Of a stretch of 46,201 bases of DNA, positions 1 to 46,201 are shown piece by piece. The DNA is taken from contig JAGVYS010000005.1 of assembly GCA_018303125.1 (NCBI GenBank), positions 1 to 46,201 on the forward strand. The letters run 5' to 3'. The notes under the pieces are model-generated. The model had not been told where the DNA came from. It did not search any database and saw nothing but the letters and a program-made list of their open reading frames with translations. Position numbers and translations under genes: made by a program. Numbering within the stretch: position 1 is the first letter of the stretch; the number at the start of each line of letters is the position of its first letter. The DNA is from Candidatus Woesearchaeota archaeon (GTDB lineage: Archaea; Nanobdellota; Nanobdellia; Woesearchaeales; WJIZ01).

Positions 1-1311
1 AGGCGAAGAGTAGGTAAAACCGAGCTCATAAGGCAATTCATCAAACCAATTCCTGAAAACAAAATGTACTTTTATGTGGATTTAGTAGAAAAACAAGGGA
101 TATTAGACTCCATTTCCAAATCGGTGCAGGAACAGCTAGGTGAAACAAGAAAATTTGCAGATTTCAGTGACTTTTTAGATTTCATTGCATTAAAATCAGA
201 AAATAGTTTTGTCTTAGTGATTGATGAATTTCAAAGATTCTTAGAAGTCTCGCCTCAATTCATAACACAATTACAGAACCACTGGGATCAAAAATTAAAG
301 AATAAGAAAATCATGCTTATACTGGTTGGCTCATCAATCGGGATGATACAAAAGATAACTAATAGCAAGGCAGGAGCATTGTATGGGAGAGCAACAAGAA
401 TAAAAATATCTCCTTTTAAATATAGTGATTTCAGATTTATGTTTAAAGAATTAAATGAGGAAGAAAAAATAATCACTTACGCAGTATTTGGAGGAACACC
501 GTACTATCTTGAAAAAGTCAAAAGGGCAGATGGCAACATACACAAAAAAATATTTGAACTTTTATTAAAGAAAGGCGCTGAATTGTTTGAAGAACCAAAA
601 AACCTGCTAGAATACGAGAATGTAAGAATACACGCCAAATATAACTCCATTCTGCAGGCGGCATCTGCAGGCAAAGAAAATGTCAAAGAGATAGGGGATT
701 TTACAGGAATAGACACAAATACTCTGCCCGCATATATCAAAAGATTGGATGAACTGCTAGAGCTGTTTGGAAGAAAAGACCCGGTACTAGGCAAGGAACG
801 GCTAGGCAGGTATGGCTTAAAAGATAATTTCTTTAATTTTTGGTATAAATTCATATTCCCAAACCAAACTGCCCTAAATCTAGGCAACATTAAAATTGTA
901 GAGGGGTATATAAAAGAAAACCTTAATGCCCATATTGGGCGAGTATTCGAAGGAATATGTAAAGAATTGCTTATCGGGCACATAAACAAAGAATTGAATG
1001 GCTATATTATAGATTTTGAGAATATTGGCAGCTGGTGGAACAGAACTGGAGAAGAGATAGATATTGTTGGATATAATCACAAAACTAGAAGAATATTGGT
1101 GGGCGAGGTTAAATGGACTAATAATCCAGTAGATATAGACATTGTTGATGATCTTGTGAGAAAATCCAAATTTATCAGTTTCACAGGAGAATATAAATTC
1201 TTGATTATTTCAAAAAGTGGATTCACAGAGAGAGCGCTAGCAAGGATAAAGGAGATAAATGGAATACATCTGAATTTGAAAGATATTGAGAGGCTATTTG
1301 AGGAAATTTAA
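1..1311 (+). CDS. Archaeal AAA-type ATPase with C-terminal DUF234/PD-(D/E)xK-like domain (5'-truncated by window edge)
   Basis: Frame is open from base 1 and reads RRRVGKTELI (Walker A, G-RRRVGKT). Also Walker B LVIDEFQ, the GGTPYYL motif, DNFFNFWYKF and C-terminal WWNRTGEEIDIV...GEVKW. Confidence 0.9.
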   Translation, partial: RRRVGKTELIRQFIKPIPENKMYFYVDLVEKQGILDSISKSVQEQLGETRKFADFSDFLDFIALKSENSFVLVIDEFQRFLEVSPQFITQLQNHWDQKLKNKKIMLILVGSSIGMIQKITNSKAGALYGRATRIKISPFKYSDFRFMFKELNEEEKIITYAVFGGTPYYLEKVKRADGNIHKKIFELLLKKGAELFEEPKNLLEYENVRIHAKYNSILQAASAGKENVKEIGDFTGIDTNTLPAYIKRLDELLELFGRKDPVLGKERLGRYGLKDNFFNFWYKFIFPNQTALNLGNIKIVEGYIKENLNAHIGRVFEGICKELLIGHINKELNGYIIDFENIGSWWNRTGEEIDIVGYNHKTRRILVGEVKWTNNPVDIDIVDDLVRKSKFISFTGEYKFLIISKSGFTERALARIKEINGIHLNLKDIERLFEEI

Positions 1312-1709
1312 AGTGAACCAGATAATTTATTGAGATTAACCTTGCATTTTACAAACACATTTTTACCTGAGTTTCTGAACTCGTTTTATCTTTTGCCACT
1401 GAAGATACGTATTTGCCAAGCCCCTGTTTCTCGACGACAGATTTCCGAATATCTCCTGCTGGACTTGTCCACATGACAGGGGGGACACAAAGTATTTATC
1501 CAAGCCCATCCATTAACAAGATAAGACTGGCCATTTCTGACGATAAACAGAAAAAAGACCAGAAAGTCAAAAACAGGCATGCTCATCCGCTAATAACTGC
1601 ATCTTGGGTGAGAATGAATTTTAGCTTTTAAATGCTGGCAAAGAAGCATATCGGTGATTAAGGCAATATTCCGGAAACTAATAAATAGCAAGGCGTTTTC
1701 ATAAGGATA

Positions 1710-2504
1710 ATGACCGGTATCCCTATTTTCAAATGCTGCGCATGCGGAAGATGCTGCTCCAACATAAGGGGCCTTGGCTCTAAGGAAGAAAAAGAGTTTA
1801 TCATGGAATATGGCCACGGCAAGCTTCCTGTTATAGAGCTTATTGATGCTGACAGGCTGACTTTTCCGCTCTGGAACTTTGAGGCAAGAAGATTCAGGGA
1901 ATATGAGAGAAAAGCAGGCATAGATGCAGGCATAGTGCCATCAAGGGGAGTTATGGACTTAAAATCGGGCAAGTTCATAGTCATAGCATACCAAATGACA
2001 GCTGATGCTGCATGCCCATTTCTGCTGAAAAGCGGAAAGTGCGGGATTTATGACACAAAAAGGGCTTATGTTTGCCATTTGTTCCCGTTAAAAAGGTCAC
2101 CATACTTGAGGCTCGAAGCAGAAAGCAAAGATATATTCGGAAAGTGCCATACATTAGATAAGTTCAAGGATTTGTTTGATTTCAGCGAAAAAAACGTCCT
2201 GCTTAAGCAGCTTTATGGCAGCCTTGGCGATGCACTGCTTAATGCTGTCCAGCACGATATAGTAATAGAATGGAGCAATAAAGCAGTTATGGAAATGATG
2301 CGCATTGGATTAATTAGGCCTGCAATGAACTATCCAGTGGATTTCCTCATGAAGAGAATAGAAAACTCCATCCATATAGATTTAAGCGATTTCATAGTAG
2401 AGTCAGGCTTCAAGACAAGGGAAGAAATGGACAGAATAACAGAAAGGTTCGAAAACCTTGATGGTGCAAGAGAAAGGCTCAGCAAGGATTCTATCATTAA
2501 TTGA
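1710..2504 (+). CDS. YkgJ-family (CxxCxxCC) cysteine-cluster protein
   Basis: FKCCACGRCC at the N-terminus, then CPFL...CGIYDTKRAYVCHLFP, the typical YkgJ/FliB-like Fe-S/Zn motif. Confidence 0.8.
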   Translation: MTGIPIFKCCACGRCCSNIRGLGSKEEKEFIMEYGHGKLPVIELIDADRLTFPLWNFEARRFREYERKAGIDAGIVPSRGVMDLKSGKFIVIAYQMTADAACPFLLKSGKCGIYDTKRAYVCHLFPLKRSPYLRLEAESKDIFGKCHTLDKFKDLFDFSEKNVLLKQLYGSLGDALLNAVQHDIVIEWSNKAVMEMMRIGLIRPAMNYPVDFLMKRIENSIHIDLSDFIVESGFKTREEMDRITERFENLDGARERLSKDSIIN

Positions 2505-2545
2505 TTCTCAAAAATTATTTAAATCATCCTCGACGCTTTCAGGTA

Positions 2546-3148
2546 ATGATAACCCGGCATGATATGAGGAGCCTTGAGGAGTCTGCAGGAATACCCAAGC
2601 TCACACTTATGGAAAACGCAGGCAGGGAAGCTGCAAGGATAATCTCTGAAAAGGCTGGCGCAAAAGGAAAAAGGGTTTTGTTTATCTGCCACCATGGAAA
2701 TAATGGAGGGGATGGCTTTGTTGCGGCAAGGCACCTATCAGGAATTTCTGAGGTTGATGTTCTTTTCATAGGGCAGGAATCTAAGCTAAGCCCTGAATCA
2801 ATGCACAATTTTGAGCTCGTTGAAAAAGATGCAAAGGTACAGTTCATTAGCTTGGACTTTGTGGATTTTTCTGATTATGGTATTATAGTTGATGCAATAC
2901 TTGGCACAGGAGCAAGAGGAGAGATAGGCCATCCTATAAGCACTGTGATAGATAACATTAATTCATCTTCTGCCTTCAAAGTAAGTTTGGATATTCCGAC
3001 AGGTATAGACCCAGAAACAGGCCAATCAGGTTTTTATGCAGTAGAGCCTGACTTAATAATAACATTCCATGACATAAAAACAGGCCTTGAAAAGTATTCA
3101 GGCAAAACCGTAATAGCTGACATAGGCATCCGGAAAAAGCTAACATGA
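2546..3148 (+). CDS. nnrE: NAD(P)H-hydrate epimerase (YjeF N-terminal domain)
   Basis: LMENAG, GNNGGDG, IVDAILGTG and SLDIPTG motifs. Start moved to ATG 2546 (MITRHDM), preceded by AGGT. Confidence 0.9.
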   Translation: MITRHDMRSLEESAGIPKLTLMENAGREAARIISEKAGAKGKRVLFICHHGNNGGDGFVAARHLSGISEVDVLFIGQESKLSPESMHNFELVEKDAKVQFISLDFVDFSDYGIIVDAILGTGARGEIGHPISTVIDNINSSSAFKVSLDIPTGIDPETGQSGFYAVEPDLIITFHDIKTGLEKYSGKTVIADIGIRKKLT

Positions 3149-3939
3149 AATACATATCGCAAAAAGAGTTGAGGCTTCCCAAAAGAGGCAGTAGGAAAGG
3201 GGAGAATGGACGAGTCCTTATAATAGGTGGCTCAATGGATTATGTTGGTGCGCCTGTACTTGCAGGCTTGGCTGCCCTTCGCTCAGGCGCTGACTGGGTA
3301 ACTGTCCTTGCACCTAAAAAAGCAGGATGGGCTATAAACTGCCTAAGCCCTGACCTTGTTGTGAGGAAAGTAAAAGGAGACTATTTCTTATCTAAGCATA
3401 TCAAGGATGCCAAAAAAGAGGAGAAAAAGCACGATGTCATAGTTATAGGCAATGGTTTGGGCCTTAAGTCAAAGGATTTCATCATTTCATTTGTTAAAAA
3501 ATGTAATAAACCAATGGTAATTGATGCAGATGCACTTAAAGCCATTTCAATTAATATTCCAAGAAAATCAATTCTTACACCGCATAGCAGGGAGCTTGAG
3601 ATTCTGATGAAAAATTCAAATGTAAAGAGTATAGATAAGCTGCAAAGAATTCTCAGGGACAATGTGATAATTGCAAAAGGCTCCATAGATAGGATAATAA
3701 CAAAGGATAAAGTATATTATAATAAGACAGGTAATGCAGGTATGACAAAGGCCGGCACAGGAGATGTTCTTGCAGGGCTTGCTGCAGGCTTCTATGCACA
3801 GACAAAGGATGCAATCATGGCAGCAAAGATGGCAGCATATTACAATGGAATGATTGGCGATATCCTTCTCAGAAAGAAAAAAGGCTTCACTTATCTTGCA
3901 AGCGATATGGTGGGTGAGATAAAAAGAATTTGTAAGTAA
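3145..3939 (+). CDS. nnrD: ADP-dependent NAD(P)H-hydrate dehydratase (YjeF C-terminal domain)
   Basis: KGENGRVLIIGGS, GAPVLAGLAALRSGAD, VIDADAL, LTPHSRE and AGTGDVLAG motifs. ATGA overlap with nnrE. Confidence 0.92.
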   Translation: MKYISQKELRLPKRGSRKGENGRVLIIGGSMDYVGAPVLAGLAALRSGADWVTVLAPKKAGWAINCLSPDLVVRKVKGDYFLSKHIKDAKKEEKKHDVIVIGNGLGLKSKDFIISFVKKCNKPMVIDADALKAISINIPRKSILTPHSRELEILMKNSNVKSIDKLQRILRDNVIIAKGSIDRIITKDKVYYNKTGNAGMTKAGTGDVLAGLAAGFYAQTKDAIMAAKMAAYYNGMIGDILLRKKKGFTYLASDMVGEIKRICK

Positions 3940-3954
3940 GAAATTATAAAAAAA

Positions 3955-4743
3955 TTATTGCTTGCCTATTTCTATCCCTCCAGAGGGTAACAATCTTATT
4001 ATGTCGTCAAGATTCCCGCCAAGCTTTGCCTTTATTTTCTTTGCTATTTCAGAGGTCTTCTTATCTCCCTGTTTTAATATGATATACTCTTTGCAATGTT
4101 TTTTCATAGATTCTATTGGGGCAGCCATAATCTTTCCTGATTCCATCTTTCCTATAGCCAAATTAATCTTGTTATCAACATAGTTTGTCTTGCCCCTTAT
4201 CATGAAAGCTCCTTTTGTCAGGTACTCTCCTGCCTGGGCTTCTTTTGTGACCTGCTCTGGCTTGACCCAGAAAACAGGCGAGCTTGATTGCCCGAGCTTG
4301 AAAACCCTTGAGAAAGTTACTGTTGCGTCTGCCACCTCAGATATTGTGCTGCTTCCCGGTTCCTTTCCATCTGTTTTTACAACAAAGAAAGGGCTCCCTG
4401 CCATGTCAGTGTGGAAGATTATATCATCACTGCTGGTGTTTTTCTTTACTATTATCTCATTTGTTGCAGAATCCCTGCCGCCTATAACAAGGAAATCCTC
4501 AGATGTGAAGAACCACCTGAACTTTTCGTACCAATCCCTTTTTACAGGCGCTGTTTCCTTGTTTTTCTCGAAAGTCTCTTTTTCAGTAGCTTTCTTGCGC
4601 TCAAGCACCTCAAGTTTCCTCTGGTAAACATCAAGCGCTTCCCTTGCGCCTTCCATCTTCTTCTTCAGCTTTTTTGCCCTGTTGAAATATACCTCGGCAT
4701 TCTGCTCAACTGACTTGTCTATGAAAAGCTCAATTTCCGCCAT
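3955..4743 (-). CDS. NFACT-R RNA-binding domain protein (short Rqc2/RqcH-like)
   Basis: NAEVYFNRAKKLKKK coiled coil, WYEKFRWF, IGGRDSATNE, FHTDMAGSP and GEYLTKGAFMIRG. Confidence 0.85.
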   Translation of the reverse strand: MAEIELFIDKSVEQNAEVYFNRAKKLKKKMEGAREALDVYQRKLEVLERKKATEKETFEKNKETAPVKRDWYEKFRWFFTSEDFLVIGGRDSATNEIIVKKNTSSDDIIFHTDMAGSPFFVVKTDGKEPGSSTISEVADATVTFSRVFKLGQSSSPVFWVKPEQVTKEAQAGEYLTKGAFMIRGKTNYVDNKINLAIGKMESGKIMAAPIESMKKHCKEYIILKQGDKKTSEIAKKIKAKLGGNLDDIIRLLPSGGIEIGKQ

Positions 4744-4852
4744 AACGATGAAGCTGGATTATCCTTTTTTAATGCTTTTGGAGTTATACTATGCCTTGTT
4801 AGTTTTCTATATGGTAAAATACTCAGTCTATGTATATAAAACCAAAATTGTC

Positions 4853-5548
4853 CTATTTTTGAAGAATATACATACCCAAAGACTCCTCGCATGAAAATTC
4901 CAATATCGCCTTGTCGATTGGCTTTAATCCAGATTCCGAAACCAAGGTATCCAAATCAGAGAGAAGATTGTACACTACCACAGGCCTGCCTTTATAATAT
5001 AAACCCGCTGTTCGAATCGTATCAGCTAAAAATTCCTGATCAAATAATAGATCTGAATTATGGTTTGCTTTTTTGCAATCATAAATACCAATAAGGCCAC
5101 CTGGCTTAGCTACTTTAATCATCTCTTCCATGACCCTAGCCGGATTGGATGTGACACAAATTGTATAAGTAGAAACAACAACATCAAAAGAATTACTTTC
5201 AAATTCGAGATTTTCCGCATCTTTAACATAAAATCTTGCATTCTTTCTGCCTAATGTGCCTGCTCTTTTCTCCGCTTCATTGAGCATTTCAGGGGTTATA
5301 TCCACACCGACAAAAGATATGTTTTCTGGATATCTGTGTAAATTCCTCCCTGTCCCAACGCCCACCTCCAGAGCACTTCCTCCTGAAGTTTTTTCAAGAT
5401 GACTAGAAAGAATTCTGAAAAGGGACTTGTATGCTATCCGTGAGGCAGGGTGCAATCTGTGTACGTAATCCATCATAAATTCATCATAGAGACCATTGGC
5501 ACTATCGCCGTATACCTTTAATACTCTTGATTTTTCTAGTGCGGTCAT
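4853..5548 (-). CDS. Class I SAM-dependent methyltransferase
   Basis: Motif I ALEVGVGTG, GVDITPEML, DAENLEFESNSFDVVVS and AKPGG. Confidence 0.85.
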   Translation of the reverse strand: MTALEKSRVLKVYGDSANGLYDEFMMDYVHRLHPASRIAYKSLFRILSSHLEKTSGGSALEVGVGTGRNLHRYPENISFVGVDITPEMLNEAEKRAGTLGRKNARFYVKDAENLEFESNSFDVVVSTYTICVTSNPARVMEEMIKVAKPGGLIGIYDCKKANHNSDLLFDQEFLADTIRTAGLYYKGRPVVVYNLLSDLDTLVSESGLKPIDKAILEFSCEESLGMYILQK

Positions 5549-5555
5549 TTTTTCC

Positions 5556-6266
5556 CTAGTACTTTATTCGTAAATTAGCCCCCCAGTAATGTGTTGTCTC
5601 AAAATCCCTATCAAGGGCAAGAGAGACATTGGAAAACAAACCTATGCTGAAATGTTCAGTCAATTTTCTTGAGACAGAAATCCTTGTATCAAGGTGGCTG
5701 AATCCTGATTTTTCCCAAAAGTAGTGATGGTTGTATGCCAGGGTTGTGCCAATAAATACATCAAGATTTCCGGCTTTCGTGGCTCTAAATTGATGGCCTG
5801 CGGAAAGTTCAAGATAGCTTCCTTTGCCTTCCTCAAAATCATGAAGAAAGCTAAGAGTTGGATTAAGTAGCATATTTGCACTTATAACTGTATGAAAATC
5901 ATGTGTGGGCTTCGTACTTGTAAAAGTATAGTGACCGAATCCTGCGGAAAAATTAAATTTATTACTAGAGCAAAAAGTGTAATCGAGAAAAAAATCAAAC
6001 TCCCCTACCCCTAAGTCTTTAGCATTGAGGTAGCCAAAATGGGTAAATGAAGCGTTTCCATAACTTGCTGTAAGTATTGACTGCATATCTGGGTCTTCTG
6101 TAAAAGTAAATCCCCTGATGAATCTTTTATTTACAACTGAGACATCCAATGAAAATTTTGGTGCAACTTTTTGTTCCAGTGATGTTGCTTTTTCGGCAAG
6201 TTCTGTTGAGTCAGCTGCGGCTGTGAGCGTACCTGCAGCTATCAAGGTTAGTATAGGTTTCATCAT
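5556..6266 (-). CDS. Secreted protein resembling TorF/gcw_chp-type outer-membrane beta-barrel
   Basis: Signal peptide (MMKPILTLIAAGTLTAAA), NKRFIRG..TEDPDMQ motif, EFDFFLDYTF, amphipathic aromatic beta-strands and C-terminal ...WGANLRIKY. Confidence 0.6.
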   Translation of the reverse strand: MMKPILTLIAAGTLTAAADSTELAEKATSLEQKVAPKFSLDVSVVNKRFIRGFTFTEDPDMQSILTASYGNASFTHFGYLNAKDLGVGEFDFFLDYTFCSSNKFNFSAGFGHYTFTSTKPTHDFHTVISANMLLNPTLSFLHDFEEGKGSYLELSAGHQFRATKAGNLDVFIGTTLAYNHHYFWEKSGFSHLDTRISVSRKLTEHFSIGLFSNVSLALDRDFETTHYWGANLRIKY

Positions 6267-6331
6267 TTTTCTATGCCTCCAATTATTTTATCATTGTCAA
6301 GTGGAAACAAAACTATATTTATTAAATTAAC

Positions 6332-6350
6332 CTACCCTGTACAGGGGTAG
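6332..6350. promoter_or_regulatory. Palindromic operator CTACCC-N7-GGGTAG between divergent beta-barrel and TrmB genes
   Basis: GC-rich inverted repeat (ctaccctgtacaggggtag) in an otherwise AT-rich intergenic region, flanked by TATA-like tracts. Confidence 0.55.
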
Positions 6351-6392
6351 TAATAAGAAAATTTAAATATAGTAAGCATATTCATCATTGAT

Positions 6393-7139
6393 ATGGAAAA
6401 CAAATTGTTATATGATTTTTTGAAGATTGGGTTAACGCAAGGTGAAGCAAAAGTGTATATGGCTTTAACAGTGCTAGGTTCATCTACGATAGGGCCAATT
6501 ATAAGTAAGGCACAGATAGCCTCATCAAATGTGTACGATATCCTAAACAGGCTTCTGGAAAAAGGGATTATCAGTTATATCATGAAGAATAAAGTCCACC
6601 ACTATCAGGCAGCAAGCCCGCAGACGTTGTTGGAATTTCTAAACAAAAAAGAGGCTGAAATAAAGGAGCAAAAAGAATCGCTTAAAAAAATAATTCCTGA
6701 GCTGAAAAGGATGCAGCAGTTTAACCCACACCAAAAAGCTGAAATGTTCTTTGGGCAAAGGGGACTTCGGGCAGCATATGAAAAGCACCTCATAAAGAAG
6801 AGTAGACAAACTGAAAATCTATTTCTTTACGTTCATAAAAAAAGATATGCTGAAAAATCTGATAGGGTATATTTCAGCCTTCTTGATTTGTATCTGAGAG
6901 TTCCGCAGAGAGGGATAACAAATGAATATGCAAGGACATCACAATTTTTTCAGCAGGTAACACAAATAAAAACGCGATATGCTGATTTTCCAATTCCTAG
7001 CCAGGTTGAGATTTGCAACGACTCTGTGCTTCTTGTGTCCTGGGAGGAAACAATTATCACGATATTGATTCAATCAGGGGATATTGCTGAAAACATAAGG
7101 ACATATTTCAAAGAGGTCTGGAAATTAGCTAAAGAATAA
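6393..7139 (+). CDS. TrmB-family transcriptional regulator
   Basis: IGLTQGEAKVYMAL...SNVYDILNRLLEKGII winged HTH, followed by an effector domain. Confidence 0.88.
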   Translation: MENKLLYDFLKIGLTQGEAKVYMALTVLGSSTIGPIISKAQIASSNVYDILNRLLEKGIISYIMKNKVHHYQAASPQTLLEFLNKKEAEIKEQKESLKKIIPELKRMQQFNPHQKAEMFFGQRGLRAAYEKHLIKKSRQTENLFLYVHKKRYAEKSDRVYFSLLDLYLRVPQRGITNEYARTSQFFQQVTQIKTRYADFPIPSQVEICNDSVLLVSWEETIITILIQSGDIAENIRTYFKEVWKLAKE

Positions 7140-7144
7140 AATCG

Positions 7145-8464
7145 CTAAGTCATGACAGAGAGAATCTCTTCCTTCTTCTCCTTAAGAAGTAGCTTTGTCC
7201 TTGCTTCCATGTTCAGCCTGAGCAATGGCTCTGTGTTGCTTGCCCTTACATTGAACCACCAATCATCGTATTCAACCTTTATCCCGTCAAGCCATGATAT
7301 CTTGCCATCAGAATATTTTTCCTCTATACACTTCATTACCCTATCCTTATCCTTCACTTCAAAATTTATCTCTCCTGACGCGAAGTATTTTTCCAATGGT
7401 GAAACAAGCTTGGAGAATGTCTCTTTCCTTGATGAAAGCAGGTTGAGAATGCATATTGCCGCTATTATGCCTGAATCAGTGTAATGAGCATCCTTAAAAT
7501 AAAAATGCCCTGACAGCTCTCCTGCAAAAAGCGCCTTGTCTTTCCTCATCAACTCTTTGATGAAAGAATGTCCAACTCTAGACATCTTAGGTATTCCTCC
7601 CATGGCCTTTATTCTCTCAGGCACAATCCATGAGCTCCTTAGGTCATACAGTATTTCTGAATTCTTATGGTATTTCAGTAGCTCCTCTGATATGAGGGCA
7701 GTCACATAATCAGAAGGCACAATACTGCCTTTTTCATCAACAAAGAATACCCTATCAGCATCGCCATCAAATATTATGCCCAAATCTGCATGCATTTTCT
7801 TTACTTCGCTTATCAGCATATCAGCCGCTCCATTATTCATGGGATTCGGGTCATGTGAAGGGAAATTACCATCAATGTCAAAATTAATAATCTTCGTATC
7901 GCAATCTAAGTAATCATTAACAAGAGAAAAATCCTGCGAGCCCATGCCATTAGAGCCATCAACAACAACTTTAAGGCCCTTAACATCCTTCAAAAATGCC
8001 TTAAGGAATTTCTTGTAATCATTCTTAATCTCAGCTTTCTCTATTTCTCCCTTTTTTGCGGCCTTCTTGAACTTGTTGTCAAGGACAGCTGATTCTATCT
8101 CTTTTATACCAGTATCTCCAGAAACAGGCACAGCATTCCTCTTTGTGAATTTCACACCATTGTACTGCTTTGGGTTATGGGATGCTGTTATCATGGCGCA
8201 TCCGTCTACTTTGAGGTGACAACAAGCAAAATAAGACATAGGGGTAGAAGTCATGCCAAAGTCAATGGCTTTTTTTCCTTGCATCACCACCCCTCTGCAG
8301 AAGGCCTTGAATAGTGAAGGAGAAGAAATTCTCATGTCCCTTCCAACAGCTATAAGATTTCCATCTATAAAATCAGCAAATGCCCTTCCTATCTTCTCCA
8401 TTATAGAATCATCAATTTCATCTCCATATACTCCCCTTACATCATAAGCCTTGAAAATTCCCAT
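7145..8464 (-). CDS. Phosphomannomutase/phosphoglucomutase
   Basis: IFKAYDVRG, catalytic TASHNP, metal loop FDGDADR, GELSGH and RASNTEP. Alternative start at 8479. Confidence 0.93.
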   Translation of the reverse strand: MGIFKAYDVRGVYGDEIDDSIMEKIGRAFADFIDGNLIAVGRDMRISSPSLFKAFCRGVVMQGKKAIDFGMTSTPMSYFACCHLKVDGCAMITASHNPKQYNGVKFTKRNAVPVSGDTGIKEIESAVLDNKFKKAAKKGEIEKAEIKNDYKKFLKAFLKDVKGLKVVVDGSNGMGSQDFSLVNDYLDCDTKIINFDIDGNFPSHDPNPMNNGAADMLISEVKKMHADLGIIFDGDADRVFFVDEKGSIVPSDYVTALISEELLKYHKNSEILYDLRSSWIVPERIKAMGGIPKMSRVGHSFIKELMRKDKALFAGELSGHFYFKDAHYTDSGIIAAICILNLLSSRKETFSKLVSPLEKYFASGEINFEVKDKDRVMKCIEEKYSDGKISWLDGIKVEYDDWWFNVRASNTEPLLRLNMEARTKLLLKEKKEEILSVMT

Positions 8465-8560
8465 AAAAATACCTTGCATATCACCTATTTAAAATTTCCT
8501 GAAAACTGTTTGATTTTCCTAGAGTAGTGTCTCTGCATTAAATAAAAGAAAGAAAAGACT

Positions 8561-9166
8561 TCAAACGAAGCCAGGAGGCATAACAGCACCGCCCAAAGAA
8601 GGCATCATTAAAGGCACTAGCAAAACCAGAATTTTAATGACTGCCAGATATGCCGCTACAACTAATGCAATGTAAACAATTACCAATGCTATGACAACTG
8701 TGAAAAAGTCAGTCTGGAACAGCTCTACTGCAGCTCTAAGCGCTACAGCATTAGATAAGACAAGGGTAAATACTGCGACAAGAGATGTCAAGACAGCAAC
8801 AATGATAGTTAAAATCGTCCCCTGGGAAGGTATCAGCCCGACTATAGAATAAACAAGAAATCCTACTACAGCGATAAGTGAGCCATAGCTAAGTGATGTC
8901 AAGGCCTCAAAATATCCGCCCTTCTGGGATAGGACATACAAAGACAACTGGAACAGTAATGCTATCAAAAGTGTAAGTAAAAATGAACCAGCTAAAACCG
9001 CCAAGGCGATAACAAGTGTTGTTCCGTCAAAAGCCATTCTTGATACAAAAATATTGAGAGAGCCTATGAGGGAGGCAATAAACAGCACAAAAAAGGTCTT
9101 CCCAATATTCTTCTCTTCCTTTGCTGAGGCAATAGCCTCCAATGGTGAAACCAGAATATCAAACAT
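8561..9166 (-). CDS. Yip1-like multi-pass membrane protein
   Basis: About 5 hydrophobic helices, N-terminal ILVSPLEA, and a strong SD (GAGGTGGT) upstream of the ATG. Confidence 0.6.
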   Translation of the reverse strand: MFDILVSPLEAIASAKEEKNIGKTFFVLFIASLIGSLNIFVSRMAFDGTTLVIALAVLAGSFLLTLLIALLFQLSLYVLSQKGGYFEALTSLSYGSLIAVVGFLVYSIVGLIPSQGTILTIIVAVLTSLVAVFTLVLSNAVALRAAVELFQTDFFTVVIALVIVYIALVVAAYLAVIKILVLLVPLMMPSLGGAVMPPGFV

Positions 9167-9282
9167 TTAAACCACCTCGGTTGAAGCTTACCTGTAGATT
9201 ATGTTTAAAAGCTTTTCTAAAATTTTTGGCAGGTGTACAAAACTCTTCAGGTTGCAGTTCTACAGCCACAACGGCCTTAAGT

Positions 9283-9957
9283 CTACACTTCTTGAGTTAC
9301 AGATACTCTCCATTGATTTATTAGTGCATCGAGAGACTCTAAAGTGGCTTCGCTTGTACGATGAATAACTTCTGACCTATACTTAGGATCTAGCCAGTAT
9401 GCAAAGCGCAGTCTACTACTATTTAAACTATTAGAAATATCTACAAGAATAGGGCTAGGTAAATCAAAAGGAAGTTCAACTCTTGTTTTTCTTTCTATAG
9501 GAAGAAATCCGGGACCGTTGAAATCTATGTATCGATAAAACACTGCATTCTTAGGCAATCTGTATTTGAGGATTGTTGAGTGGCGTCTATTTAGCTCATA
9601 TCTCTGAGCACTCGCAAGGCTGCCAACCAAGCTTGCGGAAAGAGTGGGTGAGGCATCATGGTATATACCTAACTCCAAGAGAGAATGCTCATAAGGTGTT
9701 GCGCACACATGATAAAGTGTAAACTCGTCATTCTCCAAGAATTTGTCTATCTGTGAGTCCCACGCCTCCTTAACACCGGGAATAGCAAGCAAATGCCTTC
9801 TTATAATGGAAACATTATTAGAATCAGAAGAATATTCTTCTTTAAAAAAATGACTGGTAGCCAATTCTCCCATAACCAAATCTACAAATTCCTGCCTTGC
9901 CTGGTCAATTGAATCTGTTTCCAGGGGTAGTGCAAAAGGCCGACTCAATTTTTTCAT
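9283..9957 (-). CDS. Hypothetical protein, possible ADP-ribosyltransferase-like fold
   Basis: 224-aa ORF with its own TATA-like element upstream. LYHVC...SLLELGI...LSAS...AQRY...ILKYRLP resembles the ART core. Confidence 0.45.
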   Translation of the reverse strand: MKKLSRPFALPLETDSIDQARQEFVDLVMGELATSHFFKEEYSSDSNNVSIIRRHLLAIPGVKEAWDSQIDKFLENDEFTLYHVCATPYEHSLLELGIYHDASPTLSASLVGSLASAQRYELNRRHSTILKYRLPKNAVFYRYIDFNGPGFLPIERKTRVELPFDLPSPILVDISNSLNSSRLRFAYWLDPKYRSEVIHRTSEATLESLDALINQWRVSVTQEV

Positions 9958-10008
9958 AAGAACACAATTGCGGATGAATTTAAAAAGTATTACTAGGACA
10001 ATAGCAGA

Positions 10009-11256
10009 TTAACAATCTCTTCCAACCCTTAGCAAGGCAGCCTTCCTGTGGGCATCCAATCCTTCCTGCTCAGCCAGCCTTGAGGCTACCTTAACCATGC
10101 TGGCAGGAACTTTTCCATCAATCTTCTGGTACGTAACAATCTTGACAAAATCCCTGACAGATAACCCGCCAGTATACCTTGCAGCTCCGTTCGTAGGCAG
10201 GATGTGGTTTGTTCCGGTGCAATAGTCTCCGAAGACCTCTGCAGCATTATCTCCTATGAATAGTGAGCCATAATTTTTCAGCATAAGCCTCTCTGGATTT
10301 TTGACATGCAGCTCAAGGTGCTCAGGCGATTTCATGTCTGATATCTTAGCGCAGTCCTCAAGGCTCTGTGCTATTATGATTCTCCCGTTTTGCAGGGCTG
10401 CAGCTGCAATATCCCTTGTCTTAAGCTTCTGAAGCTGCATTTCCAGCTGATTTTGAACTTCAATTGCCAATTTTCTTGAGGTAGTCACTAAATTTGGCTG
10501 TGCCGACTTGTCATGCTCTGCCTGAGCAAGCAGGTCAGCAGCTATAAGCTCAGCCTTGCCCGTTTCATCTGCTATAATCAAAACCTCGCTTGGCCCCGCT
10601 ATGAAATCTATTCCAACCCTGCCATAAACTTCCTTCTTGGCTGCTGCAACATACTTGTTTCCGGGCCCGACTATCTTGTCAACTTTAGGTACTGATTCCG
10701 TACCGTATGCCATTGCGCCTATTGCCTGCGCTCCGCCAATATTGAATATCATATCCGCTCCCGCAATATCTGCAGCAGCAACTGTTGCAGGCTTTATCCT
10801 TGGTGAGCATACAATAATCTCTTCAACTCCTGCAATCTTGGCGGGAATTATGCTCATTAGAGCTGATGACGGCAATGGATATATACCTCCAGGCACATAG
10901 CACCCTACTCTGATCAATGGAATCACCTTCTGTCCCAAAATAACACCCTTATTGACCAAAGAAAAATCCTTTATCTGGCTCATCTGCTTCCTAGCGAAGA
11001 ATTCAATGCTTTTGGCAGCTTCTCGTAGGGCAGACAATGTTTCAGAATCAACTTTTTCGTATGCTGCGTTTATGTCTTTTCCTGTGAGCTTGAAAGGAGC
11101 AGTACCTATGTCATCGAATTTTTGAGAGTATTTCCTCAATGCGCTCTCTCCATATTTCCTTATATCAGCAAGAATCTCCCTTGCTATTTCTCCCTCATCC
11201 CCCTGCCTTGGCTCGAAAAATTCCCTGTCCAATTTATCAGCATTAACAATTATCAT
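10009..11256 (-). CDS. hisD: Histidinol dehydrogenase
   Basis: GCYVPGG, VDKIVGPGNKYV, DFIAGPSE, DLLAQAEHD, PEHLEL and GDYCTGTNHILPT. Confidence 0.96.
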   Translation of the reverse strand: MIIVNADKLDREFFEPRQGDEGEIAREILADIRKYGESALRKYSQKFDDIGTAPFKLTGKDINAAYEKVDSETLSALREAAKSIEFFARKQMSQIKDFSLVNKGVILGQKVIPLIRVGCYVPGGIYPLPSSALMSIIPAKIAGVEEIIVCSPRIKPATVAAADIAGADMIFNIGGAQAIGAMAYGTESVPKVDKIVGPGNKYVAAAKKEVYGRVGIDFIAGPSEVLIIADETGKAELIAADLLAQAEHDKSAQPNLVTTSRKLAIEVQNQLEMQLQKLKTRDIAAAALQNGRIIIAQSLEDCAKISDMKSPEHLELHVKNPERLMLKNYGSLFIGDNAAEVFGDYCTGTNHILPTNGAARYTGGLSVRDFVKIVTYQKIDGKVPASMVKVASRLAEQEGLDAHRKAALLRVGRDC

Positions 11257-12476
11257 TTTCTCCTTCCTCCGAGCTCATTCTTTATATCGTCCAAGGTTAT
11301 TCCTTTCTTTGCCATAAGGACAAGGATAAAATAAGCAAGGTCAGCTATTTCCCAGACAAGATTGTCCTTGTCTTTGTAATTTATAACTTCCATTGCCTCT
11401 TCCTTAATCTTGGCTTTTACAAGTTCCTCATCCTTTGCTATCAATGAGGTATAAGAGCCTCTTCTTGGATTCTTAATCCTGCCTGCTATAACGCTATACA
11501 ACTCTTCCATGCTGAAATCCCTTTCCCCAAAGCATGAATATTTTCCGGTGTGGCATGCAAAGTTTTTCTGGCTGACAGTGAACAGCAATACATCCCTGTC
11601 GCAGTCATACCTTGCCTTTTTCAGCACTTGGAAATTTCCTGATGTCTCACCCTTTACCCATATTTTCTTCCTGGACCTGCTATAGTAGGTTCCTTTTCCT
11701 GATTCAAGCGCCATGAGCAAAGATTTAGGATTGGAATAAGCAAGCATCATTACCTGACCGTTCTCTTCCTGCACTATGGTCGGAACAAGCCCATTGCTTT
11801 TCTTGAAATTAATCAATGAGACAAATGCTTTTCCCAGCTCAATCCTGCCTGTATAAAGCGCCATGCCAATCTGTGAATCACAGCCTAAATCCTCAAGCTG
11901 GGTTATATCATCAATTGTTGTTATCCCTCCTGCGACAGTCAGGTTTTTCTTCGTTGCCTTTCTTATTTTTTCAATTATGCCGAAATCAAGACCTTCCATC
12001 ATGCCTTCCTTGTTTACATTTGTGAATAAAAATCCTGAGCAATACCTCTCAAGCTCCTTTATTGCCTCAAAAGGTGTCTTCTTCGTTTTTTTAGTCCATC
12101 CTTCAGTTACCACATTGTCATCTTTACTGTCAATAGCAACAATTACCTTGCCGGCAGGAAGCTTCTTCAGGAATTCCGGAGAGGCTTTTGTACCTATGAT
12201 TATTTTTTTGGCGCCATATTTCAAAATCTCTTCTGCCTTATCTTGGCTCCTTATCCCACCTCCGACTCTGCAGTCTGCAATCTTGCATATTTCCTTTATT
12301 AGTCCAGAATTATTTCCCTTGCCTAAAGCTGCATCTAAGTCAATGACAGCAATTTCCCCATACCTGGAAAACTCCCTGGCAAACTGCATGACATTGCTGC
12401 GCTCAAGTACCTTTTCCCTTCCTTGCCTAAGCTGCACAGCCTTTCCATCCATTAGGTCAATGCTCGGTATTATCAT
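11253..12476 (-). CDS. hisAIE: HisA-HisI-HisE fusion (ProFAR isomerase / PR-AMP cyclohydrolase / PR-ATP pyrophosphatase)
   Basis: N-terminal [21 protein letters not shown] and VGGGIRS (HisA). [14 protein letters not shown] and [10 protein letters not shown] (HisI). [12 protein letters not shown] and EIADLAY (HisE). Confidence 0.92.
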
Positions 12477-13225
12477 TTTCTTACCTCAATTCCTTTTTTC
12501 CCAAGATATTCCTTTACGTTGAGTATAGAGTATGTGCTATAATGGAATATTGACGCTGCCAGTGCAGCATCTGCTTTTCCTTTTATGAAAACATCTGCAA
12601 AGCTTTCTAAATTACCCGCTCCGCCGGAAGCAATGACAGGTATACTGACATTCTCCGAGATTATCTGCGTAAGCTCAAGCTCATAGCCTTCTTTTGTCCC
12701 ATCTCTGTCCATGGATGTCAACAAGAGTTCCCCTGCACCGAGCTTCTCTGCTTCCTTAGCCCATTCAAGTGCGGAAATGCCTGTTGGCTCCTTTCCACTC
12801 TTTATGAAAACCTCATATCTCCCGTTTATTTTTTTGGCATCTATTGCAACTGTTATGCATTGGCTGCCAAATTTTTCAGAGGCTTCCCTCAAAAGGCTTG
12901 GATTTTTCACAGCAGCTGTGTTTATTGAAACCTTGTCTGCGCCTGCTATAAGCAAATTTCTTATGTCATCAATGGAGCTTATTCCCCCGCCTACTGTAAA
13001 AGGGATGAATATTTCCTTTGCAACCTCTTTTACAAGCGATGTGGTTTTCCTTTTTTCAGATGATGCAGTTATGTCAAGGAAAACAAGCTCATCGGCACCT
13101 TCCTCATTGTATCTCTTGGCTAATTCTACGGCATCGCCTGCCTGCTTAAGATCTAAAAAGTTCCTTCCTTTCACTACCTTCCCTTCCTTAACATCAAGGC
13201 AAGGTATTATCCTTTTAGTAAGCAT
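12473..13225 (-). CDS. hisF: Imidazole glycerol phosphate synthase cyclase subunit
   Basis: [35 protein letters not shown] and PVIASGGAG. Start at 13225 after GAGGTGG. Confidence 0.96.
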
Positions 13226-13799
13226 CAAGCCACCTCTGCAGCAGCGCAATGCCTGAACTACCACTTTTTTCAGGGTGGAATTGCACAGCTGTAACATTCT
13301 TATCCTGGATTGCGCATGCAAATTCTCCATAATAATCCGTGACTGCAGCTATTATGCCTTTTTGCCCTGGTTTTACATAATATGAATTGACGAAATAAAA
13401 AAAATCCTCCTCAAAAATTCCTTTTTTTGCAGGCGTTATGCTATTCCATCCTATCTGAGGCACTTTTCCTTTCCTGAACCTTACTGACTTGCCATTGTAT
13501 ATCCCGAGCCCTTTTACTCCGACACTTTCATCGCTTTCCTCAAAGAGCGCCTGCATGCCCAGGCATATTCCAAGGAAAGGCTTTCCAGAGGCAATTGAAT
13601 TCCTAATCGGCTCTGCAATGCCTTTCTCCCTCAGGTTCTGCATCATGAATCCAAATGCTCCTACTCCAGGTAGTACTATTCTTTCTGCATCAAGTATTGC
13701 ATCCGGGGTGCCAACTATCATAGACTCTGCTTTAAGGTAATCAAAAGCGTTCTTTACGCTGCTTAGGTTTCCTATTCCGCAATCCACTATGGCTATCAT
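13215..13799 (-). CDS. hisH: Imidazole glycerol phosphate synthase glutaminase subunit
   Basis: [21 protein letters not shown] and QFHPEKS. Confidence 0.95.
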
Positions 13800-14383
13800 A
13801 TCATTCCTTTTGTGCTTGGCACATCCTCCATTGCCCTCTTATCAGTTGAGCATGCCATCTTGGCTGCCTTCCCGAATGCCTTGAATATTGCCTCTATCTT
13901 GTGGTGGTCGCTTCTGCCATATAGCATCCTGACAACAACATTTGCCCCTAGGCCTATGGAAAATCCATAGAAAAAATCCTCAAGAACATCAGTGTCGAAA
14001 TCGCCGCAATATCTTCTGCCAAATTTTGCATCGTACTGTAGGTATGGCCTGCCGCCTATGTCTAGGGCTACAACTGCCAAAGACTCATCCATCGGGTAAA
14101 TAAAATATCCTGTCCTGTTTATCCCTTTCTTGTCTCCAAGCGCTTTCCCGAGTGCCTGGCCCAATACAATCCCTGTATCCTCTATAGTGTGATGCTGGTC
14201 GACTTTTAAATCTCCTCTCACTTTGATTTCAGTGTCAAACAATGAAAATTTTGAGAAGCTTTCAAGCATGTGCGAGAAAAATCCTATCTCAGTATCAACA
14301 GAGTATTTTCCCTTGCCATCAATATTAAGCTCAACGCTTATTCTTGTTTCTTTAGTTTCCCTGCTTATTTTGGCTTTCCTCAT
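13796..14383 (-). CDS. hisB: Imidazoleglycerol-phosphate dehydratase
   Basis: RETKETRI, DQHHTIEDTG, PMDES, DHHKIEAIFKA and PSTKG. Confidence 0.96.
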   Translation of the reverse strand: MRKAKISRETKETRISVELNIDGKGKYSVDTEIGFFSHMLESFSKFSLFDTEIKVRGDLKVDQHHTIEDTGIVLGQALGKALGDKKGINRTGYFIYPMDESLAVVALDIGGRPYLQYDAKFGRRYCGDFDTDVLEDFFYGFSIGLGANVVVRMLYGRSDHHKIEAIFKAFGKAAKMACSTDKRAMEDVPSTKGMI

Positions 14384-16698
14384 TTTAGCACCTCTGGTAT
14401 CTGGTTTATATCAGAAATAACCTTTATTGCACCGTTCTTGACAAGCAATTCTTTTAGAGATTTGGAATTTGTGTCTGAAGGAATTACTCCTATGGCCTTT
14501 ATCCCTGCACTCTTCGCAGCCTTCATGTCATCAACACTGTCCCCAATATAAACAGCATTGCTCCTGCCAATTCTATCCAGTGCCATGCTTATGCTGCATG
14601 GGTCTGGCTTTGATTTATTTTCAGGATAATCTTCCATCGCTATTATTGTATCAAAGTACTGCTCCATGCCAAATTTCTCAAGTATATATCGGGCCTCCTC
14701 TCTTGGCCTACCTGTAACTATGCCAAGTCTTGCTTCCTTATATAAGCTTTCAAGAACTTCTTTTGTCAGCAAGAATCTCTCATTATCTATAAGCCCCTTG
14801 TCTTCATTATCTCCCAGATAGAACTCCTGGAACTTCCTGATTATATCATCCTTGCTGCATTTGACATTCCTCTTGAGGATTACTGCTTCCGTAAGGTCCC
14901 AGTCATTATTGTAGCCACCTTTTTCCTTGAACTCCTGTATCTCTTCACGGCTTATCTCTACATTCGCAAAAAATTTGGCAGTCCTTTGTATGGCTGTCCT
15001 GTAGGAATTGCTGACATCTACCAAAACACCGTCCATATCGAACAATACCACATCCTCGGGAATTATATTCTTTATGGCTTCTATAAGCACCCTGGATTGT
15101 TCCATTGTCCCTATTCCTATCCTTATGCAATTCTTCAGCAATGGGTACGTTGACCTGTCCCTTACAAGTATGCCCCTCTCCCTGAGCTGCAGCAAAACAT
15201 AATTGCACCTCTCACCGAAATCTGCCATCATAAAATTGGCTTCGGAAGAAAATACCTTTATGCCGAGCTTTTCAAGCTCTTTCTGCACATACTGCCTGCT
15301 CTCCCTGACCTCTTCGACATAATTACTTATGAATTCCTCATCCTTCATTGCGGCGCTGGCCGCAATAAGCGCAAGGTTATTTACGCTATAAGGTGAGATG
15401 ACCTTTTCTAGATTGGTTATTATTGCCTCGCTTGATATTATGCATCCAAGTCTTAATCCTGCAAGGCCGAAAGCCTTTGAGAATGTCTGCGTAACTATTA
15501 GGTTGCTGTATTTCTCAACAAACCGCTTGCAGCTCTTTCCATAATACTGGCTATATGCCTCATCGACAAGCACTATTGCGTCCTTTGCCTTTTCCAGTAC
15601 AGATATAATGTCTTGCTCGCTTATGGTTGTGCCTGTAGGATTATTCGGGTTGACAAGAACAACAAGCTTCGTTTTATCAGTTATTTTTTCCAGCAATTTT
15701 TGAGTTGGAAAGCTCAGGTCATCATTATAAAGAACATTAGTAATGTTTGCCTCTACTATGTCTGCATAGACTTTGAACATTGTAAATGTGGGCTCAGGAA
15801 TTATTACTTCATCCCCTTTCTCGAGGAAAGTGTCCATGACAACCTTTATTGCTTCGTCCGTTCCATTTGTAGGCAATACATTCTTGCTCCCAGTATCCAA
15901 ATACAATGCAAGTTCCTTCCTGAAATTACCATAATCGGGGTACATGCAAATGTCCTCGACAGAAATATCCCTTAGTGCATCCAGCACTTTTGGTGAGCAT
16001 CCAGAGGTATTTTCATTAAAATCAAGGCGCAGCTTGCCTCTCCTGTCAGAGGTTGGCGGCTCGTACTTGCTCATTTTCTGCACTGCCTCCTTCGGCATTA
16101 TGGAATTTCCAGAAGAATCAGCGCCTATTACGAGGAAATCGCTCTGCATTATTACATCGTACGCTTTTAGATTATACTTTATTAGAGAGCTTCCTGTATA
16201 GACTATATCGATTATTAAGTCAGCTATTCCTTCGCTGCAGCTTGTCTCAACGCAACCATTGATGTAAATCTTCTTGAATGAGAAGCCTTTCCTCTCAAGG
16301 AAATTAAGGTATTTTTTGGCCAATTTCTTGTATTTGGAGGCTATGCACACTGTCAAATCTCTTGGCATTGTTTCAAGGCTTTTTCCTTCTGGCCCTATTA
16401 GGCAGAGTGTTGGCTTGCCATAGATGGCAGAAGGGTCATCCCACGCAATTCTCTTGATTACCTTAAGTTGAGATTCCTTGTTTTCGAGGCAGTATTCCCT
16501 GAACAAGTCTTCTCCAGTTAGGCCAAAGGCATTCTTGCCTTTATTGAGAAATTGCTTTACTAGGAATGGTATGTCCTCTCCCCTTGCTTCTATAAGCCTT
16601 GTGTCCTTTACATCCTTAAAATAAGATAATGCCGATTCCCTATAACTTCTTAGCCCGGAATTTTTTGGAACCAAGATGAATACAACCACCACTTTCAA
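14380..16698 (-). CDS. hisG-hisC: Triple fusion: short-form ATP phosphoribosyltransferase (HisG) + histidinol-phosphate aminotransferase (HisC) + HAD-family (histidinol-)phosphatase; start uncertain
   Basis: HisG: ILVPK, RGEDIP, GLTGEDL, ASKY, ADLIIDIVYTG. HisC: LDFNEN, NPNNPTG, DEAY, TFSKAFGLAGLRLG. HAD: FDMDGVLVD, KSKPDP, YIGDSVDD. The frame has no ATG start (only TTG 16698, GTG 16692/16689), with TGA at 16713-16711. Confidence 0.9.
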   Translation of the reverse strand: MKVVVVFILVPKNSGLRSYRESALSYFKDVKDTRLIEARGEDIPFLVKQFLNKGKNAFGLTGEDLFREYCLENKESQLKVIKRIAWDDPSAIYGKPTLCLIGPEGKSLETMPRDLTVCIASKYKKLAKKYLNFLERKGFSFKKIYINGCVETSCSEGIADLIIDIVYTGSSLIKYNLKAYDVIMQSDFLVIGADSSGNSIMPKEAVQKMSKYEPPTSDRRGKLRLDFNENTSGCSPKVLDALRDISVEDICMYPDYGNFRKELALYLDTGSKNVLPTNGTDEAIKVVMDTFLEKGDEVIIPEPTFTMFKVYADIVEANITNVLYNDDLSFPTQKLLEKITDKTKLVVLVNPNNPTGTTISEQDIISVLEKAKDAIVLVDEAYSQYYGKSCKRFVEKYSNLIVTQTFSKAFGLAGLRLGCIISSEAIITNLEKVISPYSVNNLALIAASAAMKDEEFISNYVEEVRESRQYVQKELEKLGIKVFSSEANFMMADFGERCNYVLLQLRERGILVRDRSTYPLLKNCIRIGIGTMEQSRVLIEAIKNIIPEDVVLFDMDGVLVDVSNSYRTAIQRTAKFFANVEISREEIQEFKEKGGYNNDWDLTEAVILKRNVKCSKDDIIRKFQEFYLGDNEDKGLIDNERFLLTKEVLESLYKEARLGIVTGRPREEARYILEKFGMEQYFDTIIAMEDYPENKSKPDPCSISMALDRIGRSNAVYIGDSVDDMKAAKSAGIKAIGVIPSDTNSKSLKELLVKNGAIKVISDINQIPEVLK

Positions 16699-16714
16699 TA
16701 ATTTTTTCCATCAT
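16640..16714 (-). CDS. 24-codon upstream ORF (MMEKIIESGGCIHLGSKKFRAKKL) overlapping the hisG start in a different frame
   Basis: ATGATG preceded by SD GAGGT (16722-16718). Spacing to the second ATG matches hisB and hisF. One His codon (CAT 16678-16676). Confidence 0.45.
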   Translation of the reverse strand: MMEKIIESGGCIHLGSKKFRAKKL

Positions 16715-16743
16715 AGGACCTCTATAGAGTTTATCTTGAAAAG

Positions 16744-16815
16744 AGAGATAGAGGGGAATTGAACCCCTGCCATAGGTGCCACAGACCTATATTCTGCCGT
16801 TAAACTACTATCTCT
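16744..16815 (-). tRNA. tRNA-His(GUG), atypical acceptor end (A-1/U73), no encoded CCA
   Basis: Cloverleaf: acceptor GAGATAG/CTATCTC, D arm GTTT-AACGGCA-GAAT, anticodon arm TAGGT-CTGTGGC-ACCTA, T arm AGGGG-TTCAATT-CCCCT. Confidence 0.85.
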
Positions 16816-16943
16816 ATCTGTGAGCCTGAAAAAATTATTAAATGATTTAAGAATAGTTCTACCTATAATGAATACAACCAGCGCTTACTACTGCCTTAGC
16901 CTCTGTGATAACTAATTTCATAGCATTATGGTAATGGTGAGGG

Positions 16944-17822
16944 TTATTTAAAGCTTTCTATGGCCTCAGCAAACAATCCGGCTACATCAATCTTCGCTGC
17001 AGGATTAGGTATGGAATTTGTGGTCACTACCTCTGCACCTGTTTTCTTCAGCTTTCCTAGAGCCCCTTCAGCAAAAATACCGTGAATTGCTATGCATGTT
17101 ACCTTTCTGACGCCAAGTGCCTTGAGCTTAATGATAGTTTTAATCAGCGTATTCCCTGTTGAAATCATGTCATCTATAAGCACTATATTCTTTCCCTTGG
17201 TGTCTACTTTTTCCTGGAACCTCACATCAACATTCCTGGCAGAATGCCTTGTCTTAAGTAAAATAGTGGATTCACATCCTATTATTTCTGCAGTTTTTCT
17301 TGCCCATTTATACGATTCCCAGTCAGGTCCTACTATAAGTGGCTTCTTGACATTTTTCCTTATATGTTCCCCTATCAATGGGTTTGCCGTTAGCCTTTTT
17401 GATTCAACTGAAAATATATGCCCCAGAGATTTCTCCCTGTGAAGATGCGGGTCAAGTATGCATACCCTGTCAACTATGTTATTCATTATCTTGCCGAGGA
17501 AATGGATTGAAGGTATTTCGCCTTTGCTGAACCATGTATCCTGCCTGAAATAAGGGAAATAAGGAGACAGCAAAGTAATTTCTGAGGCGCCCATCTCCTT
17601 CGCTGCCTTTGAGGCAAACATTACCTCTAAAAGGCAAGAGTCAATATCACCATAGAAAGACTGGACAAGATACACTTTCCTGCCCTTCAAGCCAGTCTTC
17701 AGAAATTTTATATGGAGCTCATTGTCGGGAAATTTCTCAACAAAAAGCTCAGAATATGGCATCTTTGCTTTGGCTGCTATTCTGCGCGCAATATGTTTTC
17801 CGTGTGAGCAGGATATAATCAT
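16944..17822 (-). CDS. prs: Ribose-phosphate pyrophosphokinase
   Basis: KFPDNE, PYFPYFRQD, LDPHLH, VGPDWES, VLIDDMISTGNT and TTNSIP. Confidence 0.93.
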   Translation of the reverse strand: MIISCSHGKHIARRIAAKAKMPYSELFVEKFPDNELHIKFLKTGLKGRKVYLVQSFYGDIDSCLLEVMFASKAAKEMGASEITLLSPYFPYFRQDTWFSKGEIPSIHFLGKIMNNIVDRVCILDPHLHREKSLGHIFSVESKRLTANPLIGEHIRKNVKKPLIVGPDWESYKWARKTAEIIGCESTILLKTRHSARNVDVRFQEKVDTKGKNIVLIDDMISTGNTLIKTIIKLKALGVRKVTCIAIHGIFAEGALGKLKKTGAEVVTTNSIPNPAAKIDVAGLFAEAIESFK

Positions 17823-18065
17823 ACATTTTCTTTGGAGTATTACTATTTAAAATTATCCTGAAAATAATCGCATTGAAAAGTCATAAGAACCTGCTTCTTG
17901 TGGAATAACGTTTGGCATCAAATTCATAAGTGGTGCGCCTTGTATTTTATTGCAGAAATTTAAGCACAGATATGTACAGCGATTAAACAATTTGTATACC
18001 AGTACGCCTGCTCTTTGCTAGAGAGAATGATTCTTACACATTGTCCTAAATTTTCTTGGAATGAA

Positions 18066-18830
18066 TTAGCTTAGACCAGAAAAAATAGATTTCCAGAAAG
18101 GTTTCTTTTTGCAATATGAACATGTAAAGATTAGGTCTTCTTTCAACTGGAGATTCTTTACTTCAGTAAAACTCGCCATACGTTCCAATAATCTCTCTTT
18201 AGGGCAAATAACATTGCCTGACTTCCAACTAAGATCCGTGTTAGAGCAATATCCAGTTAATGTATCGCAAAATACACCAGGTTCCACTTCTTGGATAATG
18301 TCTTCTCCCTTGGGATTTTTATAATAAAGGAGTTTAAAGTCATGTACAAGCGTGATAGCGATTAAGTCATGGCCTTTCACTGCCTGACATGCGCTATTGA
18401 TTTCATTTATGCATTGCTGAATCGTATTAGGGTCATTGCCATCCTGGTTTGGGCATACGCTGCTTTTCACTTTTGGCGTGGCCGCCTTACACTGCTCGGC
18501 AACTCTACAGTCCGCATCATTGCAGTCAACTGCGCCGTCCATGTCGTTATCCTCACCATCGCTACATTCTTCGAGTATGTCTGTTCCACTTGAGCAATAT
18601 CTGGAGCTATAGCAATCGGAGTCATCGCAATCCGTCCTGTAATCAGCATCATTATCTATTTCGTCATTGCAGATTTCTATTTCTGCATAACTAGCGTATT
18701 CCTTCAGCGAATCAGCTGCTATGTCTTTTCCCTGGCTATACGCTTCCCCTGTAGGATTAACATTGCCGCTACATCCAGCTACAATAAGAAAAAGAAACGC
18801 CATTGAAAACCATAAATAACACCTTGACAT
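18066..18830 (-). CDS. Putative lipoprotein with two Cys/Asp-rich Ca-binding-like repeats
   Basis: Lipobox IVAGC. Repeats EICNDEIDNDADYRTDCDDSDC and EECSDGEDNDMDGAVDCNDADC. Confidence 0.7.
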   Translation of the reverse strand: MSRCYLWFSMAFLFLIVAGCSGNVNPTGEAYSQGKDIAADSLKEYASYAEIEICNDEIDNDADYRTDCDDSDCYSSRYCSSGTDILEECSDGEDNDMDGAVDCNDADCRVAEQCKAATPKVKSSVCPNQDGNDPNTIQQCINEINSACQAVKGHDLIAITLVHDFKLLYYKNPKGEDIIQEVEPGVFCDTLTGYCSNTDLSWKSGNVICPKERLLERMASFTEVKNLQLKEDLIFTCSYCKKKPFWKSIFSGLS

Positions 18831-19101
18831 TTTGTAAATTGCCTCTTGAGTTACCCTGCCTTTTTTTCAGGTATAAAGTATCATCTCGTATAATAGGTAT
18901 ATATATTTTGCCTTTTGAAGTTACCTTCTCGCTTAAAGTAGTGACCAAATAAGTTTCCTTTCATTGAGTGTTCTGCATCAAGTGACCGTTCTCCGGTACT
19001 CAATGGCTATTGCTTTTTGCATCCAATATTCACTACTTTGTCTTGGCCCTTATCTATTCTGGGTTTTGAGCTATGCCTTGCTTAGTGCAAGTTATAAGGG
19101 T

Positions 19102-19719
19102 TTATCTATTCAAAAGAAATTCTAGTGAATATTGCTTACCGTACTGACTTTCTGCTAGGGTAATCACGGTTCCTTCCCGCAATATAACCATTCCAACATT
19201 GTTATATCTGTTAAGCCACTTATCTCTTAGAGAGTTTACTATAGGATCCATACTAGGATTTAGATTGGTACCTGGATTTAGATTTGCATCAGGCCTTGTA
19301 TGGGCTATACCGATTTTTCTCCCGTTCATGTACGTCCCGTTCACACTTCCTGCATCAAGCAAATTAAATTCCTTGCCGACAACACCTGCCGCCTTTGCAT
19401 CGCAGCACAACACCGCATGAACATCGGATATGTAGGGATTAGCTATCGTGATGCTCACTATTCCTCCCGCACTGTCACGGAAAACATCATAGCCCTCTAA
19501 AAAATTTTTGCGGAGGAAACTTCTATAGTTGTCCTCTGTAATCTGCTCTCGGCCTATGGCAATAACTTGCCGAGGAACCATTTCTTCCAGAAAAATGTCT
19601 ACTTTACCTTTTAAGAGGTTCTGCCCGATTAGGTTATAGGCTCCTCTTGCTCTCATTGCCACTGGACTATTCTTTCCGCTTGATGCTCCTGCTCCCGTTA
19701 ATGTATATTCATGCGCCAT
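19102..19719 (-). CDS. FHA domain protein
   Basis: Conserved FHA residues IGR, ISDVHA and DAGSVNGTYMNG. SD GGTGA upstream. Confidence 0.8.
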   Translation of the reverse strand: MAHEYTLTGAGASSGKNSPVAMRARGAYNLIGQNLLKGKVDIFLEEMVPRQVIAIGREQITEDNYRSFLRKNFLEGYDVFRDSAGGIVSITIANPYISDVHAVLCCDAKAAGVVGKEFNLLDAGSVNGTYMNGRKIGIAHTRPDANLNPGTNLNPSMDPIVNSLRDKWLNRYNNVGMVILREGTVITLAESQYGKQYSLEFLLNR

Positions 19720-19842
19720 TTTTTATCACCAACAAAAGAAATGAAGAGTTAAGTATAAACTTTTTTATTAAACTATATATTTTAGTATAAATAGAATATA
19801 CTTTTAGAAAAGTTTAAATATTAATAAGAATTTCAGTTATTT

Positions 19843-20778
19843 ATGAACAGAAAACTTGTGAGACAGGGGACCAGTACCCTGATGATTAGCCTTCCTGCGG
19901 CCTGGATAAAGCATTTTCACCTGACTAAAGGGTGCGAAGTGGATGTAAACTGGTATGGAAATGATTTGTCAATAAGTGCAAAAGGCATAAAGGAGAAGAA
20001 GGAGTATCACCTTAAACTTGAGTCAAATTTAGATTCTGTAATACGCACACTCATTTCGAATCCTTACAGGGAAGGGTATGATATAATTCATATAACCTTT
20101 GACAGCGAATCACAATATGCCCTGCTTCAAAAAACTTTATCAACACGTCTTATAGGATTTGAAATTATAAAAAGAGAAAAAAATCACTGCATTGTTGAAA
20201 ATGTGACAGAGCCTTCTGGGGATCAGTTTGACAATATTCTCAGGAAGCAGTTTCTGACAATTCGTGAGGGTATAGGGCTCGTTAGGAACAGGCTTGAAGG
20301 CAAGAAAGATTTCAATTTTGATGATGCTATTGAAGAGATTGCGGCGAGGACCCACAAATATGATAATTTCTGCCGCCGCTCACTTATAAAGCAACAGACA
20401 AAAAATCACCCTGAAATGCTATGGGCATTTTTGTCACATATTCAGCACGGATTTCGCGAGATATACTTTCTCAACAGCATAATAAAGGATAAGGCAGATG
20501 AGCGGGTGCTCATGCTATGCAATGATGCGTTAAAGACAATTAGCCTTATTGAGGAGATGTACTTCGAAAGAAAGGTGGAAAACATGATTGAATTACACAA
20601 AATAGAACGCTCCTTGTTACATGATAAAGTAGTGCAACTCCTTACCTCTAATTCTCAGGGAGCGTATGTTCATTTCCTTTTGAATTCCATAAGGACATTT
20701 TATCTCGCCAATAGCCCTATTTTTGGGTATCTGATTAGCGCCCAACAATCCTTTGGACCATCTGGTAAGTGGAAATAG
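19843..20778 (+). CDS. AbrB-PhoU archaeal phosphate-uptake-regulator-like protein
   Basis: N-terminal RKLVRQGTSTLMISLPAAW (AbrB/MazE), YREGYDIIHI, IGFEII and a helical PhoU-like C-terminus. Confidence 0.8.
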   Translation: MNRKLVRQGTSTLMISLPAAWIKHFHLTKGCEVDVNWYGNDLSISAKGIKEKKEYHLKLESNLDSVIRTLISNPYREGYDIIHITFDSESQYALLQKTLSTRLIGFEIIKREKNHCIVENVTEPSGDQFDNILRKQFLTIREGIGLVRNRLEGKKDFNFDDAIEEIAARTHKYDNFCRRSLIKQQTKNHPEMLWAFLSHIQHGFREIYFLNSIIKDKADERVLMLCNDALKTISLIEEMYFERKVENMIELHKIERSLLHDKVVQLLTSNSQGAYVHFLLNSIRTFYLANSPIFGYLISAQQSFGPSGKWK

Positions 20779-22225
20779 GAGGCTTATACGTCCCGGAGCT
20801 GTTTGTGTCTGCCGATGAGGGCATACATTTTGCCATCCATCCTATGGCTGCTATATGCAACAGCGATACATTTGTTTCGCCTATGCGCATAACTTGACTA
20901 GAGAGTTCGGATCGCAGCCCCTCATCTCTCTCAGCAGAAGTAAACAAGTATGCCAGGTCATCTACAGATATTCCTCTTTTCGCCAAAAATGGCGCAGCCT
21001 GCGTAAAATACTGCAACTGAGGCTGGAATAAATTTCCTGCATGCAACAAAAATGCAGCCTTGGCAGGAGTCATTCCTGATTCTGCGTCAGATACTCCGCT
21101 AATGATTTCACTTGCCGACGTATTTGCAATGGTCCTGAGATATGGCCTTAGTCCGGCAATATGTCGGTTGTATTGCTGAATTAGGTTATATTCCTCTCTT
21201 TGAGAGGTTGAGTGACTGTTATGAAAATATCCGCCAACTAAAATTGAGAAGCTCAGAGCAACTGTTAATAGTTTTGGGTTATTTATTGCTTTCTCATAAC
21301 CTGGCACAGCAATAGAACCAATAAGGTCGCTACAGCCATCACTGAAATTCCTATATCTCTTTTCTGTATCAAGAGTTGTAAGGCGCTCTATTACTGCCCG
21401 AGATTTACGTAACCGTGAAGGGATTCTATCCAAAGCCTGGCCAATATACTTTGCGTGGTTTTCTGTCAATGACCCTTCAATAGAAATCTGCCTTCCGTTA
21501 ACCTTGACAATGCCGTTTTCATAGGGATGGTAGGTAATCCAATGGCACCCTGTCAGCATAAACAATACTGTTTTTCCAAGTGCATATAACTCGCTTTGGT
21601 CGGAATACTGGGTTGGATTGGCTGTGAATGTGGCAAAGAGTAATGGGTCTGTCACCTTATCGCTCCCGCCTATAGTAGCTACCTCCTTTTTAGCATCCTC
21701 TTTCGTTATAAGATAACCAAAATCAGTAAGCCATAATTTAGATAGGTTATTGCTAACTATTACGTTTCCTGGCTTTATATCCCTATGAAATAGCTCATTT
21801 TCATTCAGATGGCTAACAGCATCAACCAGTTGTGGAATAAGGGATCGTGCCTGAGGGACAGTTAGCCCAGAATTCGAAATTCTGCTTTCTAATGATTGCC
21901 CTTCCACGAAATCATAAATTGGATAGATATTACCGTCAGCATTAACGAAATCATAAAGTCTTGTGAGATTGTGCTCTTGAGGAGATGGAACTTCATTAAA
22001 AACATGAAGAGTCTCTCTGTCGGTGGTATAATGCCATCTTCTCGCATGTCTGGCTGTTTGACTGGATATTTCGCCATCAGGTACATCTATTTTTGTGACA
22101 AACTCCTGTGCACCCCTTTTCAGCCTTAAAACTACGCTATTGGCTCCTTCGGCATAGTATTTTATATAAGTATATTTAGCAGATAGTTCCCTTTCCGCAT
22201 TCAGTATCAGTCCATCTATGTCCAT
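20735..22225 (-). CDS. Hanks-type Ser/Thr protein kinase with a transmembrane helix and extracellular C-terminal domain
   Basis: AEGANSVV loop, VTKI lysine, HRDIKPGNV, TDFG, SELYALG and TM LLTVALSFSILVGGYF. Confidence 0.85.
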   Translation of the reverse strand: MDIDGLILNAERELSAKYTYIKYYAEGANSVVLRLKRGAQEFVTKIDVPDGEISSQTARHARRWHYTTDRETLHVFNEVPSPQEHNLTRLYDFVNADGNIYPIYDFVEGQSLESRISNSGLTVPQARSLIPQLVDAVSHLNENELFHRDIKPGNVIVSNNLSKLWLTDFGYLITKEDAKKEVATIGGSDKVTDPLLFATFTANPTQYSDQSELYALGKTVLFMLTGCHWITYHPYENGIVKVNGRQISIEGSLTENHAKYIGQALDRIPSRLRKSRAVIERLTTLDTEKRYRNFSDGCSDLIGSIAVPGYEKAINNPKLLTVALSFSILVGGYFHNSHSTSQREEYNLIQQYNRHIAGLRPYLRTIANTSASEIISGVSDAESGMTPAKAAFLLHAGNLFQPQLQYFTQAAPFLAKRGISVDDLAYLFTSAERDEGLRSELSSQVMRIGETNVSLLHIAAIGWMAKCMPSSADTNSSGTYKPPISTYQMVQRIVGR

Positions 22226-22424
22226 GGGTATCCCAACTAAGTAAGTTAAATAACTTCGTTTATAAATTTTTCGCTACTGATAAGTAACAATAATTAAGAG
22301 TTTTTACAAAGCAGAAACCCTGAAAGAGACAACGAAAATCCAGTCATCGTATAATTGGGCTGTATGAGCCAATGTAGAAAATGCCACCAAAATACTTATA
22401 TACTGTCATAAAAAAGCATTTTCA

Positions 22425-22673
22425 ATGCCTGAAATAAATTTCTGCCCTTACTGCGAGGCTGCGCAGCACAAGCTTCTTCATTGCAAGGAAGACATATTCT
22501 TCTGCAAGGCGTGTAGCAGGTTCTTCAGGTTTAGCGATATAAGCATCACATGCGAGAGATGTAAAGGTAACCTTGTAAAGTCAGATTTTGACATGCCTAG
22601 TGGGGGAACTGTTTTTTTCTGCCAGAAATGCAAGAAAACCTTCCCTGCGAAGGAGATTATGGGGAGCGTATAA
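22425..22673 (+). CDS. Small double zinc-ribbon protein
   Basis: Four CxxC pairs (CPYC, CKAC, CERC, CQKC) in 82 aa, with TATA (cttatata) upstream. Confidence 0.7.
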   Translation: MPEINFCPYCEAAQHKLLHCKEDIFFCKACSRFFRFSDISITCERCKGNLVKSDFDMPSGGTVFFCQKCKKTFPAKEIMGSV

Positions 22674-22737
22674 ATAACCACTAAGTAGTAGTAATAAAAT
22701 AGAAAGATTTAAATAACCTATCTGAGAATAAGCAAGA

Positions 22738-23082
22738 ATGGCATATACAAGGCATGACCCCTTCGATGACGGCCCTTCTTACAGGGCTGCATCTGATGAC
22801 AATATGTATAGTTCTGCTAGATACCATTCCGAAGAAAAGGAAGCTATATACAAGACTGAAATTGCGGAGCAAAAGGAAGATGAAATGACAGAATTCGAGA
22901 AGCATGTTGAAGAAGAAATCAAGCCAAAATATGAAAAGAAAAAAGAGAATGAGGACATAAGGAAGGTAGCTGCAGATGAAATCAGGACACAGCCAGAGGA
23001 AAAAAAGCAGGAGAAGAAAGAAGACATAAAAATAACGATTGATGACGCCATAGACAAGGCAATAAAAGAAGAGAAGCTGTAA
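22738..23082 (+). CDS. Hypothetical highly charged (E/K-rich) protein
   Basis: 114-aa ORF with host-like purine-rich codon use and a TATA-like tttaaata upstream. Confidence 0.65.
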   Translation: MAYTRHDPFDDGPSYRAASDDNMYSSARYHSEEKEAIYKTEIAEQKEDEMTEFEKHVEEEIKPKYEKKKENEDIRKVAADEIRTQPEEKKQEKKEDIKITIDDAIDKAIKEEKL

Positions 23083-23083
23083 A

Positions 23084-23506
23084 ATGGGACACAAAAATAC
23101 AAGCTCACTGGCATTTGAGGTAGAGAAACAGCTTGCAGGAGATTACAATATATCCGGCCATGGTGACATTGGCGCATTCTACATGTCTGCAGCAAGGGCA
23201 GACCTTCCTGCATATACTGCAATGGCATATCACCCTACACAACATGAAGTCCTTTCAAATTTCAGGTATGGCAGAGTGGAAGTAGGCTATGAGAAGGGAT
23301 TGATTAACACAAGAGAGGCAGTAAAAGGAATACCGTTTGAAGCTTATATGCCTGTCTCTGTGGTAACTCCAGACGGAGTTGGCCGTAACAAGCAGGTAGA
23401 GAAAGACCCGAAGAAAGTCTCGGATGAGATAATAATAGCCATAGCAGAAATTATGATGAAAGACAAAAAGACAAAGAGCGTTAAAAAATCAGGAAAACCT
23501 TATTAA
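23084..23506 (+). CDS. Hypothetical protein
   Basis: 140-aa ORF directly following the upstream stop codon (TAA-A-ATG). Confidence 0.55.
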   Translation: MGHKNTSSLAFEVEKQLAGDYNISGHGDIGAFYMSAARADLPAYTAMAYHPTQHEVLSNFRYGRVEVGYEKGLINTREAVKGIPFEAYMPVSVVTPDGVGRNKQVEKDPKKVSDEIIIAIAEIMMKDKKTKSVKKSGKPY

Positions 23507-23527
23507 CACGCTTCTAAATGTTTATAC

Positions 23528-24757
23528 ATGCCTGATGTGCTCTACATACACCCAGAAGGTGTATTCCCTTCTTTTTCGATTTCCCATTACAAAGGCCTGA
23601 GCAATGCAGGGCAGCATTCCTTCGGGATAATTCCAATGGGCATAATAGGCATTCTTAATAATCTCATTAAGCACGGCATATCTGCAAAAGGCATAAGCAT
23701 TCCTCTCAAGAAAAGGTTAAATCCTGGCTTCAGTCTTGAAGAATATCTTGCATGGTCAAAGCCAAGCATGGTACTGATTGATGTTCACTGGTATGTTCAC
23801 ATAAGTAAGGGCATTGAAGCAGCGGAAATATGCAAAAAGGCAGGATGCACTGTTGTTGTTGGCGGCTTAAGCTCTTCTCTCTTCTGGAAGCAGTTGATTG
23901 GCCTTAACTGCATAGATTTTGTTATAAGAGGCGATGCTGAGCTCCCGATGCTACTGCTCGCAAAATCAATTCTCAAGAATCTTAAATGTGATGCTATTCC
24001 AAATCTCTCAGGAAAAGATTTCAGCAATCCTATTGGTTACAGGTGCACTGACATTGACAATTATGACTATGTAAACATAGACTTTCTTGAGGACAACGAT
24101 GTATATTGCAATATGTTCGACTTCTGGCTGATGGTCGGGAAAGGCTGTCCTTTCAACTGTGAGCATTGTGATGGTGCGATAATGAGGACAGAAGGTTACT
24201 TCGGAAGGACAAGGACTCTTTTCAGGTCACCTCAAAATATAATAAACGATATCAAAAACATAAAGTCAGGCACAGTAGCCTTCTCGCTTGATTTCGGCCT
24301 GATGCCAAAACAGCTCATCAGCGCGATATCAGAGGAAAGATTTGGTATCTGCGCAAGGAACGAGTTCTTTGAACTGCCCGACATTAGAAGCGTAAGCGCA
24401 ATAAAGCATTCTTTCAAGTCGTTCGACCTGGTTTTTTCTCCAATTTCCGGGGATGATGGTGAAAGGCAGGGTCTTGGCAAGAAGTACAAAAACAAGGAAT
24501 TCCTTTCCTTTCTGGAGACACTGAAGAAGGAAGATATCGTTGGAGGGGTAATAGTATATTTCACTAACATGATTATCTCACCTTTCAATGTCAAGGAGAT
24601 TAGCAATGAGCAAAGGAAAAAGCTGGAAAAGGGAATATTAGGCATATTCCCAAATGCGATTGTCGAGACTATGCCTCAGATAATTGACCCAGGTACATTG
24701 GGCAAGGATCTAGATGAAGTGTTTGCAGAATATTCTGCAGCAGGTTATGCAAAATGA
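23528..24757 (+). CDS. Cobalamin-binding-domain radical SAM protein
   Basis: B12-binding region (VVVGGLSS, IDFVIRGDAE) and GKGCPFNCEHC (CxxxCxxC). Confidence 0.85.
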   Translation: MPDVLYIHPEGVFPSFSISHYKGLSNAGQHSFGIIPMGIIGILNNLIKHGISAKGISIPLKKRLNPGFSLEEYLAWSKPSMVLIDVHWYVHISKGIEAAEICKKAGCTVVVGGLSSSLFWKQLIGLNCIDFVIRGDAELPMLLLAKSILKNLKCDAIPNLSGKDFSNPIGYRCTDIDNYDYVNIDFLEDNDVYCNMFDFWLMVGKGCPFNCEHCDGAIMRTEGYFGRTRTLFRSPQNIINDIKNIKSGTVAFSLDFGLMPKQLISAISEERFGICARNEFFELPDIRSVSAIKHSFKSFDLVFSPISGDDGERQGLGKKYKNKEFLSFLETLKKEDIVGGVIVYFTNMIISPFNVKEISNEQRKKLEKGILGIFPNAIVETMPQIIDPGTLGKDLDEVFAEYSAAGYAK

Positions 24758-25386
24758 AATTCATAATTTTTCTAATGGCTCCTGCCGTAATGCTACTCTC
24801 AGTTTTATTTATCCTATCCGGCCTTTACATAACTGTAACAAGTGAATCATTTCAGTTAAGAGAGCTTGACAAGCTCGGCATAGGTAATGAATTCGGCATA
24901 GATATAAGCAAATACCACTCAGATGTTCTATCCTACCTCAATGGCAAAAGTGATTCGATGCCAATGGATATAGTTCTTAATGAGAAGGAGCTCATTCATA
25001 TGAGGGATGTTAGGAATGCTTTCTCATTGCTTTCAAATGTCTTTAATGCAATTCTTTTTTCATACCTGCTTTTGCTAACAATAATATATATTTTTTCAGG
25101 CGGCATTAAAATGCCTGCTTTTGCGCTTATGTATACGGGAATTCTGTCACTTGTCCTTGCTTTGGCAATAACATTGATTGGCTTTGACTCTGTTTTCACT
25201 AATTTTCATTTGCTTTTCTTTGAAGGCGACAGCTGGCTTTTCAATCCGGATGAGAATATAATAAAAATATACTCAATCGAATTTTTCTGGAGCATGTTTG
25301 AAAGGTCAATTGCATTCGATATTGTCATAATCCTTTCTGCAGTCATTCCGGGCATTTTATGGAAGGAAAACTTATTAAAAGAATGA
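24754..25386 (+). CDS. DUF1461/TIGR01906 membrane protein (Lit lipoprotein intramolecular transacylase-like)
   Basis: EKELIHMRDVR, FDSVFTNFHLLFF and WLFNP motifs, with 4 TM helices. Confidence 0.75.
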   Translation: MKFIIFLMAPAVMLLSVLFILSGLYITVTSESFQLRELDKLGIGNEFGIDISKYHSDVLSYLNGKSDSMPMDIVLNEKELIHMRDVRNAFSLLSNVFNAILFSYLLLLTIIYIFSGGIKMPAFALMYTGILSLVLALAITLIGFDSVFTNFHLLFFEGDSWLFNPDENIIKIYSIEFFWSMFERSIAFDIVIILSAVIPGILWKENLLKE

Positions 25387-25401
25387 TATGATGAAAGAAG
25401 T

Positions 25402-26106
25402 ATGGCAAAGCTCATAGCTGCAAACTGGAAGATGAACAAAACCGTAGATGAGACAGTTGATTTCATTTCAGGGCTTAAAAAATCAAAGATCCCGAAGGAA
25501 ATGGAAATTGCTGTATTCCCTCCTTTCACTTCCCTTCATGCTGCTTCGAAGCTGCTGGAAAAATCGAAAATATCTCTGGGAGCGCAGAACATGTATTTCG
25601 AGGAAAAAGGCGCTTTCACGGGTGAAATCTCCCCGCTCATGCTTAAGGAACTTGGTTGCAGATATGTTCTGATAGGTCACTCTGAAAGAAGGCACATCAT
25701 TGCAGAAAAAAACAAGGATATAAAGAAGAAGTTTTCCCTTGCATTGAAATGGGAACTTATTCCTGTACTATGTGTAGGCGAAACAAAGAAAGAAAGAAAA
25801 TCAGGAAAAACAATGGAAGTGATAGAGTCGCAGCTAAAGGGGATTCAAGCTTCAAAAGGAATAGTTATAGCGTATGAGCCTGTCTGGGCGATAGGCACAG
25901 GTGAAAACGCCACAGCAAAGCAGGCATCAGAAATGCATTCTGCCATAAGAAGGATTATTTCAAGGAACAGTATAAGGATAATTTATGGTGGAAGCGTCTC
26001 TCCAGAGAACTCAAGCAATTTTCTAAGGGAAAAGGAGATAGATGGCCTTCTTGTAGGCGGGGCATCATTGGACCTGAAGAAATTCACCTATATCATAAAT
26101 TCCTAA
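25402..26106 (+). CDS. tpiA: Triosephosphate isomerase, bacterial type
   Basis: AANWKMN, GAFTGEIS, IGHSERR, AYEPVWAIGTG and DGLLVGGASL. Confidence 0.96.
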   Translation: MAKLIAANWKMNKTVDETVDFISGLKKSKIPKEMEIAVFPPFTSLHAASKLLEKSKISLGAQNMYFEEKGAFTGEISPLMLKELGCRYVLIGHSERRHIIAEKNKDIKKKFSLALKWELIPVLCVGETKKERKSGKTMEVIESQLKGIQASKGIVIAYEPVWAIGTGENATAKQASEMHSAIRRIISRNSIRIIYGGSVSPENSSNFLREKEIDGLLVGGASLDLKKFTYIINS

Positions 26107-26642
26107 TCAACATAAACATATACTTTCTGCTGCTTGTCATACTTGTTGCCTAAAACAGCAGAATTGCCCTTATAGACATCAACATTGATGATGTACGTTC
26201 CATGCTGGGCTCCCTTGTCAAGCTCCAAAGCTATCCCTAAATTTGCTTCCTGATTCTGCCCTATCTTCTCTTTTCTATTTTCTGGCAATATTTTAATTGC
26301 ATTTGGCGGGATATCCTTAACAGCACCGTCAGAAAGGTAGCTGCCCAATTCAGCTGTTATGTAAAAGTCTTCAGTCTCAACAACATTCCTGATTTTCAGG
26401 CCGACAATTACCAAATCCTTTGGCTTGAGGTCAAAAGATGCCTGGCTTAAGCATAATATCTGATTGCCCTGGCATTTTAAATCTGCTATCCTGCTGTCGA
26501 GCTCTGTAAGGGTGAGGTCCTTCAATGACTCTGCCCCCCCTGCCAGATTGTAGATGAACACAATGCCAAAACCGAAGATTGCAAGAGAAAGAATAAGAAC
26601 AACTAGGAAGTTTACCGAAAGCTCTATAGCTCCTTTGTCCAT
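26103..26642 (-). CDS. Class III signal-peptide (pilin-like) protein
   Basis: MDKG|AIELSVNFLVVLILSLAIF prepilin-like N-terminus, then a beta-rich domain. Confidence 0.75.
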   Translation of the reverse strand: MDKGAIELSVNFLVVLILSLAIFGFGIVFIYNLAGGAESLKDLTLTELDSRIADLKCQGNQILCLSQASFDLKPKDLVIVGLKIRNVVETEDFYITAELGSYLSDGAVKDIPPNAIKILPENRKEKIGQNQEANLGIALELDKGAQHGTYIINVDVYKGNSAVLGNKYDKQQKVYVYVD

Positions 26643-26643
26643 C

Positions 26644-26862
26644 CTAAGCTATAATCTCATATTCCTTGACAATTATTATCATGAACAGCAAAAGAACTAT
26701 GCCACCAATGACTATCCATGACATACCACCAGTTACATCTCCCTTGAAAATGTTGAAAAGCCCGAAGCCCATTACTGCAAACCCTAGCCATAGAAACTTG
26801 TCAAGAACAAGCTTAAGAATCTCAAACTCCTCTGCCTGAGTCAGCCTTTTTTTCTTTTTCAT
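26644..26862 (-). CDS. Small two-TM membrane protein
   Basis: 72 aa: basic N-terminus, EFEILKLVLDKFLWLG and two hydrophobic helices. Operonic with flanking pilin-like genes. Confidence 0.7.
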   Translation of the reverse strand: MKKKKRLTQAEEFEILKLVLDKFLWLGFAVMGFGLFNIFKGDVTGGMSWIVIGGIVLLLFMIIIVKEYEIIA

Positions 26863-27485
26863 ATGAACTTGATGAAAAATGAATTGGTGATGTATTCAAT
26901 CCCTGCATCCGGAACTGTAAGACTGGTGCCGCACTTTGCGTTACTCACTGGAGTAGATGTAGTGTCATCGCGAAGTACTTTTATTTTGTATAATTTTGTA
27001 CCTGATGCTGTCCTGGCTGTCTTAATTGTGATTGGGTAAACATTTGGCTCGCCTGCATCAAGCTTCTGGGTCAATTTGTCCCAGAGGAATGCCGCTGGCT
27101 TTGCTGCACTTGTCGCGAGATTTGAGTCAGGTAGTATAGGTGTTTCAACATCGCCCACAATCTCATCCAGGCATACAACAAAGGATATGTCCTGTGGCTC
27201 CACATTCTTTACACCTATAACTATGACCTTTTCATCCCCCCCTTCAATATCAATCCTGTCTCCGGGAAAAGAAAGCTTCTTGTCCCCTCTCCTCATTGCA
27301 TCAAGGATATCCTGCTTTGATGCATCAAGGACCTGCTGCTGTATGTCACCTGCGCCGCCGAAAAAGTTCTTTACGAACGCCAATCCAAGGCCAAGTACAG
27401 TCATTGCAATGATAATAATCACGATTGAATTAATAGAAAGTTCAAGTGCACCCTTCTTGCTGCGAAACATCCCTCTTTTTTGCAT
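26859..27485 (-). CDS. Class III signal-peptide (pilin-like) protein
   Basis: SKKG|ALELSINSIVIIIIAMTVLGLG. SD GGTGA upstream. Confidence 0.78.
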   Translation of the reverse strand: MQKRGMFRSKKGALELSINSIVIIIIAMTVLGLGLAFVKNFFGGAGDIQQQVLDASKQDILDAMRRGDKKLSFPGDRIDIEGGDEKVIVIGVKNVEPQDISFVVCLDEIVGDVETPILPDSNLATSAAKPAAFLWDKLTQKLDAGEPNVYPITIKTARTASGTKLYKIKVLRDDTTSTPVSNAKCGTSLTVPDAGIEYITNSFFIKFI

Positions 27486-27557
27486 ACTCTCACCATGACA
27501 AGAATAATTTATAAACTTTTCGCAAGCGCACCATAAAAGACGCTTGCTAATATGAGA

Positions 27558-28088
27558 TTAAAGCTTTGCTTTCACTGCCTTATCTGATATTATTGCGGAA
27601 TTGCCTGTTGGGTCTTCAATTATAATCCTGAGCGTTTCCTGCCCCCACATGACCCTTTGGAGCTTCTTGAGCTGATTCTTCGCCTTCTTCTTTATTTCCT
27701 CATCTTCCTCGCTGTCCCTTGCGGATTCAATCGCGGATTTTATCCTGTTCAGCACTCCTTCTATGTTGCTTATGTAGCCGTTGGAATTTTCACCGCCTTC
27801 AACCGTAACCATATGCGGTATCTTTATTGTTGCCTCAGAGCTTTTCACTACCCTTATCTTCATGTCTTCCTCTGAGTTGATATCAATAGTAAATTTCACA
27901 GGGTCATGCTTTTCTTCTGTTTCTATGTCTGCCTTGTGATATTTGCAGGATGTACATGACATTGAGAAAAGGAAGCATTTTCCGAAGAATGGGACTTCCC
28001 TATTGTCCTGGACAAGAGTAAGCGTTTTCTTATTGCATATAGGGCAATCTTGGTCGGTTACAACCTCTGGAGCTTTTTCATCTGCCAT
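27558..28088 (-). CDS. ZPR1-family zinc-finger protein
   Basis: CPIC...VPFFG...CTSCKY, RVVKS, ISNIEGVL and IIEDPTGNSAI. Confidence 0.92.
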   Translation of the reverse strand: MADEKAPEVVTDQDCPICNKKTLTLVQDNREVPFFGKCFLFSMSCTSCKYHKADIETEEKHDPVKFTIDINSEEDMKIRVVKSSEATIKIPHMVTVEGGENSNGYISNIEGVLNRIKSAIESARDSEEDEEIKKKAKNQLKKLQRVMWGQETLRIIIEDPTGNSAIISDKAVKAKL

Positions 28089-28126
28089 AGAAAAAAAATC
28101 AGAAACAGTGATTTAAATAATTTGCC

Positions 28127-28558
28127 TTATTCCTCAAACTCGGTCACTTCAGGAACCTGTTTCTCGCCTTGCTCCTGCTTTGTCCTGTGTATCCTTGCAA
28201 AGGATGGAACGGCTGCTATCCAATCATCACCAAAACCTGCAAGATCGCCATCAATTGCATCACATGTCTTCTTGAGTTTGTTAATGGCCCTTTTCAGCTC
28301 AACCATGTCCTTTTCCTTCAGTGCCTTTATGTTTATTAGCGCGATTGTGTGACCTTCCCTCAATGAATCCAGTATTTCCTTGATGCTTTCGAAATCCTCA
28401 AGAACAAATGGCCTTACCATAACTTTAGATGTGATATCAGAACCTTTTTCGCCTGCATCAAGCTCAACATAATCCTCACGCTTTGAACCTTCCAATATCT
28501 CAGAACTTATGTCCTCTCCGACAAATTTTTCCTTCAGTTTTGAAAAAAATCCAGCCAT
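28127..28558 (-). CDS. sepF: Cell-division protein SepF
   Basis: ILDSLREGHTIALINI..L...ELKRAINKLKKTCDAIDGDLAG..WIAAVP. Located upstream of ZPR1, as commonly seen in archaea. Confidence 0.88.
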   Translation of the reverse strand: MAGFFSKLKEKFVGEDISSEILEGSKREDYVELDAGEKGSDITSKVMVRPFVLEDFESIKEILDSLREGHTIALINIKALKEKDMVELKRAINKLKKTCDAIDGDLAGFGDDWIAAVPSFARIHRTKQEQGEKQVPEVTEFEE

Positions 28559-28679
28559 TTTACTCCTCCCGCAAATTCTCTACTCCGGAATTAGAATTTT
28601 GATAGTATTGCATATATATAAAGTTATCGAAATCTGGCCATTTTGACGTGCATATCAGCCAAAATTTGTTAACAGCAAT

Positions 28680-29663
28680 TCATTTCCTTGCCTTAATCCC
28701 AATATTTGCCTGCATAGCGCATGCTGTAATGGCATTCACTATCTTGTCAACCCCGGAGCTCCTGCCACCATTGATAACTGGCTTTGCGAGGCCTACTGGA
28801 AAAGTGCCGAAGAACTCAAAGTTCGTTAGCTGTGTCAATGCATGGATCAGTACATTTCCAACTGTTATTTCAGGGAATATGAATACATTCGCCTCTCCTT
28901 TCAATGGACTTCCGGGGCATTTCCTTTCTGCGGATTCTGGGCTGTATGCCGCATCAAACTGAATCTCTCCATCGATAACTAAGGAAGGGCACGATGCCCT
29001 TACTAGCTCTAGTGCTTCATGGATATCCTTTAGAACAGGATTATCGCCGCTGCCGTGTGTTGAATAAGAAAGAAGGGCGACTTTTGGCACTATTCCCAAG
29101 CTGTTTACGAACCTTGCTGCATTTACAGCTATCTGTGCCAACTCCTTATGGCCTGGCTTTATTACAAAATCAGTGTCAGAGAAAAAAAGCACACGCTCCC
29201 CTACCACAAGGAAGCATACTGCTGTGACAAGCGTTGTATTTTTGTCAGTCCCTATTATCTGCAGGACAGGCCTCATCCATTCTGCCGTTGAGAACTTAAA
29301 TCCGCCGATTGCGCCATCAACAATTCCCCTGCGAAGCTGAAGTGCGGCGTATGCATTTGGGTCATTAAGCATTTCCCTTGCCTTTACTGCAGTCATGCCT
29401 TTATGCTTCCTGATTGAAACTAGCTCTTCAACATCCTTTTCTGTCGGGATGTGTTCCATTATGTCAGCGCCATCAAGAACTATACCGAATTTTCCTGCCT
29501 TTTTGAGTATATTTTTCTTATTGCCAAGAAGCACGGGCACAGACAAGCCAGCTGAAGCTGAAATTGCGGCTGCCTTTATCAACCTGTCATCCTCTCCTTC
29601 AACAAGCAGGATTCTTCTTTTTTTCCTGAGGGCAATCTCCCTCATCAAAGACATGATATTCAT
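28680..29663 (-). CDS. Phosphotransacetylase (PTA_PTB) family protein with degenerate active site
   Basis: EGEDDRLIKAA, RKHKG, RPVLQII, ALLSYSTHGSG, DGEIQFDAA and GEANVFIFP. The canonical DLSRG...D motif is replaced by NGGRS...K. Confidence 0.85.
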   Translation of the reverse strand: MNIMSLMREIALRKKRRILLVEGEDDRLIKAAAISASAGLSVPVLLGNKKNILKKAGKFGIVLDGADIMEHIPTEKDVEELVSIRKHKGMTAVKAREMLNDPNAYAALQLRRGIVDGAIGGFKFSTAEWMRPVLQIIGTDKNTTLVTAVCFLVVGERVLFFSDTDFVIKPGHKELAQIAVNAARFVNSLGIVPKVALLSYSTHGSGDNPVLKDIHEALELVRASCPSLVIDGEIQFDAAYSPESAERKCPGSPLKGEANVFIFPEITVGNVLIHALTQLTNFEFFGTFPVGLAKPVINGGRSSGVDKIVNAITACAMQANIGIKARK

Positions 29664-29699
29664 TCCAGAACATAATCAGATGGAACATTAAAAATATTA

Positions 29700-31163
29700 C
29701 TATTTGACAATTCTTGCTATGCCTTTGTCAGCATCAAGCTCAACCAAGTCGCCGTTTTTTATGATAGATGTTGCATGCTTCGTGCCAATAATGCACGGTA
29801 TTCCCATTTCCCTGCTTATGACAGCTGCATGGCTGGTCACCCCTCCCTCATCTGTGATTATTCCTTTTGCCTTCTTAAGCGCAACAATCATATCCGGCCT
29901 GGTCATGGACGTTACTATTATGTCCCCTGCATCAACACTCACAAGGTCATGCACCTTAAGTATAATCTTTGCGGTGCCTCTTGCCTTCCCGGGTGATGCG
30001 CACATTCCCTTTATCTCATGATGTGGTACATCTTTCTCAAATGCATTTTTGAAAACACCCAAGGCTATGTCAGAATCAAATACAACTGCTTTGTCAAGTT
30101 TTTCTATGCATAGCGAGGCTTTCATTCTCCTGTAAAGGACATCCTTGTCAAATCTGCCTTGCAAAACACTTTCCATCTCAGGAAAAATCGTGTAATCCAT
30201 CTCCCTGTCAGAGAATCCTGACCTTTTTCCTATCTCATGCAAAAACTTCTTTTGGTAGGAGTTGGATATGAGCACGCATTTTTTCCTGTCATCCTGCATT
30301 TTTGCAAAAACCTCAACAGCATTTATCAGTGAGACAGCCTTTTCACCGAGCTTCAAAGATTTAATCAGCTTCTTTTTTTCAGATTTTATATGCTCGGATC
30401 TTTCCTTCTCCTTTTTTATTTCATCATCAGGATTTATGCCTAAATTTATTTCATCAGTTATCTTTTGCCTGAAATAAGCTGCATCAAGATTCTTGACTTT
30501 GGCATAGTTGTTTTCTACCCAGTGGAATTTTCTTGCATGCTCTTCAATCATTTTATCGGTGTTCTTTCCTTTCTTCATGTCTTTCATTATGGCAAGCCTG
30601 CCAAGATAATCAAAGCTTATGAAAGACTGTTCAACAGGGCTAATCAGCATATTGTAATCATCACTGCTTATTTTTGCATTTTCTTCTAACATCGGCTTTA
30701 GAAACGTGTTGGCTTGCATTGAAAAAGACTCGAGCAATCCCATCGCGAGAGCATATTCTGCCACATAAGCATCGTAAAATTCAGTGTAAAGTGAAAGAAG
30801 CTGTGAATCAGAAAGCGAGCTGAAGTCGGAGCCATCCATCTTCATGCAGGAGGCTAAGAAAAGCTTCTCTCTTTTTCTCCAGTCTGACTCAAGCTTTAGA
30901 AGGAATGAGCTATCATGGATAATCTTGTCTACAACTTTCTCTCTAAGCCGAGTCATGTCCTGCTCATTGTAATACCAATGCAAGTAATCATCAATGACAA
31001 AAAACACGAATAGCCTGAATGAATCGCCGAAGTAATCATTCAGAGGCTTTAGGAGATTTATGGTTGCAGGATACATAGTGTGAAGGACTGTGTGCAGGCC
31101 CTTCTTAACCCATGTGTGCTTGTTAAGCGAATATTTCTCTATCACTGCAGAATATTTTTCCAT
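29700..31163 (-). CDS. PEP-utilising enzyme mobile (phospho-His swivel) domain protein lacking an ATP-grasp domain
   Basis: C-terminal KGMCASPG, IVTSMTRPD, ITDEGGVTSHAAVISREMGIPC and VELDADKG. Start moved to 31163 (MEKYS) to avoid overlap with the divergent regulator. Confidence 0.85.
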   Translation of the reverse strand: MEKYSAVIEKYSLNKHTWVKKGLHTVLHTMYPATINLLKPLNDYFGDSFRLFVFFVIDDYLHWYYNEQDMTRLREKVVDKIIHDSSFLLKLESDWRKREKLFLASCMKMDGSDFSSLSDSQLLSLYTEFYDAYVAEYALAMGLLESFSMQANTFLKPMLEENAKISSDDYNMLISPVEQSFISFDYLGRLAIMKDMKKGKNTDKMIEEHARKFHWVENNYAKVKNLDAAYFRQKITDEINLGINPDDEIKKEKERSEHIKSEKKKLIKSLKLGEKAVSLINAVEVFAKMQDDRKKCVLISNSYQKKFLHEIGKRSGFSDREMDYTIFPEMESVLQGRFDKDVLYRRMKASLCIEKLDKAVVFDSDIALGVFKNAFEKDVPHHEIKGMCASPGKARGTAKIILKVHDLVSVDAGDIIVTSMTRPDMIVALKKAKGIITDEGGVTSHAAVISREMGIPCIIGTKHATSIIKNGDLVELDADKGIARIVK

Positions 31164-31210
31164 TATGGCATTATACGCGAGCTTATTTTTAAATATTCTC
31201 AGCAAAAGTT

Positions 31211-31236
31211 TTATAAGTTGATTATAATTATTATAA
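31211..31236. promoter_or_regulatory. Candidate ThiR operator / divergent promoter: TTATAA-N5-TTATAA(-N3-TTATAA)
   Basis: Three TTATAA palindromic half-sites at 31211, 31222 and 31231, directly upstream of the ThiR-type gene. The region is AT-rich, so partly TATA-like. Confidence 0.45.
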
Positions 31237-31245
31237 TTTAGTAAT

Positions 31246-32022
31246 ATGCTAAACAAAGCTATAGTTGTTAAGGAGGAAAATATCACTGCGTTAAAGTCAG
31301 CTCTAGTAAGGCAGCTCAATAAGAAAGGCATGACGCAGGAGAAGATTTCATCTGCTCTTGGCATTTCACAGCCAATGGTCAGCAAATACCTGTCGCAGAA
31401 AAATATTTATTCTAATCTTAGTGATTTGGCCGAAAGGATATGCAAGATGGGCTCCATACATTGCTCATATGTTTTTACACCTGCTGAGATTGTAGAAGGG
31501 AAAGATTACTTCATATCCCCTCGGGATTCAATGATTACAGAAGAGAAGTCAGATGTGCTAAACAGCATACATAAGGCAATAAAGCTTATGGAAGGCCATG
31601 ACCTTTCAGCTATTTCCCCTAAAGTAAAGATGAATATCGCCTCTGCTACAAATGGGGCTGTCGGGAAGAACGACATAGCTTCAATACCATCTGGGCTGGT
31701 CATAGCAGACAACAGGCTGAGGACATATCTACAAGCCGAGTTTGGGGCAAGCCATCATCTCTCAGGCATACTGTTGTATGCGATGAAGATTAATAACAAT
31801 ATAAGGTCAGTTGTCAACATAAAGTACAATAATCAAATATTAAAAATCGCAAAGGAGAAAAAAATTTCCTGCCTTTTTCTTAACAATGACTATGGGATGA
31901 TAGGAAAGGAAAGAAAATTTGACATCCTTATACATAAGGGCTCATTCGGCCTTGAGCCTGCTTCATATGTTTTTGGCAGTACGCCAGAGGAGGCTGTGAA
32001 AAAATGCATGATGCTGGCATGA
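31246..32022 (+). CDS. thiR: ThiR-type regulator (HTH + ThiN thiamine-phosphate-synthase-like domain)
   Basis: HTH GMTQEKISSALGISQPMVSKYL. ThiN-like PKVKMNIA, EFGASHHLS, VVNIKYN and HKGSFGLEP..YVFG. Heads the thi operon. Confidence 0.8.
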   Translation: MLNKAIVVKEENITALKSALVRQLNKKGMTQEKISSALGISQPMVSKYLSQKNIYSNLSDLAERICKMGSIHCSYVFTPAEIVEGKDYFISPRDSMITEEKSDVLNSIHKAIKLMEGHDLSAISPKVKMNIASATNGAVGKNDIASIPSGLVIADNRLRTYLQAEFGASHHLSGILLYAMKINNNIRSVVNIKYNNQILKIAKEKKISCLFLNNDYGMIGKERKFDILIHKGSFGLEPASYVFGSTPEEAVKKCMMLA

Positions 32023-32966
32023 GATATTCAAGGCAGGAATTGGTTATAGGAAAGGATGCCCAGAAAAAAATAGAGTCATCATCAGCAGTAGTGATAGGCC
32101 TCGGGGCACTCGGAACAGTAACATCAGAATTGCTTGTAATGGCAGGAATAGGCACATTGAAAATAATAGACAGAGACAGGGTAGAGGAATCAAACCTGCA
32201 AAGACAGTCGATTTATTCAGAGCAAGACATAGGTCAGCCGAAGGCTGAGGTTGCAATGAAAAAGCTAAAAGGCATAAATTCGAAAATTGTTATTGCTTCC
32301 GGGATAGCTGACCTGGACCATGGCAATATTCATGAGATGCTTGAAGGGAATGATATCATTCTGGACTGCACTGACAACCTGTACGCAAGGTTTCTCATAA
32401 ACGACTATTCCAGAAAAAGCTCAATTCCCTGGGTTTATGCAGGTGCGATAAGGGAAAACGGGAATGTCATGGCTATAACGAAAGATACTCCATGCTTCAG
32501 GTGCATAGTCGAGGAGGTAGAGGATTTTGAGACATGCGACACTGTCGGTGTGACAGCTGCTGTTTGCCATGTTATAGCATCAATTCAGTCAGACATTGCA
32601 TTAAGAGTGATTACGGGCACGTTCAAAAAACAGGAGCTCATAAGCCTGGGGATGAACAGCTTAAGGCTTACAAAATCATTGACATCACGAAGCAAAAAAT
32701 GCCCTGCATGCAATGGCAGCTATGAATATCTCTCAGGTGAAAAGGAAAAAAACTCCACTAAATATTGTTCAGGGATATTTGTATTCAGGATGGTCAATTT
32801 AAACATTGAAAGCATATCCAAGAGGCTTATTAAATTGGGTGGGCATTCATCAGATAAATGCATATTTTTCGATAACGTTACAATTTTCCCTGACGGGAAA
32901 GTTATGGTCAAGGCAGAGAGCATTGAAGATGCAAAATCAGAAATATCAAGGTATATTGGAATGTGA
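32019..32966 (+). CDS. thiF: ThiF/MoeB-family adenylyltransferase
   Basis: RYSRQ, IGLGALG, DRDRVEESNLQRQ, DCTDN, PCFRC, TCDTVGV and CPAC. Start 32019 overlaps the thiR stop. Confidence 0.88.
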   Translation: MRYSRQELVIGKDAQKKIESSSAVVIGLGALGTVTSELLVMAGIGTLKIIDRDRVEESNLQRQSIYSEQDIGQPKAEVAMKKLKGINSKIVIASGIADLDHGNIHEMLEGNDIILDCTDNLYARFLINDYSRKSSIPWVYAGAIRENGNVMAITKDTPCFRCIVEEVEDFETCDTVGVTAAVCHVIASIQSDIALRVITGTFKKQELISLGMNSLRLTKSLTSRSKKCPACNGSYEYLSGEKEKNSTKYCSGIFVFRMVNLNIESISKRLIKLGGHSSDKCIFFDNVTIFPDGKVMVKAESIEDAKSEISRYIGM

Positions 32967-34002
32967 TGTCGCTGTCATAGGCGGCGGATGCATAGGCCTT
33001 TCAATAGCTGCAGCCATTTCAAAAAAAGGCATGAAAGTTGTAATTGTTGAAAAAGGCAAAGTGGGCAATGAGGCAAGCTGGGCTTCTGGCGGGATGCTTA
33101 AGCCTCTAACAGAGAGTACAGGAGACGAGAAATTCCTGAAGCTGTGCATGGATTCTTTAGCGTTATATCCTAGATTCATAAAAAGCCTTGAAGAGGAAAC
33201 ATCAATGGACGTTGAGATGGACACATCAGGTGGCATTGTTGTTGCAATGAGTGATAAGGAAATGGAAAACATTGAGAAGAAGCATGCCTTTGCAGCAGCT
33301 CATGGCGTAGATACAAAAGTTCTTTCAAAGCATGCCCTTGCTAAGCTTGAGCCGGGAATTGTAAAGAAAGCCTTTGGCGGCCTACTAGTGCCTACGGATT
33401 TCCAGCTAAACAACAGGAAGCTTTGCAAAGCCCTTGAAAAATCATGCATCATGAATGGTGTCCTCATTCTTGAAGAGGAAGAAGCAAAAGAAATCATAGA
33501 AGAAAATAGCAATGTCATAGGCATGTTGACAAAAAAAAGGCGCATAAAATCATCGATTGTTGTAAACTGTGCAGGGGCATGGTCATCTAAAATAAATCCT
33601 GAGATAAAAGTGAAGCCTATAAGGGGCCAGATGATAAGGCTTGATGCATCATCTATTGATATTCCGGGCCATATAATTACAAGGCATCCGTTCTATATTA
33701 TACCCAGAAAAGACAGAAGCATAATAGTTGGCTCAACAGTAGAGGACGTTGGATTTTGCAAGGATGTAACTGAAGATGGAACGAAATCGCTGAGAAATGA
33801 AGCATGTTCATTAGTCCCGTCCCTTGAGTCTTGCAGTGTGATAGAGACATGGGCAGGGCTCAGGCCAATGGCTGACTTCCCTTACATTGGCAAGCTGAAA
33901 AGAAGTATGTATGCTGCAACAGGCCATTACAGGAATGGCATACTCCTTACACCAATAACAGCAAAAATGATTTCAGAAGAGATTGAAGGTGAGCTGAAAT
34001 GA
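32929..34002 (+). CDS. thiO: Glycine oxidase
   Basis: VIGGGCIG FAD motif, ASWASGGML, PIRGQM, WAGLRP and GHYRNGILLTP. Start uncertain (32929 ATG or 32956 TTG). Confidence 0.9.
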   Translation: MQNQKYQGILECDVAVIGGGCIGLSIAAAISKKGMKVVIVEKGKVGNEASWASGGMLKPLTESTGDEKFLKLCMDSLALYPRFIKSLEEETSMDVEMDTSGGIVVAMSDKEMENIEKKHAFAAAHGVDTKVLSKHALAKLEPGIVKKAFGGLLVPTDFQLNNRKLCKALEKSCIMNGVLILEEEEAKEIIEENSNVIGMLTKKRRIKSSIVVNCAGAWSSKINPEIKVKPIRGQMIRLDASSIDIPGHIITRHPFYIIPRKDRSIIVGSTVEDVGFCKDVTEDGTKSLRNEACSLVPSLESCSVIETWAGLRPMADFPYIGKLKRSMYAATGHYRNGILLTPITAKMISEEIEGELK

Positions 34003-34196
34003 TTCTAAAGGTGAATGGCTCAGAAGTAAATCTTGGTGTGAGGAATATTCCGGGATTGCTCAAGCATTATGGGATTAAGAAAGGCTCTGTGGTGATTGAG
34101 ATTAATGGAATCATAATTAAGAAGGAAGAGTATGCATCATTTGCTCTAAAGGAAAATGATTCCATTGAAATCATAACAATAGCAGGAGGGGGTTGA
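33999..34196 (+). CDS. thiS: Sulfur carrier protein ThiS
   Basis: 65-aa beta-grasp protein: [21 protein letters not shown]-terminal AGGG. Confidence 0.92.
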
Positions 34197-34197
34197 A

Positions 34198-34962
34198 ATG
34201 GTGTTGAAAATAGGGAAGTATACTTTGAAATCAAGGATGATAGTAGGTACAGGTAAGTACGAGACTTTCGATATAATGCAAAAGGCATTGGAAGCCTCAG
34301 GAAGTGACTGCATAACAGTCGCAATAAGGCGCGTTAACTTAAGCGAGCCTGATAAGAACATGCTGAATTTTATTGACAGGAATATGTACATCTTGCTGCC
34401 TAACACAGCAGGTTGCTTTACTGCAGAGGAGGCAATTAGGACAGCAAGGCTGGCAAGGGAGGCATGTTCAACAGACATGATAAAAGTAGAAGTGATAGGC
34501 GACAAGAAAACGCTGCTTCCTGACGTGGAAGAGACACTAAGGGCAACTAAGGTTCTTGTTGACGAAGGTTTTACCGTGCTTCCATATACAAATGATGATG
34601 TTGTCATGGCAGCAAAGCTGGAAAAGGCTGGTGCAGCTGCAGTAATGCCGCTCGGCTCCCAGATCGGCTCAGGGCAGGGGATAATAAACAGTACAAACAT
34701 ATCACTTATTCTTGAGCAGGCTAATGTGCCTATTATAGTTGATGCAGGTGTTGGTACTGCATCTGATGTCTCTGTTGCCTTTGAGCTTGGCGCTGACGGT
34801 GTGCTGCTTAACTCAGCAATAGCACTTGCCAAAGACCCTGTCAAAATGGCAAATGCCATGAGGCTTGCTGCAGAATCAGGCAGGCTTGCCTTTGAAGCAG
34901 GAAGGATACCGAAGAAATTGTATGCAACAGCATCCTCCCCAACTGAGGGCATTTCAAAATGA
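34198..34962 (+). CDS. thiG: Thiazole synthase
   Basis: [49 protein letters not shown] and ASSPTEG. Confidence 0.97.
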
Positions 34963-35573
34963 TTGACTATTCTCTCTACATTGTCACAGAATCCGGATTG
35001 TCAAACAACAGGCCAAATGAGAAAATAGTAAGAGAGGCAATAAGAGGAGGAGCTGGAATAGTGCAGCTCAGGGAGAAGAAATGGCCAAAGGAAAAATATT
35101 TTGCAGAAGCCATGAAGATATCAGGAATATGCAGGGAGAATAATGTGAGATTTGTTGTTAATGACTACCCTGATATAGCTATGAAGGTAAAGGCAGATGC
35201 ACTCCATCTTGGCCAGGATGACATGAGCCTGAAAGAGGCAAGGAAAATTGTCGGAAAAATGAAGATAGGCAAATCAACGCATTCATTGCAGCAGGCAGAA
35301 GCTGCTATAAAGGAAGGCGCAGACTACATAAGTATAGGGCCTGTATTTCCAACGAGAGAGAAGCCAAATCCGGTGGGGACAGAAACTGTTGGCAAAGTTG
35401 CAAGGCTTAATTTTCCATTTGTGGCTATAGGTGGCATAAAACTGCACAATCTTGATTCATTGCTTGATGCCGGGGCAAAGACAATAGCCGTCATATCAGG
35501 GATAGTGAGTTCTGAAAATATTTATGAAACAACAAAAAAATACGTTGAAATGATAAGAGGTAGAGAAAAATGA
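34959..35573 (+). CDS. thiE: Thiamine-phosphate synthase
   Basis: VQLREK, VVNDYPD, HLGQDD, GKSTHS, GPVFPT and VAIGGI. Confidence 0.95.
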
Positions 35574-37054
35574 TGCAGGAAGGATTGATTTTGATTATTG
35601 TAACAGCATTAATATCAGCTGCCATAGGCCTATGGTATTCTAGAAGGAGAAAAATAACTGTGGAAGGATTCATTACTGCAAGGAGTTCTCTGCCGCTTGG
35701 AATTTCTATACTCAACTTAGTTGCCACAGGAATGGGCGCATGGATACTCTTTTCACCTGCAGAAACAGGGGTGGTTGCAGGAGTAACAGCTCTTATAGGG
35801 TACAGCCTTGGAAGCTCAGGAGCGCTCTTCGCTTTTATTTTTGTCGGCTCACGATTGAGAAAGATTATGCCAAATGGCCACACATTGACAGAATTCATAC
35901 TGGCGCGATTTGGAAATCCCATGTACCTCATTATCCTAGGGGTTATGTTCTTCTACATGGCGCTTTTCCTTACAGCAGAGCTTACTGCTATAGCCCTTGC
36001 ATCGCAGATGGTCTTCGGCATACCGCTATGGATTACTTCATTGATAGTAACAATAGCCACAGTCGCCTACACTGCCCATGGAGGCTTCAGGGCGACTGTT
36101 TTCACTGACATGCTGCAAGGCATATTAATTCTTCCATTGCTTGCCTCTGCCTTCATAGGCAGCCATATTTTCCTGGGTAGTGCTTCAACAATCATAAACA
36201 GCTTGCCATCCTCATTGCTCAACTTGACATCTCGAGCAGGAATAGAGTATGGCATAACTCTCATACTTGCCATAGTAGGTGCCGAACTTTTCAACCAGGC
36301 AAACTGGCAAAGGGTTTACGCGCCAAAAAATGTTTCTATAATGAGAAAGGCATTCTTCATTGCAGGCCTTATAATAATCCCGGTAATACTCATGGCAGGC
36401 ACTTTCGGGCTTTTTGCTGTCGCTACCGGAGTAGCAGAAGTGCCATCTGTTGCCCTCTTCACATTCCTGCTGGAGATAACTCCTAGATGGATAATAACTA
36501 TAGTAATGGTCCTTGCAGTCATTCTTGTGATGAGCACTATCTCTGCATTGCTAAACGGAATGGTAAGCCTTTTCACTGTTGACCTTGTAAGGATAAGGCC
36601 TAATATGACGCAGAGAAAGCTGCTGTCAATAGGGAAAGTTCTAACTATAATAATAGCGCTTCTCGCATTCCTTATTGCAAAGCAGGGCTACAGCGTGCTT
36701 TATCTTTTCCTTATCGCAGACCTTGTTTGCGTGGCTGCTGCGTTCCCTACTGTCTTTGGCATGTTTGCAAAAAGATATTCAGGCATTGCAGCAAGCACCT
36801 CAGCTATAGTTGGAATAATAGCTGGCTCCTATTTCTTCCCAGACAGCACTTTCGCAGGAAATTTCTGGCACTCTGCATTTTTCATTTATCCGCAATTCTC
36901 CTCTGTTTTCCCTGCATGGGGCAATCTTCTGGTTTCATTTGCTGTTGCCCTGCTTGTTCCTGTGGCCTTATCACTTTTATCGATGGCATTCACGAAAAGC
37001 TTTGACTTCAGGAAAATAGGAAGAAAAGGGGTGAAGCTGAGTGCCAAGGATTAG
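35570..37054 (+). CDS. Sodium:solute symporter family transporter (probable thiamine-precursor uptake)
   Basis: About 13 TM helices. GAWILFSPAE, TLTEFILARFG, YTAHGGFRATVFTDMLQ and QANWQRVYA motifs. Lies in the thi operon. Confidence 0.85.
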   Translation: MMQEGLILIIVTALISAAIGLWYSRRRKITVEGFITARSSLPLGISILNLVATGMGAWILFSPAETGVVAGVTALIGYSLGSSGALFAFIFVGSRLRKIMPNGHTLTEFILARFGNPMYLIILGVMFFYMALFLTAELTAIALASQMVFGIPLWITSLIVTIATVAYTAHGGFRATVFTDMLQGILILPLLASAFIGSHIFLGSASTIINSLPSSLLNLTSRAGIEYGITLILAIVGAELFNQANWQRVYAPKNVSIMRKAFFIAGLIIIPVILMAGTFGLFAVATGVAEVPSVALFTFLLEITPRWIITIVMVLAVILVMSTISALLNGMVSLFTVDLVRIRPNMTQRKLLSIGKVLTIIIALLAFLIAKQGYSVLYLFLIADLVCVAAAFPTVFGMFAKRYSGIAASTSAIVGIIAGSYFFPDSTFAGNFWHSAFFIYPQFSSVFPAWGNLLVSFAVALLVPVALSLLSMAFTKSFDFRKIGRKGVKLSAKD

Positions 37055-37670
37055 CGAAAGGCTTTGGAATGAAAACATAGAATATGCGGAAAAATGCCTA
37101 AGCCATCCGTTCGTGAGGGGCATTGCTGACGGCACACTTAAAGAAAGGCATTTCAAAACATACATCGCACAGGATGTATTTTATCTTCAGGCATTTCTAA
37201 GGAGCTATGCATTTGCTATGTCCAAATCAGATGAGATAGGCGTGACAAAAGAGCTCCATGCCTTAATAGGAGGCATTCTGGAGGAAATAAAGCTCCATGA
37301 ATCTTACAGCAGCAAGCTTGGCATAAGCCTTACTGGCATAAAGCCCATCAAGGAGTGCTCTGCATACACTACTTTTCTTTTGGATAAGGCAGCAAATTCT
37401 GGCATAGGCGAGACTATGGCTGCTATGGCGCCTTGCGTAGTCCTCTATCATTTCCTTGGCAGGGAGCTTGAAAAGATAAAAAATCCATCAACACAATACA
37501 ATGAATGGATAATGACATATTCAGGGAATGAAATGGCCAGACTTGCAGAAAAAATTCAGCTTCTTCTCGACAAAAATGCCCCTGACACACAGGAAGTGCA
37601 CGATACATACAAAAATGCTATGAGGCATGAGCTGGATTTTTTCTCCGGGCCGCTCAGGGAAAATGGATAG
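37041..37670 (+). CDS. tenA: TenA thiaminase II / aminopyrimidine aminohydrolase
   Basis: HPFVRGIADGTL, YIAQDVFYL, catalytic APCVVLY, YNEWIMTY and ELDFF. Confidence 0.9.
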   Translation: MPRISERLWNENIEYAEKCLSHPFVRGIADGTLKERHFKTYIAQDVFYLQAFLRSYAFAMSKSDEIGVTKELHALIGGILEEIKLHESYSSKLGISLTGIKPIKECSAYTTFLLDKAANSGIGETMAAMAPCVVLYHFLGRELEKIKNPSTQYNEWIMTYSGNEMARLAEKIQLLLDKNAPDTQEVHDTYKNAMRHELDFFSGPLRENG

Positions 37671-38577
37671 AGAATTCGAGATTATAAGGAGAATTGCAAA
37701 GAAGCCTAAGAGTAAACATGTAGTCAGTGGGATAGGCGATGACGCAGCTGTTATAGACATAGGTAAGAGGTATTTGCTCCTTACTACCGATTCCCAAGTT
37801 GAAGGAATACATTTCAAAAAAGAGTGGTTTACAGCTGAGCAAGTCGGCATAAAGGCTGCAGAATCAAATATCTCAGACATCCTATCAATGAATGGAACTC
37901 CTTGCCATGCGATGGTAAGCCTCATACTCCCGAAAGAAACAGAAAAAAGATTTGTCATAGAGATGTACAGGGGCATTAGAAAATCATTCTCAAGATACCA
38001 TTGCGACATAGTTGGAGGAAACATCTCGGAAGGAAAAACATTTTCAGTTACAATATCCCTGACAGGTTATGCGAAAAAAGAAAGCATAAAGATGAGAAGC
38101 GGTGCGAGGAATGGTGATTTCATAGTAATCAATGGCTATCCTGGAGAGAGCCTTGCAGGATTTATGCTGCTCAAAAAAGGGATTAAAGGATATGATAAGA
38201 TAAAAAAAGGCCATCTTGAGCCGCATGCTTATCCCGTAGATGTTAAATCACTCCCTTTCATAAACGCAATGATAGATACGAGCGATGGCATAATTGGTGA
38301 TTTGAGACACATCTGCGATGAGAGCAGATGCGGCGCGATATTATACAAGGGCAAGCTGCCCATAAGCAATAATGTTGCCAAAGCAGGAGAGCTTCTTGGA
38401 GAAAATCCGTATGACCTTGCAATTTCAGGTGGCGAAGATTACAGGATGCTTTGCACAGTTCCCGGGAAGCACATAAGCAAGGTCAAGGGTTTCGTGATAG
38501 GTGAAATAACAAGAAAGAGAGGTATCAAAGTTATAGGGGGAAGTGCGCCAAGAAGCTATGAGCATTTCCAGAAATGA
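37663..38577 (+). CDS. thiL: Thiamine-monophosphate kinase
   Basis: EFEII, GIGDDAA, TTDSQVEGIHF, NISDILSM, MIDTSDG, GGEDY and YEHF. Start 37663. Confidence 0.93.
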   Translation: MDREFEIIRRIAKKPKSKHVVSGIGDDAAVIDIGKRYLLLTTDSQVEGIHFKKEWFTAEQVGIKAAESNISDILSMNGTPCHAMVSLILPKETEKRFVIEMYRGIRKSFSRYHCDIVGGNISEGKTFSVTISLTGYAKKESIKMRSGARNGDFIVINGYPGESLAGFMLLKKGIKGYDKIKKGHLEPHAYPVDVKSLPFINAMIDTSDGIIGDLRHICDESRCGAILYKGKLPISNNVAKAGELLGENPYDLAISGGEDYRMLCTVPGKHISKVKGFVIGEITRKRGIKVIGGSAPRSYEHFQK

Positions 38578-39341
38578 TTCAATACATAATTCTTTTCACC
38601 GACTTTAAATCCTGCCTCAAGCGCTGAATGTACAAAAGATATTGCCTTGCTTACAGCATTCTCTATATCCTCGCCTTTTGCAAGGTATGCTGATATCGCA
38701 GAAGACAAAGTGCATCCGGTTCCATGCCCTTCCTTTTTTATCCTCTTATTCTTGAATTCTATAAATCTGCCATCTATATACAATATATCAACGACATCTC
38801 CCGAAAGATGCCCTCCTTTTATCAGGACTGCCTTTGAACCATAAGCTGCTATTTTCCTTGCTGCTTCCTTCATGCCTTTCGAATCAGGGATTTTCACTCC
38901 CGTTATTACCTCGGCTTCAGGTATATTTGGAGTTATTATCATAGAAAGCCCGAAAAGCTCATTCTTCAATGATTCTATGGCGCTGTCCTCAAGCAGCTTT
39001 GCACCGCTTGCTGCAACCATCACAGGGTCAAGCACAACTTTCTTCATTTTGTGCTTCGTTATTGAAGCGGCAACGCACTCTATTATGGCCTTATTAGACA
39101 GCATGCCTATCTTTACTGCATCAGCCCCTATGTCAGACATGACTGCATCAATCTGTGCAGTGATTACGCTCTCAGGGATATTATGGACAGCAGTAACTTC
39201 TATTGTATTTTGGGCTGTTATTGCCACTATAACAGAGCTGCCCCATACCCCCAATGCTGCAAAAGTCTTCAGGTCAGCTTGTATCCCAGCTCCGCCCCCA
39301 GAATCAGAGCCTGCTATTGTTAGTGCCTTGAATTTGGCCAT
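38556..39341 (-). CDS. thiD: Hydroxymethylpyrimidine/phosphomethylpyrimidine kinase
   Basis: [39 protein letters not shown] and [11 protein letters not shown]. Confidence 0.96.
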
Positions 39342-39422
39342 TTTGATGTGGATTGCTTAATAATTTAAATTGCTTTTCAGCAAATCGGTAGGTTTATAAA
39401 ATGTTTTACAACACGCAAAGTT

Positions 39423-39734
39423 ATGAAGAAAATAGGCGGATTTAATAGGAAGACAAGGTCAAAATTCAAGAAGCATGCTAGGGATAAGGGAAAGATTTCA
39501 CTATCAAGATATCTGCAGGTTTTCCAGCCCGGGGATAAGGTTATGCTTGCTATTGAACCTGCTTTCCATAAGGGAAGATATCATCCAAGATTTATGGGAA
39601 AGGTCGGCACTATTATTGGAAAGCCTGGAAAATGCTATGAAATAAAGATATCAGATAGTGACAAGGAAAAAACATTAGTTGTGCACCCGGTGCACCTAAG
39701 GAGTGCAAATGTCATCCCCAAAAGTAATAAATGA
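39423..39734 (+). CDS. rpl21e: 50S ribosomal protein L21e
   Basis: GFNRKTRSKF, FQPGDKV, KGRYHPRFMGKVG and KTLVVHPVHL. Confidence 0.95.
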   Translation: MKKIGGFNRKTRSKFKKHARDKGKISLSRYLQVFQPGDKVMLAIEPAFHKGRYHPRFMGKVGTIIGKPGKCYEIKISDSDKEKTLVVHPVHLRSANVIPKSNK

Positions 39735-40053
39735 AAAACCTATGAGCCTCTCTGAGGTCAAGGTAGAGATAGAGAATATCAAAAAGCGTGACAAGGAGCT
39801 TGGCTTCAGGACGCAGAAAACAGATGAATACTTACAGCATTTTGTGCAGAATGACACAAAAAAGCTTTCTGATTCCTTGCACAAGCTTGAAATAGCAAGG
39901 CTAAAGGAAGAGCATATTGCAAAGATTGCGGACTTACTTCCGAAAAGCATGGAGGACCTTAAGGGAATCCTGCAGGGATACACCCTGACGGTTACCAAGG
40001 AAAACATGAAGAAGATAGTTGATGAAGTCAACAAATTCCTAGAAAAGGCTTAA
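39709..40053 (+). CDS. rpoF: DNA-directed RNA polymerase subunit F (Rpo4)
   Basis: INEKPMSLSEVK, ELGFRTQKTDEYL and KIADLLPKSMEDLKGIL. Follows rpl21e as in the conserved archaeal order. Confidence 0.88.
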   Translation: MSSPKVINEKPMSLSEVKVEIENIKKRDKELGFRTQKTDEYLQHFVQNDTKKLSDSLHKLEIARLKEEHIAKIADLLPKSMEDLKGILQGYTLTVTKENMKKIVDEVNKFLEKA

Positions 40054-40416
40054 TTATTGCTTAGACCTATCCACTAATTCTATAAATGATGTCAAAGCCA
40101 TTCTTACAAGCTCATTATTAGTATGAGGAGATTGTGAAAAGTCGGCAAGATATATTGATTTTCCTTTATCGGCAAGTTCGAAATAAACACAAAAGCCTGT
40201 ATTGCCATTCAAATATCCTGAATATCCGATTAAACCAGGTGCTATAGAGGGTGGAGAAAATCTGGTTTGACAAGTAGCGCCCATGAGTTTATCTGCACTT
40301 ACTGTGGGATTTTCAAAGCTAGATAGTAAAGATGGTTCTATTGTCTGTCCCATAATGTAGGATAGCCTATTGGCAAGGCTCCCATAATCCATTAATTGTG
40401 CATCGCTGTTTGGCAT
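40054..40416 (-). CDS. Hypothetical protein inserted antisense between rpoF and DUF655
   Basis: 120-aa ORF with a TATA-like element upstream. No recognisable motif. Confidence 0.5.
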   Translation of the reverse strand: MPNSDAQLMDYGSLANRLSYIMGQTIEPSLLSSFENPTVSADKLMGATCQTRFSPPSIAPGLIGYSGYLNGNTGFCVYFELADKGKSIYLADFSQSPHTNNELVRMALTSFIELVDRSKQ

Positions 40417-40516
40417 CAGGATAGGGTTTTAGAGACAGTTATATATTAATTTTGGAATGAGTGTAGAAACATTTAAAAATAAGGTTCCCAATCATAGATA
40501 CTAGGGGGTTAGGGTA

Positions 40517-41074
40517 ATGGACGGAATAAAGGAAGAAAAAGTTGTAGTGCTGGACTTCCTGCCAAATGGCTATCCTTTTGACACGAGACCAAGCCACCTG
40601 AAAAACCCTGTTGCCCAGGCTATAGGAAAGGAGCATTTCGTTCTTCTTGAGCTTGTTCCTAAGAAAGGAGTATACTTGCAACCTCATGAAGATGCATATA
40701 TAGGAGAAGGGAAGAGGGATAAGATACATCATATAATAGGCAAGCTTCCGATTTCAAAGCTGACCCAGACAGCAGTATCAGAGCTATCTTTCGTGATAAT
40801 GGAATCAATAAGGGCAAATGAGAAAAGGTTCATTGAGTTCTTCAACAAGTCTGTGCCGCTAAGCACCAGGATGCACCAGCTTGAGCTCCTGCCGGGCCTT
40901 GGAAAGAAGCACATGTGGCAGATAGTAGAGGCAAGAAAAGAAAAGGAGTTCGAGAGCTTTGAGGATATAAGGAAAAGGGTAAAGCTGATGCCTGACCCAG
41001 AGAAGGTTGTCCAGAAAAGGATACTGAAGGAGCTGGAAGGAAAAGAGAAGCATAACCTATTCGTTGACTTCTGA
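40517..41074 (+). CDS. DUF655 putative RNA-binding protein (HhH)
   Basis: VLDFLPNG, QAIGKEHFVLLEL, FFNKSVPLSTRMHQLELLPGLGKK and FESFEDI. Confidence 0.92.
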   Translation: MDGIKEEKVVVLDFLPNGYPFDTRPSHLKNPVAQAIGKEHFVLLELVPKKGVYLQPHEDAYIGEGKRDKIHHIIGKLPISKLTQTAVSELSFVIMESIRANEKRFIEFFNKSVPLSTRMHQLELLPGLGKKHMWQIVEARKEKEFESFEDIRKRVKLMPDPEKVVQKRILKELEGKEKHNLFVDF

Positions 41075-41116
41075 ATCCATAAATTATAAATATCTGTTGG
41101 CTTTTGTAATTCAAGA

Positions 41117-42088
41117 ATGGTAATAGACAGTTCAAATATGAAAAAAGTTCTGCTTGATTTCCCAAAGCAATGCAGGGAAGCCCTCTCATTGTCAAGTGGG
41201 ATAAAGGCCCATGACAGCATCAAGAGCATACTTGTCATGGGTTTGGGTGGCTCTGGTATAGGCGGTGACATTCTGAAATCCATAATGTCCAAGACATCCA
41301 TACATGTTGATGTTGTCAAGGATTATGACATACCTAACTCTGTTGACGAAAATACCCTTGCCTTTGCAGTAAGTTATTCGGGAAACACAGAGGAAACTCT
41401 CAGTGCTGTTACAGAGGCAAAAAACAGGGGAGCAAAGATAATAGCTATAACATCTGGTGGAAAGCTCTCTGAAATTACCGATACTATAATCAGAGTCCCT
41501 ACAGGGCTCCAGCCAAGGAATGCGGTAGGGTACCTCTTTTTCCCTATGGTTGGTGTACTTTACAATTCAGGCATCCTGGATGTAAAGAACAGTGACATGA
41601 ACGAGATGGTAAAAGTTTTGTCAGATTCTGCATATTTCGACGAGAAAGGAAATGAAATCGCGAAAAAGATAAGGGACAAGACACCAATAATCTACAGCTC
41701 ATCTTTCTTTGGGCCTTGCGCGTACCGCTTTAAGTGCGAAATCAACGAGAATTCAAAACATCCTGCATACCACCATGTCTTTCCTGAACTGTGCCACAAC
41801 GAGCTTGTTGGATACAAGGGCATGGAGAAAAGCAGGTTCATTGTCATTCTAATGAAGAGCAACTCAGACCACGAAAGGATAAGGAAAAGGATGGACATAT
41901 GCAAAGAAATATTCGGGGAAAGACTGGAAGTGGAAGAGATAACTGCCCTTGGGACATCAATATACTCAAAGATTTTCTCGCTTATATATCTAGGTGACTG
42001 GGTCTCATACCATCTGGCACTGTTAAACAGGATAGACCCTACACCAGTAGAGGTAATTGAAGACCTTAAGAGAAAGCTTGTTGAGTAA
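41117..42088 (+). CDS. Bifunctional phosphoglucose/phosphomannose isomerase
   Basis: GLGGSGIGG, SYSGNTEET, QPRNA, RFKCEINENSK, PELCHNE and GDWVSYHLA..DPTPV. Confidence 0.93.
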   Translation: MVIDSSNMKKVLLDFPKQCREALSLSSGIKAHDSIKSILVMGLGGSGIGGDILKSIMSKTSIHVDVVKDYDIPNSVDENTLAFAVSYSGNTEETLSAVTEAKNRGAKIIAITSGGKLSEITDTIIRVPTGLQPRNAVGYLFFPMVGVLYNSGILDVKNSDMNEMVKVLSDSAYFDEKGNEIAKKIRDKTPIIYSSSFFGPCAYRFKCEINENSKHPAYHHVFPELCHNELVGYKGMEKSRFIVILMKSNSDHERIRKRMDICKEIFGERLEVEEITALGTSIYSKIFSLIYLGDWVSYHLALLNRIDPTPVEVIEDLKRKLVE

Positions 42089-42135
42089 AGCATTTTCTTT
42101 TGCGGCTACAATTTTTTGTAGCAATTAGGGAAATA

Positions 42136-42143
42136 TTTATATA
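42136..42143 (+). promoter_or_regulatory. Archaeal BRE/TATA promoter (GGGAAA..TTTATATA) for the downstream structured RNA
   Basis: TTTATATA preceded by a purine-rich BRE-like tract, about 30 nt before the RNA's closing stem. The nearest ORF start lies about 270 nt downstream. Confidence 0.6.
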
Positions 42144-42175
42144 GCTCAAATGCGAAAAAGAGCATAAACCAAAAA

Positions 42176-42402
42176 AAAAGGGATGGATAATTCGGTTACC
42201 CTGAAAAGGATGCGAATCATCTAAGCCTCTGTCATATGCCCGCAATTAATACGGAGTCTGGACTATAACTCTCCGTAAGAAACCAGCATTTGTCAAGCTT
42301 CGCCCGATGACGCGAGAAAGATAACCTTTAAAACAAATTGAGAGGTTAAGACTGAGTCGATAATTGTTTGAGGCACTCTCTCACCGAGTCCAGTTCCCTT
42401 TT
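42176..42402 (+). ncRNA. Unidentified structured ncRNA (~225 nt)
   Basis: Closing stem AAAAGGGA-TGGA / TCCA-GT-TCCCTTTT extended by TTCGGT/ACCGAG. CCT-GAAA-AGG GNRA hairpin, GCCTC/GAGGC, TACGGAG/CTCCGTA, TTCGC/GCGAG and TAACCTTT/AGAGGTTA helices. Possible pseudoknots. Confidence 0.65.
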
Positions 42403-42415
42403 GGGGTTTTCTTGT

Positions 42416-42544
42416 ATGGCAAAGAAAAAAAAGAAGGCAGCAAAAAGGCCCAAGAGCCTTAAAAGAAAAAAGAGCAGGAAAAGCAAGGAATCAAAGGTAA
42501 GAAAACTTATCGCTCTCGCCAAGAGAAGAAAGAAGAAAAGGTAA
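42416..42544 (+). CDS. 42-aa extremely basic micro-protein (MAKKKKKAAKRPKSLKRKKSRKSKESKVRKLIALAKRRKKKR)
   Basis: ATG with a GGGG SD-like element upstream. 25 of 42 residues are K/R. Below the ORF-track length cut-off. Confidence 0.6.
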   Translation: MAKKKKKAAKRPKSLKRKKSRKSKESKVRKLIALAKRRKKKR

Positions 42545-42603
42545 TTTTCTTCAATCTGCCTCAAAGTAGACATGTTTTTAAACGTAAAAAACTTCCGCTT
42601 GTA

Positions 42604-44673
42604 ATGCTCCTGAAAACTCTCAGGATGGAGAACATAAGAAGCTATGACAATGCATGCATAGACTTTCCTCAAGGTTCCATTCTCCTTGCAGGAGACATAG
42701 GCTCAGGCAAATCTACAATTCTTCATGCAATTGAATTCTCACTGTTCGGCCTGAAGCTGGGTGAGCTTTCAGGAAGTGACCTGCTCAGGCATGGAAAAAA
42801 TCATGGCTCTGTTGAGCTCTCACTTGAAGTTGACAAAAATGAGATTACAGTAAAGAGGACTCTAAGGAGGGTAAAGGATAAAATAGGACAAGGACCAGGA
42901 TATATTATCATCAATGGCACAAAGCAGGATTTAATGCCAAAAGAGATAAGGGCAAAAGTCTACGAGCTGCTTAATTATCCCTCTTCGCTTCTTTCAAAGA
43001 ACCATGACCTGATATACCGCTACACTATCTACACACCGCAGGAACACATGAAAAGGATAATATCTGAAAACAGGGAAATCAGGCTCGATACTCTAAGGAA
43101 AGTTTTCAGCATAGACAAGTACAAACGCATAAGGGAAAATGCCTCCCTCTATTCCAGGCAGCTCAGGGATTCAGCCAGCAGAATGGAAGGAATCATATCT
43201 GACTTGGACAAAAGAACAGGAGAAATGGCCGAGGCAGAGAAAAAGCTGAATTTGCTGTCAATAAAAAAGAATTCGATAAGCAGTGTAGTGGCAGAAAAGG
43301 CAATGGTAGTCTCTTCTGCCAGGGAAAGACTAGCCGTACATGAAGAATCCATAAGGCATCTGATGGAGTGCAAAAAAGAAATAGCTGTACTTGAAGCAGA
43401 GTTGTCCTCTCTTTTGAGAAAAAAGGAAGATTGCAATAAGGATTCGGTAAGGCTTGAAGCGCAAATATCTGCCCTAAGAGAAGAGCTGAAGAGCTATGAT
43501 GCCACATCAGTATCAGGAAATCTGAATGCCAAGGATATGGAAAAGCGCTCAATTGAGAGATTTATAGCCGAGCTCAGGGAGACAAAATCGCTGCTCCTGG
43601 GAAGGGTAGAACAGATTGGCGGACAGGCAAAGAAGGTCAAGGATATATCAGAGTGCCCACTATGCCTCCAAAGCGTCCCGCATGAACACAAAAGCAGCAT
43701 CATTGCTTCTGCAGAGGAATCAATCACAAGCATAAGGAAAGAAGTATCGCGCCTAGAACAGGAAGAGGGAACAGCAAAGGCTAGGCTAATCATAGCATCG
43801 GAGGAATACAGGATACTGTTGGAAAAGGATTCTATTGGCAGGGCACTGAAGATAAAAAAGCAGGTTGCTGATGAAAAGAAAGCTTCAATGAATAAGCTCC
43901 TCAAAGATTCAGAATCATGCGGCATAAGAATAGATGAGATAAGCAGAAAGAAAGTTGATTTATCTACCAGAATTGAAAACCTTTCCGGGGCAGAAAAGGA
44001 ATACCTATCTGAAAAATCATCTTTTAATTTCCTCCTCACTGAGGAAAAAAAGTTGGAAATATCTCTTGCAGAGTGCTCAAAGGAATTGGAAGGGGTATCC
44101 TCATACTATGAGGCGATCAATAAAGAGGTTGCAGAAAAGCAAATTATAAGGGAACAGTTAATTAGCATTGCATCTCTCCGCAATTTCCTTGAGACAGGAT
44201 TTTCTAAACTTGTAGATTCAATAGAAAAGCACGTTTTCATGGTCGCTTATAATGAATTCAATTTCTGCTTCCAGAATTGGTTCAGCCTGCTGCTGGAAGA
44301 CGGCAGCATAGCATCAAGGCTTGATGATTCTTTCTCTGTAATTATTGAGCAGAACGGCTACGATGCAAGCGTTGATGGGCTTTCCGGTGGAGAGAAAACA
44401 TGCGTTGCCCTTGCATACAGGCTATCGCTTAACAAGGCAATCAATGACATAATGTCGGGGATAAGGACAAAGGGGCTGATAATACTTGATGAACCAACAG
44501 AGGGCTTCTCTTCAGAGCAGCTTGACAGGGTCAGGAATGTCCTGAATGAGCTCAATATGAAGCAGACAATAATAGTGTCCCATGAGGAAAAGGTGGAAGG
44601 ATTTGTTGACTCTGTGATAAGGGTAAGGAGAGGTCCATCAGGTTGCAGCGAAATAGAAAGGAAAACAATTTAA
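42604..44673 (+). CDS. rad50: Rad50/SbcC-like SMC ATPase
   Basis: ENIRSY, Walker A GDIGSGKS, coiled coils with CPLC zinc hook, signature LSGGE, Walker B ILDEP and VSH. Confidence 0.85.
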   Translation: MLLKTLRMENIRSYDNACIDFPQGSILLAGDIGSGKSTILHAIEFSLFGLKLGELSGSDLLRHGKNHGSVELSLEVDKNEITVKRTLRRVKDKIGQGPGYIIINGTKQDLMPKEIRAKVYELLNYPSSLLSKNHDLIYRYTIYTPQEHMKRIISENREIRLDTLRKVFSIDKYKRIRENASLYSRQLRDSASRMEGIISDLDKRTGEMAEAEKKLNLLSIKKNSISSVVAEKAMVVSSARERLAVHEESIRHLMECKKEIAVLEAELSSLLRKKEDCNKDSVRLEAQISALREELKSYDATSVSGNLNAKDMEKRSIERFIAELRETKSLLLGRVEQIGGQAKKVKDISECPLCLQSVPHEHKSSIIASAEESITSIRKEVSRLEQEEGTAKARLIIASEEYRILLEKDSIGRALKIKKQVADEKKASMNKLLKDSESCGIRIDEISRKKVDLSTRIENLSGAEKEYLSEKSSFNFLLTEEKKLEISLAECSKELEGVSSYYEAINKEVAEKQIIREQLISIASLRNFLETGFSKLVDSIEKHVFMVAYNEFNFCFQNWFSLLLEDGSIASRLDDSFSVIIEQNGYDASVDGLSGGEKTCVALAYRLSLNKAINDIMSGIRTKGLIILDEPTEGFSSEQLDRVRNVLNELNMKQTIIVSHEEKVEGFVDSVIRVRRGPSGCSEIERKTI

Positions 44674-44696
44674 ACACTCTTTTCTGGATAATTTCG

Positions 44697-45920
44697 ATGA
44701 ACAGGCTGTATGCCCATATCCTTGCAATAATAATCTATACGTCCATTGTTATGGCTGCAGGTGGTGGCGGAGGCTCAAGCAGCTCAGGCTCCGGTAGCAG
44801 TTCCTCTGGCTCTGGCGATTCTTCTTCCGGCTCTGATTTCTATTTTAGCTCTCCTATTTGCGACGATACAGGCAAGGTAACTTTCAGGCAAAAGCCTTCT
44901 ATAAAGCCAGTAATTGCAGAAATAGGCTCAGCCAATGTCCAGATAAAGGGAATATGGGAAGGAACTGAATTCATATCAGAGGAGGCTGAAGCAAATGAGA
45001 AGGGTGAATACATAATAAGGGATGCTGTTAACGGTGACAGAAAATTCGAATGTCCCGGACTGAGTTTTAGCTGCAGGATGGTGAATATAAGCATAGGCAA
45101 GTGCACATATTCCAATAAGGGCACAAAGGCACCTTTTAAGCTTGAAGGTCCAAAAACATCCAAGGACAGCCTGAAAATCAAGTTTTCTTTCCCTGATTCA
45201 CCTGTCCTTTCCTATTCAAAAGGAATAAAGTCATCAGAATTGGACAGCTTAAGGATAACCGATGAAGGCCTTTCGCTTTACAGCATTGATGCACCGATAT
45301 ATACAGAATCATTGATGCAGATTTCATATGAAGGCTGCCTTGGAAACTATTATGTCTATTCCCAAATAAAATGCACAGAAGATGAGCCTGCTTCTGAGAA
45401 GAAGGGCTCTGAGCTTAAGTGTGGAGGCTATCTGGACATAGAGGATAGGGTAGGGTGCAGGATAAGCCTAAGGGAAGAAAAATCAAAAGAATACGAGAAC
45501 TTCTTTCCTGAAGAATGCATGGCAAGGGATGACTGGAAAGAATGCCTTAAGGTTTACCAGTCCGTACAAAAATGTTGGAGCTTTCCAAATGGCAATGAGA
45601 GAATTAGCTGCGTCAAGGGACAGCTTGACCTGGGAGATATAGCAAAAGAGAAAGATTCATGCAGCGATAAAAATTGCCTCGCCATGCTTAGAGAGAAGAT
45701 TTACTCGCTTATAAAATTCAGGCTCTACAATCTTGAGGAGGAAGCAGAAATCCTTATGGAAGATGGGGAGCTTGAGAGAAATGACCTCATTGACTTTGTT
45801 GTAAGGATGGAAAAGACCAAGCTTGCCTTCAACAATGCAAAAACAAAAGCAGATAGGAAAGCAGCCATACTTAAAGCCAGTGAAGCCTGGAAAGGATTGG
45901 TTGCGAAGGTGAAAAAATGA
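44697..45920 (+). CDS. Secreted Cys-rich hypothetical protein with Gly/Ser linker
   Basis: Signal peptide MNRLYAHILAIIIYTSIVMA, GGGGGSSSSGSGSSSSGSG linker and many paired Cys. Start 44697. Confidence 0.7.
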   Translation: MNRLYAHILAIIIYTSIVMAAGGGGGSSSSGSGSSSSGSGDSSSGSDFYFSSPICDDTGKVTFRQKPSIKPVIAEIGSANVQIKGIWEGTEFISEEAEANEKGEYIIRDAVNGDRKFECPGLSFSCRMVNISIGKCTYSNKGTKAPFKLEGPKTSKDSLKIKFSFPDSPVLSYSKGIKSSELDSLRITDEGLSLYSIDAPIYTESLMQISYEGCLGNYYVYSQIKCTEDEPASEKKGSELKCGGYLDIEDRVGCRISLREEKSKEYENFFPEECMARDDWKECLKVYQSVQKCWSFPNGNERISCVKGQLDLGDIAKEKDSCSDKNCLAMLREKIYSLIKFRLYNLEEEAEILMEDGELERNDLIDFVVRMEKTKLAFNNAKTKADRKAAILKASEAWKGLVAKVKK

Positions 45921-46093
45921 GATGCCTTATTGCCTTAGCCCTGATTTTCCTTGTGGCCTGTTCTCCTGTTGCAGATGTTGAGCCTGAAGAAGAAGTATTG
46001 GTTGAGGAGAATGCCTCAGCTGAGCAGGAAAGCATAAAAAATCTTTATGACGGGCTGGATGAAGCAATGAATGAGCTTGACCTTGTTGAATAA
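45917..46093 (+). CDS. Small acidic lipoprotein (58 aa)
   Basis: MRCLIALALIFLVAC lipobox, SD GGTGA, ATGA overlap with the upstream stop and an acidic mature part. Confidence 0.65.
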   Translation: MRCLIALALIFLVACSPVADVEPEEEVLVEENASAEQESIKNLYDGLDEAMNELDLVE

Positions 46094-46112
46094 GTCATGC
46101 CATTGTAAAAAC

Positions 46113-46161
46113 TAAAAGGGCGGCTATCTGAAGGTTGAAACCTTCAGCGTTTCCGCCGCCC
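46113..46161 (-). terminator. GC-rich hairpin with U-tract between convergent genes
   Basis: GGGCGGC(46118-24)/GCCGCCC(46155-61) encloses CTGAAGGT/ACCTTCAG and is followed by TTTT on the minus strand. Confidence 0.55.
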
Positions 46162-46168
46162 ACGAAAT

Positions 46169-46201
46169 TCAAAACCCCATTAAACTCTTCTGTTCTCTTG
46201 T
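46169..46201 (-). CDS. 3' end of a gene continuing beyond the window; C-terminal PIP-box-like QKSLMGF
   Basis: Minus strand reads TREQKSLMGF-stop, matching the QxxLxxF PCNA-interacting motif. Only 11 codons are visible. Confidence 0.45.
   Translation of the reverse strand, partial: TREQKSLMGF

Follow-up and report, generated by a model that had tools for sequence, protein, structure and literature searches.

The hisG-hisC-HAD gene of a Candidatus Woesearchaeota archaeon is probably expressed as a trans-frame protein, made when ribosomes translating a short upstream leader shift by +1 at a His codon (site 2), with a homologous site farther upstream (site 1) acting first. This reading comes from sequence analysis of one stretch of 46,201 nucleotides, referred to below as the window, and of related loci. 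The anatomy of the locus, its conservation, and its frame relations can be read directly from the DNA, and they include features by which recoding is recognized: a functional ORF in the +1 frame of an upstream ORF, conservation of the site beyond coding needs, and orthologs in which the two frames are fused. The +1 frameshift had been put forward in an earlier note on this DNA, and the conserved layout, the one-base fusions, and loci without an in-frame start now lend it comparative support.

Reading Frames at the Start of hisG

Leader 2 is opened by two ATG codons (16714–16712 and 16711–16709, minus strand), translates as MMEKIIESGGCIHLGSKKFRAKKL, and ends at TAG 16642–16640. Within it lie a run of six A residues (16707–16702, minus strand) and a sole His codon, CAT 16678–16676, preceded by GGTGGT (16690–16685), TGT (16684–16682), and ATT (16681–16679); the zero-frame stop comes 12 codons past the CAT. 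The hisG frame—772 codons, running to 14380, with HisG, aminotransferase class I/II, and HAD domains recognized by Pfam—is the +1 frame relative to leader 2, has no ATG, and is closed upstream by TGA 16713–16711, the earliest candidate starts being TTG 16698, GTG 16692, and GTG 16689. The HisG strand ILVPK starts at ATC 16677–16675, overlapping the CAT, and reading ATTC as one step joins leader 2 to ILVPKNSGL. Re-reading of the DNA confirmed what had been claimed of this region, namely that the Shine-Dalgarno (SD) element GAGGT and its ATG open a frame other than that of hisG, and that the closing TGA and the beginning of ILVPK over the CAT lie at the positions given above.

The earlier note had also considered a 1-nt error in the A6 run. 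Contigs of four other runs from three studies (X2, X3, X4, and X6) match parts of 16600–16932 without gaps, X2 spanning the entire interval and each of the four covering both the A6 run and site 2. An A5 error is thus excluded at the contig level, and that alternative is refuted.

The stop/start overlaps among the remaining his genes suggest that these probably follow hisG translation (Table 1). The host is a tiny groundwater archaeon whose genome contains genes for the isoacceptors tRNA-Ile(GAT), tRNA-Leu(GAG), and tRNA-Val(GAC); 16S rRNA, including the 3′ end with the anti-SD sequence, was not found in this assembly. An SD 5-mer precedes 76 of the 688 first ATGs of long ORFs, indicating that starts lacking an SD are frequent here. 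The strict site motif has seven matches genome-wide, and the five outside the his locus, at least two of them clearly within long ORFs, look like chance occurrences in unrelated contexts.

Table 1. Features of the hisG region, numbered from the first letter of the window.
Feature	Position	Strand	Basis and remarks
his operon, remaining genes: hisB, hisH, hisF, hisA-hisI-hisE fusion, hisD	10009..14383	−	ORFs; stop/start overlaps
hisG-hisC-HAD fusion, proposed +1 reading from ATC 16677	14380..16677	−	ORF; rival starts TTG 16698, GTG 16692/16689
Leader 2 (zero frame), ATG ATG ... CAT ... TAG, 24 codons	16640..16714	−	Sequence
Putative shift site 2: GGTGGT (SD-like), TGT (E-site), ATT (P-site), CAT (putative hungry A-site codon)	16676..16690	−	Sequence and motif alignment
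+1 frame of site 1, 53 codons open	16711..16872	−	Translation; spans the entire tRNA-His gene
Shine-Dalgarno GAGGT	16718..16722	−	Read from sequence; serves ATG 16714 (3-nt spacer) and ATG 16711 (6-nt spacer)
tRNA-His (GTG)	16743..16814	−	Rfam tRNA, 64 bits
Leader 1, 20-codon mini-ORF MKLVITEAKAVVSAGCIHYR, stop TAG 16861–16859	16859..16921	−	Sequence and homologues
Putative shift site 1: GCTGGT TGT ATT CAT	16868..16882	−	5′ copy of the 19-nt direct repeat
TATA-like box TTTAAATAA	16944..16952	−	Sequence; overlaps the prs stop codon; putative promoter element
prs (ribose-phosphate pyrophosphokinase)	16944..17822	−	Domain match; immediately 5′ of the leader region

The Upstream Site and tRNA-His

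Site 2 belongs to a direct repeat of 19 nt (16868–16886 and 16676–16694; 89% identical), the upstream copy of which lies in leader 1. This mini-ORF likewise has one His codon, and homologues of it (..EAKA..AGCIH..) occur in L036, L037, L041, L044, L056, L061, and L069. The TATA-like box is centered ~27 nt 5′ of the leader-1 ATG, a distance that implies transcription without a leader; among relatives, a TATA-like hexamer was found at −36 to −18 of 40 of 53 leader-1 ATGs, compared with 35 of 1060 random windows.

The +1 frame of site 1 stops at TGA 16713–16711, which overlaps the ATGATG of leader 2, so that two His checks would stand in series. A +1 frame passing through tRNA-His was also found in 12 of 26 loci, with a site-to-tRNA distance that is always 2 mod 3. 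The tRNA-His gene, followed by a short T-run, is the only one found in the genome, which is 94.7% complete. In relatives, the SD-ATG sits 6–40 nt 3′ of the tRNA; this distance implies co-transcription and hence control at a post-transcriptional level. Neither the tRNA-His gene nor the second copy of the site had figured in the earlier note.

An Rfam scan of 16500–17100 matched the tRNA alone, with no His_leader and no T-box, and a search of the locus for terminator or antiterminator hairpins yielded only T-runs. A 15-nt inverted repeat around the tRNA (16694–16708 and 16828–16842) was considered as a general processing or occluding helix and rejected: across 29 loci, the tRNA-flanking helix is unconserved (median z of 0.45, none below −2, and −1.89 at this locus).

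Conservation of the Site in Relatives

The ortholog set comprised 75 distinct 5′ regions with at least 130 nt upstream of hisG, all comparators being metagenome assemblies and the loci being mutually related, so that the counts overstate independence; a scan of genome contigs with a single protein query recovered one relative, L055. An NTT-CAY site with its TTC in the hisG frame is present at 57 of the 75 loci, and G[AG]N-NNN-NTT-CAY has a density of 3.9 per kb within 400 nt 5′ of hisG, versus 0.20 per kb over the remainder of these loci. This recurrence, together with the enrichment of the motif, places the layout beyond chance.

The frame relation was also scored blindly, by taking, from the 120 nt 5′ of the conserved Pro codon, the ATG with the strongest SD (≥5 nt). 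At the 57 site-bearing loci, a +1 shift was needed in 35 and a −1 shift in none, with five in frame and 17 yielding no SD-ATG; the five in-frame cases include L085, where a stop intervenes, L092, L095, and L103, where an ATG stands at the +1 codon itself, and L052, which is distant. At the 18 site-less loci, 12 were in frame and one needed +1.

Across 46 aligned loci, positions −9 to +8 of the site show conservation in first, second, and third codon positions alike, and downstream only the third positions of hisG relax. NTT-CAY is invariant in 46/46, these rows having been picked by that very motif. The SD-like element has G at −8 in 34 and T at −7 in 41 of the 46 loci—that is, it is [AG]GTGAT-like, with GGTGGT here—and is weak in several (GCTGAT, GCTGGT, ACTGGT). 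The P-site codon is ATT, CTT, TTT, or GTT, the next base is always C, and the zero frame ends 2–29 codons past the site. His runs (..IHHHC) are confined to +1 ORFs of another clade. Judged by these alignments, the out-of-frame SD-ATG, the NTT-CAY, and the +1 relation are kept across a clade of Woesearchaeota-type archaea; the alignment of orthologous his leaders, proposed in the earlier note as a check, bears out the out-of-frame ATG and NTT-CAY. Transcriptional slippage was set aside, since the site lacks a homopolymer run and relatives do not conserve the A6 run; a quadruplet-reading tRNA was rejected because the P-site codon varies.

Natural Fusions and Serial Sites

Orthologs that lack the site have an in-frame SD-ATG, and their N-termini match the leader-frame peptide. 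The N-terminus of L036, for example, is MINTQDYI-IVVPKN, and the leader of its sister L069 (SH-aLRT 99) reads MINSRGCI, then IVVPKN; in the DNA alignment of the two from ATG to CCA, the sole indel is one base (ATTC versus AT-C). At the site, L123 is shorter by exactly one base than this locus, L032, and L033, and further fused/unfused pairs are L034/L057 and L091/L110. On a tree of 56 site-bearing and 10 site-less rows, loss of the site accounts for eight changes, and starred branches make at least four of these unavoidable.

Pairs of sites arranged in series occur in 16 relatives: for 16 of the 56 upstream sites, shifting by +1 leads into the zero frame of the next site and this frame is open throughout, with inter-site spacings (52, 55, 61, 64, 73, 88, 121, 124, 193, 277, and 364 nt) that are all 1 mod 3. 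Another 16 upstream +1 frames terminate on the start codon of the following cistron. The zero-frame tail at upstream sites has a median of 3 codons, and the +1 frame has a median of 34 open codons versus 9 for the +2 frame, the +1 frame being the longer in 50 of 56. Neither downstream frame of L105 has a canonical start, and the middle frame of L120 has TAG immediately 5′ of TTC.

Alternative Explanations

The main rival that remains for this locus dispenses with the frameshift: hisG would start at the weak in-frame TTG or one of the GTGs, and the leader would modulate expression by occlusion, coupling, or mRNA stability. This is improbable, though it retains a real share of the probability. 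Such codons lie 3–6 codons before TTC here and in most relatives, with an NTG at −3 in 41 of 46 loci; the TTG is kept in L032, L033, and L037 and is ATG in L038, the long upstream +1 ORF of L032 ends in TTGA over that TTG, and SD-less initiation would be nothing unusual in this genome. However, at 13 of 61 loci (L039, L043, L049, L055, L061, L066, L067, L083, L084, L099, L105, L117, and L124, with L049 and L124 being distant or doubtful), the hisG frame offers no ATG, GTG, or TTG from its last stop up to TTC, and L066 has TAG immediately 5′ of TTC. A plain TTG/GTG start, which the earlier note had listed as an alternative, is thus available here and fails for L066, L105, L055, L061, and others. 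Furthermore, site-less orthologs have fused the leader ATG by having one base fewer rather than turning the NTG to ATG, and the mod-3 rule of the chained sites is left unexplained. A ribosome stalled at the CAT would, in addition, mask a start 8–20 nt upstream, so that starvation would lower HisG, which is the wrong direction.

It is very unlikely that GGTGGT/GGTGAT is an ordinary SD, with hisG beginning 7 nt on at the ATN that overlaps the CAT (ATC here). An ATG does stand at exactly that codon in L092, L095, and L103, behind AAGGTGAT with a 7-nt spacer. Among the 46 loci of the most frequent class, however, this codon has C as its second base (ACT, from CAC) in 3 and T (ATN) in the remaining 43; over all loci, ATG is confined to four (L092, L095, L103, and L114), the +1 codon is the non-start ACT in L039, L059, L083, and L099, and two upstream sites have ACC there. 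Such a start would also lie just three residues ahead of the conserved Pro and would ignore a strong upstream SD-ATG.

Equally slight is the chance that a His-responsive regulator binds the 15–19 nt repeat, as an operator or in the RNA, and that its frame relations are incidental. Nucleotide conservation extending to every codon position and the presence of at least two motif copies per locus would suit such a role, but it would leave unexplained the 35:0 bias for +1 over −1, the spacings of 1 mod 3 with open frames, the one-base fusions, and the constant phase of NTT-CAY in the translated frame. That the gene carries a mistake of sequencing or assembly, which the lone locus by itself would permit through a one-base error in A6, or that it is decaying into a pseudogene, has a negligible probability given the gap-free contigs and the recurrence of the same frame break in 56 of 66 orthologs, with hisG full-length.

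Proposed Mechanism

From the preferred +1 frameshift reading, we infer that the shift occurs and that it depends on His-tRNA charging, as follows. Ribosomes would initiate at the SD-led ATG 16714 or 16711 and decode 11–12 codons of leader 2, arriving with tRNA-Ile on AUU 16681–79 in the P site and CAU 16678–76 in the A site. With ample charged tRNA-His, His would be inserted and termination would follow 12 codons on, yielding no HisG. With charged tRNA-His scarce, the A site would stay empty and the P-site tRNA could re-pair by +1, from NUU to UUC, swapping a G34-U wobble for a G34-C pair, with the caveat that re-pairing of tRNA-Ile gives a U-U mismatch at the first position. Lying exactly one codon upstream, the SD-like GGTGGT/GGTGAT may assist the shift, after which AUC-UUG-GUU-CCA would be decoded, giving the ILVPKN of HisG.

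The homologous site 1, in the leaderless mini-ORF 16921–16859, would act before site 2, its +1 frame taking the ribosome through the sole tRNA-His and the short T-run to the TGA overlapping the leader-2 ATG. Translating through the tRNA may serve read-through of the oligo-T terminator or shielding of the transcript from tRNA processing.

A fuller version of this scheme is tentative and has the balance of probability against it: the locus would be a multi-stage sensor of His-tRNA charging and the first natural hungry-codon +1 switch, in which a shift in the leaderless mini-ORF and translation through the only tRNA-His and an oligo-T terminator carry transcription and ribosomes into the operon, and a second shift yields HisG; with two to three serial sites in some relatives, the response could be ultrasensitive.

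Relation to Known Systems

The gene for release factor 2, prfB, is regulated in bacteria by an autoregulatory +1 frameshift. As in prfB, a short zero frame lies here behind a real start, with the main product in the +1 frame, a candidate SD-like element, weak in several loci, 3 nt before an NUU P-site codon that would re-pair by +1, and a slow A site whose occupancy would report how abundant a component of the translation machinery is. The analogy drawn in the earlier note holds for this layout of candidate SD-like element, one-codon spacer, slippery P site, and slow A site, but not for the A-site codon, which is UGA in prfB and a sense His codon, CAT, here. The zero frame, moreover, ends 2–29 codons later rather than at the site, an aminoacyl-tRNA rather than a release factor would be sensed, and the sites are archaeal and can be chained.

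The hisL leader (Rfam RF00514) is the leader-peptide attenuator of enterobacterial his operons. It shares with the present locus a translated leader with His codons 5′ of hisG, through which the ribosome could report His-tRNA charging. Each leader here has one His codon, however, versus a run in hisL, neither terminator/antiterminator hairpins nor an Rfam match were found, and the read-out would be a frame change into the structural gene.

Hungry-codon frameshifting, studied by Gallant and co-workers, has been known for decades as a starvation error in laboratory constructs, and a 2016 recoding review that describes it states that no trans-frame protein serving starvation conditions is known (PMC5009743). 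In such shifting, too little aminoacyl-tRNA leaves the A site vacant and the tRNA in the P site slips by one base, as is proposed here; what differs is that the present case would be a conserved, utilized switch rather than a laboratory error. In antizyme, a +1 frameshift takes part in polyamine feedback (PMC4505036, PMC3113565). The present locus would likewise use a +1 frameshift as feedback sensor of a metabolite pathway; antizyme, however, belongs to eukaryotes, shifts at a stop codon in the A site, and responds to polyamines rather than to tRNA charging, and its product represses the pathway that HisG enacts. The pheL leader of E. coli is likewise an amino-acid operon leader peptide with a frameshift within it, a +1 shift at UUC_CCC_UGA that was judged incidental, pheA being unaffected (PMC3082878). 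Since that shift is incidental, caution is called for: leader frameshifting need not be utilized.

Neither histidine nor hisG is mentioned in the main text of the GeneTack survey (PMC3711429). A literature search found no published natural His-sensing frameshift into hisG. To our knowledge, little is understood of how archaea regulate their amino-acid biosynthesis, with no sensor of the leader-peptide or T-box type established there, and we know of no description of a tRNA gene inside a conditionally translated frame.

The proposed element should be easy to test, since it measures ~20 nt and comes with natural on/off variants. If the reading is correct, standard gene callers assign hisG a wrong start in such genomes, and the leaders would constitute a direct ribosomal sensor of aminoacyl-tRNA, operating with neither an RNA switch nor a regulator protein and widespread in DPANN archaea.

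Leader Region of the his Operon

The +1 frameshift at a His codon that an earlier note proposed for entry into hisG is probably genuine, judging from comparative evidence: a conserved site layout, a blind frame test, missing start codons, and natural gene fusions. A complete his operon lies on the minus strand of the window, and re-reading the sequence bore out that note's account of the Shine–Dalgarno sequence (SD), ATGs, frames, and CAT. Relative to leader 2, the short SD-led frame ahead of hisG, the hisG frame lies at +1; it is closed by TGA at 16713-16711 and contains no ATG, its only possible starts in the window being TTG 16698 or GTG 16692/16689. The note overlooked two features, namely a tRNA-His gene and a second copy of the putative shift site, NTT-CAY (P-site and A-site codons, respectively), in an upstream mini-ORF, leader 1.

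Features of the his operon and leader region in the window
Feature	Position	Strand	Remark
Cys-/Asp-rich ORF	18066-18830	-	254 codons; signal-like N-terminus; no Pfam match
prs	17822-16944	-	directly upstream of leader region
Leader region	between prs and hisG-hisC-HAD	-	230 nt
Leader 1	16921-16859	-	20-codon mini-ORF holding site 1; MKLVITEAKAVVSAGCIHYR
Site 1 (putative)	16882-16868	-	19-nt repeat, 89% identical to site 2 copy
tRNA-His(GTG)	16814-16743	-	same strand as hisG; Rfam match
Inverted repeat	16694-16708 / 16828-16842		15 nt, 93% complementary; flanks tRNA-His; 3′ arm over leader 2 codons 2-6
SD (GAGGT)	16722-16718	-	read from sequence
Leader 2	ATG ATG 16714 / 16711 to TAG 16642-16640	-	24-codon frame
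Site 2 (putative)	16690-16676	-	
CAT	16678-16676	-	sole His codon of leader 2
hisG-hisC-HAD phosphatase fusion	14380-16698	-	772 codons, ends 14380
hisB, hisH, hisF, hisA-hisI-hisE fusion, hisD	after hisG-hisC-HAD	-	stops and starts overlap
hisA-hisI-hisE fusion	11253-12476	-	407 codons

Both gene fusions of the window are unusual; in most relatives hisG is not fused to hisC-HAD, but overlaps it. The tRNA-His gene is the sole one among the 38 tRNAs found in the 94.7%-complete genome, and is followed directly by a T-run (T4 in the window, T5-T7 in relatives) and then the SD. An Rfam search of the leader region returned the tRNA only, and conservation of the inverted repeat was looked for in 29 relatives and not found. 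Leader 1 is probably leaderless, because its start lies about 27 nt after the TATA-like TTTAAATAA, which overlaps the prs stop; a TATA-like hexamer at -36..-18 precedes 40 of 53 such ATGs in relatives versus 35 of 1060 random windows.

Conservation of the Putative Shift Site

hisG is uncommon in the order, being found in 24 of the 301 genomes sampled. Loci were gathered from genomes (24) and metagenomes (79), and 91 of them included the hisG 5′ end and could be anchored at the conserved Pro-Lys/Asn-Asn. Three rows lacked the anchor, N-terminally truncated rows were left out, and 78 distinct 5′ regions were retained. All counts rest on related metagenome assemblies, and the relatives were taken to be DPANN archaea because their tRNAs bear introns.

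The hisG frame reads TTC-A-Y, and thus NTT-CAY one base back, in 61 of the 78 5′ regions, and the stricter motif G[AG]N-NNN-NTT-CAY adjoins hisG in 57 of the 75 loci for which 130 nt or more of upstream sequence was available. Upstream of hisG the motif occurs 3.9 times per kb, versus 0.20 per kb in the rest of the loci. The largest class comprises 46 loci, with ATT (33), CTT (12), or GTT (1) as the P-site codon and CAT (43) or CAC (3) as the A-site codon. All three codon positions are conserved from -9 to +8 of the site in these rows, which were picked by the motif, making the invariance of the core partly circular; beyond +8, variation is confined to hisG third positions.

When, among SD-ATGs up to 120 nt upstream, the strongest was picked regardless of frame and motif, site-bearing loci needed a +1 shift in 35 cases and a -1 shift in none, with 5 in frame and 17 having no such ATG, and site-less loci were in frame in 12 cases and needed +1 in 1. 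The site is absent in 10 of 66 orthologs interspersed among site-bearing ones, a distribution that costs 8 changes on the tree, and starred branches force 4 or more of these. The site-less orthologs have an SD-ATG in frame with hisG as their start, and their N-terminal residues correspond to leader-frame peptides of relatives. For example, one such protein (L036) begins MINTQDYI followed by IVVPKN, and in its sister locus (L069, support 99) the leader frame encodes MINSRGCI and the hisG frame IVVPKN; aligned from ATG to CCA, the two DNAs differ by a sole indel, one base at ATTC/AT-C. Over the same interval, L123, which is placed with the window's clade, is exactly one base shorter than the window, L032, and L033. 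These natural fusions show leader and hisG to be one gene.

Alternative Starts

An in-frame TTG or GTG start is the stronger rival: the window itself holds both codons in the hisG frame, one locus (L038) has an ATG aligned with the window's TTG, and NTG is frequent at -3 among the loci. Starts lacking an SD are also common in the genome, the SD 5-mer occurring at only 76 of 688 first ATGs (background 2.8%). The frameshift reading has weak points of its own, in that the SD-like element is poor in several loci and re-pairing from AUU to UUC is mismatched at the first position. However, before TTC the hisG frame has no ATG, GTG, or TTG in 13 of 61 loci, with TAG immediately before TTC in one (L066), and a canonical in-frame start is also absent from a genome of the same family (G005), whose site 2 matches that of L055. 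The second rival, a start at the ATN codon overlapping CAT, meets ACT as the +1 codon in four loci. Both start models fail in L039, L083, and L099 unless CTG is permitted, and under both a ribosome stalled on CAT would mask the start, reducing HisG synthesis in starvation. A sequence error in the A6 run was discarded: contigs of four other public runs (three studies; partial coverage) add or lose no letters relative to 16600-16932, one covering the whole stretch, another 16673-16929, and all four the A6 run and site 2.

Chained Sites in Relatives

Most loci have an extra site copy upstream of the hisG-proximal one (56 upstream sites altogether). At these sites the zero frame, that is, the leader frame, has a median of 3 codons left before its stop. 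Median open length is 34 codons in the +1 frame versus 9 in +2, and the +1 frame is the longer of the two at 50 sites and the shorter at 6 (Wilcoxon 5e-9, kinship ignored). Sixteen of the +1 frames continue into the next site's zero frame, 16 stop upon the next cistron's start codon (ATGA, TGATG, TTGA), 21 end in His codons (e.g., ..IHHHC-stop behind a leaderless MKRVDCIHCE mini-ORF), and 3 are unexplained. Spacings in chained loci (52, 55, 61, 64, 73, 88, 121, 124, 193, 277, and 364 nt) are all 1 mod 3; in L105 both downstream frames lack a canonical start, and in L120 the middle frame has TAG immediately before TTC.

At site 1 of the window, the +1 frame has 53 open codons, spans the entire tRNA-His gene, and is closed by the TGA overlapping the ATGATG of leader 2. 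The +1 frame likewise runs through the tRNA in 12 of the 26 loci with a site upstream of it. The site-to-tRNA distances in these 12 (20, 59, 62, 83, 98, 101, 122, 161, and 164 nt) are all 2 mod 3, so that the +1 frame falls in the tRNA's open phase, the only one in 11 loci and one of two in L032.

Several arrangements were observed besides. The tRNA-His lies inside a conditionally accessible frame in the window and eleven relatives. In four loci, ARAGORN labels the hisG-upstream tRNA as tRNA-Tyr(gta) with an intron at position 35, probably, from position and synteny, a mis-called intron-bearing tRNA-His. Sixteen loci of another clade have the leaderless 10-codon MKRVDCIHCE as leader 1, its +1 frame forming a conserved, roughly 34-codon ORF with 2-4 terminal His codons, 5′ of an intron-bearing tRNA-His; this ORF looks like a classical His-run leader accessible only after frameshifting. 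Seven loci have no tRNA and a leaderless MNPTFFP... mini-ORF, the first site feeding a second 52-64 nt downstream and then hisG, giving two serial shifts in one short leader. Site-1 +1 ORFs in five loci end ..TTT CAT GGG TAG (FHG-stop), an NTT-CAY motif that may represent an additional site. Leader 1 also occurs 5′ of distant long-form hisG genes with a normal in-frame ATG.

Proposed Mechanism

Hungry-codon frameshifting is described in a 2016 recoding review (PMC5009743), according to which trans-frame proteins made for starvation have no known example; frameshifting within a leader can also be incidental, as reported for pheL (PMC3082878). Full-text literature searches turned up no description of a His-sensing frameshift switch, and the GeneTack survey (PMC3711429) has none in its main text.

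In the proposed mechanism, the ribosome would translate each leader as far as NUU-CAU, where the single tRNA-His(GUG) would decode CAU by G-U wobble, as a G34 tRNA would NUU. With His-tRNA scarce, the A site would stay empty and the P-site tRNA could step one base to UUC, gaining a G-C pair, while the SD-like GGTGAT/GGTGGT exactly one codon upstream, a placement shared with prfB, may push the ribosome forward. A ribosome shifted at site 1 would trail the polymerase through the tRNA and T-run and reinitiate at leader 2, translation of the tRNA possibly serving terminator read-through or shielding from tRNA processing; one shifted at site 2 would produce HisG-HisC-HAD, the rest of the operon probably being opened by coupling. 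With His-tRNA plentiful, both leaders would terminate and hisG would be silent, which is the direction that a biosynthetic operon requires.

Follow-up and report, generated by a model that had tools for sequence, protein, structure and literature searches.

The his operon of this DPANN genome is preceded by a tRNA-His(GUG) gene that lies between two short leader ORFs, each with a single His codon; hisG stands in the +1 frame relative to the second leader, and a start-less frame, which a +1 shift in the first leader would enter, crosses the entire tRNA. The pair of His-codon leaders flanking a tRNA, the +1 relation of hisG and the frame crossing the tRNA are new here. We infer from this arrangement that ribosomes are likely to shift frame at the AUU-CAU sites of the two leaders. 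The fuller statement, that two successive +1 frameshifts would sense charged tRNA-His, with the tRNA lying within a conditionally translated stretch, is on balance probable.

The window, i.e., the whole stretch of 46,201 nt that was analyzed, belongs to the genome (G000) of a Woesearchaeota-like archaeon, 1.35 Mb in 54 contigs, that is 94.67% complete, has 41% G+C and contains archaeal tRNAs with introns. It holds a complete his operon opened by a hisG-hisC-phosphatase fusion, in which HisG is of the short form, with the tRNA-His located between this fusion and prs. The relevant features, from upstream to downstream, are:

16944-17822, minus strand: prs (ribose-phosphate pyrophosphokinase; Pfam Pribosyltran_N and Pribosyltran), upstream of the module.
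16945-16952, minus strand: TATA box TTTAAATA, overlapping the stop codon of prs and ending 24 nt upstream of the ATG of leader 1; the proposed promoter P1.
16859-16921, minus strand: leader 1 ORF, translation MKLVITEAKAVVSAGCIHYR and stop, with one His codon.
16868-16880, minus strand: site 1, the 13-mer TGGTTGTATTCAT, with UGU (16876-16874), AUU (16873-16871) and the His codon CAU (16870-16868).
16711-16872, minus strand: +1-frame ORF of 53 codons plus UGA, translation FIIGRTILKSFNNFFRLTDRDSSLTAEYRSVAPMAGVQFPSISLFKINSIEVL and stop.
16835-16842, minus strand: TTTAATAA, a further TATA-like tract (-28 to -21 relative to G1) and a possible promoter of the tRNA itself.
16744-16815, minus strand: tRNA-His(GUG) including A-1, with acceptor GAGAUAG/CUAUCUC and U73; CCA is not encoded.
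16738-16743, minus strand: 3' trailer C-UUUU-C, read from the sequence as a weak oligo-U tract.
16640-16714, minus strand: leader 2 ORF, translation MMEKIIESGGCIHLGSKKFRAKKL and stop, in frame -1 relative to hisG.
16676-16690, minus strand: site 2, with GGUGGU (16690-16685), UGU (16684-16682), AUU (16681-16679) and the His codon CAU (16678-16676).
14380-16698, minus strand: hisG(short)-hisC-HAD phosphatase fusion, 772 aa (Pfam HisG, Aminotran_1_2 and HAD_2).
10009-14383, minus strand: hisB, hisH, hisF, a hisA-hisIE fusion and hisD (Pfam).

The tRNA-like feature is a genuine tRNA-His gene and not a mimic. The only tRNA that ARAGORN called in the window was tRNA-His(gtg), located on the minus strand at 16743-16814. 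RF00005, the only Rfam family to reach its gathering score in the window, matched 16744-16814(-) over model positions 1 to 71 of 71 with 64.3 bits (gathering score, 29), which ranked ninth among the 35 tRNA matches in the genome by Rfam score. All four stems were fully paired, and the GUG anticodon was located in the 7-nt loop CUGUGGC. Read on the minus strand, A-1 is at 16815 and U73 at 16744, followed by C and UUUU. Neither of the canonical identity nucleotides G-1 and C73 was present; A-1 and U73 could pair with each other, giving an 8-bp acceptor helix with the extra -1:73 pair that is canonical. A preliminary description of this DNA had noted the full cloverleaf with its GUG anticodon, its position on the strand of the operon about 30 nt before a leader ATG (at 16714) and the restriction of TATA-like tracts to its upstream side, all of which held up: the tracts are those at 16835-16842 and 16945-16952, and none was suitably placed in the 29-nt spacer. 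Spacers of 7 to 30 nt were found at several loci. With the second TATA-like tract and the U4 run flanking it, the tRNA-His may be an independent transcription unit; the position of the TTTAATAA tract is not conserved among relatives, and tRNA-His trailers in relatives ranged from no T run up to T5. The idea of a leaderless tRNA, whose 5' end would be fixed by its promoter in the manner of N. equitans, was dropped, since the positions of TATA boxes upstream of the tRNAs of relatives vary and RNase P RNA was found in the genome.

Of 401 sampled genomes of the order, 34 had a hisG homologue. Loci from the order were pooled with 51 from genome contigs and 76 from metagenome contigs, and removal of identical loci left 91 non-identical DPANN loci (57 + 34). 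The loci compared are related to one another. With linkage defined as the same strand and a distance within 450 nt upstream of hisG, tRNA-His was linked in 44 of the 91 loci (29/57 and 15/34); no other tRNA species was seen within this distance among the 91 loci. A same-strand ORF followed within 200 nt after 20 of the 38 tRNAs of the compact source genome, so that adjacency alone is common and the conserved part is the pairing of His with his. The linkage is not chance, as had been supposed from the His anticodon ahead of a his operon. The order prs-tRNA-hisG was also present in genome G005; in a HisG tree, a quick one with weak support, G000 grouped with G273 and G125 and not with G005. The module looks mobile among DPANN archaea.

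The -1:73 pair was read in 79 distinct tRNA-His(GUG) genes from all loci retrieved, the window included; two of these (L013 and L023) came from genomes flagged as unpublished, and the result was the same without both. G-1:C73 was present in 75 genes (74 by script and L228 by manual check), A-1:U73 in two, namely, that of the window and L166, a non-operon copy in genome G322, and G-1:U73 in one (L164, genome G107); one gene, L184, was disrupted. By single nucleotides, G-1 was found in 76 of the 79, and U73 only in the window, L166 and L164. Orthologues at the same place in relatives were canonical G-1:C73 tRNAs. Both the A-1:U73 pair and an AU-rich acceptor had been pointed out as peculiar at the outset. 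The former is the real oddity of this tRNA-His; the latter is unexceptional, since 6 of its 14 acceptor nucleotides are G or C and the range in relatives was 4 to 14 of 14. Compared with the nearest relatives, three acceptor pairs including -1:73 had changed, with pairing kept.

The single HisRS-family match in the genome was of the alpha type, with FRDGPIKLGRLREF as motif 2. In the motif-2 loop of this type, the Gln with which E. coli HisRS reads C73 is missing, and no substitution specific to G000 was seen in the loop in our alignment. The protein was 43 to 51% identical to HisRS of ten genomes from other families of the order and only 31 to 36% identical to the beta type of its own family (WRYERPQKGR.REF). 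The guaA gene beside hisS was 72 to 73% identical to guaA of the family, and guaA-hisS synteny was kept; together with DUF655 in the window, which was 73 to 77% identical to that of the family, this led us to reject mis-binning of the window contig and the hisS contig. The native guaA neighbor, the kept synteny and the native window contig show that hisS was replaced in place; the present gene encodes a xenologous HisRS of the type found beside such tRNAs. No match to Thg1 (PF04446) was found in the 94.67%-complete assembly; in a control, the family was found in Methanosarcina. The earlier idea of a rewired tRNA-His with a co-evolved HisRS or Thg1 survived in part: the tRNA is real and the HisRS, without the C73-reading Gln, is unusual, but neither Thg1 nor a motif-2 loop change peculiar to this genome was found. 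For N. equitans HisRS, PMC10100707 reports a loss of about 2-fold when G-1 is replaced by A and of less than 2-fold when C73 is; the A-1:U73 tRNA-His is probably chargeable by the unusual HisRS of the present genome. The two enzymes resemble each other in a motif-2 loop independent of the C73-reading Gln, and the tRNA resembles alpha-proteobacterial tRNA-His without G-1, as described in PMC3064791, in departing from G-1:C73. In contrast to both cases, the window tRNA-His keeps a paired -1 nucleotide. No report of U73 for tRNA-His was found among the papers listed by a literature search.

The A-1:U73 pair could also have arisen by drift of the charging identity in a relaxed extra copy, if the assembly lacks a functional, canonical tRNA-His that may be split or rich in introns. 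We regard this explanation, which would be compatible with the leader mechanism, as rather unlikely. The window copy is the only tRNA-His found in an assembly that is RNA-poor for its completeness: 16S rRNA was not found in it, nor were tRNA-Asp, tRNA-Cys and tRNA-Trp by ARAGORN and a T-loop pattern scan. With such an incomplete RNA gene set, and with a split tRNA-His gene known in N. equitans (preprint 10.64898/2026.05.13.725050), a missing second copy is possible. Second tRNA-His genes were present in 10 of 15 genomes with an operon-linked copy, and two operon copies were imperfect, with 5 of 7 acceptor positions paired in G276 and a T-stem mismatch in G002. Against drift stand the perfect stems of the window tRNA and its three changed but still paired acceptor positions. 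The check for a second, canonical tRNA-His that had been advised gave none in this genome, whether by ARAGORN with and without introns, by Rfam tRNA at E≤1, by model R1, by blastn with the type-B tRNA-His of the family or by the T-loop pattern scan, which did recover Tyr, Phe and Lys genes. Within family f1, hisG and the type A tRNA co-occurred in G000, G002 and G005, and in G001, G003 and G004 only type-B tRNA-His and no hisG were found. The in situ exchange of HisRS for the type found beside such tRNAs and the A-1:U73 pair in the non-operon tRNA-His of G322 likewise speak against a relaxed copy.

Downstream of the tRNA, GAGGU (16718-16722) precedes leader 2, whose ATG lies 30 nt past U73 and whose single His codon is the 13th from the first ATG and the 12th from the second; hisG is in the +1 frame relative to it. 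In the hisG frame, site 2 reads UUC (16680-16678) and then AUC. An in-frame TTG at 16698 opens the hisG ORF, and in-frame GTG codons also precede the junction, so that conventional initiation of hisG is possible; the proposed trans-frame entry is at 16680. Sixty-one of the 91 loci had Phe-Ile/Thr at the HisG N terminus (shift-type loci). Their junction Phe codon was TTC in 61 of 61, compared to 97 of 282 Phe codons elsewhere in the same genes and 5 of 32 at the invariant Phe of SDF. The -1 (leader) frame at the junction was CAT or CAC, i.e., His, in all 61, and the Ile-to-Thr change in HisG preserves this His. TTC was preceded by A (43 loci), C (16) or G (2) and never by T, which gives AUU, CUU or GUU. 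NUU-C was kept in 61 of 61, and a +1 shift improves the wobble pair from G-U to G-C; a first-position U-U mismatch of tRNA-Ile on UUC counts against slippage. A leader ATG in the -1 frame was present in 53 of the 61, mostly behind GGAGG, and an in-frame ATG within 60 nt upstream in only 4, compared to 22 of 30 ordinary hisG genes with an in-frame ATG within 72 nt. In 14 of the 61 loci there was no in-frame ATG, GTG or TTG whatever. Two loci delimit the position of any shift: L111 has a stop directly before TTC and L086 a leader stop three codons after CAT, which together confine it to at most 6 codons around the His codon. An SD-like element (GGUGAU or GGUGGU) was located 3 nt upstream in 27 of 38 loci, within the best 10% of windows of the same gene; at site 2 of the window it had -7.5 kcal/mol and was within the best 1% (the 16S 3' end is GGATCACCTCCT). 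The predicted trans-frame N termini (..SDC-I|IVVP..) would match single-frame HisG (..DC-TVIL-P..) in length and in the aliphatic residue. In sum, a well-initiated zero-frame ORF, a downstream gene in +1 and an early zero-frame stop were found together, as at a +1 site. Transcriptional slippage on the A6 run of leader 2 was rejected, since the run is not conserved.

On the other side of the tRNA, leader 1 probably opens a leaderless mRNA, with transcription starting at its ATG, as the position of the P1 TATA box suggests. Leader-1-like mini-ORFs were found upstream of the tRNA in 34 of 42 loci and were lacking in 8. The 13-mer TGGTTGTATTCAT occurs exactly twice in the whole genome (0.08 expected), at 16868-16880 and 16676-16688, both on the minus strand, with one copy per leader ORF on either side of the tRNA. 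A wider His regulon marked by the 13-mer was rejected: of six places with one mismatch, the three that were checked all lay inside ordinary ORFs. The SD-like element of site 1, GCUGGU, is weak. A start-codon check of the +1-frame ORF found no ATG, GTG or TTG ahead of the tRNA; the ORF uses the one register that stays open across the whole tRNA, and the UGA that ends it (16713-16711) overlaps both leader 2 ATGs. Among the related loci, the +1 frame crossed the tRNA in 13, for 53 to 138 codons, and either ended on or next to the next start (ATGA, TGATG, TTGA or ATGnTAA; 10 of 13) or continued into leader 2 (3 of 13). These 13 loci had TATA-like boxes 22 to 24 nt before the leader-1 ATG (31 nt in two), and the leader-1 stop followed 2 to 5 codons past His in the 13 loci examined. 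The crossing loci include ones with an ordinary hisG ATG, and among long leaders only that of L061 does not cross the tRNA. In about 20 loci with a short leader (MKRVDCIH), a 34-codon +1 ORF ends with ..IHHH and a stop ahead of the tRNA.

These observations have to be weighed against ordinary synteny, in which a housekeeping tRNA-His is merely located beside the his operon, hisG is translated from an in-frame TTG or GTG, and the small ORFs are untranslated or are plain stall sensors without recoding. We consider this improbable, even though such starts do exist in the window, about 47 of the 61 loci have, by our reading of the site strings, an NTG codon 21 nt upstream of Pro (ATG in L186), same-strand ORFs commonly follow tRNAs in this genome and simple inheritance or transfer of the module as one block is possible. 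What ordinary synteny leaves unexplained is the invariance of TTC and His at synonymous sites in all 61 loci, the 14 loci without an in-frame start codon, the strong SD ahead of an ATG in another frame, the tRNA-crossing ORFs that lack a start codon and terminate at start overlaps or in leader 2, and the exact 13-mer on both sides of the tRNA. In the stall-sensor variant, moreover, a ribosome at the His codon would cover the TTG/GTG start, so that HisG would fall in starvation, which is the wrong direction. The remaining proposal of the preliminary description, a thrS-like cis-acting tRNA mimic that binds HisRS or a processing enzyme as an operator and controls his mRNA, would fit the position in the leader, the unusual identity nucleotides and a short-form HisG in a genome with one HisRS-family match and no HisZ paralogue found, but it is very improbable given a complete, high-scoring cloverleaf rather than a partial fold over the ribosome-binding site as in the thrS type, canonical G-1:C73 orthologues at the same place in relatives, a nearest start codon 30 nt away from the tRNA with no overlap with the ribosome-binding site, and the fact that this is the only tRNA-His found in the assembly.

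Two-step +1 frameshifting would operate as follows. From the TATA box over the prs stop, a leaderless mRNA would open with leader 1, in which His is codon 18. With ample charged tRNA-His, ribosomes would end leader 1 three codons past His, the tRNA would fold and be excised by RNase P and RNase Z, and few ribosomes would arrive at hisG. Under starvation, CAY decoding would presumably be slow: with charged tRNA-His scarce, a ribosome would pause at CAU with tRNA-Ile on AUU and slip +1 onto UUC. It would then read the start-less 53-codon frame through the tRNA sequence, stop at the UGA overlapping the leader 2 AUG and restart there. The restarted ribosome would meet the identical AUU-CAU, and a second +1 slip would be needed to enter hisG.

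More tentatively, and with somewhat less than even confidence, the tRNA itself may be the switch, so that one primary transcript would become either tRNA-His precursor or his mRNA, with translation competing with excision. With ample His-tRNA, leader 1 would terminate and excision by RNase P and RNase Z would sever the message. With scarce His-tRNA, ribosomes crossing the tRNA would keep it unfolded and uncut, and the stop-start overlap would hand them to the second frameshift checkpoint and then to hisG. If true, this would be a ribosome-gated "tRNA-excision attenuation" that responds to a lack of histidine in a squared manner, carried by a mobile DPANN module.

The proposed sites combine elements of several known systems. 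RF2 (prfB) reportedly is controlled by an autoregulatory +1 frameshift that acts as a release-factor sensor. The present sites share with it the short zero-frame ORF with an early stop, an NUU codon in the proposed P site and an SD-like element located 3 nt upstream; as in RF2, the P-site tRNA would re-pair one base on, the A-site codon would be decoded slowly and the frameshift would itself act as the sensor. They differ in that the proposed A-site codon is a sense His codon and not UGA, so that charged tRNA-His and not release factor would be sensed, and in the archaeal host, the two sites in series and the tRNA gene inside the shifted frame. In Ty1, the +1 site is CUU-AGG-C and the tRNA needed is constitutively rare. 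The likeness is that the P-site tRNA would slip +1 while a sense codon awaits a scarce aminoacyl-tRNA, and CUU itself was found in 16 of the 61 hisG-junction loci; the shortage here, however, would be physiological and used to control the cognate pathway. The term "hungry codon" for such a situation occurs in PMC8211752 and PMC5009743. As in the enterobacterial hisL leader (RF00514), a leader ORF upstream of hisG would gauge charged tRNA-His by His codons, but with one His codon per leader instead of a run, and with a frame change and translational coupling as the readout. No terminator or antiterminator was found, the fold of tRNA plus leader being no better than that of shuffles (z = -0.53), and neither a T-box nor a His_leader RNA was matched in Rfam (window at gathering scores; 16500-17000 at E≤1). 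tRNA-mRNA co-transcripts cut by RNase P and RNase Z are known from the E. coli tufB operon, mitochondrial tRNA punctuation and MALAT1-mascRNA. Here, too, a tRNA is proposed to be excised from a longer coding transcript, and RNase P RNA is present; in contrast to those cases, the tRNA is cognate to the pathway and lies inside an ORF apparently translated only after a frameshift. Finally, the mycobacterial polycysteine attenuators, as described in bioRxiv 10.1101/834739, are similar in having a leaderless short ORF as the first cistron in which the ribosome senses an amino acid, and they differ in being bacterial and in having tandem Cys codons, no frame change and no tRNA gene.

In its available text, the 2021 review PMC8211752 lists only a -1 event (fucA1) as archaeal cellular frameshifting and records no +1 event, and neither this text nor that of PMC5009743 mentions hisG or a histidine-sensing frameshift. 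Literature searches listed no paper on a tRNA-His in an archaeal his leader or on frameshifting at hisG. We know of no established case in Archaea of amino-acid operon control by leader peptides or recoding. If the proposed mechanism is true, this would be the first archaeal cellular +1 programmed frameshift, the first hungry sense codon that serves as a sensor for its cognate biosynthetic pathway and the first tRNA gene within a conditionally translated frame, and hence a so far undescribed form of amino-acid sensing. The A-1:U73 pair, together with the in situ replacement of HisRS, provides a natural experiment on the rewiring of the near-universal G-1:C73 rule, and the locus as a whole would show how tiny DPANN genomes control the few biosynthetic pathways that they have retained.

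In the Woesearchaeota genome that contributed the window (G000), hisS lies on contig C27 (locus L001, 1480-2757) and adjoins the native guaA. A divergent HisRS of the alpha type, which is told apart from the beta type by its motif-2 loop, has taken over the place of hisS in situ; its motif-2 loop lacks the conserved Gln. In four relatives (G164 contig C6, G380 contig C8, G329 contig C5 and G026 contig C43), hisS adjoins the his operon or tRNA-His or lies at most a few kilobases from it, and the hisS frame of G329 is open for 598 aa, including an N-terminal extension. Two more non-canonical tRNA-His genes were found, both in genomes with an alpha-type HisRS: that of locus L166 (G322) has A-1:U73 and a GC-rich acceptor, and that of locus L164 (G107) has G-1:U73, with hisS 2 kb away.

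Several copies of tRNA-His located upstream of hisG on the same strand were imperfect. The acceptor of the G276 copy (L160/L117) forms only 5 of 7 pairs, the 3' half of the L184 copy is disrupted, and the G002 copy (L039) has an A-C mismatch in the T-stem; the leaders around all of these copies are still intact. In G032, part of the 3' end of tRNA-His is repeated in direct orientation ∼60 nt downstream of the gene (locus L005, 1445-1478); this partial copy resembles the attachment-site scar of an integrated element.

Two unusual fusion genes were present in the his operon of the window:

14380-16698, minus strand, HisG(short)-HisC-HAD phosphatase fusion, 772 aa
11253-12476, minus strand, HisA-HisIE fusion, 407 aa

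Long fusions like these also occurred in G125 and G070. Since a single HisRS-family gene was found in G000, no HisZ partner was available there for the short-form HisG. Elsewhere in the window, an FHA-domain protein gene adjoins a Ser/Thr protein kinase gene (19102-22225), and a thiamine cluster (31246-39341) codes for ThiN, ThiF, a DAO/ThiO-like protein, ThiE, TenA, a ThiL-like protein and ThiD, with a sodium:solute symporter inside it. Two further tRNA genes of G000 were missed or miscalled by ARAGORN:

contig C23, about 1776-1925, tRNA-Tyr with a long intron, within which TGATGA-like box motifs occur
contig C17, 8388-8494, tRNA-Phe with a long intron

Eight his loci contained no tRNA (L085, L092, L093, L094, L128, L198, L223 and L238). 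In these, a TATA box is followed by a leaderless leader, MNPTFFPLK..LH, whose +1 frame is open as far as the second site, ..C[IL]H, which lies at hisG. Judged from sequence, this arrangement would correspond to the two-step cascade minus the tRNA. A short leader 1, MKRVDCIH or MKRVGCLH, was found in L107, L062, L102 and ∼17 similar loci. Read in the +1 frame, it gives a conserved ORF of 34 codons that closes with a His run (..IHHH*), after which a conserved TTCTTGCATTGT precedes an intron-bearing tRNA-His. The short-leader arrangement may constitute a third layer of control.

What the first reader, a model, noticed from the sequence alone, without database searches (positions are those of the whole stretch)
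42136..42402. Unannotated ~225-nt multi-helix, pseudoknotted RNA with its own promoter
Seen, after a BRE/TATA (42136-43): the ends pair (42176-87 with 42389-402, extended by TTCGGT 42191-96 / ACCGAG 42383-88). Inside are a GAAA-tetraloop hairpin (42200-09), GCCTC 42225-29 / GAGGC 42370-74 and TACGGAG 42250-56 / CTCCGTA 42271-77, whose loop CTGG 42258-61 can pair with CCAG 42283-86 (H-type pseudoknot). Also TTCGC/GCGAG (42299-316) and TAACCTTT/AGAGGTTA (42322-48), whose loop AAACAA can pair with TTGTTT 42364-69. I see no SRP helix-8 motif, RNase P CR-I/CR-V, tRNA or riboswitch consensus. Inference: a stand-alone structured ncRNA of a new or highly diverged class (ribozyme-like, RNP scaffold, or an unrecognisable RNase P/SRP replacement) among housekeeping genes. 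This is the best candidate for an undescribed system in this window.
Basis: partly seen in the sequence, partly recalled or inferred. Interest (0 to 1): 0.85.

Follow-up and report, generated by a model that had tools for sequence, protein, structure and literature searches.

The report
New circular structured RNA in DPANN archaea
The flagged spacer encodes a real, highly conserved, knotted 203-base RNA that is cut out and closed into a ring, always sits just ahead of a tiny lysine-rich protein gene, matches no described RNA family, and has no known function yet.

Summary
The candidate is real and new. Rfam 15 gives no hit. Canonical RNase P and SRP RNAs lie elsewhere in the genome, so it replaces neither.

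**Circular form.** RNA libraries of three studies each hold a 233-letter contig, identical to the window, that joins 42393 back to 42191. A DNA run is collinear. The mature product is therefore a 203-nt circle.

**Biogenesis.** The junction fits cuts after the second base of two 3-nt bulges in a relaxed bulge-helix-bulge formed by leader and trailer. An EndA gene is present.

**Family.** A pattern scan found 72 loci, almost all in Woese-, Pace- and Nanoarchaeota MAGs. In 65 aligned members, 96.7% of pair cells are paired, against 31-46% when the 3' partners are slid. 40 of 56 pairs show compensatory change, including a loop-to-3'-end pseudoknot.

Five of nine are supported. Four are not.

**Partner gene.** A 36-69 aa lysine-rich ORF of no known family follows about 72 of 75 copies.

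**Distribution.** Patchy: 5 of 151 genomes in the order, 13 of 151 in the phylum.

**Function.** Unknown. The best guess is a stable RNA partner of the co-encoded protein.

The parts
42136..42143 (+). TATA box TTTATATA, preceded by the purine-rich stretch 42128-35. The transcription start is inferred near 42164-42168.
   Evidence: Sequence. It is conserved with G182. TATA-like boxes lie at fixed distances from P1 in 41 of 65 members.
42165..42190 (+). 5' leader (5' exon). It holds the 5' strands of outer helix h (42176-83) and central helix H (42185-88), and the first two bases of bulge 1. The start coordinate is inferred.
   Evidence: BHB geometry. No RNA contig in the three RNA runs extends left of 42191.
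42176..42183 (+). Outer helix h, 5' strand AAAAGGGA. It pairs with 42395-42402.
   Evidence: The leader-trailer helix is present with different sequences in 38 of 65 members, for example GCUGACA/UGUCAGC and GCUGGCA/UGCCAGC.
42185..42194 (+). 5' side of the BHB core: helix H 5' strand GGAU 42185-88, and bulge 1 AAU 42189-91 with the inferred cut 42190|42191.
   Evidence: The joint 42393->42191 is seen in 3 RNA runs. The leader sequence GGAC/GGAU plus a 3-nt bulge is kept in 38 of 65 members.
42191..42393 (+). Mature 203-nt circular RNA.
   Evidence: 233-letter contigs with 0 differences in X10, X16 and X17 carry a 'goes back 203' joint. DNA run X3 is collinear over 42112-42574 without the joint. 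The + strand is fixed by many G-U pairs.
42192..42196 (+). P1 5' strand UCGGU. It pairs with 42383-42387 (ACCGA).
   Evidence: Pair 25/229 reads GC 52 and AU 13, with none unpaired.
42198..42211 (+). P2 hairpin with a GNRA (GAAA) tetraloop.
   Evidence: Pair 30/41 reads UA 50 and CG 14.
42212..42313 (+). Long arm P3 (42212-21/42306-13), P4 (42234-39/42286-91) and P5 (42250-56/42271-77), with conserved internal loops.
   Evidence: 8 of 8, 5 of 6 and 6 of 7 pairs show compensatory change.
42258..42263 (+). P5 loop CUGGAC, the 5' strand of the pseudoknot or kissing loop. It pairs with GUCCAG 42388-42393.
   Evidence: Pair 92/236 reads UA 44, AU 15, CG 5 and GC 1, with 0 unpaired. Five of 6 pairs are compensatory.
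42314..42382 (+). Arm P7 (42314-20/42376-82), P8 (42325-35/42365-73) and P9 (42337-39/42359-61), with a conserved terminal loop containing AGGUUAAGA.
   Evidence: The divergent members L227-L229 keep P8 through compensatory changes.
42388..42402 (+). 3' side of the BHB: helix H 3' strand GUCC 42388-91, bulge 2 AGU 42392-94 with the inferred cut 42393|42394, and outer helix 3' strand UCCCUUUU 42395-402.
42416..42544 (+). 42-codon lysine-rich ORF (MAKKKKK...SKESKVRKLIALAKRRKKKR) plus its stop codon. It is co-transcribed.
   Evidence: ORF list. A homologous ORF follows 62 of 75 copies by a strict test and 10 more on inspection. Synonymous codon variety at conserved residues. No Pfam, NCBIfam or PDB match.
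42545..42551 (+). T-run TTTTCTT, the likely archaeal terminator of the unit.
   Evidence: Sequence only. This is an inference.

Best explanation
This is one small transcription unit, in the order TATA box, short leader, 203-nt structured RNA, short trailer, 42-codon lysine-rich ORF, T-run.

**Biogenesis.**
- Leader and trailer pair into a relaxed bulge-helix-bulge.
- The tRNA-splicing endonuclease EndA cuts after A42190 and after G42393 (inferred).
- An RtcB-type ligase closes the excised piece into a 203-nt circle. The circle itself is shown; the enzyme is inferred.
- The ligase presumably also joins the two exons into a short-leader mRNA for the basic protein (inferred, not seen).

**Fold of the circle.**
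- Four helices meet at a junction: P1, a GNRA hairpin P2, and two long arms.
- The ligation junction lies in the 7-nt loop that caps P1.
- That loop (GUCCAG) base-pairs with the P5 loop (CUGGAC).

**Function.** The exonuclease-proof circle is the stable, abundant product. It most likely acts in trans as the RNA partner (scaffold, sponge or regulator) of its co-encoded basic protein, as a small RNP of still unknown cellular role.

Relatives without a leader keep the same fold as the 5' end of the mRNA.
For: **Circle.**
- Three RNA runs from three studies each hold a 233-letter, 0-difference contig with the joint 42393->42191.
- The DNA run lacks that joint.
- Contigs of relatives in the RNA runs also run from ...CCAGTTC into GGTTGCCCTGAAAAGG (loose ends).

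**BHB.**
- The motif has an 8-bp outer helix, a 4-bp central helix, two 3-nt bulges and the 5-bp P1.
- Cuts after the second bulge base give exactly the joint that was seen.
- The same geometry with covarying outer helices occurs in 38 of 65 members.

**Enzymes.**
- EndA is present as a 194-aa alpha-type ORF at 102 bits.
- RtcB is present in 20 of 20 relatives.
- DPANN alpha4 EndAs with an L3 loop are linked to disrupted tRNA genes (PMC5829648, passages read).

**Fold.**
- 96.7% of pair cells are paired, against 31-46% when slid.
- 40 of 56 pairs are compensatory.
- 0 of 500 shuffles reach the observed value.

**Promoter.** Fixed TATA distances.

**Partner protein.**
- The ORF follows about 72 of 75 copies.
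- It is under protein-level selection.

**Action in trans.**
- G182 holds a solo copy with its own TATA box and no basic ORF within the 260 nt checked.
- L221 has RNA-RNA-ORF in tandem.
Against: - Bulge 2 faces one unpaired base (U42184), so the motif is not a strict BHB. Only 3 of the 38 are strict at that point.
- RtcB was not found in this 94.67%-complete genome.
- The joint has a 3-letter ambiguity (TTC), so the cuts could lie up to 3 nt further 3'.
- No contig shows the joined exons.
- Contigs cannot show strand, ends or level.
- About 21 of 65 members have no leader-trailer helix and may never be circular. This fits a cis role at least as well as a trans role.
- Binding of the protein to the RNA is untested.
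- The patchy distribution (5 of 151 and 13 of 151; 0 of 6 in the own family) is odd for a core RNP.
Confidence: 0.6

Rival explanations
1. The RNA is a cis-acting 5'-leader element. It would be a ligand-sensing riboswitch-like aptamer, or an autoregulatory binding site for the basic protein, that controls translation of the lysine-rich ORF. Under this reading the circle is only a long-lived excised intron, comparable to the BHB intron in the 5' UTR of Haloferax HVO_1309.
For: - The RNA is always directly upstream of the ORF and shares its promoter.
- In leaderless members the transcript starts at P1 and the start codon lies 10-22 nt after the pseudoknot strand.
- The loops are as conserved as those of aptamers.
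- A BHB intron in a 5' UTR has a precedent (PMC7714728, passages read).
Against: - In the RNA runs the circle assembles as a closed cycle.
- A solo copy exists without the ORF nearby, and so does a tandem RNA-RNA-ORF arrangement.
- No riboswitch family matches.
Confidence: 0.25
2. The RNA is a self-processing ribozyme. The circle would be made by the RNA's own cleavage and ligation, or by a permuted-intron reaction, not by EndA and RtcB.
For: - The fold is complex and pseudoknotted, with invariant loops.
- RtcB was not found in this genome.
Against: - No hammerhead, twister, hairpin, HDV-like or group I match even at E up to 10.
- The junction sits exactly where canonical BHB cuts fall.
- Leaderless members keep the fold without the cut-site context.
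- RtcB is present in 20 of 20 relatives, so its absence here is probably a gap in the assembly.
Confidence: 0.05
3. The unit is a mobile or selfish RNA-ORF module (MITE-like, viroid-like or virus-derived) that spreads horizontally.
For: - Its distribution is patchy and sequence conservation is about 70-78% across families and orders.
- It is absent from the syntenic gap in 7 relatives: a lipoprotein-like gene fills the gap in four, and the gap is 0-80 nt in three.
- Some genomes hold 2-3 copies.
Against: - This genome holds a single copy.
- Two pattern scans of viral contigs gave 0 matches.
- Neighbouring genes are ordinary cellular genes, and no recurring integrase or transposase cluster appeared.
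- Occurrence is concentrated in particular families, for example f94 at 7 of 16, which fits descent with loss.
Confidence: 0.05
4. It is a chance set of helices in a promoter or 5'-UTR spacer, or a highly diverged RNase P or SRP RNA.
For: The single-sequence fold is weak, at z = -1.78.
Against: - Covariation is strong.
- It is expressed as a circle.
- More than 80 homologues were found.
- Canonical RNase P RNA (133 bits) and SRP RNA (109 bits) are present elsewhere in the genome.
Confidence: 0.01

Closest known systems
BHB intron in the 5' UTR of Haloferax volcanii HVO_1309 (PMC7714728; abstract and passages read)
   Same: A piece flanked by a bulge-helix-bulge is excised from the 5' UTR of a protein-coding transcript and recovered as a circle. 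EndA cuts it in vitro.
   Different: - That intron is 46 nt, has no reported conserved fold, and is confined to haloarchaea.
- This one is 203 nt, with nine covarying helices including a pseudoknot, its own conserved promoter architecture and an obligate tiny ORF.
- It occurs with and without the BHB.
Circular archaeal RNAs: 16S and 23S processing intermediates, tRNA introns, circular C/D box sRNAs, and circles of unknown function in Sulfolobus (PMC3326292; abstract and passages read)
   Same: The same kind of product, a covalently closed non-coding RNA in an archaeon. For rRNA and tRNA introns the route is also the same (BHB, EndA, ligase).
   Different: - There is no sequence or structure relation.
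- This is neither an rRNA nor a tRNA part.
- C/D boxes are not conserved in the family: GAUGA and CUGA in the window are UGUGG and ACGA in G182.
Large or complex bacterial structured RNAs of unknown function found by comparative genomics (OLE, raiA, ROOL, GOLLD). These names are recalled, not from a call.
   Same: They are orphan, highly conserved, multi-helix and pseudoknotted RNAs recognised by covariation, and they are abundant in transcriptomes. OLE also has dedicated protein partners (recalled).
   Different: - They are bacterial and linear.
- They have no co-transcribed mini-ORF.
- No Rfam model of them matches.
Type III toxin-antitoxin loci such as ToxIN (recalled)
   Same: An RNA gene directly precedes a protein gene in one unit, and a pseudoknotted processed RNA binds its protein partner.
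   Different: - Those RNAs are tandem 34-36-nt repeats cut by a toxin endoribonuclease of about 170 aa.
- Here there is a single 203-nt RNA and a 36-69 aa lysine-rich protein.
- PADLOC was not searched.

Membership tests
Any Rfam 15 family (4227 models) | A covariance-model match at or near the gathering score. | tested here: not met
   - Window at gathering threshold: only a tRNA-His far away.
- 42000-42650 at E up to 10: only noise, with 19.8 bits or less against cut-offs of 48 bits or more.
- Four other members' loci at E up to 0.01: 0 matches.
RNase P RNA (archaeal) | A match to RNaseP_arch with the conserved CR-I and CR-V core, and being the only such RNA in the genome. | tested here: not met
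   There is no match at the locus. A canonical RNaseP_arch lies at G000:C26:10751-11068 at 133.1 bits.
SRP RNA (archaeal) | A match to Archaea_SRP (helix 5/8). | tested here: not met
   There is no match at the locus. A canonical SRP RNA lies at G000:C53:21125-21421 at 109.3 bits.
Archaeal BHB (hBHBh') splicing substrate | Two 3-nt bulges on opposite strands, separated by a 4-bp helix. | tested here: inconclusive
   - Central helix GGAU/GUCC is 4 bp including one G-U. Bulge 1 is AAU (3 nt) and bulge 2 is AGU (3 nt).
- One extra unpaired base (U42184) faces bulge 2.
- In the family, bulge 1 is 3 nt in 38 of 38, while the bulge-2 side is strict in only 3 of 38. This is a relaxed form.
Archaeal BHB (hBHBh') splicing substrate | Flanking helices h and h'. 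| tested here: met
   The outer helix is 8 bp (42176-83/42395-402) and P1 is 5 bp. Both covary across members.
Archaeal BHB (hBHBh') splicing substrate | Cuts at symmetric positions in the bulges, after the second bulge base (position recalled and re-derived from tRNA 37/38 numbering), with the excised piece circularised. | tested here: met
   The joint 42393->42191 equals cuts AA|U and AG|U. It is seen in 3 RNA runs and not in the DNA run. A 3-letter ambiguity allows a shift of up to +3.
Archaeal BHB (hBHBh') splicing substrate | Cleavage by EndA and ligation by RtcB. | not testable with these tools
   An EndA gene is present. RtcB was not found in this genome but is present in 20 of 20 relatives.
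C/D box sRNA (K-turn RNP) | Conserved box C (RUGAUGA) and box D (CUGA). | tested here: not met
   GAUGA (42307-11) and CUGA (42352-55) occur in the window but are not kept in G182 or in the consensus.
Riboswitch or cis-regulatory leader | Ligand or protein binding that changes expression of the downstream ORF. | not testable with these tools
   The position upstream of the ORF fits. No known riboswitch model matches.
Small basic protein: any Pfam, NCBIfam or PDB family | A profile match. | tested here: not met
   - Pfam: only EAD7 at E = 0.27 and 11.5 bits, against a cut-off of 32.
- NCBIfam: none.
- PDB profile search: 0 matches at E up to 10.
- 62 database relatives, of which every one that carries a source name is 'hypothetical protein' and none has a Pfam domain.

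The most novel reading that the evidence does not exclude
The ring together with its lysine-rich mini-protein is a new class of cellular RNP specific to DPANN archaea. Its RNA would have a function of its own, catalytic, ribosome- or translation-associated, or delivered to the host cell with the help of a polycationic peptide. It would rank with orphan RNAs such as 6S or OLE, but as the first complex-folded non-coding RNA whose native state is a BHB-made circle.
Probability: 0.25. Interest if true: 0.9.

Novelty: new variant of a known kind. Interest (0 to 1): 0.8.

Why it matters
**A new RNA family with unusual features.**
- Archaeal circular RNAs known so far are processing intermediates, introns, small guide RNAs or RNAs of unclear status.
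- This one is a promoter-driven gene with a complex fold about as conserved as rRNA. It is found across several DPANN lineages.
- Its finished form is a circle made by the tRNA-splicing machinery, and it is locked to a tiny protein gene of no known family.

**Evidence for abundance.**
- The circle, and contigs of relatives recorded at a mean word depth above 800, assemble even from very small groundwater RNA data sets.
- Contig depth is only a rough guide to level.

**Practical value.**
- It gives a concrete, testable substrate for DPANN EndA with relaxed specificity.
- It adds a new RNA family to annotation.
- It may explain some assembly breaks in DPANN MAGs, because several copies lie at contig ends.
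- It is a lead on the biology of organisms that are barely cultivated.

Tried and rejected
**BLAST against relatives.** BLAST of the locus against 40 relatives gave only 15-50-nt matches. I fetched 20 of these places. nhmmer, blastn and a four-box test showed single short segments and no collinear homologue, so they were chance.

**Decayed gene.** I tested whether the spacer is a remnant of the roughly 230-aa lipoprotein-like gene that fills the same gap in four relatives. tblastn gave nothing below E = 0.9.

**MITE with terminal inverted repeats.** Rejected, because the genome holds a single copy.

**C/D K-turn.** The boxes are not conserved.

**Strict two-box pattern in the order.** It found only 2 of 401 genomes, own included. 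It was too strict but yielded the first homologue, in G182.

**Conserved neighbour genes.**
- Clustering of ORFs within 4.2 kb in 74 loci gave no universal neighbour.
- The largest cluster was a mix of GTPases at varying positions.
- A Dph2-like gene (name recalled) and a membrane-protein gene were shared by only 5-7 related loci.

**Extra tertiary pairs.** An all-against-all covariance scan found nothing above the phylogenetic background.

**Viral origin.** Two pattern scans of viral contigs returned 0 matches.

**Metagenome loci.** The loci fetched with the isomerase protein held no copy by the box test. That test was strict.

**RNA-run cover.** There was no cover outside 42179-42426, including the ORF and any joined exons. 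Contigs drop rare forms, so this is not evidence that the mRNA is absent.

**Habitat.** I draw no habitat conclusion from the run labels.

**Literature.**
- Searches found no paper on this RNA or protein.
- Supplements were closed and not seen.
- The viroid-like circular RNA survey (10.1101/2022.07.19.500677, passages only) may list such circles in tables I could not see.

Full report
**Locus.**
- The window is contig C49 of a 1.35-Mb, 94.67%-complete archaeal genome.
- The candidate lies in a 515-nt gap. On one side is an SIS-type sugar isomerase gene (41117-42088, +). On the other is a Rad50-like ATPase gene (42604-44673, +), which has its own TATA-like stretch about 25 nt before its start codon.
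- The gap also holds a 42-codon lysine-rich ORF (42416-42544).

**Known families.**
- Rfam 15 finds nothing here. This holds at gathering scores, at E up to 10 on 42000-42650, and for four other members' loci at E up to 0.01.
- ARAGORN finds only a distant tRNA-His.
- Canonical RNase P RNA (133.1 bits) and SRP RNA (109.3 bits) lie on other contigs. The idea of a replacement for them is therefore refuted.

**Single sequence.** The predicted fold is only weakly better than shuffles, at z = -1.78 on the + strand and -2.50 on the - strand. G+C content equals that of the flanking genes. The window alone would not have proved anything.

**Expression and topology.**
- Of 20 runs that hold words of the locus, eight RNA libraries hold a constant quarter of them.
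- I laid three RNA runs from three studies and one DNA run.
- Each RNA run has one 233-letter contig with 0 differences that is a circular permutation of 42191-42393. The tool reports a joint from 42393 back to 42191 ('goes back 203'), with 3 ambiguous letters (TTC).
- The DNA run has a collinear contig over 42112-42574 and no such joint.
- Contigs of diverged relatives occur in all four runs, some at a recorded depth above 800. In the RNA runs they continue from ...CCAGTTC into GGTTGCCCTGAAAAGG, which is the start of the RNA, so the relatives are circular too.
- Contigs cannot give strand or level. The strand is fixed as + by many G-U pairs in the covariation table.

**How the circle is made.**
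- Leader and trailer form an 8-bp outer helix (42176-83/42395-402) and a 4-bp helix GGAU/GUCC (42185-88/42388-91). Two 3-nt bulges follow (AAU 42189-91 and AGU 42392-94), then P1.
- Canonical archaeal cleavage falls after the second bulge base. I recalled this position and re-derived it from the tRNA 37/38 case. It gives exactly 42190|42191 and 42393|42394, which is the joint observed.
- The motif is relaxed, because U42184 faces bulge 2.
- The same arrangement, with different and complementary outer helices, occurs in 38 of 65 members. About six others have an outer helix abutting P1, and about 21 have none.
- The genome encodes an alpha-type EndA of 194 aa.
- DPANN alpha4 enzymes with the L3 loop have been linked to disrupted tRNA genes (PMC5829648, passages read).
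- RtcB was not found in this genome but is present in 20 of 20 relatives, so its absence here is probably an assembly gap.

**Homologues.**
- BLAST in 40 relatives gave only chance fragments.
- Consensus boxes read from the loose ends led to one homologue, in G182, a different family of the same order.
- An exact 22-base pattern then found 72 loci among the species-representative genomes.

| Label on the record | Loci |
|---|---|
| Woesearchaeota | 26 |
| Nanoarchaeota / Nanoarchaeia | 22 |
| Pacearchaeota | 13 |
| Unclassified archaeon | 5 |
| Iainarchaeum | 2 |
| Micrarchaeota | 1 |
| Bacterial (Patescibacteria, Paceibacterota) | 2 |
| Methanosarcinales | 1 |

- Two of the three labels that do not fit (Patescibacteria and Methanosarcinales) sit on contigs under 1.6 kb. 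The third, Paceibacterota, is on a 389-kb contig. All three are probably mislabelled or misbinned.
- Seven copies are cut by contig ends.
- A covariance model of the 3' 143 positions gave the prevalence below.

| Genomes searched with the model | Genomes with a match |
|---|---|
| Order sample (own included) | 5 of 151 |
| Own family, excluding own | 0 of 6 |
| Phylum sample (own included) | 13 of 151 |
| Family f94 within the phylum sample | 7 of 16 |
| Family f85 within the phylum sample | 2 of 2 |

- Only 21 first-look candidates per genome were scored in the large runs, so weak copies may be missed.

**Structure.**
- In 65 full-length members (alignment A2), RNAalifold predicts 51 pairs, of which 35 show compensatory change.
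- With the pseudoknot added, 96.7% of 3614 cells are paired, against 31-46% when the 3' partners are slid by 1-3 columns. 40 of 56 pairs have changes on both sides, and no shuffle out of 500 reaches any of the five measures.
- The fold is a four-way junction with almost no linker bases. Its four helices are P1, the GNRA hairpin P2, an arm P3-P4-P5 with two conserved internal loops, and an arm P7-P8-P9 with a conserved loop of about 20 nt.
- The P5 loop CUGGAC pairs with GUCCAG at the 3' end. Pair 92/236 reads UA 44, AU 15, CG 5 and GC 1, with none unpaired.
- In the circle, GUCCAG lies in the 7-nt loop that caps P1 and contains the ligation junction. The interaction is therefore a loop-loop kiss.
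- Divergent members found by the model keep the nested P8 through compensatory changes, but cannot form the local TAACCTTT/AGAGGTTA hairpin.

**Promoter.**
- TATA-like boxes end 35-48 nt before P1 in 23 of the 25 leader-bearing members that have a box (43 such members in all).
- They end exactly 22 nt before P1 in 7 of the 16 leaderless members that have a box. Leaderless transcripts therefore begin at about P1.
- A further motif, RGTRRT, lies 55-64 nt before P1. Counted over a 30-75-nt window, 31 of 65 members carry it, against 6.9 +/- 2.3 in shuffles.

**The ORF.**
- A very basic ORF of 36-69 aa carries the motif GRxxSxKSKxSKVKKLIKLAK.
- It follows 62 of 75 copies by a strict test. Ten more are found with other start codons or further downstream.
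- Of the remaining three copies, one is followed by a second RNA copy and then the ORF, one is cut by a contig end, and one (L182) shows none within 330 nt.
- Conserved Ser, Val and Leu positions use four to six different codons each, so the gene is under selection at the protein level.
- It has no Pfam, NCBIfam or PDB relative. Of its 62 database relatives, every one that carries a source name is 'hypothetical protein'.

**Context and origin.**
- In four relatives of the same family the isomerase/Rad50 gap holds a lipoprotein-like gene instead. In three others the gap is 0-80 nt.
- No trace of that gene remains here.
- No neighbour other than the ORF is shared across the family.
- No copy was found in viral contigs with two patterns.
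- The unit has therefore been gained, lost or moved often, but nothing marks it as a classic mobile element.

**Reading.**
- Shown: a conserved fold, a dedicated promoter, a circular product and a linked protein gene.
- Inferred: EndA and RtcB as the enzymes, ligation of the exons, and a trans-acting RNP role.
- The main rival is a cis-regulatory leader whose excised form merely persists. Leaderless members and the closeness of the start codon favour the cis reading. A solo copy, a tandem pair and the dominance of the circle in the RNA runs favour the trans reading.
- Searches of the held literature found no description of this RNA. Supplements could not be seen.
- The nearest precedents are the 46-nt BHB intron in the 5' UTR of HVO_1309 (PMC7714728) and the circular non-coding RNAs of Sulfolobus (PMC3326292).

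Noticed in passing
about 55-64 nt upstream of P1 in family members (for example L208, L219, L207, L171): A conserved motif RGTRRT, often AAAGTGGTAAGATA-like, lies roughly 10-15 nt upstream of the TATA box. Counted over a window 30-75 nt before P1, 31 of 65 members carry it against 6.9 +/- 2.3 in shuffles. It may be a transcription-factor site. The window's own copy does not match the strict pattern.
   Followed up: partly
window 42089-42604 compared with L024-L027 (G004, G006, G001, G003): In four relatives of the same family a cysteine-rich, lipoprotein-like gene of about 220-245 aa, overlapping the isomerase stop codon, fills the isomerase/Rad50 gap. In G002, G023 and G034 the gap is 0-80 nt. 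A distant paralogue lies at G000:C22:37401-37844.
   Followed up: partly
G000, whole genome: RtcB (PF01139) gives no match in this 94.67%-complete genome, although 20 of 20 relatives have it. This is probably an assembly gap.
   Followed up: partly
G002:C105, G005:C77, G017:C5: In three relatives, RtcB matches are split across open frames of about 1000 aa. This looks like intein-bearing RtcB genes.
   Followed up: no
L155, L158, L164, L177, L178, L181, L199: Seven of 75 RNA copies are truncated by a contig end, and many database relatives of the mini-protein sit on contigs of 0.5-3 kb. The conserved RNA may break metagenome assemblies much as rRNA genes do.
   Followed up: no
L221:2824-3298 and G182:C67:1775-1915 / 4549-4693: One genome has two RNA copies in tandem followed by a single basic ORF. 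G182 has a second, more diverged copy (82.5 bits) 2.8 kb upstream with its own TATA box, and the 260 nt checked downstream hold no basic ORF.
   Followed up: partly
L182 and L194, downstream of the RNA: In two loci, small hydrophobic membrane-peptide-like ORFs of 30-53 aa directly follow the RNA. In L194 the basic ORF comes about 280 nt later.
   Followed up: no
L206 / L226 (the same sequence found twice): This member carries an internal direct duplication of about 19 nt (ACGAAACCTACACTTGTTA twice) in the 3' strand of P4.
   Followed up: no
window 42095-42118: The inverted repeat GCTACAA-TTTTT-TGTAGC lies right after the isomerase stop codon. It is a likely terminator hairpin or T-run of the upstream gene.
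   Followed up: no
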